Shown here: one piece after another, positions 1-64,000 of the stretch
Layout of the letters: every line of letters begins with the position of its first letter
Numbering within the stretch: the first letter of the stretch is position 1
From: Candidatus Marinacidobacterales bacterium
GTDB lineage: Bacteria > Acidobacteriota > Vicinamibacteria > Marinacidobacterales > DATDRI01
Length of the DNA: 64,000 nucleotides
Direction: 5' to 3'
Assembly (NCBI GenBank): GCA_965219415.1
Contig: CBDCNP010000002.1
Location: 2,944,001 to 3,008,000 of the forward strand
Notes under the pieces: model-generated
The model's input: only the letters and a program-made list of their open reading frames with translations
Databases searched by the model: none
Told to the model about the DNA's origin: nothing
Made by a program: the position numbers and the translations under genes

Positions 1-1777
1 TCAGATTGTCCACGTAGCGGCCGTAACTCGCCTTGAGCGCCGTCTTGTGATCGGCTGTCAGCTGATAGACCAAACCCACTCTGGGAGAAAGGTTGGTCCA
101 CACCGCGGCTCGGTCGATACCCTCGATGAACCCGATCTCGTTCGCATCATCGTCGAGCTCTGGATTGCCAAGAACGTCGGCCACCTCGTGGTCCAAGCGC
201 AGGCCGAGGTTGACGGAGAGTCGCTCGTTGGGGGACCAGGCGTCGTCTACGAACACGCCGGTTGACCGGTTCACTCCTCCGTAATGATGGGGCCTTTGGA
301 AAAACGCTAAGTACTCTTCCCCGGCGAGGTCGTAATAGTAGCCGCCCCCGGTCAATGCTACTCGAGCGTTTGAGTAACCACGGTTGAATTGGGCACCGAA
401 CTTCAAATCGTGGGAGCCCATGAAATCGTCGGCATAGTGACTGACGTCGCCCTTTACTTGTGTTCGACTGAGATCCCATTCGTACCAGAACACGGGAGCA
501 TTCGAGAAAATGCCCGTCACCGCGTCGAAGTGTACGGATTCGGTTAAATCGCCGTTGAGTGGTACCTGTTCGTCGTACATGTACCAGCCGGCGAACCCTG
601 CGGTGAGGACCGTGTTCTTGGACAGGACGGAAGTCCACTGGACGCTCGGTGTCGGATAGTGGCGCTCGCGCTTGGAGAGCGTCTCTGGGGTCCGGTCCGG
701 GGTCAGCGTGTCCGGGAAGTCATTGAACTCGTTATGAAACGAGAACCAAAGTTGGTTATTCTGGTTGATGGACCAGGTGATCTTGCCGAAAACGCGATCC
801 GTTCTCAGAGCAGACGGAAAATCAGGATCTCCACCAAACTCGCTGAAAGAGTCCTTGAGGTATTGATAGGCCACGAAGAACCAAAGTTTGTCTTTAGAGA
901 TGGGTCCGCCGACGGTGCCGCTCACGTCGTGGTAAATGTCCCTCGTGAAGCTTGTTCCCTCGCCGGCATTTTCGCCGGTGAGCCCGCCAGTTTGGAAAAA
1001 GTAGTCGACGTTACCACTGAATTCGTTCCCCCCCGATTTGCTGACCACGTTGACCGCAGCGCCCAGGTACCCTCCGAACTCCGCAGACGCACCCACTGAC
1101 ATCACCTGGATTTCTTGGAAGACCCCCGGGATGGGCTGGATACGCGCCCCCCCGGTGTCCACGTCGCTCGCGTCCACGCCATCGAACCTAAAGGTGTTCG
1201 TATAACGATCCGAGCCGAATGCAATGATATTGCTCGCCCCCTGGATGCCAAAAGTCGCTCCCGACAACGGACTCTCGAGCGCAATACCCGGAGACGTGGC
1301 GAAGACGTCCAGCCAAGAGTTGCGGGAGAACGGGAGGTTCTCTATCTCCGTTTCTGTGTAGGCCCTGGACAGACTGGCCCTCGCGACGTCTATGAGGGGC
1401 GTTTCCCCGATGACGGTAACGGTTTCCGCGACATCCGCAAGGCCCATCGCCAGGTCCTGTGTCGCGGTTCCACTCATCGTCACGATAATCCCCTCTTGCC
1501 GGTAGCTCTTGAACCCGGTGAGAGACGCGGTCAAAACGAAGGAACCGGGGGGAAGGCCGAGAAAGTGGTAGGCACCCCGTTCGTCTGTCGTGGCGGAACG
1601 TGCCCCGCCGATCATGGACGCGCTCGATACCTCGACCATAACACCCGGCAAGGGGAGCCCGGTCTGATCCCTTATGGTACCGGTGATGGCTCCCACGAGC
1701 GATTGTGCGTCGGCCGGTAAGCTCCCCCAGACGAGGAGGAACGTAGCGATCAGCAATGATAGCCACCTGGACGGCAT
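1..1777 (-). CDS. TonB-dependent receptor with N-terminal carboxypeptidase-regulatory-like domain (3' part runs off the window)
   Basis: Manual translation from ATG 1777 (GGAGG RBS): MPSRWLSLLIATFLLVWG..ITGTIRDQTGLPLPGVMVEV..AETVTVIGETPLID..VNVVSKSGGNEFSG..GGPISKDKLWFF..DDAWSPNERLSVNLGLRLD. Open to the window edge, so missed by the ORF track. Confidence 0.9.
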   Translation of the reverse strand, partial: MPSRWLSLLIATFLLVWGSLPADAQSLVGAITGTIRDQTGLPLPGVMVEVSSASMIGGARSATTDERGAYHFLGLPPGSFVLTASLTGFKSYRQEGIIVTMSGTATQDLAMGLADVAETVTVIGETPLIDVARASLSRAYTETEIENLPFSRNSWLDVFATSPGIALESPLSGATFGIQGASNIIAFGSDRYTNTFRFDGVDASDVDTGGARIQPIPGVFQEIQVMSVGASAEFGGYLGAAVNVVSKSGGNEFSGNVDYFFQTGGLTGENAGEGTSFTRDIYHDVSGTVGGPISKDKLWFFVAYQYLKDSFSEFGGDPDFPSALRTDRVFGKITWSINQNNQLWFSFHNEFNDFPDTLTPDRTPETLSKRERHYPTPSVQWTSVLSKNTVLTAGFAGWYMYDEQVPLNGDLTESVHFDAVTGIFSNAPVFWYEWDLSRTQVKGDVSHYADDFMGSHDLKFGAQFNRGYSNARVALTGGGYYYDLAGEEYLAFFQRPHHYGGVNRSTGVFVDDAWSPNERLSVNLGLRLDHEVADVLGNPELDDDANEIGFIEGIDRAAVWTNLSPRVGLVYQLTADHKTALKASYGRYVDNL

Positions 1778-2148
1778 CGGAAACCTCCCTAAGATTCAGT
1801 CTTTGAGATGTGTTCTATTAGGCAGAACGCCATTTGGCCATCGTTTATCACTCTTCGGTAAATTCTGTCAAGACCTTTCTTTTCGACGCTCGTCCAGACT
1901 CCTGTGTCCGCCCGCGACTCCGTAGTGACGCGAAACTATAAACCGTTTTGTGTTTTAGGTTAACGGATTAGGCCGGCGGTCTGGTTTGCGGAGTGGCCCC
2001 CGCGCCCCGAACACCCGGAGTTCCCTTGACATCCCCGCCTAAACAAAGGTATAGACGCCACGACCGTTGTTATGCGGTGCATACCACAGATTCTCTTTTT
2101 TTGAGGTGCACCGACCGCTTTCGTGGTGTGCCGACGGGAGGTGTCGCA

Positions 2149-4917
2149 ATGAGGGCCCGCGCGAAGACCATCTGCCAAGATCGCGTATTGGTGGTGGCAG
2201 TCTTCCTTCTTACGCTTTGGCTATGCTCCGTCGGCTTGAGAGCCTCCGAGGAGGCGACTCCCTCGGCCGAGCGAGCGTTTAGCTATTTGTTGCACCTCTC
2301 CGGTGAGATCGGAGAACGCTCGGCGGGGTCACCCGGTGAGGAACGAGCGGCGGAGTACATCCACCGATCGTTCACCGAGTGGGGATTGGATTCCCGGATT
2401 GAGTCTTTTCCGCTACCCAAGTGGGAACCCAAGTCGTCCCGCGTATGGAGCGAGGGCGAGGATCCGCTATACCTAGCGAGCATGACGATCGGGTTCAGCG
2501 GAACGACGGCTGCGGAAGGCGTTAGTGGCGAGTTCGTGGATGTTGGCGATGCCAGCCCACGCCACCTTGCCGGGAAGAATCTGGCGGGTAAGATCGTCCT
2601 TGTCAAGCGGGATGTCTATATCGACTATCCCGACTACTGGCTCACCGAGCGACTCATCCCCCGCGGAGTGGCGGGGATGATCTTCTCCTCCCGCTCCGGA
2701 CGACACGGCGGCCCGCCCATGACTTATTTCAACTATAAGCGCTCTCTAAAGGAAGACACGCCGCCCGCCGCGGTGATTACGTACGAGGATGCGGTGCGGC
2801 TGGTCAAAAGCCGTCCTAAGAGGGTCACCATCGTCGCCGAGGCCGAGGTGGCTGAAGGGACTTCCCGGAACGTCATTGGTGACATTCGAGGAGCTTCTCA
2901 TCCCGACGAGCTGATCGTCATCACCGCGCACAACGACACCTCGATCAACAGCCCGGGCGCTGCGGATGATGGTGGTGGGACAGCGTTGATCATGGAGCTG
3001 GCACGAGCCTTTTCCCGTTCGCCCCGGCCTGCCAGGACGCTTCGTTTCATTGGATGGGGCGGGCACGAGCTAGGTCTGATGGGCAGCGAAGCCTATCTTC
3101 GCGCGCACGCGGACGAAAACGTCGTGGCCATGATCAACTTTGACGGCGTCGGATCGACGCTCGGCACCTTGACTTGGTTCGGCGCGGGGCCTGACGAATG
3201 GATCGAGTTCCTACGTCGCGTCGGCGACGAATCGGGCCTCGAGCCGGATGGCGGTCTCGCCGCTCTCGGCTTCGACTCGGTGAATTTCGCAGCCTTGAAG
3301 GTGCCCGCGGTCAGTGTGGGGCTGTCTCATGGTGCAGGAGCGAGTCATACACCGGAAGACAACTTGAAATGGTCCGCGCCAGTCGGTTTCGAAGATCCGC
3401 TCCACTTCGCTACTCTGCTGATTGGTGGTTTGGCAAAGGACCCGACGGTCGCCTTCAAACAGGAGTTCCCTCCAGACTTGCTGCAAGATATTCGCGATTA
3501 TGCTGCTCGGTGGGGTTGGGGCGTGCGTCCCGAGGCAAACGCGCCACCACCAGCCGATCTGAAGGATGAGCCACTAGCCCCCTTGACCGGGCTGCCGCCA
3601 GCCTCGCCGGAGAGGGCCTTCGACTACCTCGTTCACCTGGTGGGAGCAATTGGCGAACGGCCGGTTGGCTCGGAGGGCGAAAAACGTGCAGCCGATTACA
3701 TTCACGCGCAGTTTTCGGCGTGGGGCTTGGACTCGAAGATCGAAACCTTTCCGCTGCCAATATGGAAGCCCCGCTCGTCTCACGTTTGGACCAAAGGGGC
3801 GGAGCCTCTCTACTTCCCGAGCATGGCCGCCGGCTATGGCGGGACCACCCCACCGGAAGGCATCACCGGCGAGCTCGTCGATATCGGCACCGCGAGCCCC
3901 CGTCACCTCGAGGGAAAGGACCTCGACGGAAAGATCGTCCTCGTCAAGCGGGACGTTTACATCGACTATCCCGACTATTGGCTCACCGAGCGCCTCATTC
4001 CTCGTGGAGTAGCGGGCATGATCTTCTTTTCTCGCTCCGGAAGGCACGGCGGTCCCCCCATGGTCTACTACAACTTCAAGAGATCCCTCAAAGAAGATAC
4101 GCCACCGGCCGTCGTCGTGACCTATGAAGATGCGGTCCACCTACTTAAGAGCGGGGTCGCGGAAGTCGGAATGGTGGTGGAGGCCGACGTCGCCGAAGGG
4201 GAATCGCGAAACATTATCGGAGAGATCCGTGGCTCCTCCCATCCTGATGAGGTCATCCTAGTGGGCGCGCACAACGATACATCCATCAACACCCCGGGGG
4301 CGAACGACGACGGAGGCGGAGTCGCCATCGTTATGGAGTTGGCGAGGGCGTTCTCACGGCTTCCGCAGCCGGCGCGAACGCTCAGGTTCATTGGGTGGGG
4401 TGGGCACGAGCCGGGGCTGATGGGCAGCGAAGCCTACCTGCGAGCGCATCCCGAAGAGATCGACAAGGTCGTGGCGGTAGTCAACTTCGACGGCGGACTC
4501 GGAGCAACCCTCAGCACGCCAGCGTGGTCCGCGGCGGGACCCGAGGAGTGGATCCAATTCATCCGCAAGCTCGGCGATGACGTGGGCCTGGAGCCAGAGT
4601 GGCGCCGGGGCGGCGGTGGGAACGACGCGACCAATTTCTCTGCGCTGGAGATCCCAGGCGTGAGCTTTGGGAACCGGCACAGCGTCGGCGCCAACCACTC
4701 CCCCGAGGACAATCTGAAATGGTGCTCGCCGGTTGGACTCGAGGACCCACTCCTGCTCGGTGGTCTCTTGGTGTCCCGGCTCGCCAACGATCCGTCGCTC
4801 TCCTTTTCCCAGCCCTTTCCAGCCGATCTACTGCAGAGTGTGAGGGATATTGCGGCTCGCTGGGGTTGGGGAATCAGGCCCGAAGCCAATGAGCCCCCAC
4901 CGGGAACAGACCGATAA
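2149..4917 (+). CDS. Secreted protein with two tandem PA-domain + M28 metallopeptidase-like units
   Basis: ATG 2149 after GGGAGG, then a signal peptide. Each half has AHND, GA(A/N)DDGGG, GGHExGLMGS, NFD and H(T/S)PEDN motifs. Confidence 0.85.
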   Translation: MRARAKTICQDRVLVVAVFLLTLWLCSVGLRASEEATPSAERAFSYLLHLSGEIGERSAGSPGEERAAEYIHRSFTEWGLDSRIESFPLPKWEPKSSRVWSEGEDPLYLASMTIGFSGTTAAEGVSGEFVDVGDASPRHLAGKNLAGKIVLVKRDVYIDYPDYWLTERLIPRGVAGMIFSSRSGRHGGPPMTYFNYKRSLKEDTPPAAVITYEDAVRLVKSRPKRVTIVAEAEVAEGTSRNVIGDIRGASHPDELIVITAHNDTSINSPGAADDGGGTALIMELARAFSRSPRPARTLRFIGWGGHELGLMGSEAYLRAHADENVVAMINFDGVGSTLGTLTWFGAGPDEWIEFLRRVGDESGLEPDGGLAALGFDSVNFAALKVPAVSVGLSHGAGASHTPEDNLKWSAPVGFEDPLHFATLLIGGLAKDPTVAFKQEFPPDLLQDIRDYAARWGWGVRPEANAPPPADLKDEPLAPLTGLPPASPERAFDYLVHLVGAIGERPVGSEGEKRAADYIHAQFSAWGLDSKIETFPLPIWKPRSSHVWTKGAEPLYFPSMAAGYGGTTPPEGITGELVDIGTASPRHLEGKDLDGKIVLVKRDVYIDYPDYWLTERLIPRGVAGMIFFSRSGRHGGPPMVYYNFKRSLKEDTPPAVVVTYEDAVHLLKSGVAEVGMVVEADVAEGESRNIIGEIRGSSHPDEVILVGAHNDTSINTPGANDDGGGVAIVMELARAFSRLPQPARTLRFIGWGGHEPGLMGSEAYLRAHPEEIDKVVAVVNFDGGLGATLSTPAWSAAGPEEWIQFIRKLGDDVGLEPEWRRGGGGNDATNFSALEIPGVSFGNRHSVGANHSPEDNLKWCSPVGLEDPLLLGGLLVSRLANDPSLSFSQPFPADLLQSVRDIAARWGWGIRPEANEPPPGTDR

Positions 4918-5054
4918 CAGGACCATCCCACAAAACACTAAGGTTCGAACGGAGAGTTATCAAGGGCGTTCCCAAAACGAAGACGATCCGATTTTGTCGA
5001 TCTACCGGATGGTAAGACACCTTAGGCTCCAAGGGTGCACCCTCGTTACCCTGT

Positions 5055-6419
5055 TTGATACCTGCTCTTGGGATCAACGCGAACGCGGGCGAGCTCCCTG
5101 CCACGTCGGCCGAGACTGCGTACGAGCACGTGGTCTATCTATCGGGCGTCATCGGGGAGAGGACGGCGGGCTCCGAGGCAGAAGAGCGTGCCGCGCTGTA
5201 TATCCTGGGGAAGTTCGAGTCCTGGGGTCTCGATGCCCGGCTGCAGACGTTTCGCCAACCCGTCTGTCGCGCTCGGTCCGCGCACATTTGGACCGAGGGA
5301 GAAAAGCCCCTGTACCTGTCCGCCAAATCGGTCGTGTTTGGCGGAACCACCCCACCCGAAGGTGTCATCGGGGAGCTGGTGGATCTAGGGACGGCGAACG
5401 AAGCGCAACTCGCGGACAGAGACCTCGCGGCAAGAATCGGGCTCGTGAAGCGAGACGTCTACATCGAGTACCCCGACTATTGGCTGACCGACTGCGTGGT
5501 GCCGCGAGGCGTGGCGGGGTTGATCTTTTTCTCACGGCCCGCCGGCGGCAAGCCGACGGCGTATTACAACTACAAGCGAGCGCTCGAAGAGAAGACGCCC
5601 CCCTCTGTTGTCATCACGTACGAAGACGCCGTGGAGTTGCTGAGGAACAACCCGAGCCGCGTGGGGATAGTAGTGGATGCGGAAGTCGGCTGGGGTCAGT
5701 CACGGAACGTCATCGCCGACCTGAAGGGTCATGCCAAGCCGGAAGAGTTAATGTTAATCACAGCGCACTACGACACGGCTTACACCAGCCCGGGAGCCAC
5801 CGACAATACTGGCGGCGTCGCTCTCGTCATGGAGTTGGCGCGGGCGTTTGCGGAAGCCTCGGCCCCGGCGCGGACGCTTCGGTTCATCGCTTTGGGCGGC
5901 CACGAGACCGGCCTTCACGGAAGTGAAGCCTATCTTCGCGCCCATCGGGAGCAAGTGGAGAACATTGTCGCGGTCATTAATTTCGATGCCGGTCACGGAA
6001 CGACTCTAGGTACCGATTCTTGGGTAGCCGCCGGGCCCGACGAGTGGATTCGCTTCGTCAAGGCGGTGACGGACGACTCAGACCTCGAGCCAGAGTGGGC
6101 GGTGGGCACGTACTATTCGGACGACACGAACTTCGCGGCGCTCGAAGTGCCTACCGTGAATTTCGACAAAGGGCTGAGCCGTATTGGTCGTCACACGCCG
6201 AAAGACAATCTGAAGTGGACTTCTCCGGTGGGTCTGCAAGGTGGGCTCCTGATGAGCGCCATGATTCTGGAGAAGATCTCGAGGGATACCTCGCTGACTT
6301 TCCCGCATCAATTCCCCGGTGACCTGATCGAGCGGGTAAGGAACTACGCGGCGCGCTATGGGTGGGGTATACGACCGGAAGCGAATCGGCCGCCGCGCGA
6401 GACTAGAGATCAGCCGTAG
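5055..6419 (+). CDS. PA + M28 metallopeptidase-like protein (true start probably 5009, one base out of frame)
   Basis: AHYD, GATDNTGG, GGHETGLHGS, NFD, HTPKDN motifs; paralog of its neighbours. Confidence 0.85.
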   Translation: MIPALGINANAGELPATSAETAYEHVVYLSGVIGERTAGSEAEERAALYILGKFESWGLDARLQTFRQPVCRARSAHIWTEGEKPLYLSAKSVVFGGTTPPEGVIGELVDLGTANEAQLADRDLAARIGLVKRDVYIEYPDYWLTDCVVPRGVAGLIFFSRPAGGKPTAYYNYKRALEEKTPPSVVITYEDAVELLRNNPSRVGIVVDAEVGWGQSRNVIADLKGHAKPEELMLITAHYDTAYTSPGATDNTGGVALVMELARAFAEASAPARTLRFIALGGHETGLHGSEAYLRAHREQVENIVAVINFDAGHGTTLGTDSWVAAGPDEWIRFVKAVTDDSDLEPEWAVGTYYSDDTNFAALEVPTVNFDKGLSRIGRHTPKDNLKWTSPVGLQGGLLMSAMILEKISRDTSLTFPHQFPGDLIERVRNYAARYGWGIRPEANRPPRETRDQP

Positions 6420-6490
6420 CGGAAAGGGAAGTCAATGCGACTGGAGCTTCGCCTCCAGTTCGCGGCCTCATACTGTCGAGAGGTGATGAG

Positions 6491-7918
6491 ATGGGATTCT
6501 ACCAGCGTACTCCCTTTTATCGATGCGCCATTCTCGGGAGCGTACTTGCAACAATGGCTCCCGCGGCCGGGGGTCAAGGTGGCGCGGGACGGAAGGAGCT
6601 TCCCCCGGTTTCTGCAGAGAAGGCGTTTGTGCACATGGTGCACTTGGCCGGAGCGATCGGAGAACGCACGGCCGGCTCACCAGCCGAGGAGCGAACCGTC
6701 GAGTACCTTCACAACGCGTTCAAGTCGTGGGGGCTCGAGGTACGTATCCAGCCGTTTTCTATAGCGATATGGCACCCGAAAGTAGCCCGAATCTGGACTG
6801 AAGGGGACGAGCCGCTGTCCGTCCAGGCCAATGCCGTTGCCTTCGGAGGGACCACGCCGGTCGAAGGCGTCGTCGGCGAACTGGTGGATGTGGGGACGGC
6901 CAGCCCGCGCCATCTCGAAGGCAAAGACCTGACGGGCAAGATCGTGCTCGTCAAGCGGGACGTCTATATCGACTATCCCGACTATTGGCTCACGGAACGA
7001 CTGCTGCCGCAGAAGGTCGCGGGGATGATTTTCTACTCGGCGAGGGGCGGCGGGGCTACCACGGCTTACTACAATTACAAGCGTTCGCTCAAAGAGAAGA
7101 CGCCGCCATCGGTGGTGATTACGTATGAGGAAGCACTGGCGCTCTTGAAGAGCCGACCGCGGCGGGTCGGGATCGCGGTGGAGGCGGACGTCACCTGGGG
7201 CCAGTCCCGCAACGTCATCGCTGACATCAGGGGCCGATCCAAGCCGGACGAGATTGTTCTCTTATTCGCGCACCACGATTCCGCCATCACGAGCCCCGGC
7301 GCCATCGACGACGCTGGCGGGACCGCCGTGCTCATGGAGCTGGCGCGGGCCTTCTCCGAAATTCCTCCGCCGGCACGAACCATCCGATTCGCCTCCTGGG
7401 GCGGCCACGAGCCGGGGCTCATGGGGAGCGAGGCTTACCTTCGTGCGAACCCCGAGGCCGACCGGCTAGCCGCGGTCATTAGTTTTCATAGCCAGGGCTC
7501 GACTCTCGGGGTGGACACTTGGCGAGCACTTGGGCCGGATGAGTTCATCCGATTTCTCAAACAGGTCGTTGAGAAGTCGGGTCTGGAGGCGCAGGGGGGC
7601 CTGGCCCCGGTCGGCTACGAAGCAAACAGTTTCACGGCGTTGGAAGTGCCAGCCATGTCGATAGGGCGAAGCTTAGGGCCCTCTACCGGACACACTCCGA
7701 AAGACGACCTGAGGTGGTGTTCCCCGGTTGGCCTGGAGGGTGGCCTGCTGCTAGGTGCGATGGTTGCCGGGCGGCTGGCCAACGACTCGGCGCTAACATT
7801 CCCGCACCGGTTGGATCCCGAGTTGCTCAAGAGATCTAGGGCGCGGGCCGCTCGCTGGGGATGGGGTGTACGGCCAGAAGCAAATCGGCCGCCGCACGAG
7901 ACCAGGGATCAGCAGTAG
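6491..7918 (+). CDS. PA + M28 metallopeptidase-like protein
   Basis: Signal-like N-terminus; AHHD, GAIDDAGG, GGHEPGLMGS, HTPKDD motifs. Confidence 0.85.
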   Translation: MGFYQRTPFYRCAILGSVLATMAPAAGGQGGAGRKELPPVSAEKAFVHMVHLAGAIGERTAGSPAEERTVEYLHNAFKSWGLEVRIQPFSIAIWHPKVARIWTEGDEPLSVQANAVAFGGTTPVEGVVGELVDVGTASPRHLEGKDLTGKIVLVKRDVYIDYPDYWLTERLLPQKVAGMIFYSARGGGATTAYYNYKRSLKEKTPPSVVITYEEALALLKSRPRRVGIAVEADVTWGQSRNVIADIRGRSKPDEIVLLFAHHDSAITSPGAIDDAGGTAVLMELARAFSEIPPPARTIRFASWGGHEPGLMGSEAYLRANPEADRLAAVISFHSQGSTLGVDTWRALGPDEFIRFLKQVVEKSGLEAQGGLAPVGYEANSFTALEVPAMSIGRSLGPSTGHTPKDDLRWCSPVGLEGGLLLGAMVAGRLANDSALTFPHRLDPELLKRSRARAARWGWGVRPEANRPPHETRDQQ

Positions 7919-7921
7919 AAG

Positions 7922-9345
7922 TCAATGCGACTGGAGCATCGCCTCCAGCTCGCGGCCGAGGGTGGCTTCGCGAGCCGCCTCCTCGGGTCGTCCGAGACGA
8001 CTGTATGCATCGGCGAGGAGGAAGTGGCCGAGAGCCGAAAAGTCGGAGCGAGGTGAAAGACTCAGACCCTTCTTGGCGAGTGATATCGTCTGCTGGACAT
8101 CGCCGGAGTCGAGAGCGGCCTTGGCCAACAAGAGATACCCTTCGCCAAAATCCGGGCTCGCATCGACTGCCTCCCGATAATGAAAAGTGGCATCGTCGCG
8201 CTGCCCCAAGTTATCCAGGAGTTGGCCCAACTGAAAGTGCGTGAGGTGGCTCGCCGGATGGAGCTCGATCTCCCGGCGGTACTCCGCAAGGGCGCGCTGG
8301 AAGACACCCCGATCCTCCCAAATCTTTGCGAGATTGTGATGAGCTAGGGCGACGTCTTTCTCGGTGCCCAACGCCGCTTCGAAGGCCTGCTGTGCCTCCT
8401 CGAGATCACCGCGCTCGTAAGCTATGACCCCCAGGCCGACCTGCGCCGTCGCCAGCTCGGGACCAAATTCAAGCGCCCTTTCGAAAGCCGCGGCCGCTTG
8501 GTCCAGGTTTTCGAGGTCTAGATTTAACTGCCCCACGAGAAAATGGACACCGGCGTCCTTGGGATTCGTTCCGAGGTAAGCCATGTACGCAGCCAGCGCT
8601 TCCTCGCTCCGGCCGAGCGCGAAATACGCGTTGGCGAGCTCTATCACTGCCACGTCGTAGTCTGGTTTCAGTTTCAGCGCCTGCCTGAAGTCCTCTACTG
8701 CTCGTTCCGGTTGTTCTTGTCGCAAGTGTGCTCGTCCGAGCGTTGTCCAAGCGTCGATCACCGTCGGGTCCTCTTCGATGATCTGGTGGAGCAGTGCTAT
8801 CGCCGCCTCGGCATCGGGTGGATCCGCAGAGAGCCTTTCCCTCGCGTCGGAGAGCTTATTGAATAGATGAATTCTCTCCTTGGGATCCGCCAAGTCCTCC
8901 AGGTCGTTCTTCGGTTCGGCAAACGTGCCGATGTATCCCAGCGACGCCAATCGTGCCCTCGTATCGGCGTCTATTTCCTGGTGAACGGCCGAATCGGCGT
9001 CCGGCCGTTCCATCGACTCTTCGATGTCGGCGAGGCGGTCGCCCATCTCGGTCAGGAGCGAAAGCCGGGCAGCGGCTAGATTGTCTAGCTCCAGAGGATC
9101 CTGGCTAAGATCGTAGAGCTCGGGTCGAGGCGCTTCGATGTATTTCAGAGATCCCATCCGCAACGCCCGAAGCTCGCTCCAGCCGAAGTGATACCGCGGG
9201 TAAAAAGATTCCGCGTAGCCCTCCCGGTTTCCCTCCTCCTCCCCGGCCCCCGCCATAAGCCCGGCTAAGCTCGTCCCGAACGAACTGCCGTTTAGCCCGT
9301 CCGGGACTTGGATCCCCAAAAGGTCGAGGACGGTTGGAAATATGT
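7922..9345 (-). pseudogene. Sulfatase C-terminal region + TPR repeats, 5' part removed at an IS end
   Basis: IFPTVLDLLG..YAESFYPRYHFGWSELRALR..KYIEAPRPELYDL followed by multiple TPRs. The ORF-track N-terminus is read from IS DNA starting at 9346. Confidence 0.8.
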
Positions 9346-10631
9346 TGTCCATCATCATTATTAATCCGGGACTGGACTCTAGGGCCCAGACCGCCCTCGA
9401 GCACATGCTGGAGAGCGTGGTCAGCGCGCGAGGGAAGGTGCTGAGGACAAACTTCTCGGCGACCAGCCGAGTAACGCGAGCGACCAAGCTGACTCAAGCT
9501 GCCTCTCGCCACTCGTATCGATGGTGCAGTCCACCGACTCGCGGCAGTGCGGCTACTTTCGCCGTAGGAGACGGTCGGTGCGTGACCGTTCTCAAGCTCG
9601 GTGTGTCCTTGTTCAGCCCCAAGTGGCAACGGTCCTCATGATAGTAGCTGATGTAAGCTCGCACGAGCCGGATGAGATGACATGCGCCGAGAACCACGAC
9701 GTGCTCAAGGAGCTCGCGACGGCAGCTGCCGACCCACCGCTCCGCGGTTCCGTTTTGCCATGGGCTGCGAAGCGAAGTGCGAACGGGTTTTGTGCCCGTT
9801 GCCTTGATGAACTCGATGACCGCAGCGTTAAAGATGAAGTCGCGATCGAAGATGAGATATCTCGGAGCGGTGTCGTAGGGAAACGCCTCGCGGAGTTGCT
9901 GAATAACCCAAGCAGACGTCGGGTGGAACGTGGCGTTGAAGTGAACGATGTGCCGGCGACCGTGCTCGATGACGAAGAAGCCGTACAGCAGCCGGAGCGA
10001 CGCGGTGGGCACGGTGAACAGATCCATGGCGGCGATATCGTCTTTATGGTTGCGCAAGAAAGCCATCCATCGTTTCAGCTGGTCGGGCTCCGCGGGACGC
10101 CGCGGCAGGTATCGCGACACCGTGCTCTCGGAGATGATGAAACCGAGCTTGGTGAGCTCAGCATGGATGCGTGGCGCCCCCCAGCCGTCTTGCGCCATCG
10201 TGCGGACGAGGCGGCGAATCTCGGCATCAATCCGAGGCCGACCGGGATGGCGGCGCTGCGAGATCTTTGCCCAGTACCGTCGGAATCGGTCGCGATGCCA
10301 ACGGGCTACGGTGTCCGCGTGGACGATGAGCAGGCGGCTCGCCCACACGGGCCACGAACCTCGAAGGGCAACCCAGAAAGCCCGTTCCGTGTCGTCGAGC
10401 GGTGGGCGTGGGCGCTCTTTCTTCAGCGCCGTCACTTGCTGCCGCAAAGCGACGTTCTCCAACACCAGGTCGGCGCGGCGCCGACACATCGCCCGAATGG
10501 CACGGACGCCAAGTGAGACGAGGAAGACAACAACGTTGAGCATAGCGGCGGAGTTTCGCCGTCTTCGGCCCGGAATTCAAGCGGAGCGTAAGTCCTTGAT
10601 TTCGTGGGCGGAGCAGTTTTGACGATGCACA
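9346..10631 (-). mobile_element. Integrase-core (IS481/IS3-like DDE) insertion element A, copy 1; transposase 9494-10543
   Basis: 349 aa rve transposase (WGAPRIHAEL, DLFTV, IFDRD, NGTAERWV, GGLHHRYE). Imperfect TGT..ACA ends (tgtccatcatc / tgtgcatcgtc) and an IHF-like site aatcaaggactta. Near-identical to 22310-23595. Confidence 0.9.
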
Positions 10632-11002
10632 ACCCGAAGGAAACAGCTCCGGAATCGACGGGGCGATGGACCCATCAGACCGCCACGCTGTCGTTTTCGA
10701 ACCCGCAGGCAGACGCGACGTTCTCCCTCGACTACGCCGCACGCGCGCCGCAGACGGTCACGGTCAGCGTCGGCGACCAACTGCTGCAGTCATTCGTCGC
10801 CGATGCATCCGGGCGCCGCCGCCGCCACCGTATTCCCCTCCCCGCAACGGCGCTAGGAAATGGGGACAGGGCTAAGATCCAGATCACTGTGGATCGGACG
10901 TTCGTGCCGGCGAATCTGATCGCGGGCTCACGCGACACCCGCGAACTTGGCATTAAGGTCTATCACGCGGCCGTTGAACGCGACCCCGTCCCAACTCCCT
11001 GA
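10632..11002 (+). pseudogene. 3' fragment of a beta-rich hypothetical exported protein
   Basis: WTHQTATLSF..VDRTFVPA..DTRELGIKV begins right at the IS end with no native start. Confidence 0.55.
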
Positions 11003-11288
11003 CACGCCAGAATAGAACCCGTCACGTGCTACTCGTGACACCTCCGTGATCGATCATCTTCTTTCTTAGGATTTCCGCCAAAAGCTGGACCACCTTTTGC
11101 CGAGACCGGATAGCTCCAACCTGCACCATCCACGAACGTGACTCAAGCTACGGGGCGCTAACTTTTTTCCCGGTGGGACTCTCTCCCACTGAACATGCCA
11201 GCCTTCGCTGGACGCACTCGTGTCCAAAAACACAAACGAACTCAAGACCCGCAACGCCACTCATCGCCGCGGCCTTGCTTCCTTAGGT

Positions 11289-11795
11289 TTATTCTTTTAC
11301 CGTGATTGTGATGGTTTCGCAGAGGCCGGGCTCGTCCAGGGTCCGGTGCTCGCCGTCTCCGAGCTGGAGCGCGAGCGTGTGCTCACCGGGAGTAAGTTGC
11401 ATTTCGATGACCGCAGAACCGTCCCCGAAGTGAACCCAAGGGTCGGCCTCGGGAATGAGCTCGCCAACGGGAAGGCATTCTGTATCGACACCGATGTGAT
11501 GGTGTCCGGCGCCAGGGTGGACGTCGCCCTTCGGCTCGAGAGTGATGTTCTCGGAGCCGAACTCGAAGGCGACCGGTGATGTGACGACTGCCCCTTGCTC
11601 CGGCTGGATGAACCAGACGCGCGGGGCGCCCGAGCCCTCCATATCCATCTCGTGCTCTGCCTCTTCGGTCGCGGCCTCTTCACCGCTTCCTCCGCCCGAA
11701 GAGCAGGCTGCCGCGAAGCCCATCGCGAATACACAGGTCAATCCGATTGCGCAGGTTCCAAACCAAGTCGCCAGATGGCAGTGATTTTTCGACAT
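11289..11795 (-). CDS. DUF4399-family lipoprotein
   Basis: Lipobox-like AAAC; VWFIQPEQGAVV..GHHHIGVD..VHFGDG..LTPGEHTLALQLGDGEH. Confidence 0.8.
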   Translation of the reverse strand: MSKNHCHLATWFGTCAIGLTCVFAMGFAAACSSGGGSGEEAATEEAEHEMDMEGSGAPRVWFIQPEQGAVVTSPVAFEFGSENITLEPKGDVHPGAGHHHIGVDTECLPVGELIPEADPWVHFGDGSAVIEMQLTPGEHTLALQLGDGEHRTLDEPGLCETITITVKE

Positions 11796-11905
11796 TTCTA
11801 GACTCTCCTAATGGTCAGCGTTGTGCACCGTCCGCCTCCGTGCTGGCAGCGGCGGCTGCGCAAGAAGGTACCATCCTAGGGCAAAAAACGCTCTCCCCAC
11901 AAGGT

Positions 11906-12226
11906 CGTCCTGTGCCAAAACTCAGCCCTTTTGAAATAGCCCATAAATCAGCAACTTAGAGTCTGTGTTTGCGGCCGTGCCAAGGGCCGAGCGCGAACAA
12001 ACGACGAAATCATGTAGGCATGGTCCCGGCAAAACCGGAGACCGATCACGTCCTGTGCCAAAACTCGGCCCTTTTGAAATAGCCCATAAATCAGCAACTT
12101 AGAGTCTGTGTTTGCGGCCGTGCCAAGGGCCGAGCGCGAACAAACGACGAGATCATGCAGGCATGGTTCCGGGAGACCGGAGACCGATCAAGTTCGGGGC
12201 GCGCGGATGAATAAATAGAAGGCACA
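11906..12226 (+). repeat. Tandem pair of the dispersed end CGTCCTGTGCCAAAACTCGGCCCTTTTGAAATAG.. closed by GAATAAATAGAAGGCACA (MITE-like)
   Basis: About 140 bp units start at 11906 and 12049. The same end also occurs at ~12753, 15035, 17395, 22220, 25619(-), 32215, 33294, 33970, 34832, 46945(-), 59658(-), 62158, 63012 and 63665(-). Confidence 0.85.
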
Positions 12227-12725
12227 GGTAGTCTCGACGAAGCTGCAGCTTTCTTGAGGGCCGCAACCGGACCGTGTGTCCTGATCTTGGTTGATGATTT
12301 CATTGGCAGCGGCGGTACGTTCGTCGAAGGCATTAGCGACCTTGAAAGTGCTCTCGGAGGCTCACTGCATGACCACGGACATACGGCGTACGCAGTGGCG
12401 GCGGTTGGCCTTAGGCAGGGCACGGAACACGTCAGCTCAACAACTGGTGTTCAGTGCTTCCTCGGTGAGGAGTTCGGCTCGAACAATCGCGCCTTTTCAC
12501 CAGACAGCGGTATCTTTTCCAGCGACACTGACCGGCGCACGGCAGAGGCGTTGTGCTGCACGATTGGAGAGGCGCTTGAACCAAAGCACCCGCTGGGCTT
12601 CGCCAACTGTCAGAGCCTCATAGTGTTCGAACATCGCTGTCCCAACAACACACTGCCAATTTTCTTATAAGACTGGCAAGAAGTATCAGGGAGCCGATTG
12701 GGTGCCGCTGTTTCCTAGAGGCTGA
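12227..12725 (+). pseudogene. Phosphoribosyltransferase-like (PRTase-CE-type) 3' fragment, frameshifted near 12665
   Basis: ILVDDFIGSGGT PRPP-loop, PLGF..LIVFEHRCPNNTLPIF, then the shifted frame gives YKTGKKYQGADWVPLFPRG*. Confidence 0.7.
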
Positions 12726-12982
12726 ATTTGTCGTAAGTACTCGCCGTGCCCCCGTCCTGTGCCAAAACTCGGCCCTTTTGAAATAGGCCATAAATCAGCA
12801 ACTTAGTGTCTGTGTTTGCGACCGAGCCAAGGGCCGTGAGCTTTACAATCGTCTTGGGCGGGCGGGTCGTCACCATGCAGATGATCACCTAGTCGAGAGC
12901 GAATATCGAAGCGTGTGCCTGAAGCTGTTTCCACGCTACGCCGGTCGAGCGCACCGAGGGGCTACCGTCGCCAGCAAACCAT

Positions 12983-15034
12983 CTACGCGGCACGGCAGTA
13001 GTAGTTGAGAATGCCTCCAAGTCGCTCTCGCGACACGATGGGACCAGCGTCAGTCGCGCTTGCCGGCAGAGGTGTGAGGAGCTCGTTGCCGAGACCTTGG
13101 TGGTTCCGTTCTGTGTGATAGTGCACTACGTATTCGGTTACCGCTGTGCGCAGGTGTCGCTCACTGAGAGGTACGAAGCGGTCGAGACACTCTCGACGTA
13201 TGGAGAGAACGAATCTTTCCGCATATGCGTTCAGATTTGACCTTGCCCAGGAAAAGTGGACGGGTTGATTATCTCGCATGAGCAGTTTTGAGATCATGAA
13301 TCCGTTCGAACACCATTGGGCTGTTGTAATCGAGTGACGAGTGGAGTCGATATGGATTGTAGAACCCCTCGATGTAGCTCGCGACCGCGTCTTTGGCCAT
13401 ACGTCGTGTTGGCCAACTACGTCGGTGGAGGAGTTCGGTCTTGAGTGTGCCGAAGAAGCTCTCGGTCACGGCGTTGTCCCAGCAATCACCCTTGCGGCTC
13501 ATCGAGCACACGATGCCGTACTCATCGAGCACGGCCTGGTAGGTCGCAGCCGCGTATTGAGTACCACGGTCTGAATGATGCACCAAGCCACTTTCCGGCA
13601 GGCGGCGCCCCAAGGCTATGTGAAGCGCCTCAAGAGCAAGCTCCGCGCGCAGGTGGGGCTGCATCGCCCAGCCGACGACACGACGCGAGAACAGATCGAG
13701 GATGACCGCCAAGTAGAGCCAGCCTTCCCAAGTCCGGATGAAGGTTATGTCCGTCACCCAGAACTGGTTCGGTCGTTCGGCTTCGAAGTTCCGACCGAGC
13801 ACGTTGGGTGCGACAGGACGATCGTGCTTGCTGTCGGTCGTGCGGCGAAAACGCTTGCTGGGCAGGCCCTGCAGACCCATCTCACGCATCAGCCGTGCCA
13901 CTCGCTGCTTGCCCACCTCGACGTTCTCCCCGTCAAGCTGGCGACGTACACGCTCCCTGCCGTAGGTACCACGGCTATGGGCGTGGATCGCTTGGATGCG
14001 CAGCTTCAGCTTCCCATCCTCACACTGTCGCTTGCTGGGCGCGCGCTTCATCTGAGCGTAGTAGCCGCTGGTCGATACCCTCAGGACTCGGCACATCACC
14101 CGCACCGGGTAGTTGGCCCGCTCCGCGTGAATGAAATTGAATCTCATTCGCTTTCTTTCGCGAAGAAGGCCGCCGCCTTTTTTAATATTTCTCGCTCTTG
14201 CTCCAACGTGCGCACTCGACGTCGTAGCGAACCCAGCTCATCACGTTCCGCCGTCGTCAGAGCCTCGCGTGGACCTTCACCGTGATCAACTTTGTATTGT
14301 TTCACCCAGTTTCGAAGGGATGATTCCGTCAGGTCCAGTTCCTTAGCGACCTGGCCGATGCTGCGCTCGCCTTCCCTGAACAACCGGACCGCTTCCTTCT
14401 TGAACTCCCCCGTGAACTTCCTGCGTCGTCGTTTTCCCATGGACGCCTCCAGGCGCATTGTCGCGCCTCGGTTGGTGTCCACAAAACCCGGGCAGGGCCA
14501 GATTCGGACTATTAGCGGGAAGGCGAAGGGGCTTCACGCCTGAATCTCTCAACAGCCCACGTACCGCCTCGGTGAATAGCGGGTCCCGGTCGTGGATGAG
14601 GTATCGCTTGCCAAGGAGGAAACCATCCCACATGTCCGTGAGGTTTCTTGCCACCTGCTTCATCCACTCCCCGTTGGGGTCCGACGTTATCCCACCGATG
14701 CACACGCAGCGAGTGGCGATATCGATGACAAACAGGACATGGTAGCGGACGAGCCCGAACGGGTTCACCACCTCGACGGTGAGCAGGTCTGTCGCAGCGA
14801 TGGCGCCCCAATGAGCCTTGATGAAGGTGCTCCACGACATGCTCCTGCCCCGCTCCGGCGCAGGAGCGATACCGTGGTCGGCGAGGATCCTCTTGATAGT
14901 GTTGCGTCCGAGTTCATGTCCTAGGTTCTTGAGTGCGCCTCGCAGGCGCGTATATCCCCACGTCGGGTTCTCCCGCGCCACGCGCACAATGAGCTCACGG
15001 ATGTCCTTCGCCGTCGGAGGTCGGCCTGGGCTCC
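12983..15034 (-). pseudogene. Integrase-core transposase (family C), 5'-truncated and interrupted by IS3
   Basis: [30 protein letters not shown] | NAYAERFVLSIRRECL..GGILNYY rejoins across the IS3. Confidence 0.85.
13238..14500 (-). mobile_element. IS3-family element (orfA 14144-14440, orfB 13269-14147)
   Basis: TG..CA ends (tgaccttgcccag / cgggcagggcca); 4-bp target duplication GATT at 13234-13237 and 14501-14504; [16 protein letters not shown] and DNAVTESFF motifs. Confidence 0.95.
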
Positions 15035-15345
15035 CGTCCTGTGCCAAAACTCGGCCCTTTTGAAGTAGACCACAAATCAGCAGCTCAGTGCCTGTGTTTG
15101 CGACCGGACCAAAGGCCGTAGGCTGGTGCTTCCGCCATCACGTGTTGGTGAGATGACGCTAAGACTTTACGGTGCATTAAGTTACAGCCAAAATAGCGCT
15201 GGTGACCTTCGCTGCGCGCTAAATAGAGCGTAAGCGCCTTTTTTGCAAAGGGATGCGTACACATTACCAACAGTAAACAGCGCAAGCACCGATCAAGGCG
15301 GAATCAACGACGGATCGAGTTTTTGCAGCGCACAGGCGTTGGCGC

Positions 15346-15618
15346 ATGAATCACGTTCGTGCTGTGGTAAACTCCGGTCCGTTGATGCTACTGGTTGCCA
15401 GTCTGATCGATGCCTACTCAGTCATCGTGTTCGTCGCGGCGATCCTCAGCTGGCTTCATCTCCCGCCGAGCGTCCAGGTGGTTCGCATCGCCAGGATGTT
15501 GACCGAGCCGGCTCTGGCGCCGATTCGCAGGCTGGTGCCACCGAAGGGGAGGATCGACTTCTCGCCGTTGATTCTGCTGGTCCTCCTTCAGGTTCTGGGG
15601 CTCGTCGCGTTGGTCTAA
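15346..15618 (+). CDS. yggT: YggT-family membrane protein (start may be 15385)
   Basis: AILSW..LTEPALAPIRRLVPP..IDFSPLI signature. Confidence 0.8.
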   Translation: MNHVRAVVNSGPLMLLVASLIDAYSVIVFVAAILSWLHLPPSVQVVRIARMLTEPALAPIRRLVPPKGRIDFSPLILLVLLQVLGLVALV

Positions 15619-15955
15619 GGGACAACGGGGTAAAATTAGTCCACCGGATTCTACGCAGGCGCACGTTCGTCCAATGAGACGCAGCGACGTGTGCCGCCTG
15701 ATCGGGTCGGAGCGTGCCACGCGTTTCGCGTGAGACTACCGCACATGGACGAGGTACACGGCGCGGGACCCCATCCACCTTCGGACCGTCGGGCGCCCTG
15801 TGCCTGTGCCGTGGCGTCCGGCTGCGGCTGCCGGTCCGCGTACGTCGAGATCGAGACGCCGGAAGCTGGTGCCGATCAGCCCACCGCCCCCTTGGTCAAC
15901 CAATGAGATCAGACGACCAGCGAGCGCCGAACGCAGGGCGAGAGAACACTGCGCC

Positions 15956-17311
15956 ATGAGTCACCTGAGCAACCAGTTGCACGAGGACGCCAGAAGGCGG
16001 TTCGAAGAGCTCGGACGGAGTCTACTCGGCCGTGTTGCTACATTCCGAGATCCCCCTTCTCGGGCACGCCCTGCTTTCTCGCCAAATGTCTTCACCGGGC
16101 CACAGCTTACGGACGCAGACATCGACGGCGATGTGCATCTTGGCTGGCGGGACCGCCAAGGGAAGCCAACAGGCATCGCCGTCGCCGAGGCGGGAGGCTT
16201 GCGCACTGGTCTGATCGGACCCGATTACGAGAAGCTGGAGGCCCTCGCGTTGTCGATGGCCAGGGTCCGGCCGTTCAAGTCAACAGCGAGCGTCGAGTTC
16301 ATGCGCACGCAGCTCTTCGAATGGGTGAAAGAGCGCCACCGTGGAGAGGGTTCCGCGGGGTGCGTGGACTACCTCTTGCGGGCGTGGGAGAGCGGGGCGG
16401 CGGAACATCGACTGCTCGTTCCGGTGTCCGACCTTCACGTGCAGTCCCCACTGACGCTCGGCTCGGTTACGGTGTCGACGTTTCCGGAGAGCATCTTCGA
16501 GGAGCTTGAATCCAAGCAGACTCACGGCCCGTCTGCCGAAGCGCATGCTGAGTGGTGTCGGTCGATGCGCAGAGACTTCCAGGGTATCACCGTTGCGGAG
16601 ACGCGCGTTTTCGCAGAACCGATTCGAGCGCAAGAAATCGCCAGTGACCGAGTCGAGTTGGCGGTCGGTGTGCTTCGCTTCTTCACGCCCCCTGGGGTTA
16701 CATCAAGGGTTGCTCGCTGGGGTTACGCACCTCGGCGGATCGACCGGGTCTTCATTACCGACCCTACGGGGAAGTTCTTGAGCACCTCCGAGGCGATCAT
16801 TGACCACCCAGGGACCATGGAACTTAGCGACGACCTGCGTGACATTTTGCTCGATGTCGGCCTCTCGGAAGTTCGCGATATCCTCGCGCGTTCCTCACGA
16901 ACCGACTTCGAGGAGACACTTCTGTTGGGTATGGTCACGTTCGGTCGGGCGGCACTCACGCCAGATCTCAGAGAGAAGATGATCTGGTACTGCGCCGGGT
17001 TGGAGTCGATTCTGCTTCGAGACAGTTCGGAGCCGATTCTTCACAACTTGAGCGAACGATTAGCGATGTTTGCCTATGACACGGTGGAGGAGCGGACGGT
17101 TGCCTTGAAGGAGGTTAAGGCGGCCTATTCACTTCGGTCACGGTTCGTTCATCACGGCGCTGAGATCGAAGAGGGTGAGGTTGTGACCCGATTCGCTCAT
17201 CACGGCCTTCAGGTTTTTCTCCGAATCGCTAAGAATGTCCACCATTTCAGCGGCAAGGTGGAGTTTGTCGAACATATTGACCGCATGAAACTCTCGGGTG
17301 CCTCGCAGTGA
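15956..17311 (+). CDS. Apea-like HEPN domain protein (candidate anti-phage RNase)
   Basis: C-terminal GLESILL..LSERLA..YSLRSRFVHHG (RxxxxH HEPN motif). Confidence 0.7.
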   Translation: MSHLSNQLHEDARRRFEELGRSLLGRVATFRDPPSRARPAFSPNVFTGPQLTDADIDGDVHLGWRDRQGKPTGIAVAEAGGLRTGLIGPDYEKLEALALSMARVRPFKSTASVEFMRTQLFEWVKERHRGEGSAGCVDYLLRAWESGAAEHRLLVPVSDLHVQSPLTLGSVTVSTFPESIFEELESKQTHGPSAEAHAEWCRSMRRDFQGITVAETRVFAEPIRAQEIASDRVELAVGVLRFFTPPGVTSRVARWGYAPRRIDRVFITDPTGKFLSTSEAIIDHPGTMELSDDLRDILLDVGLSEVRDILARSSRTDFEETLLLGMVTFGRAALTPDLREKMIWYCAGLESILLRDSSEPILHNLSERLAMFAYDTVEERTVALKEVKAAYSLRSRFVHHGAEIEEGEVVTRFAHHGLQVFLRIAKNVHHFSGKVEFVEHIDRMKLSGASQ

Positions 17312-17570
17312 CTGCTTTCGCTTGCCAGTTGCCGATTTGGCTTCCGTCGGTTCACTCAGTGCCTCAGTCAGCTAGTTCGCTCTCCGTCTATCCCCGTCCT
17401 GTGCCAAAACTCGGCCCAGCCGGCATCGACGAAAGAACTGCGCCTCTCGAAATCAGGCTAAAACTCTAAGCACGCGAACAGGTTACGCGGCGGCCGCCAA
17501 CACTTGACTGCGGAAGCACCCATCGGTGCATCGGTTGCGTGTCCTTCATCGGTGCTTCCGCCATCAAGTG

Positions 17571-19015
17571 ATGGAATGGACTCCTCCACTGACATAGACG
17601 GCATCGATGTGCCAAAGTCAGTCGAATACGCATCGAAAAGGAGGAGTCCAAATGAAAGATACGACAATCGCTGTGGATCTTGCAAAGAACGTCTTCGAGA
17701 TTGCCATCTCGGGAGAAGCGGGGAAGGTGTCCAAGCAACTCCGTGTGAGTCGACCCAAATTGGTGTCGTTCTTTGCCAAACAGAGCGCTGCCACCGTGCT
17801 TCTCGAAGCCTGCGGCTCGGCTCACTTCTGGGCAAGGACGTTCCGAAGGTTGGGACACGACGTCGTCCTGCTCCCACCTCACCTCGTGAGGCCGTATCGA
17901 CGCGGGAGCAAGAACGACCGCGCCGACACGAAGGCGTTGCTCGAGGCCTACAGGAACGAGGAGCTTCTTCCCGTACCCATCAAGTCCGTGCACCAGCACA
18001 CCCTCGCTGCGCTCCATCGCCTGCGCTCAGGATGGCTCTCCACACGGACCGCACGCATCAATGCCGTACGCGGGCTCCTGCGCGAACTCGGATTCATCAT
18101 CCCAAAGGGCGCTCACTTCGTCGTGCCCGCCCTCTTCGAACTCGTCGAAGACGCTGATTCTGATTTGCCCGACGTGCTCCGTTCGCATCTCCGTGATGCC
18201 TGCTCCGAGATTCGAGAACTCAAGGACAAGTGCGCTAGCATCGAGCACGAGCTCAAGGCGCTCACCAAGCAGCTTCCTGAAGTCCAACGACTTCTCGCCA
18301 TTCCCGGCATCGGACTTCTGGCCGCGACCGCCATCGTGGGCTTCGTCGGCGATCTTCGCCGCTTCCCATCGGGGCGCCGCTTCTCGAGCTACCTCGGCCT
18401 AGTTCCCAAGGAAAACTCCAGTGGCGACATTCGCCGCCTCGGACGCATCACCAAGCGTGGCGACTCCTACCTCCGTATGCTCCTCACCCAGGGCGGGCGC
18501 GCCGTGCTCCGCGCGGCGAACGTCAGCAAGAGCCCGCCCGACAAGCTCCGCGCCTGGGCTCGGAAGGTCCACCGCTCGCGGGGACACAACAAGGCCGTGA
18601 TTGCTGTCGCCAACAAACTCGCCCGGATCGTCTGGGCCGTCTCCACCCGCGAGAGTGAATTCCAGTCGCCGGTGGCCGCTTAGATTTAGAGGCTCCACTT
18701 TCGTGTTTTCCTTTTTCCCTTCCAAAAGAGGCTGCGACGATACCCATCCAACTGATGGCGTACCGGTCGGACCGGCGCGGGGTCAAGCCAATAGCAACAC
18801 TGGCCCTAAGAGGTCGTTCAAAGTGATTGGCTCCTCGCGCGCGGATTTTCCATCATGGCCCGGAGCACCCAAGACGCTCCTCACTGAGGCCGAAGATACG
18901 TTTGCAGTCTGACCCACTCGTCACGACGCGATGGATGCGCAGCTTCGATGGAAGATTTATTAAGAAAGGGGCGTGACTAGAAAGAAAGGGGCTTGACTAG
19001 AGGAGTCCAGATATG
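17571..19015 (+). mobile_element. IS110 family (IS1111 group) element, copy 1; recombinase 17652-18683
   Basis: DEDD motifs AVDLAK, LLEAC, KNDRAD and GLVPKENSSG; subterminal IRs GGACTCCTC / GAGGAGTCC; long 3' non-coding region; TG core at both junctions. Confidence 0.92.
18730..18915 (+). ncRNA. Predicted bridge/seek RNA of IS110 copy 1 (boundaries approximate)
   Basis: Stem GCCAAT..ATTGGC encloses target-matching TAGCAACAC and (TCA)AAGTG. A second loop holds donor-matching TTCCATCAT and AGATACG. Confidence 0.75.
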
Positions 19016-19353
19016 TTGCTACGCCGTATTTTGAATGCTAATGTCAGCTGGCCTGCCTGTGTCGGCGAACGCCATTAATAAGGATGTCGGCGTGCACACG
19101 AAGGTGTCCCTGAACGTCAGGCACCGTGTGGCCAGCCCAGCCCCGCATCGCCGAAAGAACTGCGTCTCCCGAAATCAGGCTCAAACTCTAGCACACGAGC
19201 GGGTTACGCGGCAGCCACCAACACTTGATTGCGGAAGCACCACCGATTCGAGGGGCGCGCGATCTGGCTGCCGAAGACTGAGGCCGAGCGACCCAATCGA
19301 GAGTTTCTTGAATGGCACGGCGACAGTGTCTTTCGAGGGTGAGGGAACATGCC

Positions 19354-20067
19354 ATGACTTGGATTGCTGGCGTCGATGGCTGCAAGGCAGGCTGGGTCGT
19401 CGTCCGGCTCGAGCTGGATTCTCGTAGCATAGCGATTGACGTCGTGGACGGGATCTCCGTGGTTCTCGACTCGGAGAACCCGCCCGAGATTCTGTGTATC
19501 GATGTTCCGATCGGACTTCTGGACGAGGCGGTTCGTGGGGGGCGAGAGTGCGACAAAGCGGCGAGAAAACTTCTTGGAAGCCCTCGTTCGAGTAGCGTCT
19601 TTTCGGCTCCAGCACGCCCGGCTCTCAAGGGCCGAAGCTTCGAGGAAGCGCTTCGTCTGAATCGCGAATCGTCCGCGCACGCCGTGGGTATCAGTCAACA
19701 GTGCTTCGGTATCATTCCTAAGATTCGGGAAGTCGACGACTACATGACTCCTGAACTGCAGGGGCGGGTTGTTGAGGTCCATCCCGAGCTGGTCTTTTAC
19801 GAAATGAGTGGTGGCAAATCGGTCAAAGAGGGCAAGAAGTCCAAAGGGGGCCTTGCACATCGGCTGGAGTTGTTGGCAGAGGCTTTCGACTTCAACGCGT
19901 CGGAGCTAGTGGAGAATCACCGGAGCTCGAAAGTGGCTCGGGACGATATCGTGGACGCAATGGCCGCGTGTTGGACCGCGGAGCGCATTTTGAAAGGGGA
20001 AGAGGTCCGCGTGCCCAACGAGCCCGTTCTGGATTCGAAAGGGTTGCTGATGGAAATCGTGCGCTAG
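19354..20067 (+). CDS. DUF429 predicted RNase H-fold nuclease
   Basis: AGVDGCKAGW, IDVPIGL, R.CD..AR..LG..RSSSVF, EVHPEL and DDIVDA motifs. Confidence 0.85.
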   Translation: MTWIAGVDGCKAGWVVVRLELDSRSIAIDVVDGISVVLDSENPPEILCIDVPIGLLDEAVRGGRECDKAARKLLGSPRSSSVFSAPARPALKGRSFEEALRLNRESSAHAVGISQQCFGIIPKIREVDDYMTPELQGRVVEVHPELVFYEMSGGKSVKEGKKSKGGLAHRLELLAEAFDFNASELVENHRSSKVARDDIVDAMAACWTAERILKGEEVRVPNEPVLDSKGLLMEIVR

Positions 20068-20079
20068 TCTCCTTCAGTC

Positions 20080-20925
20080 CTACTCTCCCGCGATAGTCTC
20101 CGCGAGCCACGCTGTTAACTCGGGGTAGACCGCAAGGTCGAGGACGAACTCTTGCCCTTTTGCGACGACACTCAGATGAGCGCGTTGGCCCTTCAGCGTC
20201 CAACGGTCTAATGAGCCGTGATACGTCAAAGGAGGTCGTCCGCTCGGTAGGAACCCGCTGGGCAAGGACCATTCCGAGGCATTCTTCGCCCCTTGCGCGG
20301 TTAGGCGTCGCTTGTCCGAGGCGAATTCGAAAACGCCAAACCCGCGAATCGCGCCTACATCTACGCCTGGCAACGAGAGTGCCTTATTCGCGACGTAGAG
20401 CGTGTTCGTCGGATCTGGCGGGAATGCTAGGTGAGGATGGGCTTGGGCCCATCGCCACTCGCTACCACCGCTACGAACGACGTCGTCGACTGGAGCTACG
20501 TCGCCGACCTGCAGCCAGCCCCAAACATGATGTTCTGGCCGTCCCAATTTCCTCAACTCGTCGTCTACTGGCTGAAACGAGCCCCAGAAGAGGAAGACGT
20601 CGCCAACGCCGACGCCTTGATTTCGAAGGTGACCTTGAGCGGTTCTGTGTTGACCCAACGTTGCCCGCCATCCTGGATTTCGAGGAGCTAGGTTTCTCGC
20701 AAGATCTGGGTCGATGTGTGCGCGATAGTCGCTTCTCTGTTTGCCGCGAGTCAGTTTTGCGACGACGTCTCCAAGGTTGCGCCCGCGCCAGGTCAGGTCT
20801 TTGTAGCGCACCGGCGAACGCTTGTCCGGGATCGGAAGGGAGATCATCGAGCCGTCCGGGAAAATGGGACTCGGGCATCCGCCGCTCGACGAGTCGAATC
20901 CCTTCCGGCTCAAGATTAGCCGCAT
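20080..20925 (-). CDS. Nucleotide modification-associated domain 3 (Nmad3)-like protein
   Basis: MRLILSRKGFDSSSGGCPSPIFPDG..SLPIP..HIDPDL..GQ..AQGHL..GDVFLFWG..GQEFV. Confidence 0.75.
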   Translation of the reverse strand: MRLILSRKGFDSSSGGCPSPIFPDGSMISLPIPDKRSPVRYKDLTWRGRNLGDVVAKLTRGKQRSDYRAHIDPDLARNLAPRNPGWRATLGQHRTAQGHLRNQGVGVGDVFLFWGSFQPVDDELRKLGRPEHHVWGWLQVGDVAPVDDVVRSGGSEWRWAQAHPHLAFPPDPTNTLYVANKALSLPGVDVGAIRGFGVFEFASDKRRLTAQGAKNASEWSLPSGFLPSGRPPLTYHGSLDRWTLKGQRAHLSVVAKGQEFVLDLAVYPELTAWLAETIAGE

Positions 20926-21542
20926 CGCGTCTTTCCCGGTTGCCAGGAGGTGTCGTCCGTGGGCCAGTGCCTCGGTTGGCCCCGAATACCTTGTGGTCGA
21001 GCTTTCAAAAAATCGAGGAGAGCCGACTTCTCCTCATCAGTGAAGTTCACGCGGTTGAACCGAGCGGGCGGTTGAAAGGCGACGTGCGCGGGAAACGGCA
21101 CAGCATCTCCGCCGTAGTAGCAGAACCGTTTCGCGACCAGGACACGCTCGCCGTTGAGGTCGTGGGCCATTCCCCTTTTGTCCTCGCGGTCGTTCTTGTG
21201 ATCCCAATGCTGCGACCGAAGTTGTCGGAAATCGCCGTCGCCTATTGGTGCGTAACAGTTGTCGCCGCATTTATCCACGATTGGTGCTCCTTTGCGCCAA
21301 CGCGGACGCTTGGACCTGAATCTGCGATCCGACCAATACTCTTCGAACGTAAGCGACTCATCCATCCTCATGGCATAAGCGAGATGGTTGTCGAGCTTCC
21401 TCGGCGTAATTCCGACGATCCAGTCTCCTGGACGCGCCTTTCGCCGGATGGCGGGCTTGCAGCACGCGAGCGTGCACCAGCCAAAGAACGGATTCGGCGC
21501 GAAGCCTGAGTCGGCTTTGAGAATGTACGCGTAGATACGCAC
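20916..21542 (-). CDS. Nucleotide modification-associated domain 2 (Nmad2)-like protein
   Basis: GTG start at 21542; YILKADSGFAPNPFFGWCTLACCKPAIRR..GDWIVG..GDNCY..FCYYGG; overlaps the Nmad3 start. Confidence 0.75.
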   Translation of the reverse strand: MRIYAYILKADSGFAPNPFFGWCTLACCKPAIRRKARPGDWIVGITPRKLDNHLAYAMRMDESLTFEEYWSDRRFRSKRPRWRKGAPIVDKCGDNCYAPIGDGDFRQLRSQHWDHKNDREDKRGMAHDLNGERVLVAKRFCYYGGDAVPFPAHVAFQPPARFNRVNFTDEEKSALLDFLKARPQGIRGQPRHWPTDDTSWQPGKTRCG

Positions 21543-21776
21543 TAAAGTCGATGCACGAAAATGAATCGATAGAGAACTGCCCAGGCTGGCTGTTGCGCGC
21601 GACTTTTTGGGCCTCGCGATTGTCACGGGATCCCGGAGCGACATCCGCACACGCGGTCTCAGGTTAAGAGAACTTGACTGAATTCTCAACGTGCGCCGAG
21701 AACTAGCAGGGATTAGCCGTTGGATTCCGCGTTGCTGGAGCCGGGGCTCGCGACCTGATATCTGGCCCAGGCTGGC

Positions 21777-22151
21777 TCATGGGCTTAAGTGGGCGTACAT
21801 CCGCACCGGCACCGCTTCAGGCGCCGGAAGTCGCGTCTTGGGCTCAAATCCGGCGGCGCGCATGAGGGCTTTCCATTCCGATCCGTGGGGACGGATGTGT
21901 CGGCCGTGGAGCTCGCGCGCGGCGAGGTGGGCGAACTCGTGGCAGAGGACTTCTTCGAGGAGAGCGTTTTCGGATTCTTCGAGGAAGGCGGCGAGGCGGA
22001 TGAGGCGGCGCTCGGGATAGCAGCGGCCGAGGCTTCGGGTTAGTCGGGGGGACCACTCGATGGTGGTTCGGGTGGCGAGATCGGGGGTGCTCCAGAGGTG
22101 GAGCCAGCGGTCGGCGGAGGTGGTGGCTTCAATCGAAAGGGTGGCTTTCAT
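21777..22151 (-). CDS. SprT-like zinc metalloprotease (short, possibly truncated)
   Basis: WSPRLTRSLGRC..EVLCHEFAH..PHGSEWKALM. Confidence 0.7.
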   Translation of the reverse strand: MKATLSIEATTSADRWLHLWSTPDLATRTTIEWSPRLTRSLGRCYPERRLIRLAAFLEESENALLEEVLCHEFAHLAARELHGRHIRPHGSEWKALMRAAGFEPKTRLPAPEAVPVRMYAHLSP

Positions 22152-22309
22152 GGCCTCGGGGCGAAGGCTAACACGAAGGGTAAAGCTCGCGACGTTGGCT
22201 GGTTTCGAGTGCCGTTGCCCGTCCTGTGCCAAAACTCGGCCCTTTCGAAATAGACCATAAATCAGCAGCTTAGCGACTGGGCCAAGGGCCCCTAGGCTTT
22301 ACAGTTACC

Positions 22310-23595
22310 TGTGCATCGTCAAAACTGCTCCGCCCACGAAATCAAGGACTTACGCTCCGCTTGAATTCCGGGCCGAAGACGGCGAAACTCCGCCGCTATG
22401 CTCAACGTTGTTGTCTTCCTCGTCTCACTTGGCGTCCGTGCCATTCGGGCGATGTGTCGGCGCCGCGCCGACCTGGTGTTGGAGAACGTCGCTTTGCGGC
22501 AGCAAGTGACGGCGCTGAAGAAAGAGCGCCCACGCCCACCGCTCGACGACACGGAACGGGCTTTCTGGGTTGCCCTTCGAGGTTCGTGGCCCGTGTGGGC
22601 GAGCCGCCTGCTCATCGTCCACGCGGACACCGTAGCCCGTTGGCATCGCGACCGATTCCGACGGTACTGGGCAAAGATCTCGCAGCGCCGCCATCCCGGT
22701 CGGCCTCGGATTGATGCCGAGATTCGTCGCCTCGTCCGCACGATGGCGCAAGACGGCTGGGGGGCGCCACGCATCCATGCTGAGCTCACCAAGCTCGGTT
22801 TCATCATCTCCGAGAGCACGGTGTCGCGATACCTGCCGCGGCGTCCCGCGGAGCCCGACCAGCTGAAACGATGGATGGCTTTCTTGCGCAACCATAAAGA
22901 CGATATCGCCGCCATGGATCTGTTCACCGTGCCCACCGCGTCGCTCCGGCTGCTGTACGGCTTCTTCGTCATCGAGCACGGTCGCCGGCACATCGTTCAC
23001 TTCAACGCCACGTTCCACCCGACGTCTGCTTGGGTTATTCAGCAACTACGCGAGGCGTTTCCCTACGACACCGCTCCGAGATATCTCATCTTCGATCGCG
23101 ACTTCATCTTTAACGCTGCGGTCATCGAGTTCATCAAGGCAACGGGCACAAAACCCGTTCGCACTTCGTTTCGCAGCCCATGGCAAAACGGAACCGCGGA
23201 GCGATGGGTCGGCAGCTGCCGTCGCGAGCTCCTTGAGCACGTCGTGGTTCTCGGTGCATGTCATCTCATCCGGCTCGTGCGAGCTTACATCAGCTACTAT
23301 CATGAGGACCGTTGCCACTTGGGGCTGAACAAGGACACACCGAGCTTGAGAACGGTCACGCACCGACCGTCTCCTACGGCGAAAGTAGTCGCACTGCCGC
23401 GAGTCGGTGGACTGCACCATCGATACGAGTGGCGAGAGGCAGCCTGAGTCAGCTTGGTCGCTCGCGTTACTCGGCTGGTCGCCGAGAAGTTCGTCCTCAG
23501 CACCTTCCCTCGCGCGCTGACCACGCTCTCAAGCATGGGCTCGAGGGCGGTCCGGGCCCTAGAGTCCAGTCCCGGATTAATAATGATGATGGACA
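22310..23595 (+). mobile_element. Integrase-core element A, copy 2; transposase 22398-23447
   Basis: Near-identical inverted copy of 9346-10631. Confidence 0.9.
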
Positions 23596-23617
23596 AGTTG
23601 CGCCGTCAGTCGGGGGA

Positions 23618-24907
23618 TTAGTTAGTTAACGGGCTCTTCACGATCTTCCCGCCTTTCATCACGAAGGCCACGTCCTGTAAGGCCCGAATATCGGCGAGCG
23701 GGTCGCTGCGAACGGCGATCAAGTCCGCCTGCAATCCTGGTTTGATGGCGCCGATCGTATCTTCGAGACGCAGAAGCTCGGCGGCGAGAGAGGTGGCGGC
23801 CTTAATGGCCACCATCGGCTCCATGCCCAATCTGACCATGTGAAGAAACTCCACCGCGTTGTCTCCATGCCTGATGGCGCCGGCGTCGGTACCGAAGACG
23901 ATCTTGACGCCCAACTCCATTCCCTTTTGGAAGGCTCTCCGTTGCCGCACTTGAATGCGTTTGAAGAACGCATCTGCCTCTTCCTCCGGCGTTCGAGGTG
24001 CGAAAACGGACAGCGTTGGGCACCAAAAGGTCCCCCGATCCGCCATGAGAGAAAGGATGGATTCGTCGAGTAACATTCCGTGCTCGATTGACCGAACGCC
24101 TCCCAGCACGGAGGCACGTGCGCCGTCTCCACCATAGGCGTGGGCGGCCACGTCCTTCCGAAAGCGACCGGCCTCTTCTACGATCGCGCGGACCTGCTCC
24201 TCGCTCAGTTGAGGAAGCGGATCCATCGTCTCGCGATCGATGTGTCGAAGGGTGCCCGTTGCATATATCTTGATCCAATCCGCGCCGTACTTAATCTGCC
24301 GGCGGACTTCCTTGATCATTTCGTCGGTGGTGTCCGTCATCACCGCGAGTTGCGGAACAAGTTCGTCGATCTCGGGGGCGAGACCGGTGTGGTTCATGTG
24401 ACCACCGGTGATACTGAGGGCAAGCGTGGAGACGAGTAGACGTGGGCCCGGGATGAGGTTCTGGTTGATGGCGTCTCGTATCGCGACGTCTGCGAAGCCC
24501 GCCCCTTCGTTATCCACATCTCGGAGAGTGGTGAAACCTGCTTCGAGCGCTGCCCACGCGGCGGCCGCTCCTTCCAAGGTTCGGAAAGCCACCGACTTGT
24601 TGAGGACCGGGTTGTTCGAGCTGTAGTCCGGGGCGAGGCAGATATGAGTATGACTATCGATCAGGCCGGGTAGCACCGTATAGCCCGAGAGGTCGAGGAC
24701 CTCGGCGTTGGCGGGTGGTCGAACGTTGGCTCCGACGGCACTGATCTTATCCCCTTCCACCAAAATGAGAGCTCCTTCGATCGGCTGGTCGCTCATGCCA
24801 TCGATCAAGCGGTCGGCCCGTATGAGAAGAGGGTGTTCCTCGGAGGCGGCTATGCTCGGCGAGCCGAAAACCGTCAAGATCGCGATCATGGACAGCGCAC
24901 GCTTCAC
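23618..24907 (-). CDS. Secreted metal-dependent amidohydrolase (Xaa-Pro dipeptidase-like)
   Basis: PGLIDSHTH, GADWIK, VAAHAYG, SIEHG, FGTDAG motifs; signal peptide. Confidence 0.9.
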   Translation of the reverse strand: MKRALSMIAILTVFGSPSIAASEEHPLLIRADRLIDGMSDQPIEGALILVEGDKISAVGANVRPPANAEVLDLSGYTVLPGLIDSHTHICLAPDYSSNNPVLNKSVAFRTLEGAAAAWAALEAGFTTLRDVDNEGAGFADVAIRDAINQNLIPGPRLLVSTLALSITGGHMNHTGLAPEIDELVPQLAVMTDTTDEMIKEVRRQIKYGADWIKIYATGTLRHIDRETMDPLPQLSEEQVRAIVEEAGRFRKDVAAHAYGGDGARASVLGGVRSIEHGMLLDESILSLMADRGTFWCPTLSVFAPRTPEEEADAFFKRIQVRQRRAFQKGMELGVKIVFGTDAGAIRHGDNAVEFLHMVRLGMEPMVAIKAATSLAAELLRLEDTIGAIKPGLQADLIAVRSDPLADIRALQDVAFVMKGGKIVKSPLTN

Positions 24908-25104
24908 GTCTTCCTCCTATCTCTGCATCAGTGCGCGCTCACTCCCCGTGCGCGCGCCCGGCGCCTCGCTCCTCGCTCGGCGCACCCTCCGGCGGCCCAT
25001 GCGGGCCGGGCTCGCTCCGCTCGCAGCAGGCTGCTAGTGCCTCGAGTGCAGGGCTCATTATATGCAAACAGGCCTGTTAGAATATGCTCCCATTGGGTCC
25101 TCGA

Positions 25105-25262
25105 ATGAAAGAGCAGCAAGATCTCTTTAGCTCACGCTGGGGCATTCTGCTTGCCGCCATCGGGATGGCCGTGGGGACGGGCAATATCTGGCGGTTTCCG
25201 CGTGTGGCCGCCGCGAATGGCGGTGGCGCCTTCCTCATCGCCTGGCTGGTTTTCATGTTCGC
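25105..25262 (+). pseudogene. Sodium-dependent (NSS/SNF) transporter 5' fragment
   Basis: FSSRWGILLAAIGMAVGTGNIWRFP..GGGAFLI, cut by IS5 DNA. Confidence 0.8.
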
Positions 25263-25518
25263 GTAATAGACCCGTTGACCGCCAGGCTTACCGCTCTTGT
25301 CGGCCTTCCAGTTCGCGATTGCCTCCTCGTCAAACCAGACCGTCAAATCGCCCCGGCGGCGCAGCCCTTCGTTGTATTCCGCCCAGTTGGAAACGTGGTA
25401 CTTCTTCTGTTTCGCGTGTTTGTACTGGCTGCGCTTGGGATACTTCATGGTCGAACATTACCTCGGCCACCACCATAGGTAGATTTCGCGCTCAGCCAAG
25501 AGCGGTGCAACAACGCCG
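25263..25518 (-). mobile_element. IS5 family (IS903 group) left-end fragment
   Basis: YHVSNWAEYNEGLRRRGDLTVWF..GGQRVY; end GGCGTTGTTGCA. Confidence 0.75.
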
Positions 25519-25620
25519 CCCTGCGGCGCGAAATACCCTGGATTTTGCGCGGATTCCAAGGGCGTCTAAGCTGCTGATTTGTGGGCTATTTCAAAAGGGC
25601 CGAGTTTTGGCACAGGACGG

Positions 25621-26009
25621 GGTCGGCAGCTGCCGTCGCGAGCTCCTTGAGCACGTCGTGGTTCTCGGCGCATGTCATCTCATCCGGCTCGTGCGAGCTT
25701 ACATCAGCTACTATCACGAGGACCGTTGCCACTTGGGGCTGAACAAGGACACACCGAGCTTGAGAGCGGTCACGCACCGACCGTCTCCTACGGCGAAAGT
25801 AGTCGCACTGCCGCGAGTCGGTGGACTGCACCATCGATACGAGTGGCGAGAGGCAGCCTGAGTCAGCTTGGTCGCTCGCGTTACTCGGCTGGTCGCCGAG
25901 AAGTTCGTCCTCAGCACTTTCCCTCGCGCGCTGACCACGCTCTCCAGCATGTGCTCGAGGGCGGTCCGGGCCCTAGAGTCCAGTCCCGGACAAATAATGA
26001 TGATGGACA
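25621..26009 (+). mobile_element. 3' fragment and right end of integrase-core element A
   Basis: Matches 23207-23595. Confidence 0.85.
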
Positions 26010-26123
26010 GGCGTTCCCCTCTGGAGACGGTTGTTTGGCAAACCTAATTCTCAGGCGGGCCAAGGGAGCCGCCGCTACCTCAATTTCAACAATCAGTGGG
26101 ACATCCCCTGTAGGTCGGCCAAG

Positions 26124-27329
26124 TCAACCAAGATGATAGGCAGAGATGACTTCCTCCTTTATCAATCCTCTATGACCGGAACGTGTGGGAGCCAGCAATC
26201 TATCGCTGATCGGGTCGCTGAATCGGTCGAAGAGCGTGAAGCCCTTCTCCTCCAGAATCGTCTGAATAACATCCCAAGTACGAATTCTTGCGCCTCCGAT
26301 AAGGTTGTCTCCGCATACAACCACGAAGCAGGCATTGTGACTCAATGTTTCCTTCACTGCATCGAACGCATTACCCATGTCGTAAAGGTAACGATGGACA
26401 ACTGCGCAAAGCCGAGGAGCGCTAGCCTTTAGGCGCCTCAGCGCTGGTACCAATGCATAGTCTCTCTCAATGGATTCCTGAGGTACTTGCTCCAATAACT
26501 GGCCTCGTTCTGTTCCTACGAAGCGTTCCCGAAGGTCGCTCACTTTAAAGGGCAAGACATCTTCCAATAGATACAACTCAAGCTTGAAGTTTCGGAAGTA
26601 GTCCTGCGCGTTGATGTAAGGCGGAGAGGTTATAGCATGGGAGTGTTTGCCTAGGTCACCAAATCGTCGGCGTGGATCGCAGACATCAGCGCAAACGAAA
26701 CGAGAACGAGCGTTCCCTTTCCAATTGAAACCATAGAGTGCTGAGAGTTGCTCTAATAGTTCGAGGATCGTTCGGTTCGGATCGAAATGCCGGCCAGCTC
26801 TCGAACACCGTGCTTGCCTTGAAATGAAAGGCTTCGGGCTGCGCTGGTCAGCTCTGGAGCAGAGTCTAACCGCGAGTGTGTAACTGAGAAGGATGGCTCT
26901 GCCCTCGGGGCTGTTTCTGAGGGGAACGATCCTACTCGCCGCTCTCAATAGCTCGAACTTATTGAGAGTGCCCTGTGTAAACCAGTAGTCTTTGCCACTC
27001 CAATCAACCGGAAGTGGCCGGATGGATCGCTGTGCCTCCGCGATCCACGTCCTGCCAAGTTCCAGAGCACGAGCGGGATTGAAACCCCTGAGCTTCACGT
27101 AACAGAATAATTCTGAGATCGGATTCAGATCGATGCCGGAAACGGGAAGTCCGGCTTGGTTGGCTGCAACGAGGATCGCGCCCGATCCGCAAAACGGATC
27201 GAGAACGGAATCGGCCCCAGAGGCGTATCGCTGGATTAGACGGTCCGCCAGCTTGGACACCATTTTGGCAGGATAGCGATCCAGTCTCGTGGTCAGCCTC
27301 ACCTGTCGTCGGTTGTTTTTAGAATCCAA
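26124..27329 (-). CDS. Amino-DNA methyltransferase (N4C/N6A, alpha-type motif order)
   Basis: YPAKM, VLDPFCGSG (motif I) preceding ITSPPY (motif IV). Confidence 0.85.
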   Translation of the reverse strand: MDSKNNRRQVRLTTRLDRYPAKMVSKLADRLIQRYASGADSVLDPFCGSGAILVAANQAGLPVSGIDLNPISELFCYVKLRGFNPARALELGRTWIAEAQRSIRPLPVDWSGKDYWFTQGTLNKFELLRAASRIVPLRNSPEGRAILLSYTLAVRLCSRADQRSPKPFISRQARCSRAGRHFDPNRTILELLEQLSALYGFNWKGNARSRFVCADVCDPRRRFGDLGKHSHAITSPPYINAQDYFRNFKLELYLLEDVLPFKVSDLRERFVGTERGQLLEQVPQESIERDYALVPALRRLKASAPRLCAVVHRYLYDMGNAFDAVKETLSHNACFVVVCGDNLIGGARIRTWDVIQTILEEKGFTLFDRFSDPISDRLLAPTRSGHRGLIKEEVISAYHLG

Positions 27330-28249
27330 GTCTCACCGAGTCCTCTGGAATAGAAGGCGTGGTTGTGCCGTAGCGGGCTGGCATAAACGATGGCTGGTGG
27401 ATCGTCTGACTCCCTGATGTAGCTATAGACACCTAGGGTCTGTGGCTTGGTGCCAAGTGGGCAGATGATCCTCGCGAAATCATCTCTCCTAGACTGTCCG
27501 AGAACATTTGTGAGAGTTGTACTTGTGTCGTCTGGATCGAGTGCATCGACCTTGAGGACTGCTTGTTCTTCGACCAAGGCCAGAAGGTCGTGGTTGAACT
27601 GCTCGGTTTTTCCTGTCCAATCTGGCCTGTATGGAGGATGGGGCACTACTAGGGTTGTCTTCATCGGCTGGGTTTGTTCATATACCGCCAACGCCCTATC
27701 ACCTTCATACCCCAAAAACATCATCAAGTGAACAGGCCGACTGAGATCTGGACACGCAGAAAACCCGGGAGTTTGCTGGATGGAAGCGAGTCCGAACGAA
27801 AGCGGGATGTGCTGAGAAACCAGGTAATTTTCTGGCTCACTATACACGACATACAGTCGATCCCAGAGGTCACAGTCATCAAGCCATCTAAGCATCATGA
27901 GCAGATGTCGTTTTGTAAATACGGATATGTCCATCACGACAGCCTTATTGTCGGAACAATTTATAACGTGCTGAAGATGCCGCATGTTGGCGCGGAGGCT
28001 TCTGACCGCGTCCGCTTCGGTGAACTGTAGGACTGTCAACCGAGAGACCATTTTCCGGAATGCGGACTCCATATAGCGATGGTTCTTTTCGCGGATGGGG
28101 TTATAGTCATCGTAGTGGAAGAGGACTACTTCGCTCGGCGACCAACTCTGAGTACGAGACAGAAGGCCCCTGCACCGGTATTCGTGACTAGAACATGTAA
28201 CAAGCACCGCCCCATTGGGCAGGTCCCTTGCTACCAGTTGTTGTCTCAC
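27299..28249 (-). CDS. Hypothetical protein with two Rossmann-like (CARF-like) repeats
   Basis: VMDISVFTKRHLL..VVYSEP and IICPLGTKPQTLG..IVYASP resemble duplicated CARF motifs. Overlaps both neighbours. Confidence 0.55.
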   Translation of the reverse strand: MRQQLVARDLPNGAVLVTCSSHEYRCRGLLSRTQSWSPSEVVLFHYDDYNPIREKNHRYMESAFRKMVSRLTVLQFTEADAVRSLRANMRHLQHVINCSDNKAVVMDISVFTKRHLLMMLRWLDDCDLWDRLYVVYSEPENYLVSQHIPLSFGLASIQQTPGFSACPDLSRPVHLMMFLGYEGDRALAVYEQTQPMKTTLVVPHPPYRPDWTGKTEQFNHDLLALVEEQAVLKVDALDPDDTSTTLTNVLGQSRRDDFARIICPLGTKPQTLGVYSYIRESDDPPAIVYASPLRHNHAFYSRGLGETWILKTTDDR

Positions 28250-30525
28250 TCGTGGTCTCCCGGTGCGAAGGGAAGGCTATCCCGTGTACTTTTGCTTGTT
28301 CCAGACTTCGCTACGGCGTTCTTCAATTCTTGCACCGCTTTAGCTCTCATGCCGGGTTGAAGCAAGCACTGCAACTGCTGGCATTTTATGTTCGTTCTCC
28401 AGCGGAGGCGTGGGCTAACCTGGAGAACAGGTGCATAGATCCGACAGATATTGAATTCTGCGGGTTGAGGATCGGAGCCATGCTTTGGCTTGAACGCCGG
28501 AAGTCCTTCCTTAGTCTGAAATACTCCCTCGCGTTCCCCAACAGCAAGGATGCACTTCAACTTATCCATGGTTCTGTCCTCCAGCATCTCCGGATCCTTG
28601 AGAGTCAGACGCGCAGCCTCCGGCTCGCTCGTGTGCTTGAGTAGTTTGTGCCGCAGACAGTCACCGAGGTCCAGCAGAAAATACTTGAGTTCTTCACCGT
28701 ATTGCTCGACGTTTCGGCTGAGCGTCGTAAGGTTGTGCTGAGAGACGATATGAACGGCCTTGGACTGTCGGTCAGGTGAGATGGTGAAGGCTCCTTGCGG
28801 GGGAGGATGATCGCCGAAGTCAAGATGGTAGCCCACACTCAAAAATTCCTGAAAGTAGCGGATTACTCCCGAGCTGAGGAGTGCGAGCTCGCTGAATCCT
28901 GCAAACCGTTTTTCGGCGTGGCGTCCGCGCTTTCCAAGAATGACCCGGTAGGTCGCTGCTGTACCGTAGTACGTTCGCCTCTCGTGCTGCCTCTCGTCCG
29001 ATAAATCCGCAAACTCCTCAGGCGTGGTCTTGCTGAGCTTTGCCACTTCTGCCAACCATAAGGTCTCATCGACTTCGGGATCGCGAAGCCGTGGAAGGAG
29101 CTTGTCTACGTCGACCTGCTCTGTTCCTTCAAGCCCAGCCATGTTTGATACGATGTGGCGCAATAGTTCGTAGTAAGCGTTTCGTTCAGACACGTCTTCG
29201 ATGTTGTAGACCAATGGAACTCTTGTGTAGTCGTGGATCTCTTGCAGTTCCTGACCTATCGTGGTTCCAGGGACATCTTCGCTGGCAAGCTTCTTGGCGA
29301 TCTTGACTGAGATATGCGGAGGACCCAGCTTGAGCATGCTGTTGACGATTCGTTTCTGATAGGGGAAAAGATTCTCATACTCATCAAGCAGAATAACGAA
29401 CATTGACTCTTTGAGCGACGGAACGTGTTGGCGAACCAGGTCTATGACGCGTTTGAATTGCTCTAGATCAAGGGTCGCTATCGGGACATGAACGGTTTCA
29501 CCATAAATGAATTTACGGCGAATGAAATTAGCCAGACCCCTGTGCAGTCGCGAGAGTTTTAGTTGTAGTTCGATGAACGAAATGGCTCGACCATCCTTAA
29601 AATCCAACAGTAATTCGTCCGCTTCTTCGCAGAGTCTCCGTTCGACGAACCGATCATGATTGATCAAATCGTGCTCGACGCAGTACGCCAATTCTGAGAA
29701 CAAACTCTCCGTCATCTGCAGAATTAGTTCTTGTGCGGCAACATCTGTGAGGATGCCAATGTCCGTGGTCGGACTTAGGTGTTGGGTTTCGAAGCGGACT
29801 CCTGCATTACAAATTGCCCCTCGGGTTAGCTTCAAGTAGAAACCGAAGCGTTGGGGCGCACATTTTTCATAGGGATTCCGCAGTAGAGAATTACGAGCAC
29901 GTAAGGACAGCAACAGCATTGACTTTCCGGTGCCCCTCGAACCTTCGAGAATGCACGGTTTCATATCCTCGAGAGCCCCAACTTTGAAGGCGTCTGGTAG
30001 CGCGAAGGTCTTTACGTGGAGATCAGGCTGGTTCTCAAAGAACTCAGCTCTAAGGTGGCGAAAAGGATTCTGTGAATTAGGTTTGAAAGCGTCGGCAACC
30101 AAAGACGACATCGTCGGACTGCTGAAGAGTAGGTTGCAGATGTCTTCCACCAACTTGTTGAGAGATGCCTGATCCTCTGGTATTAGCCGTCCATATACTT
30201 TGGGCCCAAGTACGGGCGGTATCTTTGTGTCGTCCAGGCGAACGACAATGCACCGCCCACCATCGTAAGCGACTTGATTCCAAACTGCGGCATTGATTTC
30301 CAGATTCTGCCACGGCGCAGCGCGGGTGTGCATGGAGAAGAGAATGATGACCGCCTTGGCATTCGCGATTCCTTCGTTTATGAAAGCAATGGGGTTGTCG
30401 CCAAGAGCAAGGTCTTGTGTATCGATCTTAGTCTCATGGCCGGCATTGCGTAGGTGTTGTACCAACTCTGTCGCAATTTCCGCATCCGCAGTGGCATGTG
30501 AAACGAAGATGTGCGTGATACTCAT
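28246..30525 (-). CDS. TIR domain + ORC/CDC6-like P-loop NTPase
   Basis: IFVSHA..D..L..GD..I..GI..WQNLE (TIR with catalytic-position Glu); Walker A GSRGTGKS; Walker B ILLDEYE. Confidence 0.8.
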   Translation of the reverse strand: MSITHIFVSHATADAEIATELVQHLRNAGHETKIDTQDLALGDNPIAFINEGIANAKAVIILFSMHTRAAPWQNLEINAAVWNQVAYDGGRCIVVRLDDTKIPPVLGPKVYGRLIPEDQASLNKLVEDICNLLFSSPTMSSLVADAFKPNSQNPFRHLRAEFFENQPDLHVKTFALPDAFKVGALEDMKPCILEGSRGTGKSMLLLSLRARNSLLRNPYEKCAPQRFGFYLKLTRGAICNAGVRFETQHLSPTTDIGILTDVAAQELILQMTESLFSELAYCVEHDLINHDRFVERRLCEEADELLLDFKDGRAISFIELQLKLSRLHRGLANFIRRKFIYGETVHVPIATLDLEQFKRVIDLVRQHVPSLKESMFVILLDEYENLFPYQKRIVNSMLKLGPPHISVKIAKKLASEDVPGTTIGQELQEIHDYTRVPLVYNIEDVSERNAYYELLRHIVSNMAGLEGTEQVDVDKLLPRLRDPEVDETLWLAEVAKLSKTTPEEFADLSDERQHERRTYYGTAATYRVILGKRGRHAEKRFAGFSELALLSSGVIRYFQEFLSVGYHLDFGDHPPPQGAFTISPDRQSKAVHIVSQHNLTTLSRNVEQYGEELKYFLLDLGDCLRHKLLKHTSEPEAARLTLKDPEMLEDRTMDKLKCILAVGEREGVFQTKEGLPAFKPKHGSDPQPAEFNICRIYAPVLQVSPRLRWRTNIKCQQLQCLLQPGMRAKAVQELKNAVAKSGTSKSTRDSLPFAPGDHE

Positions 30526-30545
30526 GGTCCGGAGGATTCCTCACC

Positions 30546-31631
30546 TGACCTTGCCCAGGAGAAGTGGGCAGGTTGATTATCTCGCATGAGCAGTTTTGGG
30601 GTCATGAATCCGTTCGAACACCATTGGGCTGTTGTAATCGAGTGACGAGTGGAGTCGACACGGATTGTAGAACCCCTCGATGTAGCTCGCAACCGCGTCT
30701 TTGGCCATACGTCGTGTTGGCCAACTACGTCGGTGGAGGAGCTCAGTCTTGAGCGTGCCGAAGAAGCTCTCGGTCACGGCGTTGTCCCAGCAATCACCCT
30801 TGCGGCTCATCGAGCACGGCCTAGTAGGTCGCAGCCGCGTATTGAGTGCCACGGTCTGAATGATGCACCAAGCCACTTTCCGACAGGCGGCGCCCCAAGG
30901 CCATGTGAAGCGCCTTGAGAGCAAGCTCCGCGCGCAGGTGGGGCTGCATCGCCCAGCCGACAATACGACGCGAGAACAGATCGAGGATAACTGCCAAGTA
31001 GAGCCAGCCTTCCCTAGTACGGATGAGGGTTATGTCCGTTACCAAAACTGGTTCGGTCGTTCGGCTTCGAAGTTCCGGCCGAGCACGTTGGGTGCGATAG
31101 GGTGATCGTGCTTGCTGTTGGTCGTGCGGCGAAAACGCTTGCTAGGCAGGCCCTGCAGGCCCATCTCACGCATCAGCCGTGCCACTTGCTGCTTGCCCAC
31201 CTCGACGTTTCCCCTTCAAGCTGGCGACGTACACGCTCCCTGCCGTAGGTACCACGGCTATGGGTGTGGACCGCTTGGTTGCGCAGCTTCAGTTTCCCAT
31301 CCTCACGCTGTCGCTTGCTGGGCGCGCGCTTCATCTGAGCGTAGTAGCCGCTGGTCTATACCCTCAGGACTCGGCACATCACCCGCACCGGGTAGTTGGC
31401 CCGCTCCGCATGAATGAACTTAAATCTCATTCGCCTTCCTTTTTAATATTTCTCGCTCTTGCTCCAACGTACGCACTCGACGCCGTAGCGAACGGAGCTC
31501 ATCACGTTCCGCCGTCGTCAGAACCTCGCGTGGACCTTTACCTTGATCAACTTTGTATTGTTTCACCCAGTTTCGAAGGGCTGATTCCGTCAGGTCCGGT
31601 TTCTTAGTGATCTGGCCGATGCTGCGCTCGC
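30546..31631 (-). mobile_element. Degenerate IS3 copy (relative of 13238-14500)
   Basis: Same right end tgaccttgcccagg; deletions and frameshifts; 5' end missing. Confidence 0.85.
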
Positions 31632-31700
31632 CCGGCTGGTCAAAATACTCGAACGCCCAGCGGGTCAGCAATTTGCACCTTCGCAAAGACCGCTTGAATC

Positions 31701-32214
31701 CCGTGAGGTCAAAATACTCATGCGGCTTCCCGATGGTAGAAACGTAGCAACCCGCCAAGCCGTTCACGGGAGCGCACCTTGCGCTCGGACTGAGGTAACG
31801 GGTCGCTGGCTGGGAACAGCAGCAGATTCTCCTTGCCTTGATGATTCCTCTCGTGGTGATAGTAGACGACGTACTCCCTAAGCGCATGACGGAGCGACTT
31901 CTCGCCGAACAGGATGAGCTTCGAGAGACATTCCTCTTTGACTGACTTCACCCAGCGCTCCGCGAACGAGTTCAAATCCAGGCTCCGTGCGGGCAGCTTG
32001 ACGGGCGCGACGCCAACCGCCTCGATGGTCCGGTGGAACGACTCGCAGAACTTCGAGTCCCGGTCGTGAATGAGGTATCGGCTCGAGGACAGAAAGCCGA
32101 CATCTGCCATGGTCACGTTGCGAGCCACTTGAGTCATCCACTGTTCGTTCGGATGCGGCGTGATGCCGGCGACGTGGACTCGACGGGTAGCCAGGTGCAT
32201 GAAGAACAGAACGT
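31701..32214 (-). mobile_element. Integrase-core element B 3' fragment
   Basis: LIHDRDSKF..NSFAERWVKSVKEECL..GGLLRFYHREAA*; end CCGTGAGGTCAAAATACTC. Confidence 0.8.
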
Positions 32215-32361
32215 CGTCCTGTGCCAAAACTCGGCCCTTTTGAAATAGACCACAAATCAGCAGCTTAGACGCCCTTGGAATCCGCGCAGAATCCAGGGTA
32301 TTTCGCGCCGCAGGGCTGACTTCCGACCCATGGGCTGACGGATGAATAAATAGAAGGCACA
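32215..32361 (+). repeat. ~145 bp MITE-like unit (also 33294-33440 and 62158-62304)
   Basis: TGTGCCAAAACTC...GAATAAATAGAAGGCACA; three near-identical copies. Confidence 0.8.
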
Positions 32362-32428
32362 GCGCGGGGATGGGGGGGACCGCCTAATGGGATAACTACA
32401 TTATGTCTATAACATAAAAAATAATGTG

Positions 32429-32456
32429 TTTACAGTAGTTTAACTGGCACTATAAT
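32429..32456 (+). promoter_or_regulatory. Sigma70-like promoter in an AT-rich patch
   Basis: TTTACA-N16-TATAAT, with the palindrome TTATGT-CTATA-ACATAA just upstream. Confidence 0.45.
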
Positions 32457-32734
32457 TTAGCGTTGCGCGAGTTCCTGAACCGATGCTTCCGCTATCAAGT
32501 GTTGCTACGCCGTGTTTGAATGCTAGTGTCAGCTGGCCTGCCTGTGTCGGCGAACGCCACAGAATTAATCTCGCTGTCTTTTCAACGTGTTCGTGCTGAC
32601 AACAGAATGTATGAGGTTGTGGGTGCGCCGGGGCGTCGAACCCGGGAGGCCGGCAATTCTGCCGATCTTCTACACCTCCCCCGGCGCGCCCTCCGAAATG
32701 TTGCTTCTAAGAAAGGGTTGAAAGGGTTGAAACA

Positions 32735-33244
32735 ATGCTGAAACTAACCTTACTCGTTGCTGCGGTCCTCGCTGGCATAGGATGCGGAGATAGCGGTGGA
32801 TCGTCACCCGCCGCTCCAACTGTAGCCCCGAGCCCGAGCCCACAGTCACAACCCCGAGCAAATCTCACCCTAACCATCTACAATCTTTCCTACGTCGCCC
32901 CGGGGTCCTTTGGTCCTGCCGATGTTTATTTCGATGCCGGCTTGAGAGAGACGGCCGGAACCGGCCTCGCCGTCAAAAATATTCACATGGATATTCTCAG
33001 ACCAAACGGAACTCGCGTGGAGCGCCAAACCTTCAACGAGGAAACGATCATACGGATTGCCGGCGGAAACCGCATTGAACCGAACGGCTCATATCGAGAC
33101 GTACTCGTTACAGGTGTGAGAACAAGTATCGCAAGAGGATCCACCGGATGGTTTTTTCGATTTACAGTACAATGGTTAGACGATACGGGAGCTCGGGGAG
33201 ACGACACCGCCGTAGTCCGCCTCAATAGTTGGAGCCCTCTATAA
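32735..33244 (+). CDS. Hypothetical lipoprotein
   Basis: Signal peptide with LAGIGC, an S/P-rich linker, and a beta-rich domain. Confidence 0.7.
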   Translation: MLKLTLLVAAVLAGIGCGDSGGSSPAAPTVAPSPSPQSQPRANLTLTIYNLSYVAPGSFGPADVYFDAGLRETAGTGLAVKNIHMDILRPNGTRVERQTFNEETIIRIAGGNRIEPNGSYRDVLVTGVRTSIARGSTGWFFRFTVQWLDDTGARGDDTAVVRLNSWSPL

Positions 33245-33503
33245 GATGCTTGAGATCGTAGCGGGCGCTATCTATGAGATCTTGGTCGGCGGGCGTCCTG
33301 TGCCAAAACTCGGCCCTTTAGAAATAGACCACAAATCAGCAGCTTAGACGCCCTTGGAATCCGCGCAGAATCCAGGGTATTTCGCGCCGCAGGGCTGACT
33401 TCCGACCCATGGGCTGGCGAATGAATAAATAGAAGGCACACCTCTACACCCACATCGAGCCGCTTTTGGCCGGTGATGTTCCATTCTTGTGAATAGCCAC
33501 GAA

Positions 33504-33938
33504 CTAGGTCAGCATCTCCTCGTCGCTGTAATCCCAGGTGCGAAGTGTTCCCGGCTCGAGACGGATCATCGCAAAGTCGATTTCCTTCATACCATCGGCA
33601 TAATCGTTTCCTCGAGCCTCACCGAGATAGCGGATGGCAAGGCGTCGTAGGATGTCGAGGTCGTCAGTCGGGTACGAAACCTTAGCCTCTCCTCGTATTT
33701 CAATGCCCCGATACGGCGGCTGGCTGTCGGCTACTACGACGGATGCCATGGGGTTATGGTCGAGGTGCCTGGTCTTCACATCCTTTGCGAAGGTCATCAC
33801 CGTGAACCCGCCGTCCCTGAACTCGTGCCAGACCGGCGACAACAACGAGTGGCCGTTTTGCATGTGGGTCGCGAGAATCGCCACGGTCGAGCCGGTAAGC
33901 AGGTCGCCTAGCTCTTCGGGTTTGAGGTTCTTGCGCAT
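33504..33938 (-). CDS. Pyridoxamine 5'-phosphate oxidase-like (PPOX, possibly F420-dependent) protein, copy 1
   Basis: AILAT..SPVWH..K.RHL..NP.ASVVV..YRGIEIRG; GGAGG RBS. Confidence 0.8.
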   Translation of the reverse strand: MRKNLKPEELGDLLTGSTVAILATHMQNGHSLLSPVWHEFRDGGFTVMTFAKDVKTRHLDHNPMASVVVADSQPPYRGIEIRGEAKVSYPTDDLDILRRLAIRYLGEARGNDYADGMKEIDFAMIRLEPGTLRTWDYSDEEMLT

Positions 33939-34471
33939 GTCGCACCTCCTGGAAAAAGATAATCTACTCTGTCCTGTGCCAAAACTCGGCTCTTTTGAAA
34001 TAGACCATAAATCAGCAGCTTAGTGTTTGTGTTTGCGACCGGGCCAAGGCGGCCCAAGGGTCTTGAGTTCGTTTGTATTCTTGGACACGACGGCCACGTC
34101 AGGAACAATTCGGGCTTCATCCGAGAGCCGTGGCCGTTTCACGGAACGGCGGAGGACGACGAGCTGCTGCCGAAGAGCGACATTCTCAGGAGCCAGCTCG
34201 CGACGAGCCTTGAAGCCGGAGATGAGAGCGGGAACCAACGACGAAATCATGCCGGCATGGTGCTGGCAGACCGGAGATTATTCAAGTTTGGTGCGTGCGG
34301 ATAAATAAATAGAAGGCACAGGCGCTTACGCTCCATTTAGCGCGCAGCGAAAGTCGTGAGCGCTATTTGGGCTGTAATTTAATGCACCGTAAAGTCTAGC
34401 GTCATCTCACCAACACTTAATGGCGAAAGCACCGTTCGACGAGTTTCGTCCGTTCTTCGAGAACTATCGGG

Positions 34472-34768
34472 CTATTTCTTGCTCGTCACGCTCGTGATCT
34501 TATTCTTCATCGTCTGGCTTCGGTCGGTACGCGTTCCAAGCTTGATATTCGTATGGATGCGCGGTGCGCCCATTTCGTGGACGACTTCGTGACATCGCTT
34601 CACCACGCAAAATACTTCGTCCCAATCCCCTTCGATGTTGGTGCCGTTTGCGTGCAGCTCGGGCGATAGCCCCGCGGCTTCTATGACGCGCTCGCAAGCG
34701 GCAACGTACTTCGACAGGGAGACCCCGACACCGAGCGGAACGATGCAGAGATCGGCAATGACGTTCAT
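34472..34768 (-). CDS. MTH1187/YkoF-like thiamine-binding protein
   Basis: MNVIADLCIVPLGVGVSLSKYVA..HANGTNIEGDWDEV..CHE.VH.MGAPRI. Confidence 0.85.
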   Translation of the reverse strand: MNVIADLCIVPLGVGVSLSKYVAACERVIEAAGLSPELHANGTNIEGDWDEVFCVVKRCHEVVHEMGAPRIHTNIKLGTRTDRSQTMKNKITSVTSKK

Positions 34769-35099
34769 CGCAGCAGTATACTCCAAGGATCCTGGGCATT
34801 TGCCTTTGCTGGCGTTGACGCCTGGCGAGCCCGTCCTGTGCCAAAACTCGGCCCTTTTGAAATGGACCACAAATCAGCAGCTTAGACGCCCTTGGAATCC
34901 GCGCAGAATCCAGGGTATTTCGCGCCGCAGGGCTGGCTTCCGACCCCTGGGCTGCGGGTGGCGGGCGACAGGCCCACTGGGGTACGCACGGCTGGCTGGC
35001 TCAAATCGGCTGCAGGACGAGCTGCAGGCCGCGAACTGCGCACCCGCGGAAGCGCCCATTGGACTGGACTTTACGGCGCAAAAGAGCGAACGTCCGGTG

Positions 35100-35531
35100 A
35101 TGCCGCAGGATACAAGAGCTGGCCGGAGGGTCGTTCTGGACGGTTTGGACCTTCCTAGCCTGCGGCGGGCCTGGGAGCAGACCTTCGGGGCTGCTCCGCC
35201 AAGCTCGCTCTCACGCGCTCTCCTGCGCCGCGTTCTCGCGTACGAACGCCAGTGCCGGACCTATGGCGGGCATTCGGCCGCAACCCGGCGCACCCTGGCC
35301 GCCATGGCGAACGGCACACCAAGCCCCGCCCCTTCCGCAGGGTCCGTTTCTCCCGGCACCCATCTCGTCCGCGAGTGGAATGGCCGCACCTACCAGGTCG
35401 AGGTACTCGATAACGGCTATCGGTTCGACGGCAAATCCTACCCGTCCCTCACCACCATCACAAAGCGAATCACCGGCACACACTGGTCAGGACCACGCTT
35501 TTTCGGTCTGACGCCCAAGCGCAAGGCCTGA
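35100..35531 (+). CDS. DUF2924 domain protein
   Basis: PGTHLVREWNGRTYQVEV..Y.SLT.I..RITGTHWSGPRFFGL. Confidence 0.85.
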   Translation: MPQDTRAGRRVVLDGLDLPSLRRAWEQTFGAAPPSSLSRALLRRVLAYERQCRTYGGHSAATRRTLAAMANGTPSPAPSAGSVSPGTHLVREWNGRTYQVEVLDNGYRFDGKSYPSLTTITKRITGTHWSGPRFFGLTPKRKA

Positions 35532-35532
35532 C

Positions 35533-37187
35533 ATGACGAAAATCCGCTGCGCCATCTATACCCGAAAGAGCGCGGAAGAGGGTCTCGAACAGGATTTCAA
35601 CTCCCTCGATGCGCAGCGAGAGGCCTGCGCCGCGTATGTCGCGAGCCAGAAAGCGGAGGGCTGGGTGCTGCTGCCAACCGTCTACGAGGACGCGGGGATC
35701 TCGGGAGGAACCCTGGAGCGCCCGGGCCTACAGCACTTGCTCGCCGACATCGATGCCGGTCTCGTCGAGCAGATTGTGGTCTACAAGGTCGACCGGCTGA
35801 CCCGTTCCCTCTCCGACTTTGCAAAGCTCGTCGAGCGGCTCGAGGCGGCCGGCGCGGTTTTCGTCTCGGTGACTTAGTCCTTCAACACCGCGACCAGCAT
35901 GGGACGACTGACGCTGCATATGCTGCTGTCCTTCGCACAATTCGAGCGAGAAGTCACGGCCGAGCGGATCCGCGATAAGGTCGCTGCCTCCAAGCGCAAG
36001 GGACTATGGATGGGCGGCCGCGTACCGCTCGGCTATGAGAAGGACGAGCGCACGCTGCGCATCAACGAGGCTGAGGCCGAAACGGTCCGGACGCTCTATG
36101 CGCTGTACCGAAAGCACGGAACGCTCCGGCAGGTGAAGGCCGACGCGGACCGTCTGGGACTGCGCACCAAGCGACGCTTCGCCGCGGATGGAACCCTAAC
36201 GGGCGGGCTGCCGTTCCGTCGCGGACACCTCCACTGCCTGCTGACCAATCCTCTCTACGCCGGCCGCATCCGGCACCAGAGGCGTGTCTACGAGGGCCAG
36301 CATCCATCGATCATCGCTCCGGAGCTCTGGGACGCGGTCCAAACGCAGCTGCAGGCAGGGGCTGCCAAACCAAGGAGACGCACGACGAAGGGCCATGCAA
36401 CCCGTTCCCCACTGGCAGGCAAGCTCTTCGATGAGACCGGGGACCGGCTGACGCCGAGCCACACCAAAAAGAAAAACGGGCAACGGCTCCGCTACTACGT
36501 CTCCCGGCACCTCATCCAGCACAGTGGCCAAAAGGACCTCTCCGGCTGGCGACTGCCCGCCCCGATGCTGGAACAGACCGTCGTGCATCTCATCCGACAG
36601 CATGTGGATGCCACGACCTTCTCGGCCTCGTCACTCCGACGATGCAAGAGCTCGCCTCGGTGCGTCGCTTTTTAGACGGGCTGTGTTCCGGTAGCAATAA
36701 TGATAGTGCCTCGGCAGCCAGCCTGCTCCGTTTCATCCGGCGGGTCGATATCAGCCCAGGCTCTGTGTCCATCCTGCTCGACCGCAATACGTTCGCTGAT
36801 TGCCTGTCTATGGGACCCGACCGCATTCGCGAGGATGCACTCCGCATCCACGCACCGTTCCGCTTGCGTCGACGCGGCGTCGAGACCAAGCTCGTTCTGG
36901 GCAACCCCACGAAATCCATCGACCGCACACTCCTGCGCAATATCGCCAACGCCCTCTCCTGGCTCGACCGAATCAAAGCAGGCAAAACCTATGAGCAGAT
37001 TGCCACCGAAGACGCCATCCCAACGGACCGCGTGCGCAAGGCAATCCGTTATGCATTCCTGGCTCCCGACATCGTCCGTGCCATTGTCGAAGGCCGTCAG
37101 CCCGTTGGGCTGACCTCGAGCCACCTCTTGCATCATCCACTCCCCGACGATTGGGAGAAACAGCGCGCCCTCATTGCAACGCTTTAA
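35533..37187 (+). pseudogene. Large serine recombinase with an internal stop (35875-35877) and a frameshift/deletion near 36630
   Basis: CAIYTRKS..SLDAQR..VYKVDRLTRS..FVSVT*SFNT..GRLTL..EREVTAERIRDK; the C-terminal part is in another frame. Confidence 0.85.
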
Positions 37188-38475
37188 GGTAGACCACGCT
37201 GTAAGCGAACCCGCGGCGGCTGCCACGCTCGCTCTTGGTCTCCATCAGTCGGCGAACGGCATCGCCCCTTACTGATGATGACATCGGCGGCGTGCGGGTT
37301 TTGAGTTCGTTTATGTTTTTGGACACGACGGCGTTTTCCCATTAACTGAGCGATTAGCGCTCGATTCAGCCCCGAAATGCCCTCCAATTGCATTTTGATG
37401 ACCTGTTTTGCACCGTTACTGCTTGTTTGCTGCCAAGACCCGAATAGCTCCACTTGCCCCCACTTGAGCCTTACGACTGCGATAGTCGGAAAGGTGTTCC
37501 CGTCGGCGACGCGTCCATTGATGAGGCGTAAGAGCTTTTCACTACAATGATTTACGAGCAGAGCCTCCGTCGGAGGGTTTACAACACGGCCCTCTTACAG
37601 GCGTCAAGGAGGTTGAGATTGCCGTCTAGAAAATCGGATTTAATGTCAATTCGCAAATAAGCTCGAACGACCCCCCGTCGATGAGGCGTGCGGGGACCAG
37701 CACGTGACGGATGGCTTTAAATCACTGTAGTACAAGAGGATAGAACGACGTGGGCACCAGGGCTTCTCTGAGTTTTCGCTACATTGCCCCACCACGCGCG
37801 CGGCGAAAGGGCCACATCAGACTTGAAAAACTCTATAAATACCTTTTACCGAGACCGGATAGCTCCGAACTGCACCATCCGCCACCCAGTCTGGCCAATT
37901 GTGGCACTGCAGAGACGGGTGAGATTTTCCGCGCGGTTGGCGGGGTTTTGCAGGATCAGGTGGCACCAGAGACGCGCTAGAAGGGCCGAACGGGCCTCAT
38001 TTTCGGTATTGGTCTCTAATCTCGATTTCCGAGGGACAAGTTTGCGCCAAATACGGGAGCGGGTGCTGACCGGGCCGTGTGGCGGCGGAAAAGAGGTCAC
38101 CGGAGGGGCCAAGAATCGAGGTCGGGGAGCTACTGCGGGTGTAGAATGCGGTCGCGACGAGCACAAGGCTCCGGTCTTGAATCGTAACTTTCGAGAGGGG
38201 CGTTTGCGCCCAAGAGGGGAGCCGCTTTAGGGTTCTGGACCGCGGTGATGCGGAGCTTGCAGTGGGGGAAGATGTCGACCGCTTTTGCCTTGGTCGGCTT
38301 CCATATCCAAGAGCTGTGTCCAATGGGCGATGGAACGGTTGTTTTCGCGCATGGTGCGGCAAGGCCTGAAAAGGCTGCCCCGACGAAATGCTACACTGTG
38401 GGCACGCCTGGATGCGCGGGGGTTTGATGTAGAGAGAGGTCCTTAGGAACTGGACGAGCGAAAGCGATTTCGGTA

Positions 38476-39432
38476 GTGGTCACAAGAAACGACAAGCCAC
38501 AGACAAGTGAGAAGACCAAGGGCAAGCCTGTCGTGTTTTACAAGACAGCGCTCGGGCGGTCCATCCTCGGCCAGGCCGAAGATGTTTTCCAATCTCCTTT
38601 GTATGCAAGAGATCTTAACGGGCAGGTCGATCTCATCTTCACGTCGCCGCCGTTTCCACTGAATAGAAAGAAACGTTACGGAAACGAGCAGGGTGAGGCC
38701 TATGTGAATTGGCTGGCGAATTTCGCGCTGCTGCTAAAAAAAATACTGAAGCCTAAAGGATCCATTGTCTTGGAGCTTGGCAACGCGTGGGAAGCGGGCA
38801 GGCCTGTGATGTCAACTCTGACTCTGAAGACGTTGCTTGCTTTCCTAGAACGTGGCGAATTCACCCTATGCCAGCAGTTCGTTTGGTATAACCCGGCTAA
38901 GCTGCCCACCCCTGCCCAGTGGGTCAACGTCGAGCGCATCCGTGTGAAAGATGCTTATACGCATCTATGGTGGATGGCGCTGACAGACCGCCCTTATGCG
39001 GACAACCGCAAAGTGCTCACAAAATACAGCGAGTCTATGGAAAAGCTTCTGGAGCGGAAAAGCTATAATACCGGCAGCCGCCCGTCACAGCACCATATCG
39101 GGAAAAAGTCCTTCCTGAAGAACAATGCTGGCGCTATTCCGTCAAACCTGATTACCCTTGCCAATACCCAGGCGAGTTCGGCCTACCTAGACTACTGTCG
39201 CACCCAAAAGCTCCGGCCGCATCCCGCCCGGATGCCGACCGGGCTTGCGGAGTTTTTCATCAAGTTCCTGACCAAGCCCAAAGAGTTGGTACTCGATCCT
39301 TTTGCAGGAAGCAATACAACCGGTGCTGCGGCTGAAAAACTCGGCCGCCGGTGGCTGGCGATTGAACCTAATCAGTCATATTTAGAGGGATCGCGCGGAC
39401 GTTTCGGGGCCTTTAGTGGCTACGCATCTTAA
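38476..39432 (+). CDS. Site-specific DNA methyltransferase (beta-class N4C, M.PvuII-like)
   Basis: FTSPPF..KKRYGN..WYNPAKLP..HPARMP..VLDPFAGSNTTG. Confidence 0.9.
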   Translation: MVTRNDKPQTSEKTKGKPVVFYKTALGRSILGQAEDVFQSPLYARDLNGQVDLIFTSPPFPLNRKKRYGNEQGEAYVNWLANFALLLKKILKPKGSIVLELGNAWEAGRPVMSTLTLKTLLAFLERGEFTLCQQFVWYNPAKLPTPAQWVNVERIRVKDAYTHLWWMALTDRPYADNRKVLTKYSESMEKLLERKSYNTGSRPSQHHIGKKSFLKNNAGAIPSNLITLANTQASSAYLDYCRTQKLRPHPARMPTGLAEFFIKFLTKPKELVLDPFAGSNTTGAAAEKLGRRWLAIEPNQSYLEGSRGRFGAFSGYAS

Positions 39433-39631
39433 AAGGTGAGCAGTTCCCTATCATCGTGGCTGGCGGAGGTTTTCTTGCAGTTTTTCGGCTCCTCTTCCCG
39501 GCCAAGAGGAGGCCGATGCGACCGAGACAACGACCCAAAGATCGATCAGGACGATCTGGAGGGGCCACCTCAAACAGACGATCGTGTTCAGGGGGAACTC
39601 CCGCATCACGAGTTCAACGAGGACCTAACTC

Positions 39632-40825
39632 GTGGAGCTAGATCCTTCGATAGTCCCTAGACGATGGCAGGCCGAGGCCGTCGACGTTTGGGCAAAAGAA
39701 CTACGTGGTATCGCTCGCGTGGTTACCGGTGGGGGCAAGACTGTTTTCTCCTACCTGTGCTTGGAGACGTTTTTTGCAGAGCATTCGGATGGTCGAGCGA
39801 TCATTGTGGTGCCTACACTTGCACTACTCGATCAGTGGTTCGTCGACATATGTGACGCGACCGACTTGGAAGAGTCGGAGGTCGCGTGCTACTCGGGCGG
39901 TTCACGACCTGAGCAACCCGGTCGGATAAACATCCTGGTTCTGAATACAGCGCGAAGAGTCTGCCGGGAGCTTTCTGAGTTGAGCCCAACGATCCTCATT
40001 GTAGACGAGTGCCATCGGACTGGCGCCATTGAGAACAGCCGGGCACTAGAGGGCTTTCACGAAGCTACCCTCGGCCTGTCTGCTACCCCCGAGCGAGAGG
40101 CCGACGACGGCTTCGAATCCCGAATAGTTCCGGCACTTGGTCCGATTATCCATACCTACGACTATCTGCAGGCTAGGGCTGACGGTGTAATCGTAGACTT
40201 TAATCTCGTCAATATCCAAATTGCGCTTGATGGACATGACGTAAACCGGCTGCCGATCCTCTCCGAGAAGAGGGACAGCCTCGCGCGGCGAAATAGGAAC
40301 CCATCAGAGTCGGAACGGTTGCATGAGGTTGCATCAAAGAAGATTGCTACTTCTGCAGAGTACGCAATGAGAATCCCTTGGGCTGTCAAGCTAGCTTTGC
40401 ATCACCGCAGCGAGCGCGTCATCATTTTTCATGAGCGAGTCGCGTCCCTTGGAAGAATTACCGACCTTCTCTCCGAGTTTGCTCAGAACTCCGTGGCTTA
40501 CCACTCGCACCTTTCGGAATCACATCGACGCGACAACCTTCGTCTGTTTCGGCGCGGCATGGTCAATATGCTAGTGACGTGTCGTGCTCTCGACGAAGGT
40601 ACGAATGTGCCTGAAGCCAACGTTGCGATCGTTGCGCACTCAACGTCAAGCACGCGGCAACGCATTCAGCGTCTCGGGCGAGTACTCCGACCAGCACCGG
40701 GGAAGAGGCACGCAGTAGTCTACACTCTATACACTGGAGAGGATCAACAGAGGCAACTTGCAGAGGAGGCTGCCGACTTGGAAGGTGTTGCCGAGATCGT
40801 CTGGAAGCGGGGGGCCATTCAGTGA
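39632..40825 (+). CDS. SF2 DEAD/DEAH-box helicase
   Basis: TGGGKT, DECH, GLSATP, LDEGTNVP, QRLGRVLR motifs. Confidence 0.9.
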   Translation: MELDPSIVPRRWQAEAVDVWAKELRGIARVVTGGGKTVFSYLCLETFFAEHSDGRAIIVVPTLALLDQWFVDICDATDLEESEVACYSGGSRPEQPGRINILVLNTARRVCRELSELSPTILIVDECHRTGAIENSRALEGFHEATLGLSATPEREADDGFESRIVPALGPIIHTYDYLQARADGVIVDFNLVNIQIALDGHDVNRLPILSEKRDSLARRNRNPSESERLHEVASKKIATSAEYAMRIPWAVKLALHHRSERVIIFHERVASLGRITDLLSEFAQNSVAYHSHLSESHRRDNLRLFRRGMVNMLVTCRALDEGTNVPEANVAIVAHSTSSTRQRIQRLGRVLRPAPGKRHAVVYTLYTGEDQQRQLAEEAADLEGVAEIVWKRGAIQ

Positions 40826-41604
40826 CTCTGCTCATACGCCAGAACCGTACTTACGAGCAGGTCTACTATGACCAAGAGTCAGACTTTTCGGCCATCGTGA
40901 AGACCGAACTAGCCAAGATTCTTCCCGGCTTCTCGATTTTGGATTTTTCGCCGCTCATTATCGGCGATGAGGGAACTCGTCGGCGACCAGATTTGGCGCT
41001 CGTAGATCGAAACTACGAGATGTGGGCTGTCGCTGAGATCGAATTGGAGAAGCATTCACTTGAACATCACGTGATTCCGCAAGTCCAGACCTTTGCCACG
41101 GGGCGCTACGACAGGTCACACGCGACATTGCTTCATCAGAAAGACAGGACGCTGAATCTGGAAAGTTTGTGCAATCTTACCACATATCTCCCACCCGTCG
41201 TCTCGGTTGTCGTTAACTCGCGCTCGGTTCTGAGAGACGGCTGGGATATCCTTGATTCGGACTATTCGGCTTGTCTCACCTTTTTGGAGTCGTTTCGAGC
41301 AGAGAATGGAGATGTAATTTTCTCTATTTCTGGCTACCTGCCAACTGCACAGCCTAACCGAATCATAAAACTCAAGAAGCACAAGATGATGAATGCCCTC
41401 GTCTGCACTCAACCTAAGGACGTTCCGGCGGCGATTGTTGATGAAATACGGATGTACACGGGCGAGCGGCCTCACACATGGCCGATCATTAGGACGTCGG
41501 ACACTGTTGTATTTTTTGCGCCAGGTGGTTTTACAGTCCGTGCAGACCGAAATTACGAAGTTCTTAAAATAGGCGAGGGAAAATATCGGCTTTACGAGTT
41601 GTAA
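40822..41604 (+). CDS. Hypothetical protein with PD-(D/E)XK-like nuclease motif
   Basis: E..F..RPDLALVD..WAVAEIELEKH..PQV; 4-bp overlap with the helicase. Confidence 0.55.
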   Translation: MTLLIRQNRTYEQVYYDQESDFSAIVKTELAKILPGFSILDFSPLIIGDEGTRRRPDLALVDRNYEMWAVAEIELEKHSLEHHVIPQVQTFATGRYDRSHATLLHQKDRTLNLESLCNLTTYLPPVVSVVVNSRSVLRDGWDILDSDYSACLTFLESFRAENGDVIFSISGYLPTAQPNRIIKLKKHKMMNALVCTQPKDVPAAIVDEIRMYTGERPHTWPIIRTSDTVVFFAPGGFTVRADRNYEVLKIGEGKYRLYEL

Positions 41605-41627
41605 TTGCCAAATGCTCCTAGGGAGGG

Positions 41628-42994
41628 GGATGTGTCCCGAGGTTCGTGGAAAAAGAACGGCGCCCTCCACTCCGTCATCAGGGTATCAGATCAGGCGGCA
41701 ACCTCCGCGTGTTTGAGAACCTCGCTCAGACCTTGGTAGCCGTCGATGCGCCGTAGTTGAATCTGGCCAGAGGCGATAAGCCCAAACAGCAAAGCGACCG
41801 CAGACTCCTCGCTGGAGAACGACGCTTGGGTTTTCGTCCGGCGTCGAAACTCGCGGTTGAGATTCTCCAGAGCATTGGTCGTTCGAATCGATTTCCACAT
41901 GGCACGAGGGAATTCGTAGAAGGTCAGCAGCTGATTACCGGCCTCCTCTAGGCTTCGGACGACGGCCGGTGTGAGAGGCGTCCACTTGGCGACGAGTTCG
42001 TCATAGGCTTTGCGAGCATCGATCCCGTTCTTGGCGTAGACGATCCGGTTGTAGTCACGCCGGAGCTCACGGCGTGCGTGCGCCGGGCAATGTTCGAGCA
42101 AGTTGGCGCGCTTGTGCTCGGTACATCGCTGCACCCGGCACCCCGGCCACTTCTCGAGCGCTTTCGTCAGCCCCTTGTGGCCATCGCTAATCACTAGCTT
42201 GGGAGCCCGGAGTCCTTGAGCCTGGAGTCCCTCCAGCATGGAGCCCCAATGCGTCGAGGCTTCGCTAACCGCCAGACGCAATGACAACAGACGTTTCTGC
42301 CCGTCTGGCGTGACCCCGAGCGCGGCCAGTACGGGTACGCTGATCACACGTTTCGCCATCCGCACTTTCAGGTGGAAGCCGTCCAGGTAAACGATCGCGT
42401 AGACCTCCTCGCTGAGAGCACGGTTCTGCCATTCCTCGAAGCGCTCCTTCAGCCGGCTAACCACGCGAGACACCGCGCTCTTCGATAGGTGCTCCTCACC
42501 GAGCAGTGGTTTCAGCGCTTTGCGGACCCGGCGGCTATTCGCGCCCGACAAGTACGTCCCCAAGAGCGCCTCGTCGACCTCACGAGTCCGGCGCGCGTAC
42601 CGGGGCAACAGCTCGCTCCTGAACTCTGTCGTTTCTCCCGTTTCCTCGTCTCGCACGCGGGCTCGTGGCACCCGGAGCTCGCGTGTTCCCACCGACGTCG
42701 TCACGCGACGGGTTTCGGCTCCGTTGCGATACCCACGGCGGTCTTCCGCACGCTCGTAGCTACGACACCCCAGCGCTTGGTCGACTTCTTCCTCGAGCAC
42801 AACCTCGATCGCCTCCAGTACCCGCTTACGCAGCCGAAGTTGGACGAACTCCCGGTACTCGCTTACAGACTCCTTCGATATGGTGGTAGGCTTCTTCATG
42901 GCGTAATCCTCCTCCTCGCCTTTACAGGCGTGGTTTGGTTTTTCTTAACCGGAGGTTACGCCATTCTTATTTCCACGGGAATCGGGACAGATCC
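41628..42994 (-). mobile_element. IS256 family element; transposase 41691-42899
   Basis: YRNG, YLDG, SDGHKG, QRCTEH, TTNALENLN motifs; IRs GGAT(G/C)TGTCCCGA; 8-bp TSD AGGGAGGG at 41620-41627 and 42995-43002. Confidence 0.95.
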
Positions 42995-43008
42995 AGGGAG
43001 GGACAGTC

Positions 43009-44535
43009 ATGGCACTTGAGATCAAATTTGGATATGAAAATTTCGCGAACTACAAGCGTCTCGCCTATAAGTGGTGGTTCGCATTAGCGGAATTCGTTGA
43101 TAACTCCACACAGTCATATTTTGATCATCGTGATGAACTTGCAGATGCGTATAAGGCGGAGGGGGAACGGTTCTCCGTGTTTATATCAACAGGCCAGGAC
43201 TTTGTGCGAGTATCCGATAATGCGATGGGCATGAGCCTCAAGGACTTGGAACTCGCGATGGTCGTTGGTGTACCGCCTAAAAACACGAAGGGTCGGTCGC
43301 GTTACGGACTCGGCATGAAGACTGCAGCCTGTTGGATAGGAGACAACTGGAAGATCGTAACAACCAAGCTGGACGAGCCAACCGAGTACACAGTTGAGGT
43401 GTCGGTAAACGACGTGGTGAATGGCAACGTCTCACCGCCGATGAGCCAAAGAGAAGTCTCTCCCGACGAGCACTACACCGTCATCGAAATTACCTCGCAT
43501 CATCGACCATTGCGTGGCCGAACGATCTCAAAGGTTAAGGAATATCTTAAGAGCATCTATCGAATGGATATCTCTTCGGGGAACATGTTGCTTCGATACC
43601 AAGACGCAGAACTCGAATGGAAAGGCTTCCTCAATGTCGATTTCCTACAACGCAGGGATGGTTCAGCGCACCGAGACGACTACATTTTTGAGATAAATTC
43701 TGAACCCGAAAAGAAGATCGTTGAAGGCTGGGTTGGTGTTCTCAAGAAAGGTTCGCGCGCAAAGGCTGGCTTCTCTATCCTGCATCGCAAGCGTTTGATT
43801 AAGGGCTGGCCGGATAGCTGGCGTCCTGAGAAAGTGTTCGGCGTCGGCGGCCGAAACGATTTAATTAACCAACGGGTCGTGGGGGAAGTCAACTTAGAGG
43901 ACTTTGAAGTCTCACACACTAAGGATGAAATCAACTGGAACGGTCTGGAAGAGGAACTCGTTGAGGACGGATTACTTAAAGTCTGTAAGCCGTTCATGGA
44001 GACTGCGCGAAAGGCCCGTGGTGGAATGGCGGTTGAACACGGGCCGAGCGACCTCCATGTCGATGCAGCTGTTCAGACCCTAGAACAAGAGCTCTCTACA
44101 CCCGAGTTTCTTGAAGCCTTACAGCTAGAGGAGACGCTTCCACCACTGGACCAGATTGAAGCGAGCAATCAACACGTAGTGGAGAACGCCAGGACGCAAG
44201 ATCCCGCGTTCGTCGTCGCTCTCAATGATATGACCATCCACGTCTACATAGACACGATTGGCTCACCGAACGATCCTTATTTCGTTAACGAGAATATTGA
44301 CGAAAACAAACTAGCGATAGTTGTAAACAAGCAGCACCCTCACTGGCGGATGCTCGAAGGCGAGAACTCGGTAGTAAACTACCTGCGACATTGCGTTTAC
44401 GATGGTGTCGCTGAGCATCGAGCCGCACGGATCAGAAGACTTGAGTCGGACTCAGTGAAGAGATTAAAGGACAGTTATTTGAGGGTGTCGTTCGATGTAC
44501 TACAGAGCTCCGAGGAAGAAAACGAAGAAGAATAG
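43009..44535 (+). CDS. MORC/GHKL-type ATPase (HATPase_c_3)
   Basis: ALAEFVDNS, DNAMGM, SRYGLGMKTAA, YTVIEI (GHKL motifs I-IV) plus an S5-like region. Confidence 0.85.
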   Translation: MALEIKFGYENFANYKRLAYKWWFALAEFVDNSTQSYFDHRDELADAYKAEGERFSVFISTGQDFVRVSDNAMGMSLKDLELAMVVGVPPKNTKGRSRYGLGMKTAACWIGDNWKIVTTKLDEPTEYTVEVSVNDVVNGNVSPPMSQREVSPDEHYTVIEITSHHRPLRGRTISKVKEYLKSIYRMDISSGNMLLRYQDAELEWKGFLNVDFLQRRDGSAHRDDYIFEINSEPEKKIVEGWVGVLKKGSRAKAGFSILHRKRLIKGWPDSWRPEKVFGVGGRNDLINQRVVGEVNLEDFEVSHTKDEINWNGLEEELVEDGLLKVCKPFMETARKARGGMAVEHGPSDLHVDAAVQTLEQELSTPEFLEALQLEETLPPLDQIEASNQHVVENARTQDPAFVVALNDMTIHVYIDTIGSPNDPYFVNENIDENKLAIVVNKQHPHWRMLEGENSVVNYLRHCVYDGVAEHRAARIRRLESDSVKRLKDSYLRVSFDVLQSSEEENEEE

Positions 44536-45158
44536 AAGCTTCTGTTAGAGATCAGTTGTCCAGCGTAAGGTCTGCCAGTTATTGTCGAGAGTTGTGAATC
44601 CGGGAATCGGTCCAGCGGCGTCCCCGTGGTGTCCGTACTTCCCCTGCATCCCCGGTGAGTTTACCGGATTTGGGAAGAGTAGGCCCGAAACGTTGTGCTT
44701 CAAGATCACGCTTTTCCCGGTCTCGCCCCTCCCGCGCAGCCTCGCTTGCGGGCCGCCAATCGAAGTGTCGCCGACCTCGATCGACCGAGAGTTCGGAACA
44801 TAGAGCTAATCCGAAACGGCCCAGCGCGCGGGTCTTGAGTTCGTTTGTGTTCTTGGACACGACGGCATCTCCATCATTGTTCTCCGCTTGATTTGTTCCC
44901 TGCGATCCCGTCTTGCGCCAAAACTGATCCACTGGCAACGTTGCAAGCGAGCAGTTGACGCGGCGTGGACGGTGGGAGACTGGAGTCCAATGAGGAGGAG
45001 AAAGGCAGTATCCTCCGCGGCCGAAACCAGGTGCTTTTCGCCTTGTCCGATGAACAGCGTCCGGTCCGCCGAGCCCAGTGTGAGAGATTGACGGTTCGTG
45101 AGTCCCTCGACAGTGACCGCGTATGGTGCAAATAGTACGTCGAGCTCGACGTCGGCCT

Positions 45159-45440
45159 TCATTCGATCCCGACAAGGTGCTCAAAACTCTCGCGGTTGAG
45201 AGGACAGTCCACAAGCTTGAGAAAATCAGTCCTACTAAGACCGCCACACTGCTTCGCCATCTGCGCCAGAAGCGGGTCTCCGAGCGCCTTGTAGCTTGAG
45301 CCGTGGCTCGTCCGAGTGCGGATCGGCGTCTTCTTGCCAGCCAGGGTCCTGTAGACGAAGTAGTGGTGGTGCCGTTCGTCCCGTTCGAAGCCCTTACGCT
45401 CCAAACTCGCCTCGACATCCTTCCGATTACGCGTGCTCAT
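45159..45440 (-). CDS. HicA-like mRNA interferase toxin
   Basis: L.RKGF..HHYFVY..T..SHG..LL.QMAKQ..L..F; 93 aa. Confidence 0.65.
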   Translation of the reverse strand: MSTRNRKDVEASLERKGFERDERHHHYFVYRTLAGKKTPIRTRTSHGSSYKALGDPLLAQMAKQCGGLSRTDFLKLVDCPLNRESFEHLVGIE

Positions 45441-46498
45441 CGGGCCAGCTCAAAGGTGCCGAGTAGCTGCTGCTTCAGCTCGAGTGCGTCCTCAGTCAGC
45501 TCATCGTCGCTCTCCGCCGCATACTGGCGCCACAGGAAATCAAGCTCGTCGTACAGGTCGACCTCAAGCTCCTCACGGAGTCCCGCCAGAAGCTGGATGC
45601 CAAAGGGGGCGTCCTGGAGCTCGTAGTATTGGCTCGTCTCGTCCAGCACCGGCTGGAACGACACGGGTTGCTTGGCAACGACCCGCTTATCGTCTACGTC
45701 GAAACCGTCGATCTCAATCACCGACAGATCGACCTCGATGATCTTCTCGACCTCGTTGATCCGTACCGGCTCCCTTTCGGCGTTGAGTACAACCTGCCCG
45801 ACCACTTGGATAAACTCCCTCGGTTTGTCTAGAAGCATGTCCTCGACTTCTCGATGATAGAAGCACTGTAGCTCCTGGCAGGTAGGAGGATAGTGCAGAC
45901 GCAACCTATTGCTAGAGAAGTCGATGCCGATCAGACGGCCTGTGATGGTGGTGACAGTGGCGTCGACTGTAGGTGCTGCGCTCAAGTTGTCCATGAACTT
46001 GGCGAACTTCGTTGGCACGAAAAGGTCGTAGCCAGAGCGCGACTGGAGGGTGACCTCGACGCCAGACCGCTTCGGCGGCGCCATCTTGCGCAGCGCCTCA
46101 AGGATGGAGGTCCGGTAACCGGGATGGGGCAGGACGGTGCGGATGCGCTCGCCATCTTCGTCCGCGATGGCCGACAGGAGATCGTGAAAGCGCTCGGTAA
46201 CAGCCTCGACGGCAGCAAGATCGAACAATCTCTGCGACGTGTCACCGATGACAACAGGCTCGATGTAGCTGCCTTCTTCGGGCAACTGACACAAGACTGC
46301 GTAACGCTTCTCGATCTCAGCCGACGGGCGCGCACGCTGGCGGATCTCCCTGCCCTCATGGAGCATGCCTAGAAGGTGGACGGCGCGCTGAAGCGACTGG
46401 AGAGACTGCGTCAGCACGGTCACGGACACGAAGTTCCCTTCGGTCGTCTTACCCCCGAATTTCAGCTGCAGTCCCCTGTCTTGCCGCTGAGGCATCAT
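45437..46498 (-). CDS. 353 aa hypothetical protein with acidic HicB-like C-terminus (putative antitoxin)
   Basis: 4-bp overlap with the toxin; C-terminal YYELQDAPFGI..REEL..LWRQYA..LTEDALELK. Confidence 0.5.
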   Translation of the reverse strand: MMPQRQDRGLQLKFGGKTTEGNFVSVTVLTQSLQSLQRAVHLLGMLHEGREIRQRARPSAEIEKRYAVLCQLPEEGSYIEPVVIGDTSQRLFDLAAVEAVTERFHDLLSAIADEDGERIRTVLPHPGYRTSILEALRKMAPPKRSGVEVTLQSRSGYDLFVPTKFAKFMDNLSAAPTVDATVTTITGRLIGIDFSSNRLRLHYPPTCQELQCFYHREVEDMLLDKPREFIQVVGQVVLNAEREPVRINEVEKIIEVDLSVIEIDGFDVDDKRVVAKQPVSFQPVLDETSQYYELQDAPFGIQLLAGLREELEVDLYDELDFLWRQYAAESDDELTEDALELKQQLLGTFELAR

Positions 46499-46647
46499 TT
46501 CCTCCCGCTATTCTTGCGGATTCTCACCGGACGCGCCTTCGTCTTCCAGAGTAGACTGCCAACCACTCAGCATACCAAAAAAAGCGGAGCGCGGCGCGGG
46601 CTTACACCCGAACCGCGAACCCATCTAGACGATAGAAAGGTCAAGTT

Positions 46648-46945
46648 GGATCTGTCCCGATTCCCGTGGAAATAAGAATGGCGTAACCTCCGGTTAAGAA
46701 AAACCAAACCACGCCTGTAAAGGCGAGGAGGAGGATTACGCCATGAAGAAGCCTACCTGTCCATCATCATTATTAATCCGGGACTGGACTCTAGGGCCCG
46801 GACCGCGTCTGGTCAAAATATTCGAACGCCCATCGGGTCAGCAGTTTGCACCTTTCCAACGGGAAGCCGCATGAGTATTTTGACCTCACGACTAAGCTGC
46901 TGATTTATGGCCTATTTCAAAAGGGCTGAGTTTTGGCACAGGACG
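46648..46945. mobile_element. Stack of four truncated element ends (IS256 left end, element A end, element B ends, dispersed end)
   Basis: Consecutive near-exact matches to 42885-42994(rc), 9346-9390, 59402-59448/59585-59617 and the CGTCCTGTGCC end. Confidence 0.8.
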
Positions 46946-47068
46946 GCCGAAGACTCTCCGCCGCAACCGCTGCTGCGGGTCGGTGGCGCGGATTGCGTGC
47001 ATAAGGCTTCAGACGTGAAAGCGGTGTCATCTTGACTGCCATTACTCGTTTCCCCAGTCGCTGCTGGT

Positions 47069-47790
47069 TCACTGGGCTAGCCACGCGCTGAAACGCTCGT
47101 TCATCGTGTCCATGTGGTCGCTCCACCACAACCAGTTGCTCTGCAGGACGCGCACGGTATTCTCTGGGTGGGTTGGCATGTGGGGGGTCATGTCGACACC
47201 GGCCTCGACGTGCGTCCCGACCAGCGGCAGGCCCGACCGGCGCACAGGGCTGTAGGCAATGTGACCGCTGACGGCCGCCATCGACTCCGCAGTTGTGGCA
47301 AACCGGACGAACTCCAACGCAGTCTCGAGGTTCCGCGTGCCAGCGACGATGCCAAGCTGGCCTGTGTCCAGCACTTGGCCGTCCCAAACGATCACGAAAG
47401 GTTGGCTCTCGATCACCTGCGCATTGAAGATGCGGCCGTTGTAAGCGGTGCTCATGACCACTTCGCCGTCTGCGAGCATTTGCGGCGGCTGCGCACCGGC
47501 TTCCCACCACACCACCTGTTCTTTGATGGTGTCGAGCTTACGAAAGGCCCGGTCTACTCCAGCTGACGTGTCGAGCGTAGTGTACACCTCACTGACTGGC
47601 ACGCCGTCGGCGATCAGCGCGAACTCCAGATTGACGAGCGGTGTGCGGCGCATCCCGCGGCGACCCGGAAAGCGCTCCAGGTCGAAGAAGTCGTCGATTG
47701 TTGCCGGTTTGTCGCCCGGGATACGCTCGGCGTTGTAGGCATAGACGGTGGAATAGAACAGTGTACCCACACTGCAGTCCAGCAGCGTGT
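47069..47790 (-). pseudogene. Polyamine-type ABC transporter substrate-binding protein, 5'-truncated at the CRISPR array
   Basis: DFFDLERFPGRRG..LEFALIADGV..VVWWEAGAQPPQMLADGEV..YNGR..ERFSAWL. Confidence 0.8.
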
Positions 47791-47812
47791 CGGGTCCGTA
47801 TGAGGTCCACGA

Positions 47813-49773
47813 GTGTCGCCGGGGTTTACTCCCCGGCCTTCGTTGAGCGCTCGAATGAAGATGTCTCAGGCGATCCGATGAGCTAGTGTCGCCGGGGTTT
47901 ACTCCCCGGCCTTCGTTGAGCGCTGTGCGGAGGATGCGAAGAGGCGAAGATGCCCACGGTGTCGCCGGGGTTTACTCCCCGGCCTTCGTTGAGCGCTCCC
48001 TCGCTAGTGAAACCGCAGCTCCGGTCCAAAGCCGTGTCGCCGGGGTTTACTCCCCGGCCTTCGTTGAGCGTCGCGCACCTGCTCCGGGAGAATCCCTAGC
48101 TTCGTCGTGTCGCCGGGGTTTACTCCCCGGCCTTCGTTGAGCGGTGCTCCATCAACGGGGCCTCGTATGGGCAGAGGACGGTGTCGCCGGGGTTTACTCC
48201 CCGGCCTTCGTTGAGCGGTGCTGTCTCCCGCCGGGACGGTCGTGCTGTCCAAGGGTGTCGCCGGGGTTTACTCCCCGGCCTTCGTTGAGCGGACAACGCT
48301 GTCAGGTTCCTCAAGCCGTACAGCGCCGCGTGTCGCCGGGGTTTACTCCCCGGCCTTCGTTGAGCGAGTTACCGGATTGGACGAATCCATGGACGAGATA
48401 TCAAGTGTCGCCGGGGTTTACTCCCCGGCCTTCGTTGAGCGCTCTAACCGTCCGCATTTGATAGCTTGTTTCGTCCGCAAGTGTCGCCGGGGTTTACTCC
48501 CCGGCCTTCGTTGAGCGGCCGCCGCCGCGGTCATACTTTGATTGCTCCCGATAGTGTCGCCGGGGTTTACTCCCCGGCCTTCGTTGAGCGAAGGCTCTGA
48601 CCAAGGAAGATCGCCAGGAACTCGCGTGTCGCCGGGGTTTACTCCCCGGCCTTCGTTGAGCGGCCGCCGCCGCGGTCATACTTTGATTGCTCCCGATAGT
48701 GTCGCCGGGGTTTACTCCCCGGCCTTCGTTGAGCGAAGGCTCTGACCAAGGAAGATCGCCAGGAACTCGCGTGTCGCCGGGGTTTACTCCCCGGCCTTCG
48801 TTGAGCGGGCGTCACCGACGGCATGGCCAAAATGCCAGACTCCGGGTGTCGCCGGGGTTTACTCCCCGGCCTTCGTTGAGCGCTGGCGGTCGGCTACAGC
48901 GCCGCAGAGGCGGCGGCGGTGTCGCCGGGGTTTACTCCCCGGCCTTCGTTGAGCGAGCTAGAGCATGTTCGAGAAATCACCGAACAGCGCGTGTGTCGCC
49001 GGGGTTTACTCCCCGGCCTTCGTTGAGCGGACTTAACAACGGTGATAGACCCGGCCGCGGGCGAGGAGTGTCGCCGGGGTTTACTCCCCGGCCTTCGTTG
49101 AGCGTTCATCAAATTCGCCGGGACCGCGATGCACTCGATCGCGTGTCGCCGGGGTTTACTCCCCGGCCTTCGTTGAGCGAGTAAGTTTCGCCCCGCTTGG
49201 AAACGCTGAATTGAGTGTCGCCGGGGTTTACTCCCCGGCCTTCGTTGAGCGTTCGAGCACGGGTGATGCCTTGAAAGGATCATTCTTGTGTCGCCGGGGT
49301 TTACTCCCCGGCCTTCGTTGAGCGAAGGCCGAAACGATGTCCATCCTGACAGGGAAGAGCTTGTGTCGCCGGGGTTTACTCCCCGGCCTTCGTTGAGCGT
49401 GAGCCGTTACGTCCGCAACTTTGCCATGGCGGGATGGTGTCGCCGGGGTTTACTCCCCGGCCTTCGTTGAGCGGTCCCAGGGTTTGCTCACGGGCTATCC
49501 CTTCCTCGCCGGTGTCGCCGGGGTTTACTCCCCGGCCTTCGTTGAGCGCGCTGAAGTCCGTCGTGGTTACCGATACTTCAGAAGCCTGTGTCGCCGGGGT
49601 TTACTCCCCGGCCTTCGTTGAGCGGCCAACGCCCGCCAGATGCTTGCGATTCTTGTGAAGGTGTCGCCGGGGTTTACTCCCCGGCCTTCGTTGAGCGGGG
49701 AATATTGGCGCCTGATGCTCACCTGGAACGAAACGGGTGTCGCCGGGGTTTACTCCCCGGCCTTCGTTGAGCG
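47813..49773 (+). CRISPR. CRISPR array, 27 repeats / 26 spacers, type I-G (I-U)-like repeat, no cas genes in window
   Basis: Identical 37-bp repeat GTGTCGCCGGGGTTTACTCCCCGGCCTTCGTTGAGCG (hairpin CCGGGG/CCCCGG); spacers 35-39 bp. Confidence 0.97.
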
Positions 49774-49783
49774 CTGACGCGGG

Positions 49784-50983
49784 GGTGCTTCCGCAATTAA
49801 GTGTTGGCAGCCAGCCCCTAACCGGTCTGCGTGCTAGAGTTTGAACCAGAATTCCGAAGACACAGTTCTCTCATCGTCAGGGCCGAGCCAAAGTGAAAAA
49901 TCGCAGATGTCTCAATCTCGCATGTCCGTTGCGGGGCAAAGTCAGTTCCGGAAACATCGTTCGCCACGGATTCTACCGAACCAGGTCCGGGAAACGCCGT
50001 CGATACCGGTGCGGCGAGTGCGGAAAGACGTTCTCCTCGACGAAAGGCACGCCCTACTACCGTCTCCAACATCGAAGAGCTACTTTCGATGGGGTCATCG
50101 CTCTCAGAGTCGAGGGTGTCAGCATTTCCTCGATTTCCCGGATCAAAGGGATTGCCTGGAACACCGTCGCCCGTTGGCTCGAGAAGGCAGCCCAAGTGTG
50201 TCATCGATTCAATCACAGAAGGATCGCTGGCTTCGCTGCCGAAGAGCTTCAAGCCGACGAGATTCGCACGTTCGCGGGCAACAAGAAGACACCGAGTTGG
50301 GTCTTCGTTACAATCGAAGTCTGGTCTCGGCTCTGGCCATCGACGGTGACGGGAAGGCGAAGCTACCGGAACACTCACGCTCTGTTTCGCGACCTTTCGA
50401 GACGGATGAATTTCGAGCGTCTTCCCTTGATCGTTACGGATGGATTCGAATTCTACCAGAAGGTCATCCGTCGCTTCTTCGGGCCAGCGTGTCTCTACGG
50501 CCAGGTCCTAAAAACGCGCAGGAACGATCGCATCATCAAGGTCGAACGGAGAGTGCTGCACGGAGCCGCGTGGCGATTCGAAGACGCGCTCAATAACTCC
50601 GAGGACTCTTCGACATTGAACACGTCGTTCATCGAGCGGTTGAATCTGACCATCCGGCAAAGCTCGGCATACCTTTCGAGACGAACGCTTTCCCACGCTC
50701 GCTCGACGGAGAGGCTCGATGAACACCTGGAGTTGCTCCGTTGCTATTACAACTTCGTCCGACCGCACGGAGCTCTGAAGTTCGGACGTGAGATCCGAAC
50801 TCCGGCTATGCAGGCTGGTCTGACGACGCGACGGCTCACCTTTCGAGACATCTTCTTGGCGATGACGATTCCTTTGTGGTCGCGGATCGAGGTTTTCGTG
50901 CTCAGTAGGGCGCGCAACCCGCTCTCTTCCGCACCTGTACCACTGCCCGCAGCCGCGTAGCAACACTTGATGGCGGAAGCACC
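49784..50983 (+). mobile_element. IS1-family element, copy 1; transposase 49893-50960
   Basis: Zn finger (CLNLAC..YRCGECGKTF), HTH, QADE..TDG..IERLN; IRs GGTGCTTCCGC(A/C)AT(T/C)AAGTGTTG. Confidence 0.88.
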
Positions 50984-51176
50984 GGGCGGGAGGACGATAG
51001 ACCGCACGGAGCTTCGCCATGGTATTGATGACCATTACTACCTCCCTCTCGCTGCTGGATCGAACATATCATATCATTCATTGCTCCTTCCGCCGGAACC
51101 CCACGGCTTGCGGGTAGTGGTCTAGTTTGAATTTTCTGGCCGCTGAACGGTCCGCCGTCTCGTGCTATCCTGGGGT

Positions 51177-51419
51177 ATGCCTACCCGATCAAGTAAGAAG
51201 AAGCGCCCACGAGACACTAATCAGCTCGCGAAGGCGATCGTCGACATTGCTACAGGACAAGAAGAGGACGATCTTAGCAAAGACAAGAGGCACCCAGAGG
51301 AACACAAAGGTCGATCTGGTGGAAAGAAGGGCGGCAAGGCTAGAGCATTGAGCCTTACCGAAGAGGAGCGTTCCGAGATCGCACGAATCGCGGCCAACGC
51401 ACGCTGGAAGAAGTTCTAA
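51177..51419 (+). CDS. Small basic protein typical of IS1/IS1595 cargo elements
   Basis: RPRDTNQLAKAIVDIATG..GGKKGGKARA..LTEEERSEIA..AA.ARW. Confidence 0.65.
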   Translation: MPTRSSKKKRPRDTNQLAKAIVDIATGQEEDDLSKDKRHPEEHKGRSGGKKGGKARALSLTEEERSEIARIAANARWKKF

Positions 51420-51943
51420 ATTGGCACTGGTTCGGGCTCCAATTCATCCGCTTCAGTTTTTAGAACCTGCGTAGCATGACGTGGCATCATCATCACCATT
51501 CGCTCGGCTACATCATCTTCAAAATCGAGCACTAGTTGAACTGGATCGTCCGTCGCGCTAAGTTCGTTGTAGGCGTCGATATCGATTTTGAGCTGAACGC
51601 AATCACTCACGATTAACTCTCGACGCTGTGTAAATGACTTCTCCATATGCTGACGCGAAGCGAACCCTAAGCTCGCCCAGAACGAGTACTGAACGCCTCC
51701 CTTGGTTACTCTCACCGCGTGGTTGACGCGGTACCGTCGCCCCTTTCGGTCCTCTTTATACTCGGCCCGTAGTGCGCTTGCCATTTGGCCGGCCAGCACG
51801 TCGTAAGGGTCGATTGTAGGAAGCTGCAACATACCCTCTACGACGGCTCGTTCGACGGCTTCGCGGGCACTCGAAGGTTTATGCCCTGACTCACTCTCGT
51901 ATTGGTGCCAGATTTGCTGTAGGCGCTCGTTTCTGTTTGTCAT
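51416..51943 (-). CDS. Hypothetical protein, third gene of the higBA operon
   Basis: Starts 20 bp after the HigA stop with a GAGGGG RBS; 175 aa. Confidence 0.7.
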   Translation of the reverse strand: MTNRNERLQQIWHQYESESGHKPSSAREAVERAVVEGMLQLPTIDPYDVLAGQMASALRAEYKEDRKGRRYRVNHAVRVTKGGVQYSFWASLGFASRQHMEKSFTQRRELIVSDCVQLKIDIDAYNELSATDDPVQLVLDFEDDVAERMVMMMPRHATQVLKTEADELEPEPVPI

Positions 51944-51963
51944 GACCCCTCGTCTTTGAGTCT

Positions 51964-53097
51964 CTATAGGTTCGTCGTGAATGATTGGCCCCATCCGTCA
52001 GTTATAGCTCCAGGAAGAACAAACCTCCTGGTTTTTACTAAGTGTTTTGTTAGATAGTCCCAGCGCTGCAACGAATTCCGTATCTGACCAACTATTAGAC
52101 CGGGGTGGCGGTTTAGCAGACGCGCGAAGGCAAGTACATCTTTCTCATAGTAAAAGGGCTTTTTTCTCTGTAGGAACGATTGGAGACGATCCTTAGGCGC
52201 ACAAAAATCTGCGGCGGCGAAATTTGCGGAACGCTCCTCTTCGGATACTGAGTTGTCCGTTCCAGCCCTAGCACTTTCAAGATCATCGATAACCTCCTTG
52301 TCTTGGCCGTGCTTTTGCAGTACGTGCTCTATTTCGTGACGTAAGACGAACCAGAAGTTGTCGATGCGGTCGTACCGTAGAGACATTCCAATGACGGGTG
52401 ATTTTGGATCCAACCAAAAACATACTCCATCGATCGTGGCTCCTGGCAGTTTCTCGACGAGAACAAACCGGACGCCGCAATCCATTAGAATACTAGGAAC
52501 ATGGCGCGTCTCCTCCGGCGCATAGAGAAAATCAGAGAAGTTATCTAGAGCCTTTCGTAGTTGGACGCTCGAATACGGCGGCACCGAAACCGACCGAGCA
52601 ATCTGCCGTACCCTAAAAAGCCATGTAAGTTGCGCAGGTGGAATCTCTCTTTCTTCGTAAGAGCTTCTCTTGGCGGCATGTGGCATGTAAGGGATCTCGG
52701 CTGGATTGTCTACTTCGAAGAAGCGAGCCAGTTGCGATTCCAATAGGTCCGCGTCAGACTGTTCGACCCACCCTCTCTTGATCATTTCCCGGACAGGAAA
52801 TCGAGACTGCAATTGAGCACGAACGGCAACGCCGCGATCTGGTTCGTTAGCCCGTGATAGGTCATACGCTTGTTGGAGATTGGCGAAAAATTCAGCAGGC
52901 ACGTCAAGCGCCTTACCGAGAGCCTTCGCCATATCCGAGCTGATCCCCCTCTTTCCGGACAGAATTGTGTTCAACGATTGCTCGCTACAATCCAATACGA
53001 AAGCCAAGTCACGCTGAATCCAATCGCGGGCCTCCATTTCCTGCTTGATGTAGTAGCCTGGATTCCGGACCCAACTCGTCGTGCCCGTGGCAGTCAT
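51964..53097 (-). CDS. higA: HigA-type HTH antitoxin fused to ImmA/IrrE zinc peptidase
   Basis: PGYYIKQE..Q.DLA..GKRGIS..FFANLQ..YD; DNFWFVLRHEIEH; E..AN. Confidence 0.85.
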   Translation of the reverse strand: MTATGTTSWVRNPGYYIKQEMEARDWIQRDLAFVLDCSEQSLNTILSGKRGISSDMAKALGKALDVPAEFFANLQQAYDLSRANEPDRGVAVRAQLQSRFPVREMIKRGWVEQSDADLLESQLARFFEVDNPAEIPYMPHAAKRSSYEEREIPPAQLTWLFRVRQIARSVSVPPYSSVQLRKALDNFSDFLYAPEETRHVPSILMDCGVRFVLVEKLPGATIDGVCFWLDPKSPVIGMSLRYDRIDNFWFVLRHEIEHVLQKHGQDKEVIDDLESARAGTDNSVSEEERSANFAAADFCAPKDRLQSFLQRKKPFYYEKDVLAFARLLNRHPGLIVGQIRNSLQRWDYLTKHLVKTRRFVLPGAITDGWGQSFTTNL

Positions 53098-53189
53098 CTT
53101 TTTAGCCTCCTTGCCATGCCACCCCCAAACCGTCAGCTTCAAAAACTGCACTCCGGGAGCTTTTTTTCGGCCACCCCCCCTACTTCGTT

Positions 53190-53486
53190 CTAGTGGTAGT
53201 CTTCGATTGCGAGTATCGTCATTTTTGGGGGTTTGATCGTCGCATCGATAGTGAAAACCATCCGATATTGTTGGTTTAGCCTAATAGACCTCTGACTTTT
53301 TCTTTCTCCCTTCAGTTTTTCGTAGTGCAAGCTCCTCCAGTTCCGCAACGTCCGCTCGTCTGGCGCGGCGCGTATCACGACCAATTTGTCACGACACGAG
53401 TTGATAACTGCAATGGGTAGTTTAACTTCACCGGCTCGGTCGCTTTCGATGAGAGCCAGCGTTCGATCCTTGAACTCAACCTGCAA
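53190..53486 (-). CDS. higB: HigB/RelE-family toxin
   Basis: SLHYEKLKGER..SIRLNQQYRMVF..IEDYH. Confidence 0.9.
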   Translation of the reverse strand: MQVEFKDRTLALIESDRAGEVKLPIAVINSCRDKLVVIRAAPDERTLRNWRSLHYEKLKGERKSQRSIRLNQQYRMVFTIDATIKPPKMTILAIEDYH

Positions 53487-53534
53487 TATCCCAATCCTCG
53501 CATCTCGCCCGCCTCGGATTAGTTCACACCTGGG

Positions 53535-53563
53535 ATGATACCGCTGCTACTTTAAAATGTCAA
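53535..53563 (-). promoter_or_regulatory. Sigma70 promoter of higBA
   Basis: TTGACA-N17-TATCAT on the minus strand. A divergent TTGACA-N16-TACTCT at 53604 faces the transposase. Confidence 0.7.
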
Positions 53564-53637
53564 TTAATAAACTTAACGCAACTGATTAAACTGGACTAAA
53601 TGCTTGACAAATTAGCCGGAAAATGTACTCTCTTCTT

Positions 53638-54468
53638 ATGAATAGACTAGATACCAAACGCCGCGTGCAAGTCGTTTCAGCTCTCGTTGAAGGAAACAGC
53701 CTTCGAGGAACCGCCCGCATGACGGGTGTGTCCAGGATGACAGTCGAAAAGCTTCTGCGCGACCTAGGCCACGTCTGTGCCATGTATCAGGACGTGGCGC
53801 TCCGCGACCTTTCCTGCAAGCGAATCCAGGTCGATGAAATCTGGAGCTTCGTTTACGCGAAGCAGAAAAATGTCACGGACAAGATTCGTCAGGAGCAGGG
53901 GCCGGACGTGGGCGACATTTGGACATGGACATCGCTTTGCGCCGATACCAAGCTTGTCCCGTGCTGGCTCGTAGGGGGCCGTGACGCGGGCTATGCGACC
54001 GAGTTTATGCAAGACCTAGCGGGTCGGTTAGCGAGCCGCGTACAGCTCACGAGCGACGGGAACCGGCTGTATCTCCAGGCCGTCGAGGATGCCTTCGGTG
54101 CTAGCATTGACTACGCCATGCTGGTCAAGCACTACGGGAGTGAACCAGAAGGTCAGCGGCGTTACAATCCTGCGGTTTGTACGGGAGCTTCCAAGATGCC
54201 AGTGAGCGGCAATCCCGACAGGAAGCACATCTCGACCAGCTACATCGAGCGTCAGAACCTAACTATGCGGATGAGCATGAAGCGGTTCGCCCGTCTCTCG
54301 AACGGATTCAGCAAGAAGGTCGAAAATCATCGGCACTCTGTCGCGCTCCACTACTTCTATTACAACTTCGTGCGAATCCATTCCTCTCTGCGCGTGACTC
54401 CCGCGATGTCGGCTGGAGTCACCGACAAGCTCTGGAGCATCGAGGATATGGTGGGGCTCCTAGATTGA
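53638..54468 (+). CDS. IS1-family DDE transposase
   Basis: LVEGNSLRGTAR, IQVDEIWSFV, LTSDG, IERQNLTMRM, GFSKK, TPAM motifs. Confidence 0.9.
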   Translation: MNRLDTKRRVQVVSALVEGNSLRGTARMTGVSRMTVEKLLRDLGHVCAMYQDVALRDLSCKRIQVDEIWSFVYAKQKNVTDKIRQEQGPDVGDIWTWTSLCADTKLVPCWLVGGRDAGYATEFMQDLAGRLASRVQLTSDGNRLYLQAVEDAFGASIDYAMLVKHYGSEPEGQRRYNPAVCTGASKMPVSGNPDRKHISTSYIERQNLTMRMSMKRFARLSNGFSKKVENHRHSVALHYFYYNFVRIHSSLRVTPAMSAGVTDKLWSIEDMVGLLD

Positions 54469-54500
54469 AACTAGACCACTACCGGCTTGCGGGTGTGATC

Positions 54501-55700
54501 GGTGCTTCCGCCATCAAGTGTTGCTACGCGGCTGCGGGCAGTGGTACAGGTGCGGAAGAGACCGGGTTGCGCGCCCTACTGAGCACGAAAACCTCGATCC
54601 GCGACCACAAAGGAATCGTCGTCGCCAAGAAGATGTCTCGAAAGGTGAGCCGTCGCGTCGTCAGACCAGCCTGCATAGCCGGAGTTCGGATCTCACGTCC
54701 GAACTTCAGAGCTCCGTGCGGTCGGACGAAGTTGTAATAGCAACGGAGCAACTCCAGGTGCTCATCGAGCCTCTCCGTCGAGCGAGCGTGGGAAAGCGTT
54801 CGTCTCGAAAGGTATGCCGAGCTTTGCCGGATGGTCAGATTCAACCGCTCGATGAACGAGGTGTTCAATGTCGAAGAGTCCTCGGAGTTATTGAGCGCGT
54901 CTTCGAATCGCCACGCGGCTCCGTGCAGCGCTCTCCGTTCGACCTTGATGATGCGATCGTTCCTGCGCGTCTTGAGGACCTGGCCGTAGAGACACGCTGG
55001 ACCGAAGAAGCGACGGATGACCTTCTGGTAGAATTCGAATCCATCCGTGACGATCAAGGGAAGACGCTCGAAATTCATCCGTCTCGAAAGGTCGCGAAAC
55101 AGAGCGTGAGTGTTCCGGTAGCTTCGCCTTCCCGTCACCGTCGATGGCCAGAGCCGAGACCAGACTTCGATTGTAACGAAGACCCAATTCGGCGTCTTCT
55201 TGTTGCCCGCGAACGTGCGAATCTCGTCGGCTTGAAGCTCTTCGGCAGCGAAGCCAGCGATCCTTCTGTGATTGAATCGACGACACACTTGAGCTGCCTT
55301 CTCGAGCCAGCGGGCGACGGTGTTCCAGGCAATCCCTTCGACCCGGGAAATCGAGGAAATGCTGACACCCTCGACTCTGAGAGCGATGACCCCATCGAAA
55401 GTAGCTCTTCGATGTTGGAGACGGTAGTAGGGCGTGCCTTTCGTCGAGGAGAACGTCTTTCCGCACTCGCCGCACCGGTATCGACGGCGTTTTCCGGACC
55501 TGGTTCGGTAGAATCCGTGGCTAACGATGTTTCCGGAACTGACTTTGCCCCGCAACGGACATGCGAGATTGAGACATCTGCGATTCTTCACTTTGGCTCG
55601 GCCCTGACGATGAGAGAACTGTGTCTTCGGAATTCTGGTTCAAACTCTAGCACGCAGACCGGTTAGGGGCTGGCCGCCAACACTTAATTGCGGAAGCACC
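54501..55700 (-). mobile_element. IS1-family element, copy 2; transposase 54524-55591
   Basis: Inverted near-identical copy of 49784-50983. Confidence 0.88.
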
Positions 55701-55787
55701 AAGCCATTCATAAGCAGAAGCTTAACCCAAGAAGGGTGGCGGTCGCGAACGTTGACTGCCGAGAGACGTTCGGTTACTCTCCAAGAC

Positions 55788-55976
55788 ATGAACGAACGCT
55801 TCCGTGTCGGTGTCGACATCGGTGGGACGTTCACCAACTTCGTGCTGTTCTACAAGACCGCAGGCAACCTGAAGCTCGAGAAGACCTACCGCACGCCGCA
55901 GGATCTGCGCCAAGCTCCCAGGCATCGAACCGCAGCGTATTCGAAAGGGGCAATCCAAGAACCGGCTGGCTCGTGA
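55788..55976 (+). pseudogene. Hydantoinase/oxoprolinase N-terminal remnant
   Basis: FRVGVDIGGTFTNFVL..K..TP, then degenerates. Confidence 0.6.
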
Positions 55977-56016
55977 TTCCCGTGAAGGGAGATCCAACTT
56001 CTTAGGAGGGAAGCAA

Positions 56017-56424
56017 ATGGCACATAAAAACTTTAGCGTGGCGGTCGACGATCTTCCATGGGAGCCGTGGGATCTCTATTTCAAGGGCGCACCGCCCAAT
56101 CCCGAGAGCGGCGAGTACGGTGGCTGGTGCAAAGTCCTGCGACGCCCCGAAGGTGAGGACCCAGCCTGGACGTTCTTGCTGAGGATCGTCCCCCCGGCCG
56201 GAAAGAAACTCCGTTTCGCCGCCATCGCCGGTAGTAACGAAGAGGGATATCTTTTGGCTGGCAGTGCAGTCGACGCTCAGGGCCGTCGTACCCTAGAGGC
56301 GGGAAGCTACTTTTTTACAGCCGCCGGCGCTCCACACGCCGGCTTCTTGAACGAAGAGCATCTGGTCCTTGTGCACTACGACGGCGACCCGGACATCGTT
56401 CGGGAGTTAGAGGTCGTGGACTGA
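56017..56424 (+). CDS. Cupin (ChrR-like) protein
   Basis: EEGYLLAGS..GSYFFTAAGAPHAG; GGAGG RBS. Confidence 0.6.
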   Translation: MAHKNFSVAVDDLPWEPWDLYFKGAPPNPESGEYGGWCKVLRRPEGEDPAWTFLLRIVPPAGKKLRFAAIAGSNEEGYLLAGSAVDAQGRRTLEAGSYFFTAAGAPHAGFLNEEHLVLVHYDGDPDIVRELEVVD

Positions 56425-56527
56425 GAGGCCTCGGGTGGATCCCACTGCAGGTCCTCAATCCGGTCAAGTTTGTGCGGAGCCCATGCCGCCGGTGTCATTT
56501 CCTTCGAAGTTGTCCCATCAACGAGTG

Positions 56528-57785
56528 TGAAGTGACCCCGCTTTCGTGGACAGGTTAAGAGTTAGGGATCAAGCGTCGCGATAGTACCTCCTTTCGAATT
56601 GGATAGGCGAGCAATAGTCGATGGCGGAGTGTCGTCGTCGCGGGTTGTACCAGCCTTCGATGAAATCGAAGGTCGCCATGCGCGCCTCAGCGTGGTAGCG
56701 AAACGACCGGCGCTCGATCAGCTCGCACTCGAGCGTCGCGAAGAAGCTCTCGCACATCGCATTGTCGTAACAGTCCCCGACCGAACCCATCGACGGTCGC
56801 ACCCCGGCCTCCCGGCATCGCTGGCCGAACGCTAGTGACGTGTACTGCGTGCCCTGGTCCGAGTGATGGATGACGTCGCCGGGCTTGCGTTGGAACAGCG
56901 CCATGTCGAGGGCGCTCAAGACGAGCGACGTCCGCAGGTGGGTAGCCATTGCCCATCCGACGATGCGTCGGCTGAAGGCGTCCAGCACGACGGCGAGGAA
57001 CAAGAAGCCCGACCACGTGGGCACGTAGGTGATATCGGCGACCCACAGGCGGTCGGGCCGGTCCACCTCGAAATTCCTGTCGACGAGATCGGGGGCGGGA
57101 CGGGCGTCGTCACAGCGAATCGTAGTGTGCGCCCTCTTGCGCCGGTGAACACCTTGAATGCCAGCCTCGCGCATCAGCCGCGCTACACGCTTGCGTGAGA
57201 CGTGGAGCTCGTGTGTCTCTCGTAGCTCGTGGAGGATCCTCGGCGCGCCGTACGTGCTCCGCGACGCGGTGTGAATCGCCCGGATCTTCTCAAGCAACTC
57301 CGCATCCGACACCGCGCGGGCCGACGGGGCACGCTCAAGCCACGCATAGTAGCCGCTGGCGGAGACGTCCAGCAGTCGGCACATCGTGGCAACCGGTAGT
57401 GAATCCTGGTTCGCCCTCACGAATCGGAAGGCTTCGGTGGTACCGACTCGGTCTCCCGAGCGAACCAGGCCGCGGCTTTTGAGAGGATCTCCCGCTCCAA
57501 CCGTAGTTGACGGTTCTCCCGTCGCAGGCGGCGGAGCTCCGCACGCTCCTCACTCGTCAGACCGTCCTGCCTGCGACCCTCGTCGAGATCCGCCTGGTTC
57601 ACCCAGTTCCGGATCGTCTGGCCCGAGGGCTCAAACTCTCGCGCCAGCTCTTCGGAGCCGCGGCCCGCTCGCACCAGCTCTACCATTTGGCGCCGGAACT
57701 CGGCCGCGTATCTGTTTCCCTGCTTTGACATCGTGGACTCCTGTCTCCCAAAGGATTAGGTGTCCACGAAAGCGGGTCAAGTCCA
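56528..57785 (-). mobile_element. IS3-family element (orfA 57417-57731, orfB 56569-57420)
   Basis: IRs TGAAGTGACCCCGCTTTCGTGGACA / TGTCCACGAAAGCGGGTCAAGTCCA; 3-bp TSD GTG; WVADITY, HSDQG, DNAMCESFF motifs. Confidence 0.95.
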
Positions 57786-57944
57786 GTGATCCTAAAAAAA
57801 GAAGATCGCGTACCGCTGGATCGACTTTTTGCGGAGCACAGGCTCCACCTTGCGAACAGCTTGGCTCGTCTGGGCAAGCTCGACGACCGTAAGCAGTGAT
57901 TGCGCCGGCCCGGGGAGTGGTAGTATCATTTTGGGTAGTCTCGA

Positions 57945-58685
57945 ATGAAACACATCAGACTAGTTGGGGCCTTCGTGCCAAAGAAAGATCGGTCGGAGGA
58001 ACTGCATCGCCAAGTAAACGAGCGCTATGGCGGCGAGGGTTTGACCCTCAGCGTAGGCTACCCAGAAGGGGAACCGGAGCTCGAAACAACGGAATCCGTC
58101 ACCGCGCTCAGCCTTTCTGTACCCCAGCTCATCACGGATGCCGTGAAGGCCGAGCGGGAAGGGGTGGATGGAATCGTCGTCAACTGCATGGCCGATCCTG
58201 GCGTGCGGGAGATGCGCGAGAATGTTGCCATCCCGGTGCTCGGGCCCGGCCAAACCTCGATGCATGTGGCCACCTTGGTGGGGCGACGGTTTAGTCTCCT
58301 GGTGACCAGCGAGTTCTCTGCGCGTTATTTCGAGGAACAGGCGGAGAAGGTAGGGCTGGGCGCGCGGCTCGCGTCCTGCGAAGTAGTTGGTATTCCGCCC
58401 GATGAGATAGGGGCCGATCCGGGACGAACCACAGCTTTACTGGTCGAAGCGGCCCGGAGAGCGATCTGCGGAGCGAATGCTGACACGCTGGTGCTTTGCT
58501 GCACGGGGTTCGCGTTTCTTGCCAGAGATCTCCGGAAGAAACTAGAGGCCATGAAGTTGAGAGTGCCCCTCATCGACCCGCTTGCCGTCACCATCCATAC
58601 ACTGGCGGTTCTCCTGGATGCCGGGCTCACCCACAGCCGAGTCGCTTACCCCGGTATTCGTGCGTCCCTGACCTCCAAAACATAG
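57945..58685 (+). CDS. Asp/Glu/hydantoin racemase family protein
   Basis: GVDGIVVNCMADPG..IPVLGP..LVLCCTG..P.IDP..HS..AYP. Confidence 0.85.
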   Translation: MKHIRLVGAFVPKKDRSEELHRQVNERYGGEGLTLSVGYPEGEPELETTESVTALSLSVPQLITDAVKAEREGVDGIVVNCMADPGVREMRENVAIPVLGPGQTSMHVATLVGRRFSLLVTSEFSARYFEEQAEKVGLGARLASCEVVGIPPDEIGADPGRTTALLVEAARRAICGANADTLVLCCTGFAFLARDLRKKLEAMKLRVPLIDPLAVTIHTLAVLLDAGLTHSRVAYPGIRASLTSKT

Positions 58686-58787
58686 GGCCGGAAGCAAAAA
58701 AGCCAGCCCTTTCGGGCCGGTGCTGTGATCCGCAAAAAAGAAGATCGCGCATATCAGGGCGTCACTGCCACTTGTGAGCGACGGTGC

Positions 58788-59658
58788 CCGTGAGGTCAAA
58801 ATACTCATGCGGCTTCCCGATGGTAGAAACGGAGCAACCCGCCAAGCCGTTCACGGGAGCGCACCTTGCGCTCGGACTGAGGTAACGGGTCGCTGGCTGG
58901 GAACAGCAGCAGATTCTCCTTGCCTTGATGATTCCTCTCATGATGATAGTAGACGACGTACTCCCTAAGCGCATGACGGAGCGACTTCTCGCCGAACAGG
59001 ATGAGCTTCGAGAGACATTCCTCTTTGACGGACTTCACCCAGCGCTCCGCGAACGAGTTCAAATCCGGGCTCCGTGCGGGCAGCTTGACGGGCGCGACGC
59101 CAACCCGTCTGCTCAAAATACTCGAACGCCGAGCGGGTCAGCAGTTTGCACCTTTCCAAGGGCCGCTTGAATCTGCCATCGCGGGTGGAGATTCTGCACG
59201 CTGTCGCCGCCGGGCCACCGACCGAAACGTCTTGGCGCGCCGGTCTTGAGTTCGTTTGTGTTTTTGGACACGACGGCGTCTTCTCACTAGCTGAGCGATT
59301 AGCGCTCGATTCGGCCCCGAAATGCCCTCCAATTGCATTTTTATGACCTGTTTTGCACCGTTACTGCTTGTTTGCTGCCAAGAGCCGAATAGCTCCACTT
59401 GCCCGTCTGGTCAAAATACTCGAACGCCCAGCGGGTCAGCAGTTTGCACGTCTACCATCACCACGAGAGGAATCATCCAGGCAAGGAGAATCTGCTGCTG
59501 TTCCCAGCCAGCAATCAGTTACCTCAGTCCGAGCGCAAGGTGCGCTCCCGTGAACGGCTTGGCAGGCTTCTACGTTTCTACCATCGGGAAGCCGCATGAG
59601 TATTTTGACCTCACGGGATGAATAAATAGAAGGCACAGCCGAGTTTTGGCACAGGACG
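58788..59658. mobile_element. Cluster of integrase-core element B fragments and orphan ends
   Basis: Two ..GLLRFYHREAA* fragments in opposite orientation, CCGTCTG(G/C)TCAAAATACTC ends, and a 160-bp segment shared with 37297-37458. Confidence 0.8.
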
Positions 59659-59752
59659 GGGTGTCTCGGACAGTGAGGTCAAACGCATCCGCCGTTTGAT
59701 CTGCGAGCCGTACGGAATGGTATTGGTGATGGGGCCCGAGCACGAGTCGGGA

Positions 59753-60187
59753 TCATCCGCCGATGCCGTCGGCAGAGAGGTAGGCGTCGAGCGAGTGGAG
59801 CTCCTGCGACAGGTCGTCGACCATGTTCCTCAACAAGTGTCGCGTCGATAGCATACCGGCGACGTTCCCCCCGCGGTCGATGATGGGAAGATGGCGAATG
59901 TGGTTGCTCGTCATCATCGCGAGAGCCTCGCGATGATGCATGTTGCTGGCAGCAACGATGGGCGGCGAGGTCATCACGTCGCGGATTGGGGTCTCATCCA
60001 AGTGGCTTCCTTTGGCCACCACACGCTTCAGGAGATCGCTAGCGGTGAAGATACCCTTCGCCGATTGGTTCTCCACCACCACGACTGCGCCGGCACCGCA
60101 GTCAACCATTGTTTCCACGGCGTGTCGGACCGTGGACTCGGTTCCGATCGTCACCGCCGGAGTCCGGGCGATCTTGAGCAGCCTCAT
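59753..60187 (-). CDS. CBS domain pair protein
   Basis: GAVVVV..GIFT..D..RVV..VMT..IRHLPI..GMLS. Confidence 0.85.
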   Translation of the reverse strand: MRLLKIARTPAVTIGTESTVRHAVETMVDCGAGAVVVVENQSAKGIFTASDLLKRVVAKGSHLDETPIRDVMTSPPIVAASNMHHREALAMMTSNHIRHLPIIDRGGNVAGMLSTRHLLRNMVDDLSQELHSLDAYLSADGIGG

Positions 60188-60467
60188 AAACTGGCCTCCT
60201 TGTCTCGCACCTTCGGCGTGGCGTTGGACGCGATCCCCGTACGGGCGTTCAGTTAGGCAACCGAGAAATCAGGTATAGCGTGCCTCCTCACGAGTAGGGG
60301 GAGGGCGACTTGTAGGGCGTAAATCTTGTACACCAATAAGCGGTCGGATTTCAACTCCAAGTCACATCGCAGCGCTGCTACTTCGACGTGAAAACATCTG
60401 GGTGTGGGCTCCGAGATATTGGGTCTGGGAACTAGCTCAGGGTTCGGGTTCCGGTTGCATTCTGGTG

Positions 60468-62157
60468 GGTGCTTCCGCCATCAAGTGATGGAATGGACTC
60501 CTCCACTGACATAGACGGCATCGATGTGCCAAAGTCAGTCGAATACGCATCGAAAAGGAGGAGTCCGAATGAAAGATACAACGATCGCTGTGGATCTTGC
60601 AAAGAACGTCTTCGAGATTGCCATCTCGGGAGAAGCGGGGAAGGTGTCCAAGCGACTCCGTGTGAGTCGACCCAAATTGGTGTCGTTCTTTGCCAAACAG
60701 AGCGCTGCCACCGTGCTTCTCGAAGCCTGCGGCTCGGCTCACTTCTGGGCAAGGACGTTCCGAAGGTTGGGACACGACGTCGTCCTGCTCCCACCTCACC
60801 TCGTGAGGCCGTATCGACGCGGGAGCAAGAACGACCGCGCCGACACGAAGGCGTTGCTCGAGGCCTACAGGAACGAGGAGCTTCTTCCCGTACCCATCAA
60901 GTCCGTGCAGCAGCACACCCTCGCTGCGCTCCATCGCCTGCGCTCAGGATGGCTCTCCACACGGACCGCACGCATCAATGCCGTACGCGGGCTCCTGCGC
61001 GAACTCGGATTCATCATCCCAAAGGGCGCTCACTTCGTCGTGCCCGCCCTCTTCGAACTCGTCGAAGACGCTGATTCTGATTTGCCCGACGTGCTCCGTT
61101 CGCATCTCCGTGATGCCTGCTCCGAGATTCGAGAACTCAAGGACAAGTGCGCTAGCATCGAGCACGAGCTCAAGGCGCTCACCAAGCAGGCTTCCTGAAG
61201 TCCAACGACTTCTCGCCATTCCCGGCATCGGACTTCTGACCGCGACCGCCATCGTGGGCTTCGTCGGCGATCTTCGCCGCTTCCCATCGGGGCGCCGCTT
61301 CTCGAGCTACCTCGGCCTAGTTCCCAAGGAAAACTCCAGTGGCGACATTCGCCGCCTCGGACGCATCACCAAGCGTGGCGACTCCTACCTCCGTATGCTC
61401 CTCACCCAGGGCGGGCGCGCCGTGCTCCGCGCGGCGAACGTCAGCAAGAGCCCGCCCGACAAGCTCCGCGCCTGGGCTCGGAAGGTCCACCGCTCGCGGG
61501 GACACAACAAGGCCGTGATTGCTGTCGCCAACAAACTCGCCCGGATCGTCTGGGCCGTCTCCACCCGCGAGAGTGAATTCCAGTCGCCGGTGGCCGCTTA
61601 GACTTAGAGGCTCCACTTTCGTGTTTTCCTTTTTCCCTTCCAAAAGAGGCTGCGACGATACCCATCCAACTGATGGCGTACCGGTCGGACCGGCGCGGGG
61701 TCAAGCCAATAGCAACACTGGCCCTAAGAGGCCGTTCAAAGTGATTGGCTCCTCGCGCGCGGATTTTCCATCATGGCCCGGAGCACCCAAGACGCTCCTC
61801 ACTGAGGCCGAAGATACGTTTGCAGTCTGACCCACTCGTCACGACGCGATGGATGCGCAGCTTCGATGGAAGATTTATTAAGAAAGGGGCTTGACTAGAA
61901 AGAAAGGGGCTTGACTAGAGGAGTCCAGATATGTTGCTACGCCGTGTTTGAATGCTAGTGTCAGCTGGCCTTCCTGTGTCGGCGAACGCCACTAATAAGG
62001 ATGTCAGCGTGCACACGAAGGTATCTCTGAACGTCAGGCACCGTGTGTTCAGCCCAGCCCGTATCGCCGAAAGAACTGCGTCTCTCGAAATCAGGCTCAA
62101 ACTCTAGCACACGAGCGGGTTACGCGGCAGATACCAACACTTGATGGCGGAAGCACC
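60468..62157. mobile_element. Second IS1-derived MITE with an IS110 insertion at the identical site
   Basis: GGTGCTTCCGCCATCAAGTG | IS110 | TTGCTACGCC..GCGGAAGCACC. Confidence 0.8.
60488..61933 (+). mobile_element. IS110 copy 2; recombinase 60569-61601 frameshifted by one extra G near 61190
   Basis: Near-identical to copy 1; AAGCAGGCTT versus AAGCAGCTT. Confidence 0.9.
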
Positions 62158-62545
62158 TCCTGTGCCAAAACTCGGCCCTTTAGAAATAGACCACAAATCA
62201 GCAGCTTAGACGCCCTTGGAATCCGCGCAGAATCCAGGGTATTTCGCGCCGCAGGGCTGACTTCCGACACCCATGGGCTGGCGGATGAATAAATAGAAGG
62301 CACACCTCTACACCCACATCGAGCCGCTTTTGGCCGGTGATGTTCCATTCTTGTGAATAGCCACGAACTAGGTCAGCATCTCCTCGTCGCTGTAATCCCA
62401 GGTGCGAAGTGTTCCCGGCTCGAGACGGATCATCGCAAAGTCGATTTCCTTCATACCATCGGCATAATCGTTTCCTCGAGCCTCACCGAGATAGCGGATG
62501 GCAAGGCGTCGCCGGTGATCTTCCATTCTTGTGAATAGCCACGAA

Positions 62546-62980
62546 CTAGGTCAGCATCTTCTCGTCGCTGTAATCCCAGGTGCGAAGTGTTCCCGGCTCG
62601 AGACGGATCATCGCAAAGTCGATTTCCTTCATAGCGTCGGCATAATCGTTTCCTCGAGCCTCACCGAGATAGCGGATGGCAAGGCGCCGTAGGACGTCGA
62701 GGCCGTCAGTCGGGTGCGAAACCTTAGCCTCTCCTCGTATTTCAATGCCCCGATACGGCGGCTGGCTGTCGGCTACTACGACGGATGCCATGGGGTTATG
62801 GTCGAGGTGCCTGGTCTTCACATCCTTTGCGAAGGTCATCACCGTGAACCCGCCGTCCCTGAACTCGTGCCAGACCGGTGACAACAACGAGTGGCCGTTT
62901 TGCATGTGGGTCGCGAGAATCGCCACGGTCGAGCCGGTAAGCAGGTCGCCTAGCTCTTCGGGTTTGAGGTTCTTGCGCAT
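62546..62980 (-). CDS. PPOX-like protein, copy 2 (with an extra 3'-end duplicate at ~62367-62511)
   Basis: Differs from 33504-33938 at about 5 residues. Confidence 0.8.
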   Translation of the reverse strand: MRKNLKPEELGDLLTGSTVAILATHMQNGHSLLSPVWHEFRDGGFTVMTFAKDVKTRHLDHNPMASVVVADSQPPYRGIEIRGEAKVSHPTDGLDVLRRLAIRYLGEARGNDYADAMKEIDFAMIRLEPGTLRTWDYSDEKMLT

Positions 62981-63230
62981 GTCGCACCTCCTGGAAAAAG
63001 ATAATCTACTCTGTCCTGTGCCAAAACTCGGCTCTTTTGAAATAGGCCATAAATCAGCAGCTTAGTGTCTGTGTTTGCGACCGGGCCAAGGCGGCCCAAG
63101 GCGGCCCAAGGGTCTTGAGTTCGTTGCCCAGCCCTTGATGGTTGTGCTCTCCATGATAATGATAGATGAACTCGGCGACGGCCCGTCGCGCGGGTCTTAG
63201 AGTTCGTTTGTATTTCTGGACACGACGCGG

Positions 63231-63574
63231 TCAATGCACTTTGTATTTCGGCGGATCGGGCTCGAAGCTCTCGGGTCGGCTGTCCACCACCGGGCCCGAG
63301 TCGGCCTCGAATCCCATCCCGGAGACGTGCACGTGCAATCGATTTTCTTCGACCGCTTTACGGAAGCGCGCCAGCAAGGTGTCTTTGATAAGGTTGCGGA
63401 AGCCGGGCACGAGCAACGAGAAGCCGAATGCGTCGGTGAAGATCCCCGGTGTCATCAGCAGTGCGCCCGCGACGAGGATCATGACGCCGTCCGCAAGCGA
63501 GCCTGCGGGGACCTCGCCACGGGCCATCTGCTTCTGAGCGCGGGTCAAAACCGAGAGACCTTGCCGCCGTGCCT
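63231..63574 (-). pseudogene. fxsA: FxsA family protein, 5'-truncated
   Basis: G.VP..LADG..ILVAGALLMTPGIFTDAFGFSLLVP; begins at a MITE end. Confidence 0.75.
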
Positions 63575-63665
63575 GTGCCTTCTATTTATTCATCCGCGCG
63601 CACCGAACTTGCTAAGCTGCTGATTTATGGTCTATTTCGAAAGATCCGAGTTTTGGCACAGGACG

Positions 63666-64000
63666 GGATGACCCGCCGCCAATAGCGTCTTCTGAACTCT
63701 CCGCAGAAAATCGGGTGATTTCAGCATTTCGCTACTAAAGTGAGGACCGGAGGGGAGCACCAAGTCGCATACACGTCCATTTTTATCCAGTTTGTAGAGT
63801 ATGACAGTGGCTTGTCTATCGGGAGCCTTTCCTTCGTGAGCTTCTCCTTTTGCTTGTGCCCCCCACCTCTCGGGGAACCGCCGCGCGAGCAGCCACATCG
63901 AAGCATCCGCCTTCGGCGGGGTAAACTTCGACACGATCGTAGCGTACTTGACCTTCCCGTCTTTCAACCGGCCGTTTAGGATTTCGCCGCCCTTGTATTT
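63666..64000 (-). pseudogene. Hypothetical protein fragment cut at the dispersed end; starts beyond the window
   Basis: Contains WLLARRFPERWG, reminiscent of phage terminase-small-like proteins. Confidence 0.35.

What the first reader, a model, noticed from the sequence alone, without database searches (positions are those of the whole stretch)
17551..19241. IS110 bridge RNA programmed against the terminal repeat of another transposon (IS1 family)
Seen: both IS110 copies (17571, 60488) sit at the same base, ..CCATCAAG[TG]TTGCTAC.., 20 bp inside the IS1-family right IR. Empty sites exist at ~32494, 50957-50972(rc) and 54511. The 3' non-coding region has a stem (GCCAAT/ATTGGC) enclosing TAGCAACAC (18792-18800, reverse complement of target GTGTTGCTA) and TCAAAGTG (~target TCAAGTG). 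A second loop has TTCCATCAT (18848-18856, reverse complement of the circle junction ATGATGGAA) and AGATACG (~donor AGATATG). By my hand count the host MITEs differ at ~16 of 225 bp but the IS110 copies at only ~10 of 1445 bp, implying independent insertions. Established: IS110/IS1111 use bridge/seek RNAs. Inference: an RNA-guided hyperparasite that uses a proliferating IS as a safe harbour and breaks its IR. The guide predicts the right end (TTGCTA) is hit but not the left (TTGGCA).
Basis: partly seen in the sequence, partly recalled or inferred. Interest (0 to 1): 0.8.

Follow-up and report, generated by a model that had tools for sequence, protein, structure and literature searches.

The report
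RNA-guided IS that targets another IS
A small mobile element of the IS110/IS1111 kind carries a guide RNA matching one end of a second, very abundant mobile element, and it has inserted at that exact base about thirty times in this genome; this is a clear new example of a behaviour already known from IS4321/IS5075.

Summary
The element is 1,445 bp (window 17571-19015) and has the IS1111 layout: a 343-aa DEDD transposase, 10-bp subterminal inverted repeats and a 333-bp 3' non-coding region.

The 8-Mb genome holds 33 left junctions, all 20 bp inside a terminal repeat of an IS1-like IS/MITE family with 481 ends. Of 30 copies with both ends, 29 sit in the TTGCTA-type end and 1 in the TTGG-type end. 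With identical left halves, occupancy is 29/106 against 1/63 (p=5e-6).

Host MITEs differ by 9.5% on average and the resident elements by 0.15%, so the insertions were independent and recent.

The 3' region folds into two internal loops. Their strands match the target (10 nt, and 7 nt with one bulge) and the circle junction (9 nt, and 6 of 7). Across 12 distinct relatives the 5' target strand covaries with each element's own right flank, and 11 stem pairs show compensatory changes.

RNA guidance is inferred, not shown. The idea is not new: IS4321/IS5075 target Tn21-family terminal repeats, and one paper calls this a "safe harbor". Verdict: a new member of a known kind.

The parts
17551..17570 (+). 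Outer 20 bp of the host MITE's terminal repeat (TTGCTA-type end, the IRR side), split off by the insertion.
   Evidence: The same 20-mer, within 3 mismatches, precedes all 33 left junctions in the genome.
17571..19015 (+). IS110-family element of IS1111 layout, copy 1, 1,445 bp. The boundary is ambiguous by the shared TG, so it could equally be 17569-19013.
   Evidence: The genome holds 33 copies at 99.3-100% identity.
17577..17586 (+). Left subterminal inverted repeat, TGGACTCCTC.
   Evidence: Read; it is the reverse complement of 19000-19009.
17577..17650 (+). Leader hairpin. The left subterminal repeat pairs with GGAGGAGTCC just before the start codon and buries the AGGAGG ribosome-binding site.
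   Evidence: -32.9 kcal/mol, z = -4.65, 0 of 200 shuffles as stable. The same arrangement, with matching changes, is visible in relatives.
17652..18683 (+). Transposase gene, 343 aa (DEDD/RuvC-like N-terminal domain plus Transposase_20 C-terminal domain; contains GLVPKENSSG).
   Evidence: PF01548 at 45.9 bits and PF02371 at 85.5 bits. NF033542, 'IS110 family RNA-guided transposase', 302.9 bits against a cut-off of 140. IS621 and ISCro4 transposases at E about 1e-8.
18739..18911 (+). Predicted bridge/seek RNA region inside the 333-bp 3' non-coding region (18684-19015).
   Evidence: Alignment of 15 homologous regions. Structure counts: 92.6% of cells paired against 32-41% when partners are slid, 11 pairs with changes on both sides, 0 of 500 shuffles as high.
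18792..18801 (+). Target loop, 5' strand (TAGCAACACT). It is complementary to the top strand AGTGTTGCTA, which is 2 nt of the left flank, the TG and the right flank TTGCTA.
   Evidence: Covariation with each element's own right flank in relatives.
18817..18825 (+). Target loop, 3' strand (TTCAAAGTG). It has the same sense as the left flank TCAAG+TG with one extra A, so it would pair with the bottom strand.
   Evidence: The covariation is weaker.
18848..18856 (+). Donor loop, 5' strand (TTCCATCAT). It is the reverse complement of A+TG+ATGGAA, the expected right-end/left-end circle junction.
   Evidence: The strand changes together with the left end in L077, L082 and L083.
18894..18900 (+). Donor loop, 3' strand (AGATACG). 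The right end reads AGATA+TG, so 6 of 7 match. The 93% variant in related genomes has AGATATG here.
19000..19009 (+). Right subterminal inverted repeat, GAGGAGTCCA.
   Evidence: Read.
19016..19241 (+). Remainder of host MITE copy 1, starting TTGCTACGCC.
60468..60487 (+). Outer 20 bp of host MITE copy 2.
60488..61933 (+). IS110-family element, copy 2, 1,446 bp. One extra G near 61189/61190 shifts the transposase frame, leaving a 209-aa ORF.
61934..62157 (+). Remainder of host MITE copy 2.
54501..55700 (-). Full-length host IS (1,200 bp) with an unoccupied target at 54511-54527. Its 355-aa IS1-like transposase is at 54524-55591 (-). The CTA of TTGCTA is that gene's TAG stop codon.
   Evidence: (NF033558 transpos_IS1, 83 bits, below the cut-off of 100).
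49784..50984 (+). Second full-length host IS, inverted relative to the first, with an unoccupied target at 50957-50973.
   Evidence: (inverted pair I2, 98% complementary).
32492..32508 (+). Unoccupied target in another host copy, with 1 mismatch.

Best explanation
This is an active IS110-family insertion sequence of the IS1111 type. Its 3' non-coding region encodes a bridge/seek RNA with two internal loops.

The first loop would pair with the two strands of the target, CATCAAG-TG-TTGCTA. The second would pair with the junction formed when the element's two ends are joined in a circle.

The target sequence lies 20 bp inside the terminal repeat at the 3' side of an IS1-like IS and its MITEs. That family supplies about 95% of the matching sites in this genome, so the element accumulates there, always in one orientation.

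Shown here: the element's anatomy, the identical insertion point, the bias between the two host ends, the independence of the insertions, and the covariation of guide with flank and of the RNA stems.

Inferred from homology with ISEc11, ISPa11, ISKpn4 and IS621: that the RNA is made, binds the transposase and directs recombination through a circular intermediate.
For: 1. Family. Pfam PF01548 and PF02371. NCBIfam 'IS110 family RNA-guided transposase' at 302.9 bits against a cut-off of 140. IS621 and ISCro4 transposases in the PDB at E about 1e-8.

2. Layout. A 10-bp subterminal repeat, 81 bp upstream and 333 bp downstream of a 343-aa gene, and the motif GLVPKENSSG. These fit the IS1111 description in PMC11187229 (section 6).

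3. Insertion point. All 33 of 33 left junctions follow the same 20-mer, and the sequence further upstream differs in nearly all of them; one pair shares it (C3:3049816 and C3:4171993, a likely segmental duplication). Of 30 right junctions, 29 read TTGCTA and 1 reads TTGG.

4. End bias. Among ends with an identical left half, 29 of 106 TTGCTA ends are occupied against 1 of 63 TTGG ends (Fisher p = 5e-6).

5. Independence. The hosts fall into at least three structural classes. Ten host MITEs differ by 9.5% on average while their inserts differ by 0.15%.

6. Activity. 29 of 30 copies keep an intact ORF, and 27 of 30 have an identical RNA region.

7. Guide matches. Target: 10 nt on the 5' strand, and 7 nt with one bulge on the 3' strand. 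Circle junction: 9 nt, and 6 of 7. The strand complementary to the top strand lies 5' of the one complementary to the bottom strand, as reported for IS1111-type seekRNAs.

8. Covariation. Across 12 distinct relatives at 48-98% protein identity, the longest exact run between the 5' target strand and the element's own right flank averages 7.25 nt, against 3.76 nt for 126 non-cognate pairs (p = 8e-7). For the 3' strand the figures are 3.83 and 3.00 (p = 0.03).

9. Natural re-targeting. L017, 90.6% identical in DNA, has a different target loop, and 10 nt of it match its own, different right flank.

10. Off-repeat insertions. The 93% variant sits outside the host repeat in 6 loci. The four right junctions I read by eye (L015, L019, L020, L023) keep the TTGCT half of the AAG-TG-TTGCT core, and the six left flanks end in AGTG, three of them in CAAGTG.

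11. RNA stems. 92.6% of cells are paired against 32-41% in slid controls, and 11 of 28 pairs have changes on both sides.
Against: - There is no direct evidence that the RNA exists. No Rfam family matched. Only assembled contigs of public runs could be laid, and these cannot show an RNA's ends or level.
- No promoter-like site was found inside the element with an E. coli-type consensus.
- The single-sequence fold of the RNA region is not unusually stable (z = -1.26).
- The 3' target strand needs a 1-nt bulge, and its covariation is weak.
- The donor 3' strand has a C where the right end has T. Some relatives show uncompensated mismatches between donor loop and left end (L072, L075, L080, L081).
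- One relative (L087) sits at a site that fits another element's guide better than its own.
- The relatives are related to each other, so the p-values overstate independence.
- Pure sequence targeting cannot be separated from a need for the repeat context in this genome. Only 4 unoccupied matches to the 11-mer lie outside host repeats.
Confidence: 0.87

Rival explanations
1. The copies spread by riding along with the host: the host IS or MITE carrying the insert transposed as one composite unit, so there was only one or a few true insertions into the repeat.
For: The outer 20 bp of the host repeat stay at the tip of the composite, so a host transposase might still recognise it (reading). Two loci share the same left flank (C3:3049816 and C3:4171993).
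Against: The hosts belong to at least three structural classes: MITEs of about 245 bp, 1.2-kb elements with deletion derivatives, and a form of about 1.5 kb. One insertion is in the opposite type of end. Ten host MITEs differ by 2.7-17.9% (mean 9.5%) while their inserts differ by 0-0.6%, and the two distances are uncorrelated (Spearman rho 0.006). The shared-flank pair looks like a segmental duplication.
Confidence: 0.04
2. Target choice is made by the transposase protein, or by a DNA structure of the repeat, and the complementarity in the 3' region is incidental or serves something else.
For: RNA expression and binding were not shown here. In copy 1 the target lies at the foot of a long hairpin formed by two adjacent host ends; Rfam's chance miRNA-like hit at 17501-17570 reflects this.
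Against: Copy 2 and most other copies lack that hairpin context. The loop strands change together with the flanks across relatives whose transposases are 48-98% identical. Insertions outside the repeat in relatives share only the guide-matched core. Guide function has been shown experimentally for the same family (PMC11187229, sections 9 and 10; PMC11208160, passages).
Confidence: 0.07
3. The repeated picture is an assembly artefact: a collapsed or mis-joined repeat in a metagenome-assembled genome.
For: The genome is reported as 96% complete with 8.45% contamination and is extremely repeat-rich.
Against: There are 33 junctions, nearly all with distinct unique flanks, in 3 large contigs. The same element and the same junctions occur in four other independently assembled related genomes. 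Contigs of two public runs, X1 and X2, cover every bin of the stretch, and one X1 contig (17499-17842) crosses the left junction.
Confidence: 0.02

Closest known systems
[quoted passage not shown]
   Same: An IS1111-type element that inserts at one fixed position and orientation inside the terminal repeat of another transposon. It makes occasional insertions elsewhere where a chromosomal sequence resembles the repeat (ureC). PMC8269217 (passages seen) describes this as a safe harbor. Here the parallels are 44 of 51 left junctions inside the repeat in relatives and 7 outside.
   Different: Here the host is an IS1-like insertion sequence and its MITEs in an uncultured acidobacterium, not a Tn3-family transposon on plasmids. 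It is present at about 480 ends per genome. The target covers the host transposase's stop codon. The right terminal extension is 5 bp plus the dinucleotide, rather than the 3 bp described for that group (PMC11187229, introduction). I could not read the 2003 paper itself.
ISEc11 / ISXne4, ISPa11, ISKpn4, ISPst6 and ISPa25 (IS1111-type elements with a demonstrated seekRNA)
   Same: The non-coding region lies downstream. The RNA has a segment complementary to the top strand 5' of a segment complementary to the bottom strand, and the two overlap at the insertion point. Close relatives are naturally re-targeted by replacement of the loop strands (PMC11187229, sections 9 and 10). Here L017 compared with the window element is such a pair.
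   Different: No experiment has been done here. The target is different. Protein identity to those elements was not measured.
IS621 bridge RNA (IS110 group)
   Same: Two internal loops, one for the target and one for the donor. Each has two strands that read opposite DNA strands and overlap at a dinucleotide (PMC11208160, passage). The transposase C-terminal domain is related.
   Different: In IS621 the RNA lies in the left end and the strand order is reversed, the subterminal repeats are 2-3 bp, and the core is CT. Here the RNA is in the right end, the subterminal repeats are 10 bp, and the dinucleotide is TG (YG in relatives).
IS1111-attC group (IS1111-family elements that insert in integron attC sites; Post and Hall 2009, cited, not read)
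   Same: The relatives at about 58-62% protein identity (L072, L075, L080) sit in a palindromic repeat of roughly 85 nt that ends in GTTGTTAGG. This repeat recurs on one strand within single contigs, seven times over about 5.5 kb in G294:C78, as in a cassette array.
   Different: The window element has been re-targeted from such sites to an IS terminal repeat. I did not test the attC identity of the relatives' target beyond its shape and spacing.

Membership tests
IS110 family, IS1111 group | DEDD (RuvC-like) transposase with the IS110-type C-terminal domain | tested here: met
   PF01548 at 45.9 bits (cut-off 29) and PF02371 at 85.5 bits (cut-off 21.3). NF033542 at 302.9 bits (cut-off 140).
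IS110 family, IS1111 group | Subterminal inverted repeats of about 7-17 bp (PMC11208160, section 12; PMC11187229) | tested here: met
   TGGACTCCTC (17577-17586) against GAGGAGTCCA (19000-19009), 10 of 10.
IS110 family, IS1111 group | The long non-coding region lies downstream of the transposase gene | tested here: met
   333 bp downstream (18684-19015) against 81 bp upstream (17571-17651).
IS110 family, IS1111 group | Transposase of 330-350 aa with a GL-P----S(t)G motif (PMC11187229, section 6) | tested here: met
   343 aa, with GLVPKENSSG in the translation.
IS110 family, IS1111 group | Terminal extensions of 7 (or 6) bp on the left and 3 bp on the right beyond the subterminal repeats (PMC11187229, introduction) | tested here: not met
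   With the repeat taken as GGACTCCTCC/GGAGGAGTCC, the left extension is ATGGAAT (7 bp) but the right is AGATA (5 bp) plus the TG. This describes the elements studied in that paper; I do not take it as excluding membership.
Bridge RNA / seekRNA | [quoted passage not shown] | tested here: met
   18792-18801 and 18817-18825. The order matches. Covariation.
Bridge RNA / seekRNA | Second loop matching the joined ends (the donor) | tested here: met
   18848-18856 matches the junction over 9 nt and 18894-18900 matches 6 of 7. Partial covariation with the left end in L077, L082 and L083; uncompensated mismatches in L072, L075, L080 and L081.
Bridge RNA / seekRNA | Conserved secondary structure supported by compensatory changes | tested here: met
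   11 of 28 pairs have changes on both sides, 92.6% of cells are paired, and slid controls give 32-41%.
Bridge RNA / seekRNA | The RNA is expressed, binds the transposase and is needed for transposition | not testable with these tools
   Only assembled contigs of public runs were available. No Rfam model matched.
IS1 family (the host element) | IS1-type transposase | tested here: inconclusive
   NF033558 at 83 bits (E = 2.6e-23) but below the cut-off of 100. PF03400 at 22.4 bits, below 24.1. The nearest Atlas cluster is 'IS1 transposase domain-containing protein', score 0.99.
IS1 family (the host element) | Target-site duplication of about 8-9 bp (recalled from ISfinder, not from a call) | tested here: not met
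   115 of 130 paired elements had no exact terminal flank repeat of 2 nt or more.
IS1 family (the host element) | Terminal inverted repeats of about 20-25 bp | tested here: met
   The two ends of 54501-55700 match at 22 of 24 positions and then diverge.

The most novel reading that the evidence does not exclude
The natural junctions of this IS1111 lineage may record how strands are exchanged.

In relatives with known empty sites, the target dinucleotide is CG. The integrated copy nevertheless has TG on its left and CG on its right, in 3 of 3 copies.

Across the family, the left dinucleotide travels with the element and changes together with the 5' donor strand (TG becomes GG in L082). The right dinucleotide belongs to the target. 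Both target strands and the 3' donor strand usually end in CG, while the 5' donor strand reads TG.

This is what top-strand-only transfer, or a heteroduplex circle junction, would leave behind. A 2025 preprint on a different IS110 element proposed such a mechanism.

In addition, a conserved upstream UGAUGG pairs with the 5' donor strand (3 of 6 pairs have compensatory changes). It could mask the donor guide until the RNA is bound.
Probability: 0.3. Interest if true: 0.65.

Novelty: new member of a known kind. Interest (0 to 1): 0.45.

Why it matters
The locus gives a large natural data set for how an IS1111-type guide RNA discriminates between targets.

- One genome holds about 480 near-identical candidate sites. 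They differ at a few positions and are occupied at very different rates: 27% for TTGCTA ends and 1.6% for TTGG ends.
- The 93% variant in related genomes shares the window element's target loop, and it shows off-target insertions and self-insertions there.
- One naturally re-targeted variant is available for comparison.
- More distant relatives appear to target integron-type sites.

It also extends the habit of one mobile element living inside the end of another. That habit was known from clinical plasmids and Tn21-family transposons. Here it appears with an IS1-like element and its MITEs in an uncultured marine acidobacterium.

For people engineering bridge recombinases, the element is a compact orthologue (343 aa, RNA region about 170 nt) with a well-defined natural specificity profile.

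The basic concept and mechanism are already published, so this is not a surprise to specialists.

Tried and rejected
- Rfam scan of 17000-19800 at E up to 1: only chance miRNA/snoRNA-like hits, and no curated bridge-RNA family matched.
- Megablast of the finding against plasmids: no match.
- tblastn of the transposase against the window's own genome: all 33 hits exceed 97% identity, so no diverged paralogue with another guide was found there.
- Public runs. All four runs laid (X1, X2, X15, X16) are assembled contigs.
  - No joint from the right end back to the left end (a circle junction) was listed.
  - Contigs of RNA-library run X15 cover parts of the transposase gene (17970-18256, 18339-18665). 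This does not show transcription.
  - One X16 contig reads through an uninterrupted host repeat.
  - None of this is used as evidence.
- Promoter and terminator scan of 17500-19100: no sigma-70-like promoter, and two terminator-like sites at chance level.
- Single-sequence fold of the RNA region: z = -1.26, not significant on its own.
- Other copies of the re-targeted variant in its genome: L017 is single-copy there.
- An uninterrupted homologue of L017's target in the window's genome: none found.
- Host target-site duplications: none found with an exact, terminal test.
- A junction promoter. TTGACT near the right end, 17-18 bp before the left end, gives at best TGGAAT as a -10 hexamer. This was read by eye only and does not meet the scan tool's criteria, so it stays a conjecture.
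- The 'full-type host' divergence figure (mean 32%) is inflated by deletion derivatives in the 380-bp window. I do not use it.
- In one search the representative kept for the L076-L078 group (L076) had a wrongly detected left end. This lowers its cognate 3'-strand score.
- L073, L083, L085, L086 and L088 were dropped from the test, and L086 from the alignment too, because an end or a flank was missing or not detected.
- The supplements of the papers were closed. They may hold target logos and RNA folds relevant to the comparison.
- PMC219399 (Partridge and Hall 2003) is not held. I know it only from titles in reference lists and from what PMC8269217 says about it.
Full report
WHAT IS THERE

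The interval 17551-19241 is a 246-bp MITE interrupted by a 1,445-bp insertion sequence. The MITE pieces are 17551-17570 and 19016-19241, and the insert is 17571-19015.

The insert encodes one 343-aa protein at 17652-18683. It has the two Pfam domains of IS110-family transposases. It scores 302.9 bits against NCBIfam's 'IS110 family RNA-guided transposase', whose cut-off is 140. Its C-terminal half matches the solved IS621 and ISCro4 transposases at E about 1e-8.

The element has these features:
- 10-bp subterminal inverted repeats (17577-17586 and 19000-19009);
- 81 bp of non-coding DNA upstream and 333 bp downstream of the gene;
- the motif GLVPKENSSG.

This is the IS1111 layout as described in PMC11187229 (section 6) and PMC11208160 (section 12).

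A second copy is at 60488-61933, in another MITE copy (60468-60487 plus 61934-62157). It carries one extra G that breaks the reading frame.

CHECKING THE OBSERVATION

Both copies lie between ..CCATCAAGTG and TTGCTAC... Uninterrupted sites are at 32492, 50957 (minus strand) and 54511, where shuffles give none. Every motif and coordinate given for the 3' region is correct. The two host copies differ at 14 of 224 positions, and the two inserts at 9 of 1,445 plus one indel.

THE WHOLE GENOME

The window lies in an 8.05-Mb assembly of three contigs. BLAST finds 33 left ends of the element (32 on contig C3, 1 on C2) at 99.3-100% identity.

- All 33 follow the same 20-mer, GGTGCTTCCGCCATCAAGTG, within 3 mismatches. 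The sequence further upstream differs in nearly all of them; one pair shares it.
- 30 also have a right end. Of these, 29 are followed by TTGCTA and one (C3:5105436) by TTGGCG, which is the other type of host end. Three copies are truncated.
- 29 of 30 keep an intact 343-aa frame, and 27 of 30 have an RNA region identical to copy 1.

The host family is very large, with 481 ends within 3 mismatches of the 20-mer:
- 33 occupied;
- 87 empty TTGCTA-type;
- 322 empty TTGG-type;
- 39 other.

It includes about 28 elements of 1,200 bp and many MITEs.

WHICH END IS HIT

The two host ends share 22 of their first 24 bp and then diverge, and the insertion falls after position 20. Among ends whose left half is exactly ATCAAGTG, 29 of 106 TTGCTA ends are occupied against 1 of 63 TTGG ends (Fisher p = 5e-6). 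Over all ends the figures are 29/116 against 1/323 (p = 2e-17).

The host's 355-aa transposase gene (54524-55591, minus strand) ends with the TAG whose complement is the CTA of TTGCTA. The hit end is therefore the one downstream of the host gene. The insertion lies 3 nt past the stop codon and does not break the gene.

INDEPENDENT INSERTIONS

The occupied hosts are of at least three structural kinds. Ten occupied MITEs differ from each other by 2.7-17.9% (mean 9.5%). Their inserts differ by 0-0.6% (mean 0.15%), and the two distances are uncorrelated. The inserts therefore arrived after the hosts had diverged, in a recent burst, and not by co-transposition.

THE RNA

The region 18739-18911 aligns with the homologous regions of 14 relatives. 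The consensus fold has:
- an outer stem;
- a basal stem, GCCAAT/ATTGGC;
- an internal loop;
- a short inner hairpin;
- a second internal loop, closed by an invariant GGCC/GGCC stem.

On this structure 92.6% of cells pair, against 32-41% when partners are slid by 1-3 columns. Eleven of 28 pairs show changes on both sides, against 2-5 in the slid controls. None of 500 shuffles reaches any of the five measures.

In the first loop, the 5' strand (18792-18801) is complementary to AGTGTTGCTA on the target's top strand. The 3' strand (TTCAAAGTG) repeats TCAAGTG with one extra A. In the second loop, TTCCATCAT is the reverse complement of A-TG-ATGGAA, the junction expected when the ends are joined. AGATACG repeats the right end AGATA-TG with one mismatch.

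The order, with the top-strand match 5' of the bottom-strand match, is the one reported for IS1111-type seekRNAs (PMC11187229, section 9). It is the reverse of IS621 (PMC11208160, passage).

RELATIVES AS A NATURAL EXPERIMENT

The same element occurs in four other Candidatus Marinacidobacterales genomes, at 98% protein identity and as a variant of about 93%. Of 51 left junctions in those loci, 44 lie in the same host repeat and 7 do not.

Six of the seven belong to the 93% variant, which has the same target loop. The four right junctions I read by eye (L015, L019, L020, L023) keep the TTGCT half of the AAG-TG-TTGCT core, and the six left flanks end in AGTG, three of them in CAAGTG.

The seventh, L017, is 90.6% identical in DNA and single-copy in its genome. 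It has a different target loop, and 10 nt of it match its own right flank. This parallels the natural re-direction of ISXne4 relative to ISEc11 (PMC11187229, section 10).

A sample of 400 further genomes of the phylum gave relatives at 33-62% protein identity in 31 of them.

For 12 elements with distinct guides and detectable ends, I measured the longest exact run between the reverse complement of the 5' target strand and a right flank. It averages 7.25 nt for an element's own flank and 3.76 nt for 126 non-cognate pairs (p = 8e-7). For the 3' strand against the left flank the figures are 3.83 and 3.00 nt (p = 0.03). The elements are related to each other, so these p-values are generous.

L087 is an exception. 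Its guide fits L079's flank, not its own.

HOW IT MOST LIKELY WORKS

By homology with the tested IS1111 and IS110 elements, the likely sequence is as follows.
1. The transposase binds the RNA.
2. The donor loop holds the joined ends.
3. The target loop holds CATCAAG-TG-TTGCTA.
4. Recombination occurs at the dinucleotide.

In this genome 82 of 87 unoccupied copies of the 11-mer CAAGTGTTGCT lie in host repeats; one of the other five is a host repeat with an indel, so 4 lie elsewhere, and about 2.6 are expected by chance. The 'specialisation' on the host may therefore be nothing more than sequence matching to the commonest site.

Nothing here shows that the RNA is made.

COMPARISON WITH WHAT IS KNOWN

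IS4321 and IS5075 are IS1111-family members that insert in the terminal repeats of Tn21-family transposons. The Partridge and Hall 2003 title is cited.

PMC8269217 (passages) says this specificity 'represents a safe harbor'. It also documents an off-target insertion in ureC caused by sequence similarity.

What is new is the host (an IS1-like element and its MITEs), the lineage, and the size of the natural data set.

I searched the held library for IS110-family elements inserted into the repeats of other insertion sequences and for IS5075/IS4321. I found no report of an IS1-type host. That is only as wide as those two searches.

THE HOST'S FAMILY

The 355-aa protein matches NCBIfam transpos_IS1 at E = 2.6e-23, but at 83 bits it is below the cut-off of 100. 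It matches Pfam DDE_Tnp_IS1 below threshold as well. The nearest Atlas cluster is an IS1 transposase cluster. 115 of 130 paired elements had no exact terminal flank repeat of 2 nt or more. I call it IS1-like, not a proven IS1-family member.

SIDE OBSERVATION ON THE DINUCLEOTIDE

In L072, L075 and L080 the element sits in a palindromic repeat that recurs on one strand at intervals of roughly 0.5-1.2 kb, as in an integron cassette array.

- The empty sites read ..AGC-CG-GTTGTTAGG..
- The occupied sites read ..AGC-TG-[element]-CG-GTTGTTAGG...

Across the family the left dinucleotide follows the 5' donor strand (GG in L082). The right one follows the target. The two target strands and the 3' donor strand usually end in CG.

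This fits transfer of top-strand information only. The abstract of bioRxiv 10.1101/2025.10.25.684509 (abstract only) proposes that for another IS110 element. I did not test it further.

Noticed in passing
L072, L075, L080 (occupied sites); L113, L114, L115, L118 (empty sites): Relatives at about 58-62% protein identity sit in a palindromic repeat ending GTTGTTAGG. In G294 contig C78 this repeat recurs seven times on one strand over about 5.5 kb, like integron attC sites. Empty sites have CG at the crossover, while occupied ones have TG on the left and CG on the right.
   Followed up: partly
window 18753-18758 with 18851-18856: An upstream UGAUGG can pair with the 5' strand of the donor loop (CCAUCA). 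The helix is kept in 92% of cells across 15 relatives, and 3 of its 6 pairs have changes on both sides. It may mask the donor guide, or both segments may simply track the left end.
   Followed up: partly
window 17577-17650: The left subterminal repeat pairs with a third copy of the repeat (GGAGGAGTCC) that contains the ribosome-binding site just before the transposase start codon (-32.9 kcal/mol, z = -4.65). Distant relatives with a different repeat (GGTCCGCC/GGCGGACC) keep the same arrangement.
   Followed up: partly
L001, L009, L010, L014, L015, L016, L026; G000:C3:3315124-3316873: Tandem extra copies of the 3' (RNA-encoding) part follow a full element. In several related loci (L001, and by eye L009, L010 and L026) the right end is joined to an internal site of the element that resembles the target, for example GTGA|TTGCTGTC in the transposase gene; the junction in the window's own genome (G000:C3) did not obviously resemble the target. 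This looks like self-insertion at pseudo-targets followed by deletion.
   Followed up: no
window 47786-49773: A CRISPR array of 27 copies of a 37-nt repeat, spaced 72-76 bp. One repeat-spacer pair is duplicated. A full-length host IS abuts it directly at 49784.
   Followed up: no
window 11904-63071 (12 copies), e.g. 12751-12812: Another repeat family starts CCCGTCCTGTGCCAAAACTCGGCCC. Several host IS1-like elements carrying the IS110 insert lie at one position inside it (..GAAATAGACC|GGTGCTTCC), so the host element may itself have a preferred target in a third repeat.
   Followed up: no
window 17501-17570: Two host ends lying tail to head 30 bp apart form a long hairpin. Rfam scored it as a chance miRNA-like hit at 33 bits against a cut-off of 90. 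It is not a feature of the target as such, since copy 2 lacks it.
   Followed up: yes
window 9345-10631 with 22310-23596; 23206-23505 with 25620-25919: Further large repeats, including a 1,287-nt inverted pair at 99%, suggest other IS families in this very repeat-rich window.
   Followed up: no
L087 and L079: The target-loop 5' strand of L087 matches the right flank of L079 over 10 nt but matches its own flank over only 4 nt. Either that copy is at a non-cognate site or its right end came from another element.
   Followed up: no

Follow-up and report, generated by a model that had tools for sequence, protein, structure and literature searches.

The question raised by this locus is whether three overlapping genes at positions 26124 to 30525 of the window (the whole stretch of DNA that was analysed, 64,000 nucleotides) form a defence system, and if so, of which kind. 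In the ORF list, three intact ORFs were found on the minus strand exactly where the preliminary description had placed them: gene 1 (28246 to 30525, 759 aa), gene 2 (27299 to 28249, 316 aa) and gene 3 (26124 to 27329, 401 aa as the longest ORF). Genes 1 and 2 overlap by 4 bp in the junction GTGA, as described earlier. The 31-bp overlap described for genes 2 and 3 exists only with the longest ORF, which begins with TTG at 27329; an in-frame GTG at 27302 creates a second 4-bp GTGA overlap. Since an ORF start upstream of this GTG is impossible in at least six homologous loci (L001, L002, L004, L005, L007 and L010), the 4-bp overlap is likelier, and gene 3 probably starts at 27302 and encodes 392 aa.

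The GC content of the operon (0.49–0.54) is lower than that of the left (0.59–0.63) and right (0.55–0.64) flanks, and the intact genes lie amid decayed insertion sequence (IS) debris on both sides, both in agreement with the preliminary description. The left boundary (25518 to 25919) consists of an IS-end repeat (25518 to 25643) and a 300-nt 3′ copy of an rve transposase gene (25620 to 25919), the latter being 99% identical to 23206 to 23505 in the repeat search; the ORF at 25151 to 25861 repeats the C-terminus of the transposase at 22398 to 23447, and a DDE fragment is located at 25077 to 25448. The right boundary (30577 to 32316) contains split fragments of an IS3-type transposase (30577 to 30963, 30821 to 31045, 31420 to 31887 and 31718 to 32227), with Pfam rve, rve_2, rve_3 and HTH_Tnp_1 matches on short separate ORFs, and an inverted IS-end repeat (32215 to 32316). 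Six copies of the IS-end repeat occur around the operon, and two of them (25518 to 25619 and 32215 to 32316, 102 nt), inverted and 98% complementary, flank it on both sides. The closest relatives were found in other phyla (77–81% identity), and copies from the same class were 71–74% identical. Since no match to the operon was obtained in phage and plasmid collections, the evidence for mobility comes solely from the IS context and the phyletic spread.

The domain identities are far above chance, since HMM E-values of 1e-49 (9.9e-50), 2.5e-26 and 8.7e-13 were obtained for gene 1 (Pfam PF24389, ORC-CDC6-like), gene 2 (PADLOC PDLC01917) and gene 3 (Pfam N6_N4_Mtase), respectively. Gene 1 starts with a TIR domain (30151 to 30510, minus strand; residues 6–125, Pfam TIR_2, E 3.6e-19) with the putative catalytic Glu76 in the motif WQNLE. 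E76 aligns with a Glu in four solved bacterial TIR chains, including BtpA/TcpB and BtTir, and is kept together with W72 in 18 of 19 aligned homologs, the Nitrosopumilus form L034 being the sole homolog lacking both; AbTIR, TcpB, PdTIR and Cat1 were among the profile matches. The PF24389 ATPase region follows (28402 to 30069, minus strand; residues 153–708, 170 bits, cut-off 27). Walker A (195–202; GxGKS with G198, G200 and K201) and Walker B (379–384; LLDEYE with D381 and E382) are invariant in 19/19 homologs, as are G195, R197, Y383 and E384, and G195, G198, G200, K201, D381 and E382 are invariant in all 81 of the wider ATPase family members. The TIR glutamate and the Walker motifs proposed earlier were thus both borne out by conservation.

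The AF2 model of gene 1 (pLDDT 77, pTM 0.76) had Foldseek neighbours among STAND- and ORC-type proteins: the TIR-NLR RPP1, CED-4 and Avs5 at the top, and archaeal ORC2, RdrA and BrxC. Avs, bNACHT and plant TIR-NLRs such as RPP1 share with gene 1 a TIR placed N-terminal to a STAND/ORC-type NTPase, and the same logic, TIR activation via NTP-driven oligomerisation, would be expected here. In contrast to these proteins, gene 1 carries no C-terminal TPR, WD40 or LRR sensor, and it has obligatory partners in the methylase and a CARF protein encoded by its own gene. Its Pfam domains are TIR_2 and PF24389, with no NACHT or NB-ARC match at E ≤ 1, followed by a C-terminal region rich in helices and winged helices, which agrees with the earlier reading of a TIR-NTPase devoid of a repeat sensor.

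Gene 2 had been described as resembling a single-chain CARF dimer without effector domain. Its best PADLOC model, CARF6--CARF_CARF_CARF, was matched by residues 13–311 over positions 15–301 of 308, ten PADLOC CARF6 models were matched in all, and no effector domain was found by Pfam or PADLOC models. In the VIA-align comparison, the best 17 chains were CARF proteins without exception (Z 8.5–11.7). A CARF-type protein without effector is therefore supported by the full-length model match and the N-terminal CARF fold. The dimer is supported in part: the CARF fold was established for the first half only, while the second half is Rossmann-like with a matching T-K loop, its best structural match being a generic Rossmann domain (Z 6.9), and no sequence similarity between the two halves was detected by hhalign. 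The segments DISVFTKRH (107–115) and PLGTKPQ (264–270) are invariant in 19/19 homologs. The structure model is of moderate quality (pLDDT 69, with loops 139–167 and 290–310 below 50), and none of the 446 homologs is named.

The fold of the first domain of gene 2 is shared with Cat1 (the CARF-TIR effector of type III CRISPR), Can2, Card1, Csm6 and Csa3 (Z 10–11.7), and with the Cat1 TIR among the matches of gene 1, CARF sensing coupled to TIR output is the same idea. However, CARF and TIR here reside on separate proteins with the ATPase as bridge, gene 2 is a single-chain pseudo-dimer (CARF fold in the first half only) rather than a homodimer, and neither Cas10 (Csm1 and Cmr2 models) nor a CD-NTase (SMODS) was found above cut-off in any of five carrier genomes.

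Gene 3 encodes a SAM-dependent amino-methyltransferase, which also matched PADLOC MTase_II PDLC03362 over residues 17–393 (E 4.1e-19). Motif I (DPFCGSG, 44–50) precedes motif IV (TSPPY, 234–238), and both are invariant in 14/14 homologs. An ORC/Cdc6-type ATPase (BrxC/DUF499) next to a methylase (PglX/DUF1156) is also reported for BREX and BREX-related systems, and DUF499 ATPases often carry an N-terminal HEPN effector (NAR 2026, PMC12839542). The likeness is an ORC/Cdc6-clade ATPase and a DNA methylase without classical restriction nuclease; BrxC stood at rank 49 of the structural matches of gene 1. The operon differs in lacking PglZ, BrxA, BrxB, BrxL and the helicase-nuclease, in possessing a CARF sensor and a predicted NADase-type TIR effector, and in that gene 3 shares with DUF1156 only the SAM motif (E 9.8e-5).

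The conservation of the three genes was examined in 34 loci from species-representative genomes. The order ATPase, CARF6, methylase was kept across bacterial and archaeal phyla, with hosts including Latescibacterota, Nitrospirales, Acidobacteriota, Verrucomicrobia, Planctomycetota, Betaproteobacteria, Spirochaetia, Hydrogenedentota, Methanoregula and Nitrosopumilus, and 22 of the 34 loci were whole, so the trio stands as a conserved unit. Only three gene families are common to these loci (in 34, 33 and 32 of them), which leaves neither a fourth conserved gene nor a nuclease, consistent with the proposed amino-methylase lacking a cognate restriction enzyme. Insertions split gene 1 in four of the loci (L005, L006, L014 and L016). 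Three of the inserts carry transposases of different families (ISL3, DDE_Tnp_1 and UPF0236), and the one in L005 had no Pfam match. The window genome has a second locus (L050), in which the ATPase gene is split by an IS3 element. Such repeated disruption may reflect a cost of the effector gene and was counted in favour of the preferred explanation, an abortive-infection system. Gene 3 is fragmentary in L009 and L012, which have also lost gene 1. In L011, gene 1 is intact and gene 3 is frameshifted; an error of the long-read assembly is possible, and otherwise this locus is unexpected if loss of the mark were lethal and counts against the preferred explanation.

Looking beyond the trio, CARF6 and a PF24389 ATPase were direct neighbours or parts of one fusion protein in 18 of the 21 regions sampled (9/10 in the phylum of the window and 9/11 in Planctomycetota), and CARF6 relatives also occur beside other ORC-CDC6-like ATPases (sister PADLOC models, E 2e-83 and 4e-63). 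Fused ATPase-CARF6 forms of 1233–1237 aa (L055 and L059) and the PADLOC model CARF_STK_AAA are evidence that ATPase and CARF6 are physically coupled. The effector beside or on this pair varies: fused TIR (L054, L067), PRTase-CE (L051, L061, L070), HD-CE (L053, L063), calcineurin-like (L052), SIR2_2 (L057) or fused protein kinase (L050, L055, L056). Effector swapping is typical of defence systems, and these gene neighbourhoods show the ATPase-CARF6 pair as the real core with exchangeable effectors.

This exchange bears on another reading, in which the TIR would be a signal generator instead of a killer and its NAD-derived nucleotide would be read by CARF6, either as feedback or as a means of controlling the methylase or some other target in the cell. 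Thoeris (ThsB and the ThsA SLOG domain) likewise encodes a bacterial TIR with the conserved Glu alongside a Rossmannoid sensor of nucleotides, weak ThsB matches were obtained for gene 1 (Pfam ThsB_TIR E 2e-4, PADLOC ThsB E 3e-5), no other source of a nucleotide signal appeared in the five genomes (Cas10 and CD-NTase), and the solved CARF-TIR effector Cat1 indicates that CARF and TIR cooperate elsewhere. Unlike Thoeris, the operon has no ThsA (SIR2 or Macro-SLOG), carries its TIR on an ATPase and includes a methylase. Against the reading, gene 2 lacks any effector domain that it could actuate, and in relatives the place of the TIR is taken by degradative or modifying effectors, not signal synthases; as CARF6 persists through these exchanges, a TIR product is an unlikely ligand for it. 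We consider this reading very unlikely.

The DNA methylases next to the pair belong to three unrelated families: the gene 3 type (L050, L054, L056, L057, L067, L069), a beta-class N6_N4 enzyme (L061) and C5 enzymes (L053; in L063 and L065 as fusions with an HhH-GPD glycosylase). Their recurrence suggests that DNA methylation matters to the system and was counted in favour of the preferred explanation. No methylase was seen next to the pair in L052, L055, L059, L060, L068 and L070, so the core pair must be able to do without self-marking, which counts against the preferred explanation. Another point against it is ThyX, which is not a DNA methylase, adjoins the pair in L051 and L056 and fits nucleotide chemistry better than DNA marking.

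Alternatively, the mark may serve not to spot an unmethylated invader but as the source of a danger signal: chromosome breakdown driven by the phage would free methylated mono- or oligonucleotides, which the CARF6 pocket would bind to turn on the ATPase-TIR. An orphan methylase without nuclease and a nucleotide sensor without a cyclase in operon or genome would be explained together, and unrelated methylase families suit any model centred on a methyl mark. A precedent is PUA-Cal-HAD, for which m6-dAMP from degraded Dam-methylated host DNA is reported as trigger in a preprint (bioRxiv 10.64898/2026.01.15.699771), and whose calcineurin-CE effector is of a kind also found beside the ATPase-CARF6 pair. 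Against it stand the pairs without adjoining methylase (L052, L060, L068, L070), the fact that CARF domains are not known to bind methylated nucleotides, and the ORC/Cdc6-like module, which would be left without a sensing role; we judge this account rather unlikely.

The distribution of the ATPase family is patchy, with carriers in 11 of 401 genomes in each of two phyla (the tally for the phylum of the window includes the window genome and the unpublished G049) and none among 14 control genomes. Rarity, absence from controls and signs of horizontal transfer all speak against a housekeeping or regulatory role outside conflict, such as epigenetic control or a replication-linked ORC-like function, as do the TIR with its intact putative catalytic Glu and its replacement in relatives by other nucleotide-targeting effectors; even with the ORC/Cdc6 ancestry of the ATPase and the high sequence conservation of all three proteins, such a role is extremely improbable. 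Patchiness, the IS context, the repeated inactivation of the effector gene and the joint loss in L009 and L012 would also suit a selfish addiction module, in which genome marking by the methylase is the antidote and the ATPase-TIR is the poison, firing on the cell's own DNA once the module is lost and the mark is missing; post-segregational killing would maintain such a module and IS elements would spread it. But the conserved CARF6 sensor and the effector swapping are left unexplained by it, many pairs have no methylase, and addiction is compatible with defence, as in classical restriction-modification. Little probability was given to it, as little as to TIR signalling.

The combination had been called unrecognised, which was overstated, because its parts are already catalogued: gene 2 falls into the CARF6 clade of PADLOC-DB (PDLC01910–PDLC01925, with CARF6--CARF_CARF_CARF and CARF6--CARF_STK_AAA, the latter a fused form), which it matches over its full length, and the ATPase is PF24389. 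No named-system model of PADLOC fits the whole operon. The clade naming scheme reportedly comes from Makarova et al. (NAR 2020), and the PF24389 ATPases with their 'conflict effector' partners PRTase-CE, HD-CE and calcineurin-CE are said to have been described by Nicastro, Burroughs, Iyer and Aravind (NAR 2023). The accession is consecutive with those of PRTase-CE (PF24390) and HD-CE (PF24391), both found next to the ATPase-CARF6 pair. A literature search that did not cover the text of these two papers found no named system or experiment for any family member, and most probably the two papers describe these neighbourhoods. Gene 2 is a stand-alone protein, and the clade also has fused kinase-ATPase-CARF forms, but the gene 2 subfamily is always accompanied by a TIR-fused ATPase and an SPPY methylase. 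In L051, L052, L053, L061, L063 and L070 the ATPase-CARF6 pair is accompanied by a PRTase-CE, HD-CE or calcineurin-like gene; here, however, the effector is a TIR on the ATPase N-terminus instead of a separate upstream gene, and the third gene is an alpha-type amino-methylase.

In conclusion, we consider it fairly probable from sequence comparison that a widespread candidate anti-phage system, with the ORC/Cdc6-like AAA+ ATPase and the CARF6 tandem-Rossmann sensor as invariant core, is represented by this operon in its TIR-effector form, best read as a methylation-linked, CARF-gated TIR abortive-infection system. The mechanism suggested earlier, self-marking coupled to NTPase-driven TIR clustering in which gene 2 senses the ligand, is still the best reading and gains support because non-homologous methylases replace the gene 3 type. 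The methylase would mark host DNA at a sequence motif, and gene 2, whose coupling to the ATPase is shown by gene fusion in relatives, would dock on the ATPase and gate it by holding a small nucleotide in the pocket where its two halves meet, a ligand that presumably comes from neither Cas10 nor a CD-NTase. The ATPase may act as switch and scaffold, an infection cue leading to ATP binding and oligomerisation as in homologous STAND/ORC-type NTPases; the N-terminal TIRs would then assemble and, as the conserved Glu suggests, destroy NAD+ or make an NAD-derived product, so that infection is aborted. On the same explanation, the low GC, the IS flanks and the closest relatives in other phyla suggest that the whole module reached this IS-rich region by horizontal transfer.

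The three minus-strand ORFs of the preliminary description were recovered where it had placed them, with gene 1 at 28246-30525 (759 aa), gene 2 at 27299-28249 (316 aa) and gene 3 at 26124-27329 (401 aa by the longest ORF, which starts with TTG at 27329). The 4-bp overlap described between gene 1 and gene 2 was found as a GTGA junction. The 31-bp overlap described between gene 2 and gene 3 holds only by the longest ORF, while an in-frame GTG at 27302 gives 4 bp and a second GTGA junction. Since a start of the gene 3 ORF upstream of this GTG position is impossible in at least 6 homologous loci, we think that both junctions are 4-bp couplings. The GC content of the operon was 0.49-0.54 versus 0.59-0.63 in the left flank. 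The flanks were IS wreckage, with a 300-nt tail copy (99% identical) of the rve transposase gene nearby as well as a DDE fragment and split IS3-type fragments. An IS-end-like repeat was detected in six copies (22217-22273, 25518-25643, 32212-32361, 33291-33440, 33967-34023 and 34829-34978) in both orientations; the copies were 57-147 nt long and 86-100% identical, and several had no adjoining transposase gene. The operon is bracketed by inverted copies of this repeat at 25518-25619 and 32215-32316, which were 98% complementary. The three-gene feature is real, intact and horizontally acquired. A scan for promoters and terminators stayed at chance level, with 3 found and 3.0 expected. Besides, the ORFs at 9494-10543 (minus) and 22398-23447 (plus) both measure 349 aa; the second encodes an rve_3 transposase, and they are probably two full copies of one IS in the window. 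As for the IS-end-like repeats, they could be solo ends, or else derive in a MITE-like manner from the rve-type IS at 22398-23447.

Using Pfam, residues 6-125 of gene 1 matched TIR_2 (E 3.6e-19), and residues 153-708 matched the ORC-CDC6-like family PF24389 (E 9.9e-50) over profile positions 1-566 of 571, scoring 170.3 bits against a curated cut-off of 27. The Walker A residues G195, R197, G198, G200 and K201 and the Walker B residues D381 and E382 were invariant in 19/19 gene 1 homologs; G195, G198, G200, K201, D381 and E382 were invariant in 81/81 wider ATPase relatives as well. In the TIR, W72 and E76 of the WQNLE motif were kept in 18 of the 19 homologs, the exception being the Nitrosopumilus form. 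In the alignment, E76 corresponds to a Glu in BtpA/TcpB (WPARE) and BtTir (WTEYE) that is the catalytic residue of these solved TIR proteins. The AF2 model of gene 1 (pLDDT 77, pTM 0.76) was compared by Foldseek and resembled the plant TIR-NLR RPP1, CED-4, Avs5, archaeal ORC2, RdrA and BrxC, and its TIR fold gave a TM to target of 0.6-0.77 for AbTir, BtpA, PdTIR and the SPARTA TIR. By profile, fold and conserved Glu, this region is a TIR domain of the NAD+-consuming type, with predicted NADase or signal-synthase activity. No Pfam match to NACHT, NB-ARC, TPR or WD40 was obtained in gene 1 at E <= 1, and for TPR and WD40 this agrees with the earlier view of a protein without a repeat sensor.

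No Pfam family was above cut-off in gene 2. In PADLOC, its residues 13-311 matched positions 15-301 of 308 of PDLC01917, a CARF6 model whose label implies a second and a third CARF domain, with E 2.5e-26, and ten CARF6 models matched at E <= 8e-4. The structure model of gene 2 was moderate (pLDDT 69). When it was compared with 48,161 chains using VIA-align, ranks 1-17 were all CARF proteins (Z 8.5-11.7), headed by VC1899 (Z 11.7, rmsd 3.2, 131 aligned), Can2 (11.5), Csa3 (11.0), Card1 (10.7) and Csm6 (10.3), and the match covered the first domain. The full-length CARF6 match and the CARF fold of the first domain confirmed gene 2 as CARF/Rossmann-like. The proposal of two CARF domains in one chain was upheld for the first of them; as to the second half, it looks Rossmann-like and has a matching T-K loop, but its CARF identity was not supported by hhalign or structure. 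Specifically, residues 170-290 are alpha/beta and carry the loop PLGTKPQ, this half taken separately was best matched in structure by a generic Rossmann domain (4dim, Z 6.9), no similarity between the N and C halves was detected by hhalign, and Pfam HFX_2341_N matched residues 173-256 at only E 0.003.

The segment D107-I-S109-V-F-T-K113 of gene 2 follows the model strand 104-107 and fits the CARF ligand-site motif, [DN]x[ST]xxx[RK] after strand 4. D107, S109 and T112 were invariant and K113 was kept in at least 90% of 19 gene 2 sequences; many polar residues are invariant in the family, including those of DISVFTKRH and PLGTKPQ. This family is large and its conservation tight; database searches returned 446 homologs at E <= 0.001, none of them named (56-89% identical among the 120 matches listed), and only unnamed 'hypothetical protein' clusters in the protein atlas, while searching PDB sequences with the profile of gene 2 gave nothing meaningful and tblastn of gene 2 in plasmid and phage collections gave no match. 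Foldseek of the whole model (TM about 0.2) was uninformative because the domain packing is uncertain. The predicted complex of gene 2 and gene 3 scored 0.00 without controls and is not evidence either way. Gene 2 belongs to the CARF6 clade; its binding of a cyclic or linear oligonucleotide is putative.

In gene 3, DPFCGSG (motif I) lies about 185 residues before TSPPY (motif IV), and both were invariant. The protein matched N6_N4_Mtase of Pfam (E 8.7e-13) and, over its full length, MTase_II of PADLOC (E 4e-19). Its motifs and profile matches point to a methyltransferase that probably has DNA as substrate and would make either m6A or m4C.

To cover homologous loci, a pattern scan was performed with one genome per species, which yielded 34 loci (L001-L034) in Latescibacterota, Nitrospirales, Acidobacteriota, Verrucomicrobia, Planctomycetota, Betaproteobacteria, Spirochaetia, Hydrogenedentota, Methanoregula and Nitrosopumilus. 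The trio was conserved: the order gene 1-gene 2-gene 3 was found by tblastn throughout the 34 loci, 22 of which were whole and one more was cut by the contig end alone. A TIR was present in 29/34 loci; tblastn showed 26 of these, and Pfam added 3 from archaea. Clustering of all ORFs gave only three common families, in 34, 33 and 32 loci; example members of the next clusters lay on the opposite strand inside the three genes. Neither a conserved nuclease nor a fourth gene was found among the 34 loci by this clustering, consistent with the earlier statement that gene 3 has no cognate restriction nuclease.

Gene 1 was interrupted in four loci, by an insert at 4663-6255 without Pfam match in L005, by a UPF0236 transposase in L006 (two copies, 5289-6867 and 7903-9477, of which one separates gene 2 from gene 3), by a DDE_Tnp_1 transposase at 4548-5476 in L014 and by an ISL3 transposase at 4254-6024 in L016. 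Because of this repeated knock-out, the independent insertions breaking the TIR-ATPase gene in four genomes hint that the effector gene has a fitness cost. Gene 1 also had a frameshift in L017 and was lacking from L009 and L012, gene 3 had a frameshift in L011, and L023 and L028 are short contigs. The locus L034 of a Nitrosopumilus MAG (4774-11029) contains neither TIR nor gene 3 homolog. At the N-terminus of the ATPase of this archaeal variant is a 137-aa domain that neither matches TIR nor carries the catalytic Glu, and just downstream a C5 methylase is accompanied by an AlwI-like restriction nuclease. Among the 34 loci, an AlwI-like nuclease was nearby only here, together with this different (C5) methylase.

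When the ATPase part of gene 1 was used in a full HMMER search, 462 cluster representatives were obtained, 81 of which were full-length. The full-length ATPases fell into three groups: some carry an N-terminal extension of 135-220 aa, in most cases TIR-like, others are bare and about 620-670 aa long, and a few are extended at the C-terminus, where one of the additions is a TIR; effector types among the 81 relatives were assigned by length class and blastp clustering, with a Pfam scan on 10 exemplars. PF24389 was rare, being present in 11/401 genomes of the window's phylum (a tally including the window's genome and the unpublished genome G049) and in 11/401 Planctomycetota. Regions around these ATPases were fetched from both phyla (L050, L051, L056, L063, L064 and L065 among them), and CARF6 was directly downstream of or fused to the ATPase in 18 of the 21 (9/10 and 9/11, respectively); in L064, one of the three exceptions, the contig ends 421 bp past the ATPase gene. 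The local CARF6 HMM was built with three of these proteins, which PADLOC confirmed independently. The linkage of ATPase and CARF6 is tight and ancient, fusions included.

The effector position beside this pair varied, with a fused TIR, a separate PRTase-CE, HD-CE, calcineurin-like or SIR2 protein, or a fused protein kinase, so the effector swapping in homologs that the preliminary description had listed as a check does occur. In a Thoeris-like reading the TIR would make the CARF ligand; this reading loses weight because CARF6 is retained where degradative effectors take the place of the TIR. Three unrelated families of DNA methylases adjoined the pair in 10/21 regions (gene-3 type in 6, beta-class N6_N4 in 1 and C5 in 3), and two of the three C5 methylases were fused to a HhH-GPD glycosylase. 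The methylase has been replaced by non-homologous families and the effectors have been swapped. This exchange of one methylase family for others is our main argument that DNA methylation itself, not a side activity of gene 3, would be what the system needs. ThyX adjoined the pair in two regions. The glycosylase-methylase fusions are located directly downstream of the pair in two Planctomycetota genomes (L063, 5273-7069; L065, 5191-6972), the latter with the EndoIII Fe-S motif too. The ThyX (Thy1) thymidylate-synthase-like genes directly follow CARF6 in L051 (5998-6915) and L056 (10979-11956), and in L056 ThyX is present in addition to a DNA methylase.

The window genome has a second, divergent system on another contig (L050, contig C2, 2305-8238, minus). 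It consists of a methylase (7114-8238), a kinase-fused ORC-CDC6-like ATPase interrupted by a transposase of the IS3 type (5853-7130, 4645-5496 and 3364-4599) and a CARF6 protein (2305-3360), all on the minus strand, and differs from the window operon in that the methylase comes first.

The operon was compared with named systems. With Type II R-M it has a predicted DNA methyltransferase in common but no cognate endonuclease, as no restriction endonuclease stood beside gene 3 as a common family in the 34 loci. Thoeris is characterized by a ThsA effector beside ThsB, whereas ThsA (SIR2 or Macro with SLOG sensor) was lacking from the operon and from the conserved gene families of the 34 loci. An ORC-type ATPase and a methylase without nuclease are shared with BREX, but the set of PglZ, BrxC/DUF499 and PglX/DUF1156 of BREX and BREX-related systems is not; no PglZ or other Brx gene was among the conserved families, and DUF1156 matched gene 3 with E 9.8e-5 over 53 residues only, its cut-off being 1000 bits. 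Ancillary effectors of type III CRISPR need Cas10 in the genome as the cyclase that provides their cyclic oligoadenylate. Cas10 (TIGR02578, TIGR02577) was over cut-off in 0/5 carrier genomes, with one sub-threshold 30-bit match in genome G402, and the profiles were positive in 5 known type III hosts as controls. SMODS was likewise found in 0/5 carrier genomes with working positive controls. The NACHT or NB-ARC with C-terminal sensor of Avs/bNACHT was not matched, although the fold of gene 1 is still STAND/ORC-like, and the operon would function as a TIR-STAND protein does, but with its sensor outsourced. The locus belongs to both the CARF6 clade and PF24389, and by these comparisons it is not R-M, Thoeris, BREX, a type III ancillary effector or Avs. 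The part-matches of the TIR region in PADLOC to PDC-S66 (E 7.7e-11, residues 5-85), ThsB and retron-TIR were rejected, as were mad8 (E 0.038) and mad2 (E 2.6e-5) as signs of membership; the NCBIfam matches to retron TIR, DS41_1 and Sll1717 were far below their cut-offs.

For the mechanism, the ATPase may act as an ATP-driven oligomerisation switch, and clustering of the TIR would lead to NAD+ depletion. CARF6 would gate this switch via a nucleotide ligand bound between its halves, while the methylase would mark host DNA. In the strict form of self-marking, the mark on host DNA would serve as the self tag; six pairs without an adjacent methylase, ThyX in two regions, and L011 with its intact gene 1 beside the frameshifted gene 3 argue against this form. 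The strongest rival takes methylated nucleotides from degraded host DNA as the CARF6 ligand, for which a preprint on PUA-Cal-HAD (bioRxiv 10.64898/2026.01.15.699771) offers a precedent, and which we nevertheless consider rather improbable. Spelled out, the private mark of the operon's own methylase would, upon phage-induced DNA breakdown, give marked nucleotides; these would bind to the single-chain CARF pseudo-dimer, and the ORC-like ATPase would then assemble an NAD+-destroying TIR complex. We would give such a non-CRISPR CARF6 sensor only a small chance of being right.

The locus had been put forward as a new, unrecognised combination. This did not hold for its parts, which are already in PADLOC-DB and Pfam, but no description or name of the trio was found in the literature. 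Our search of full texts found no paper describing or naming the trio and no experiment, a result that does not amount to a claim of absence from print. The locus is a new member of a kind catalogued in PADLOC-DB and Pfam. Since PF24389, PF24390 and PF24391 are consecutive accessions and all three families were found together, one paper is suggested to have defined them, reportedly that of Nicastro et al. 2023.

The 4.4-kb operon is compact and intact with clear targets for point mutation, which makes it suitable for cloning and phage assays. CARF domains are known to receive the cyclic oligoadenylates of type III CRISPR. In the present case the CARF protein sits in genomes without Cas10 or CD-NTase (0/5) and is locked to an ORC/Cdc6-like ATPase in bacteria and archaea. 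The three unrelated methylase families without nuclease suggest that DNA methylation serves immunity in a way that does not involve restriction: it may mark self DNA for a trigger of abortive infection, or it may give rise to a danger signal. If the latter is true, CARF signalling would extend past cyclic oligoadenylates, and methylation as the precursor of a danger signal would be a design common to unrelated methylases (amino, C5) and unrelated effectors.
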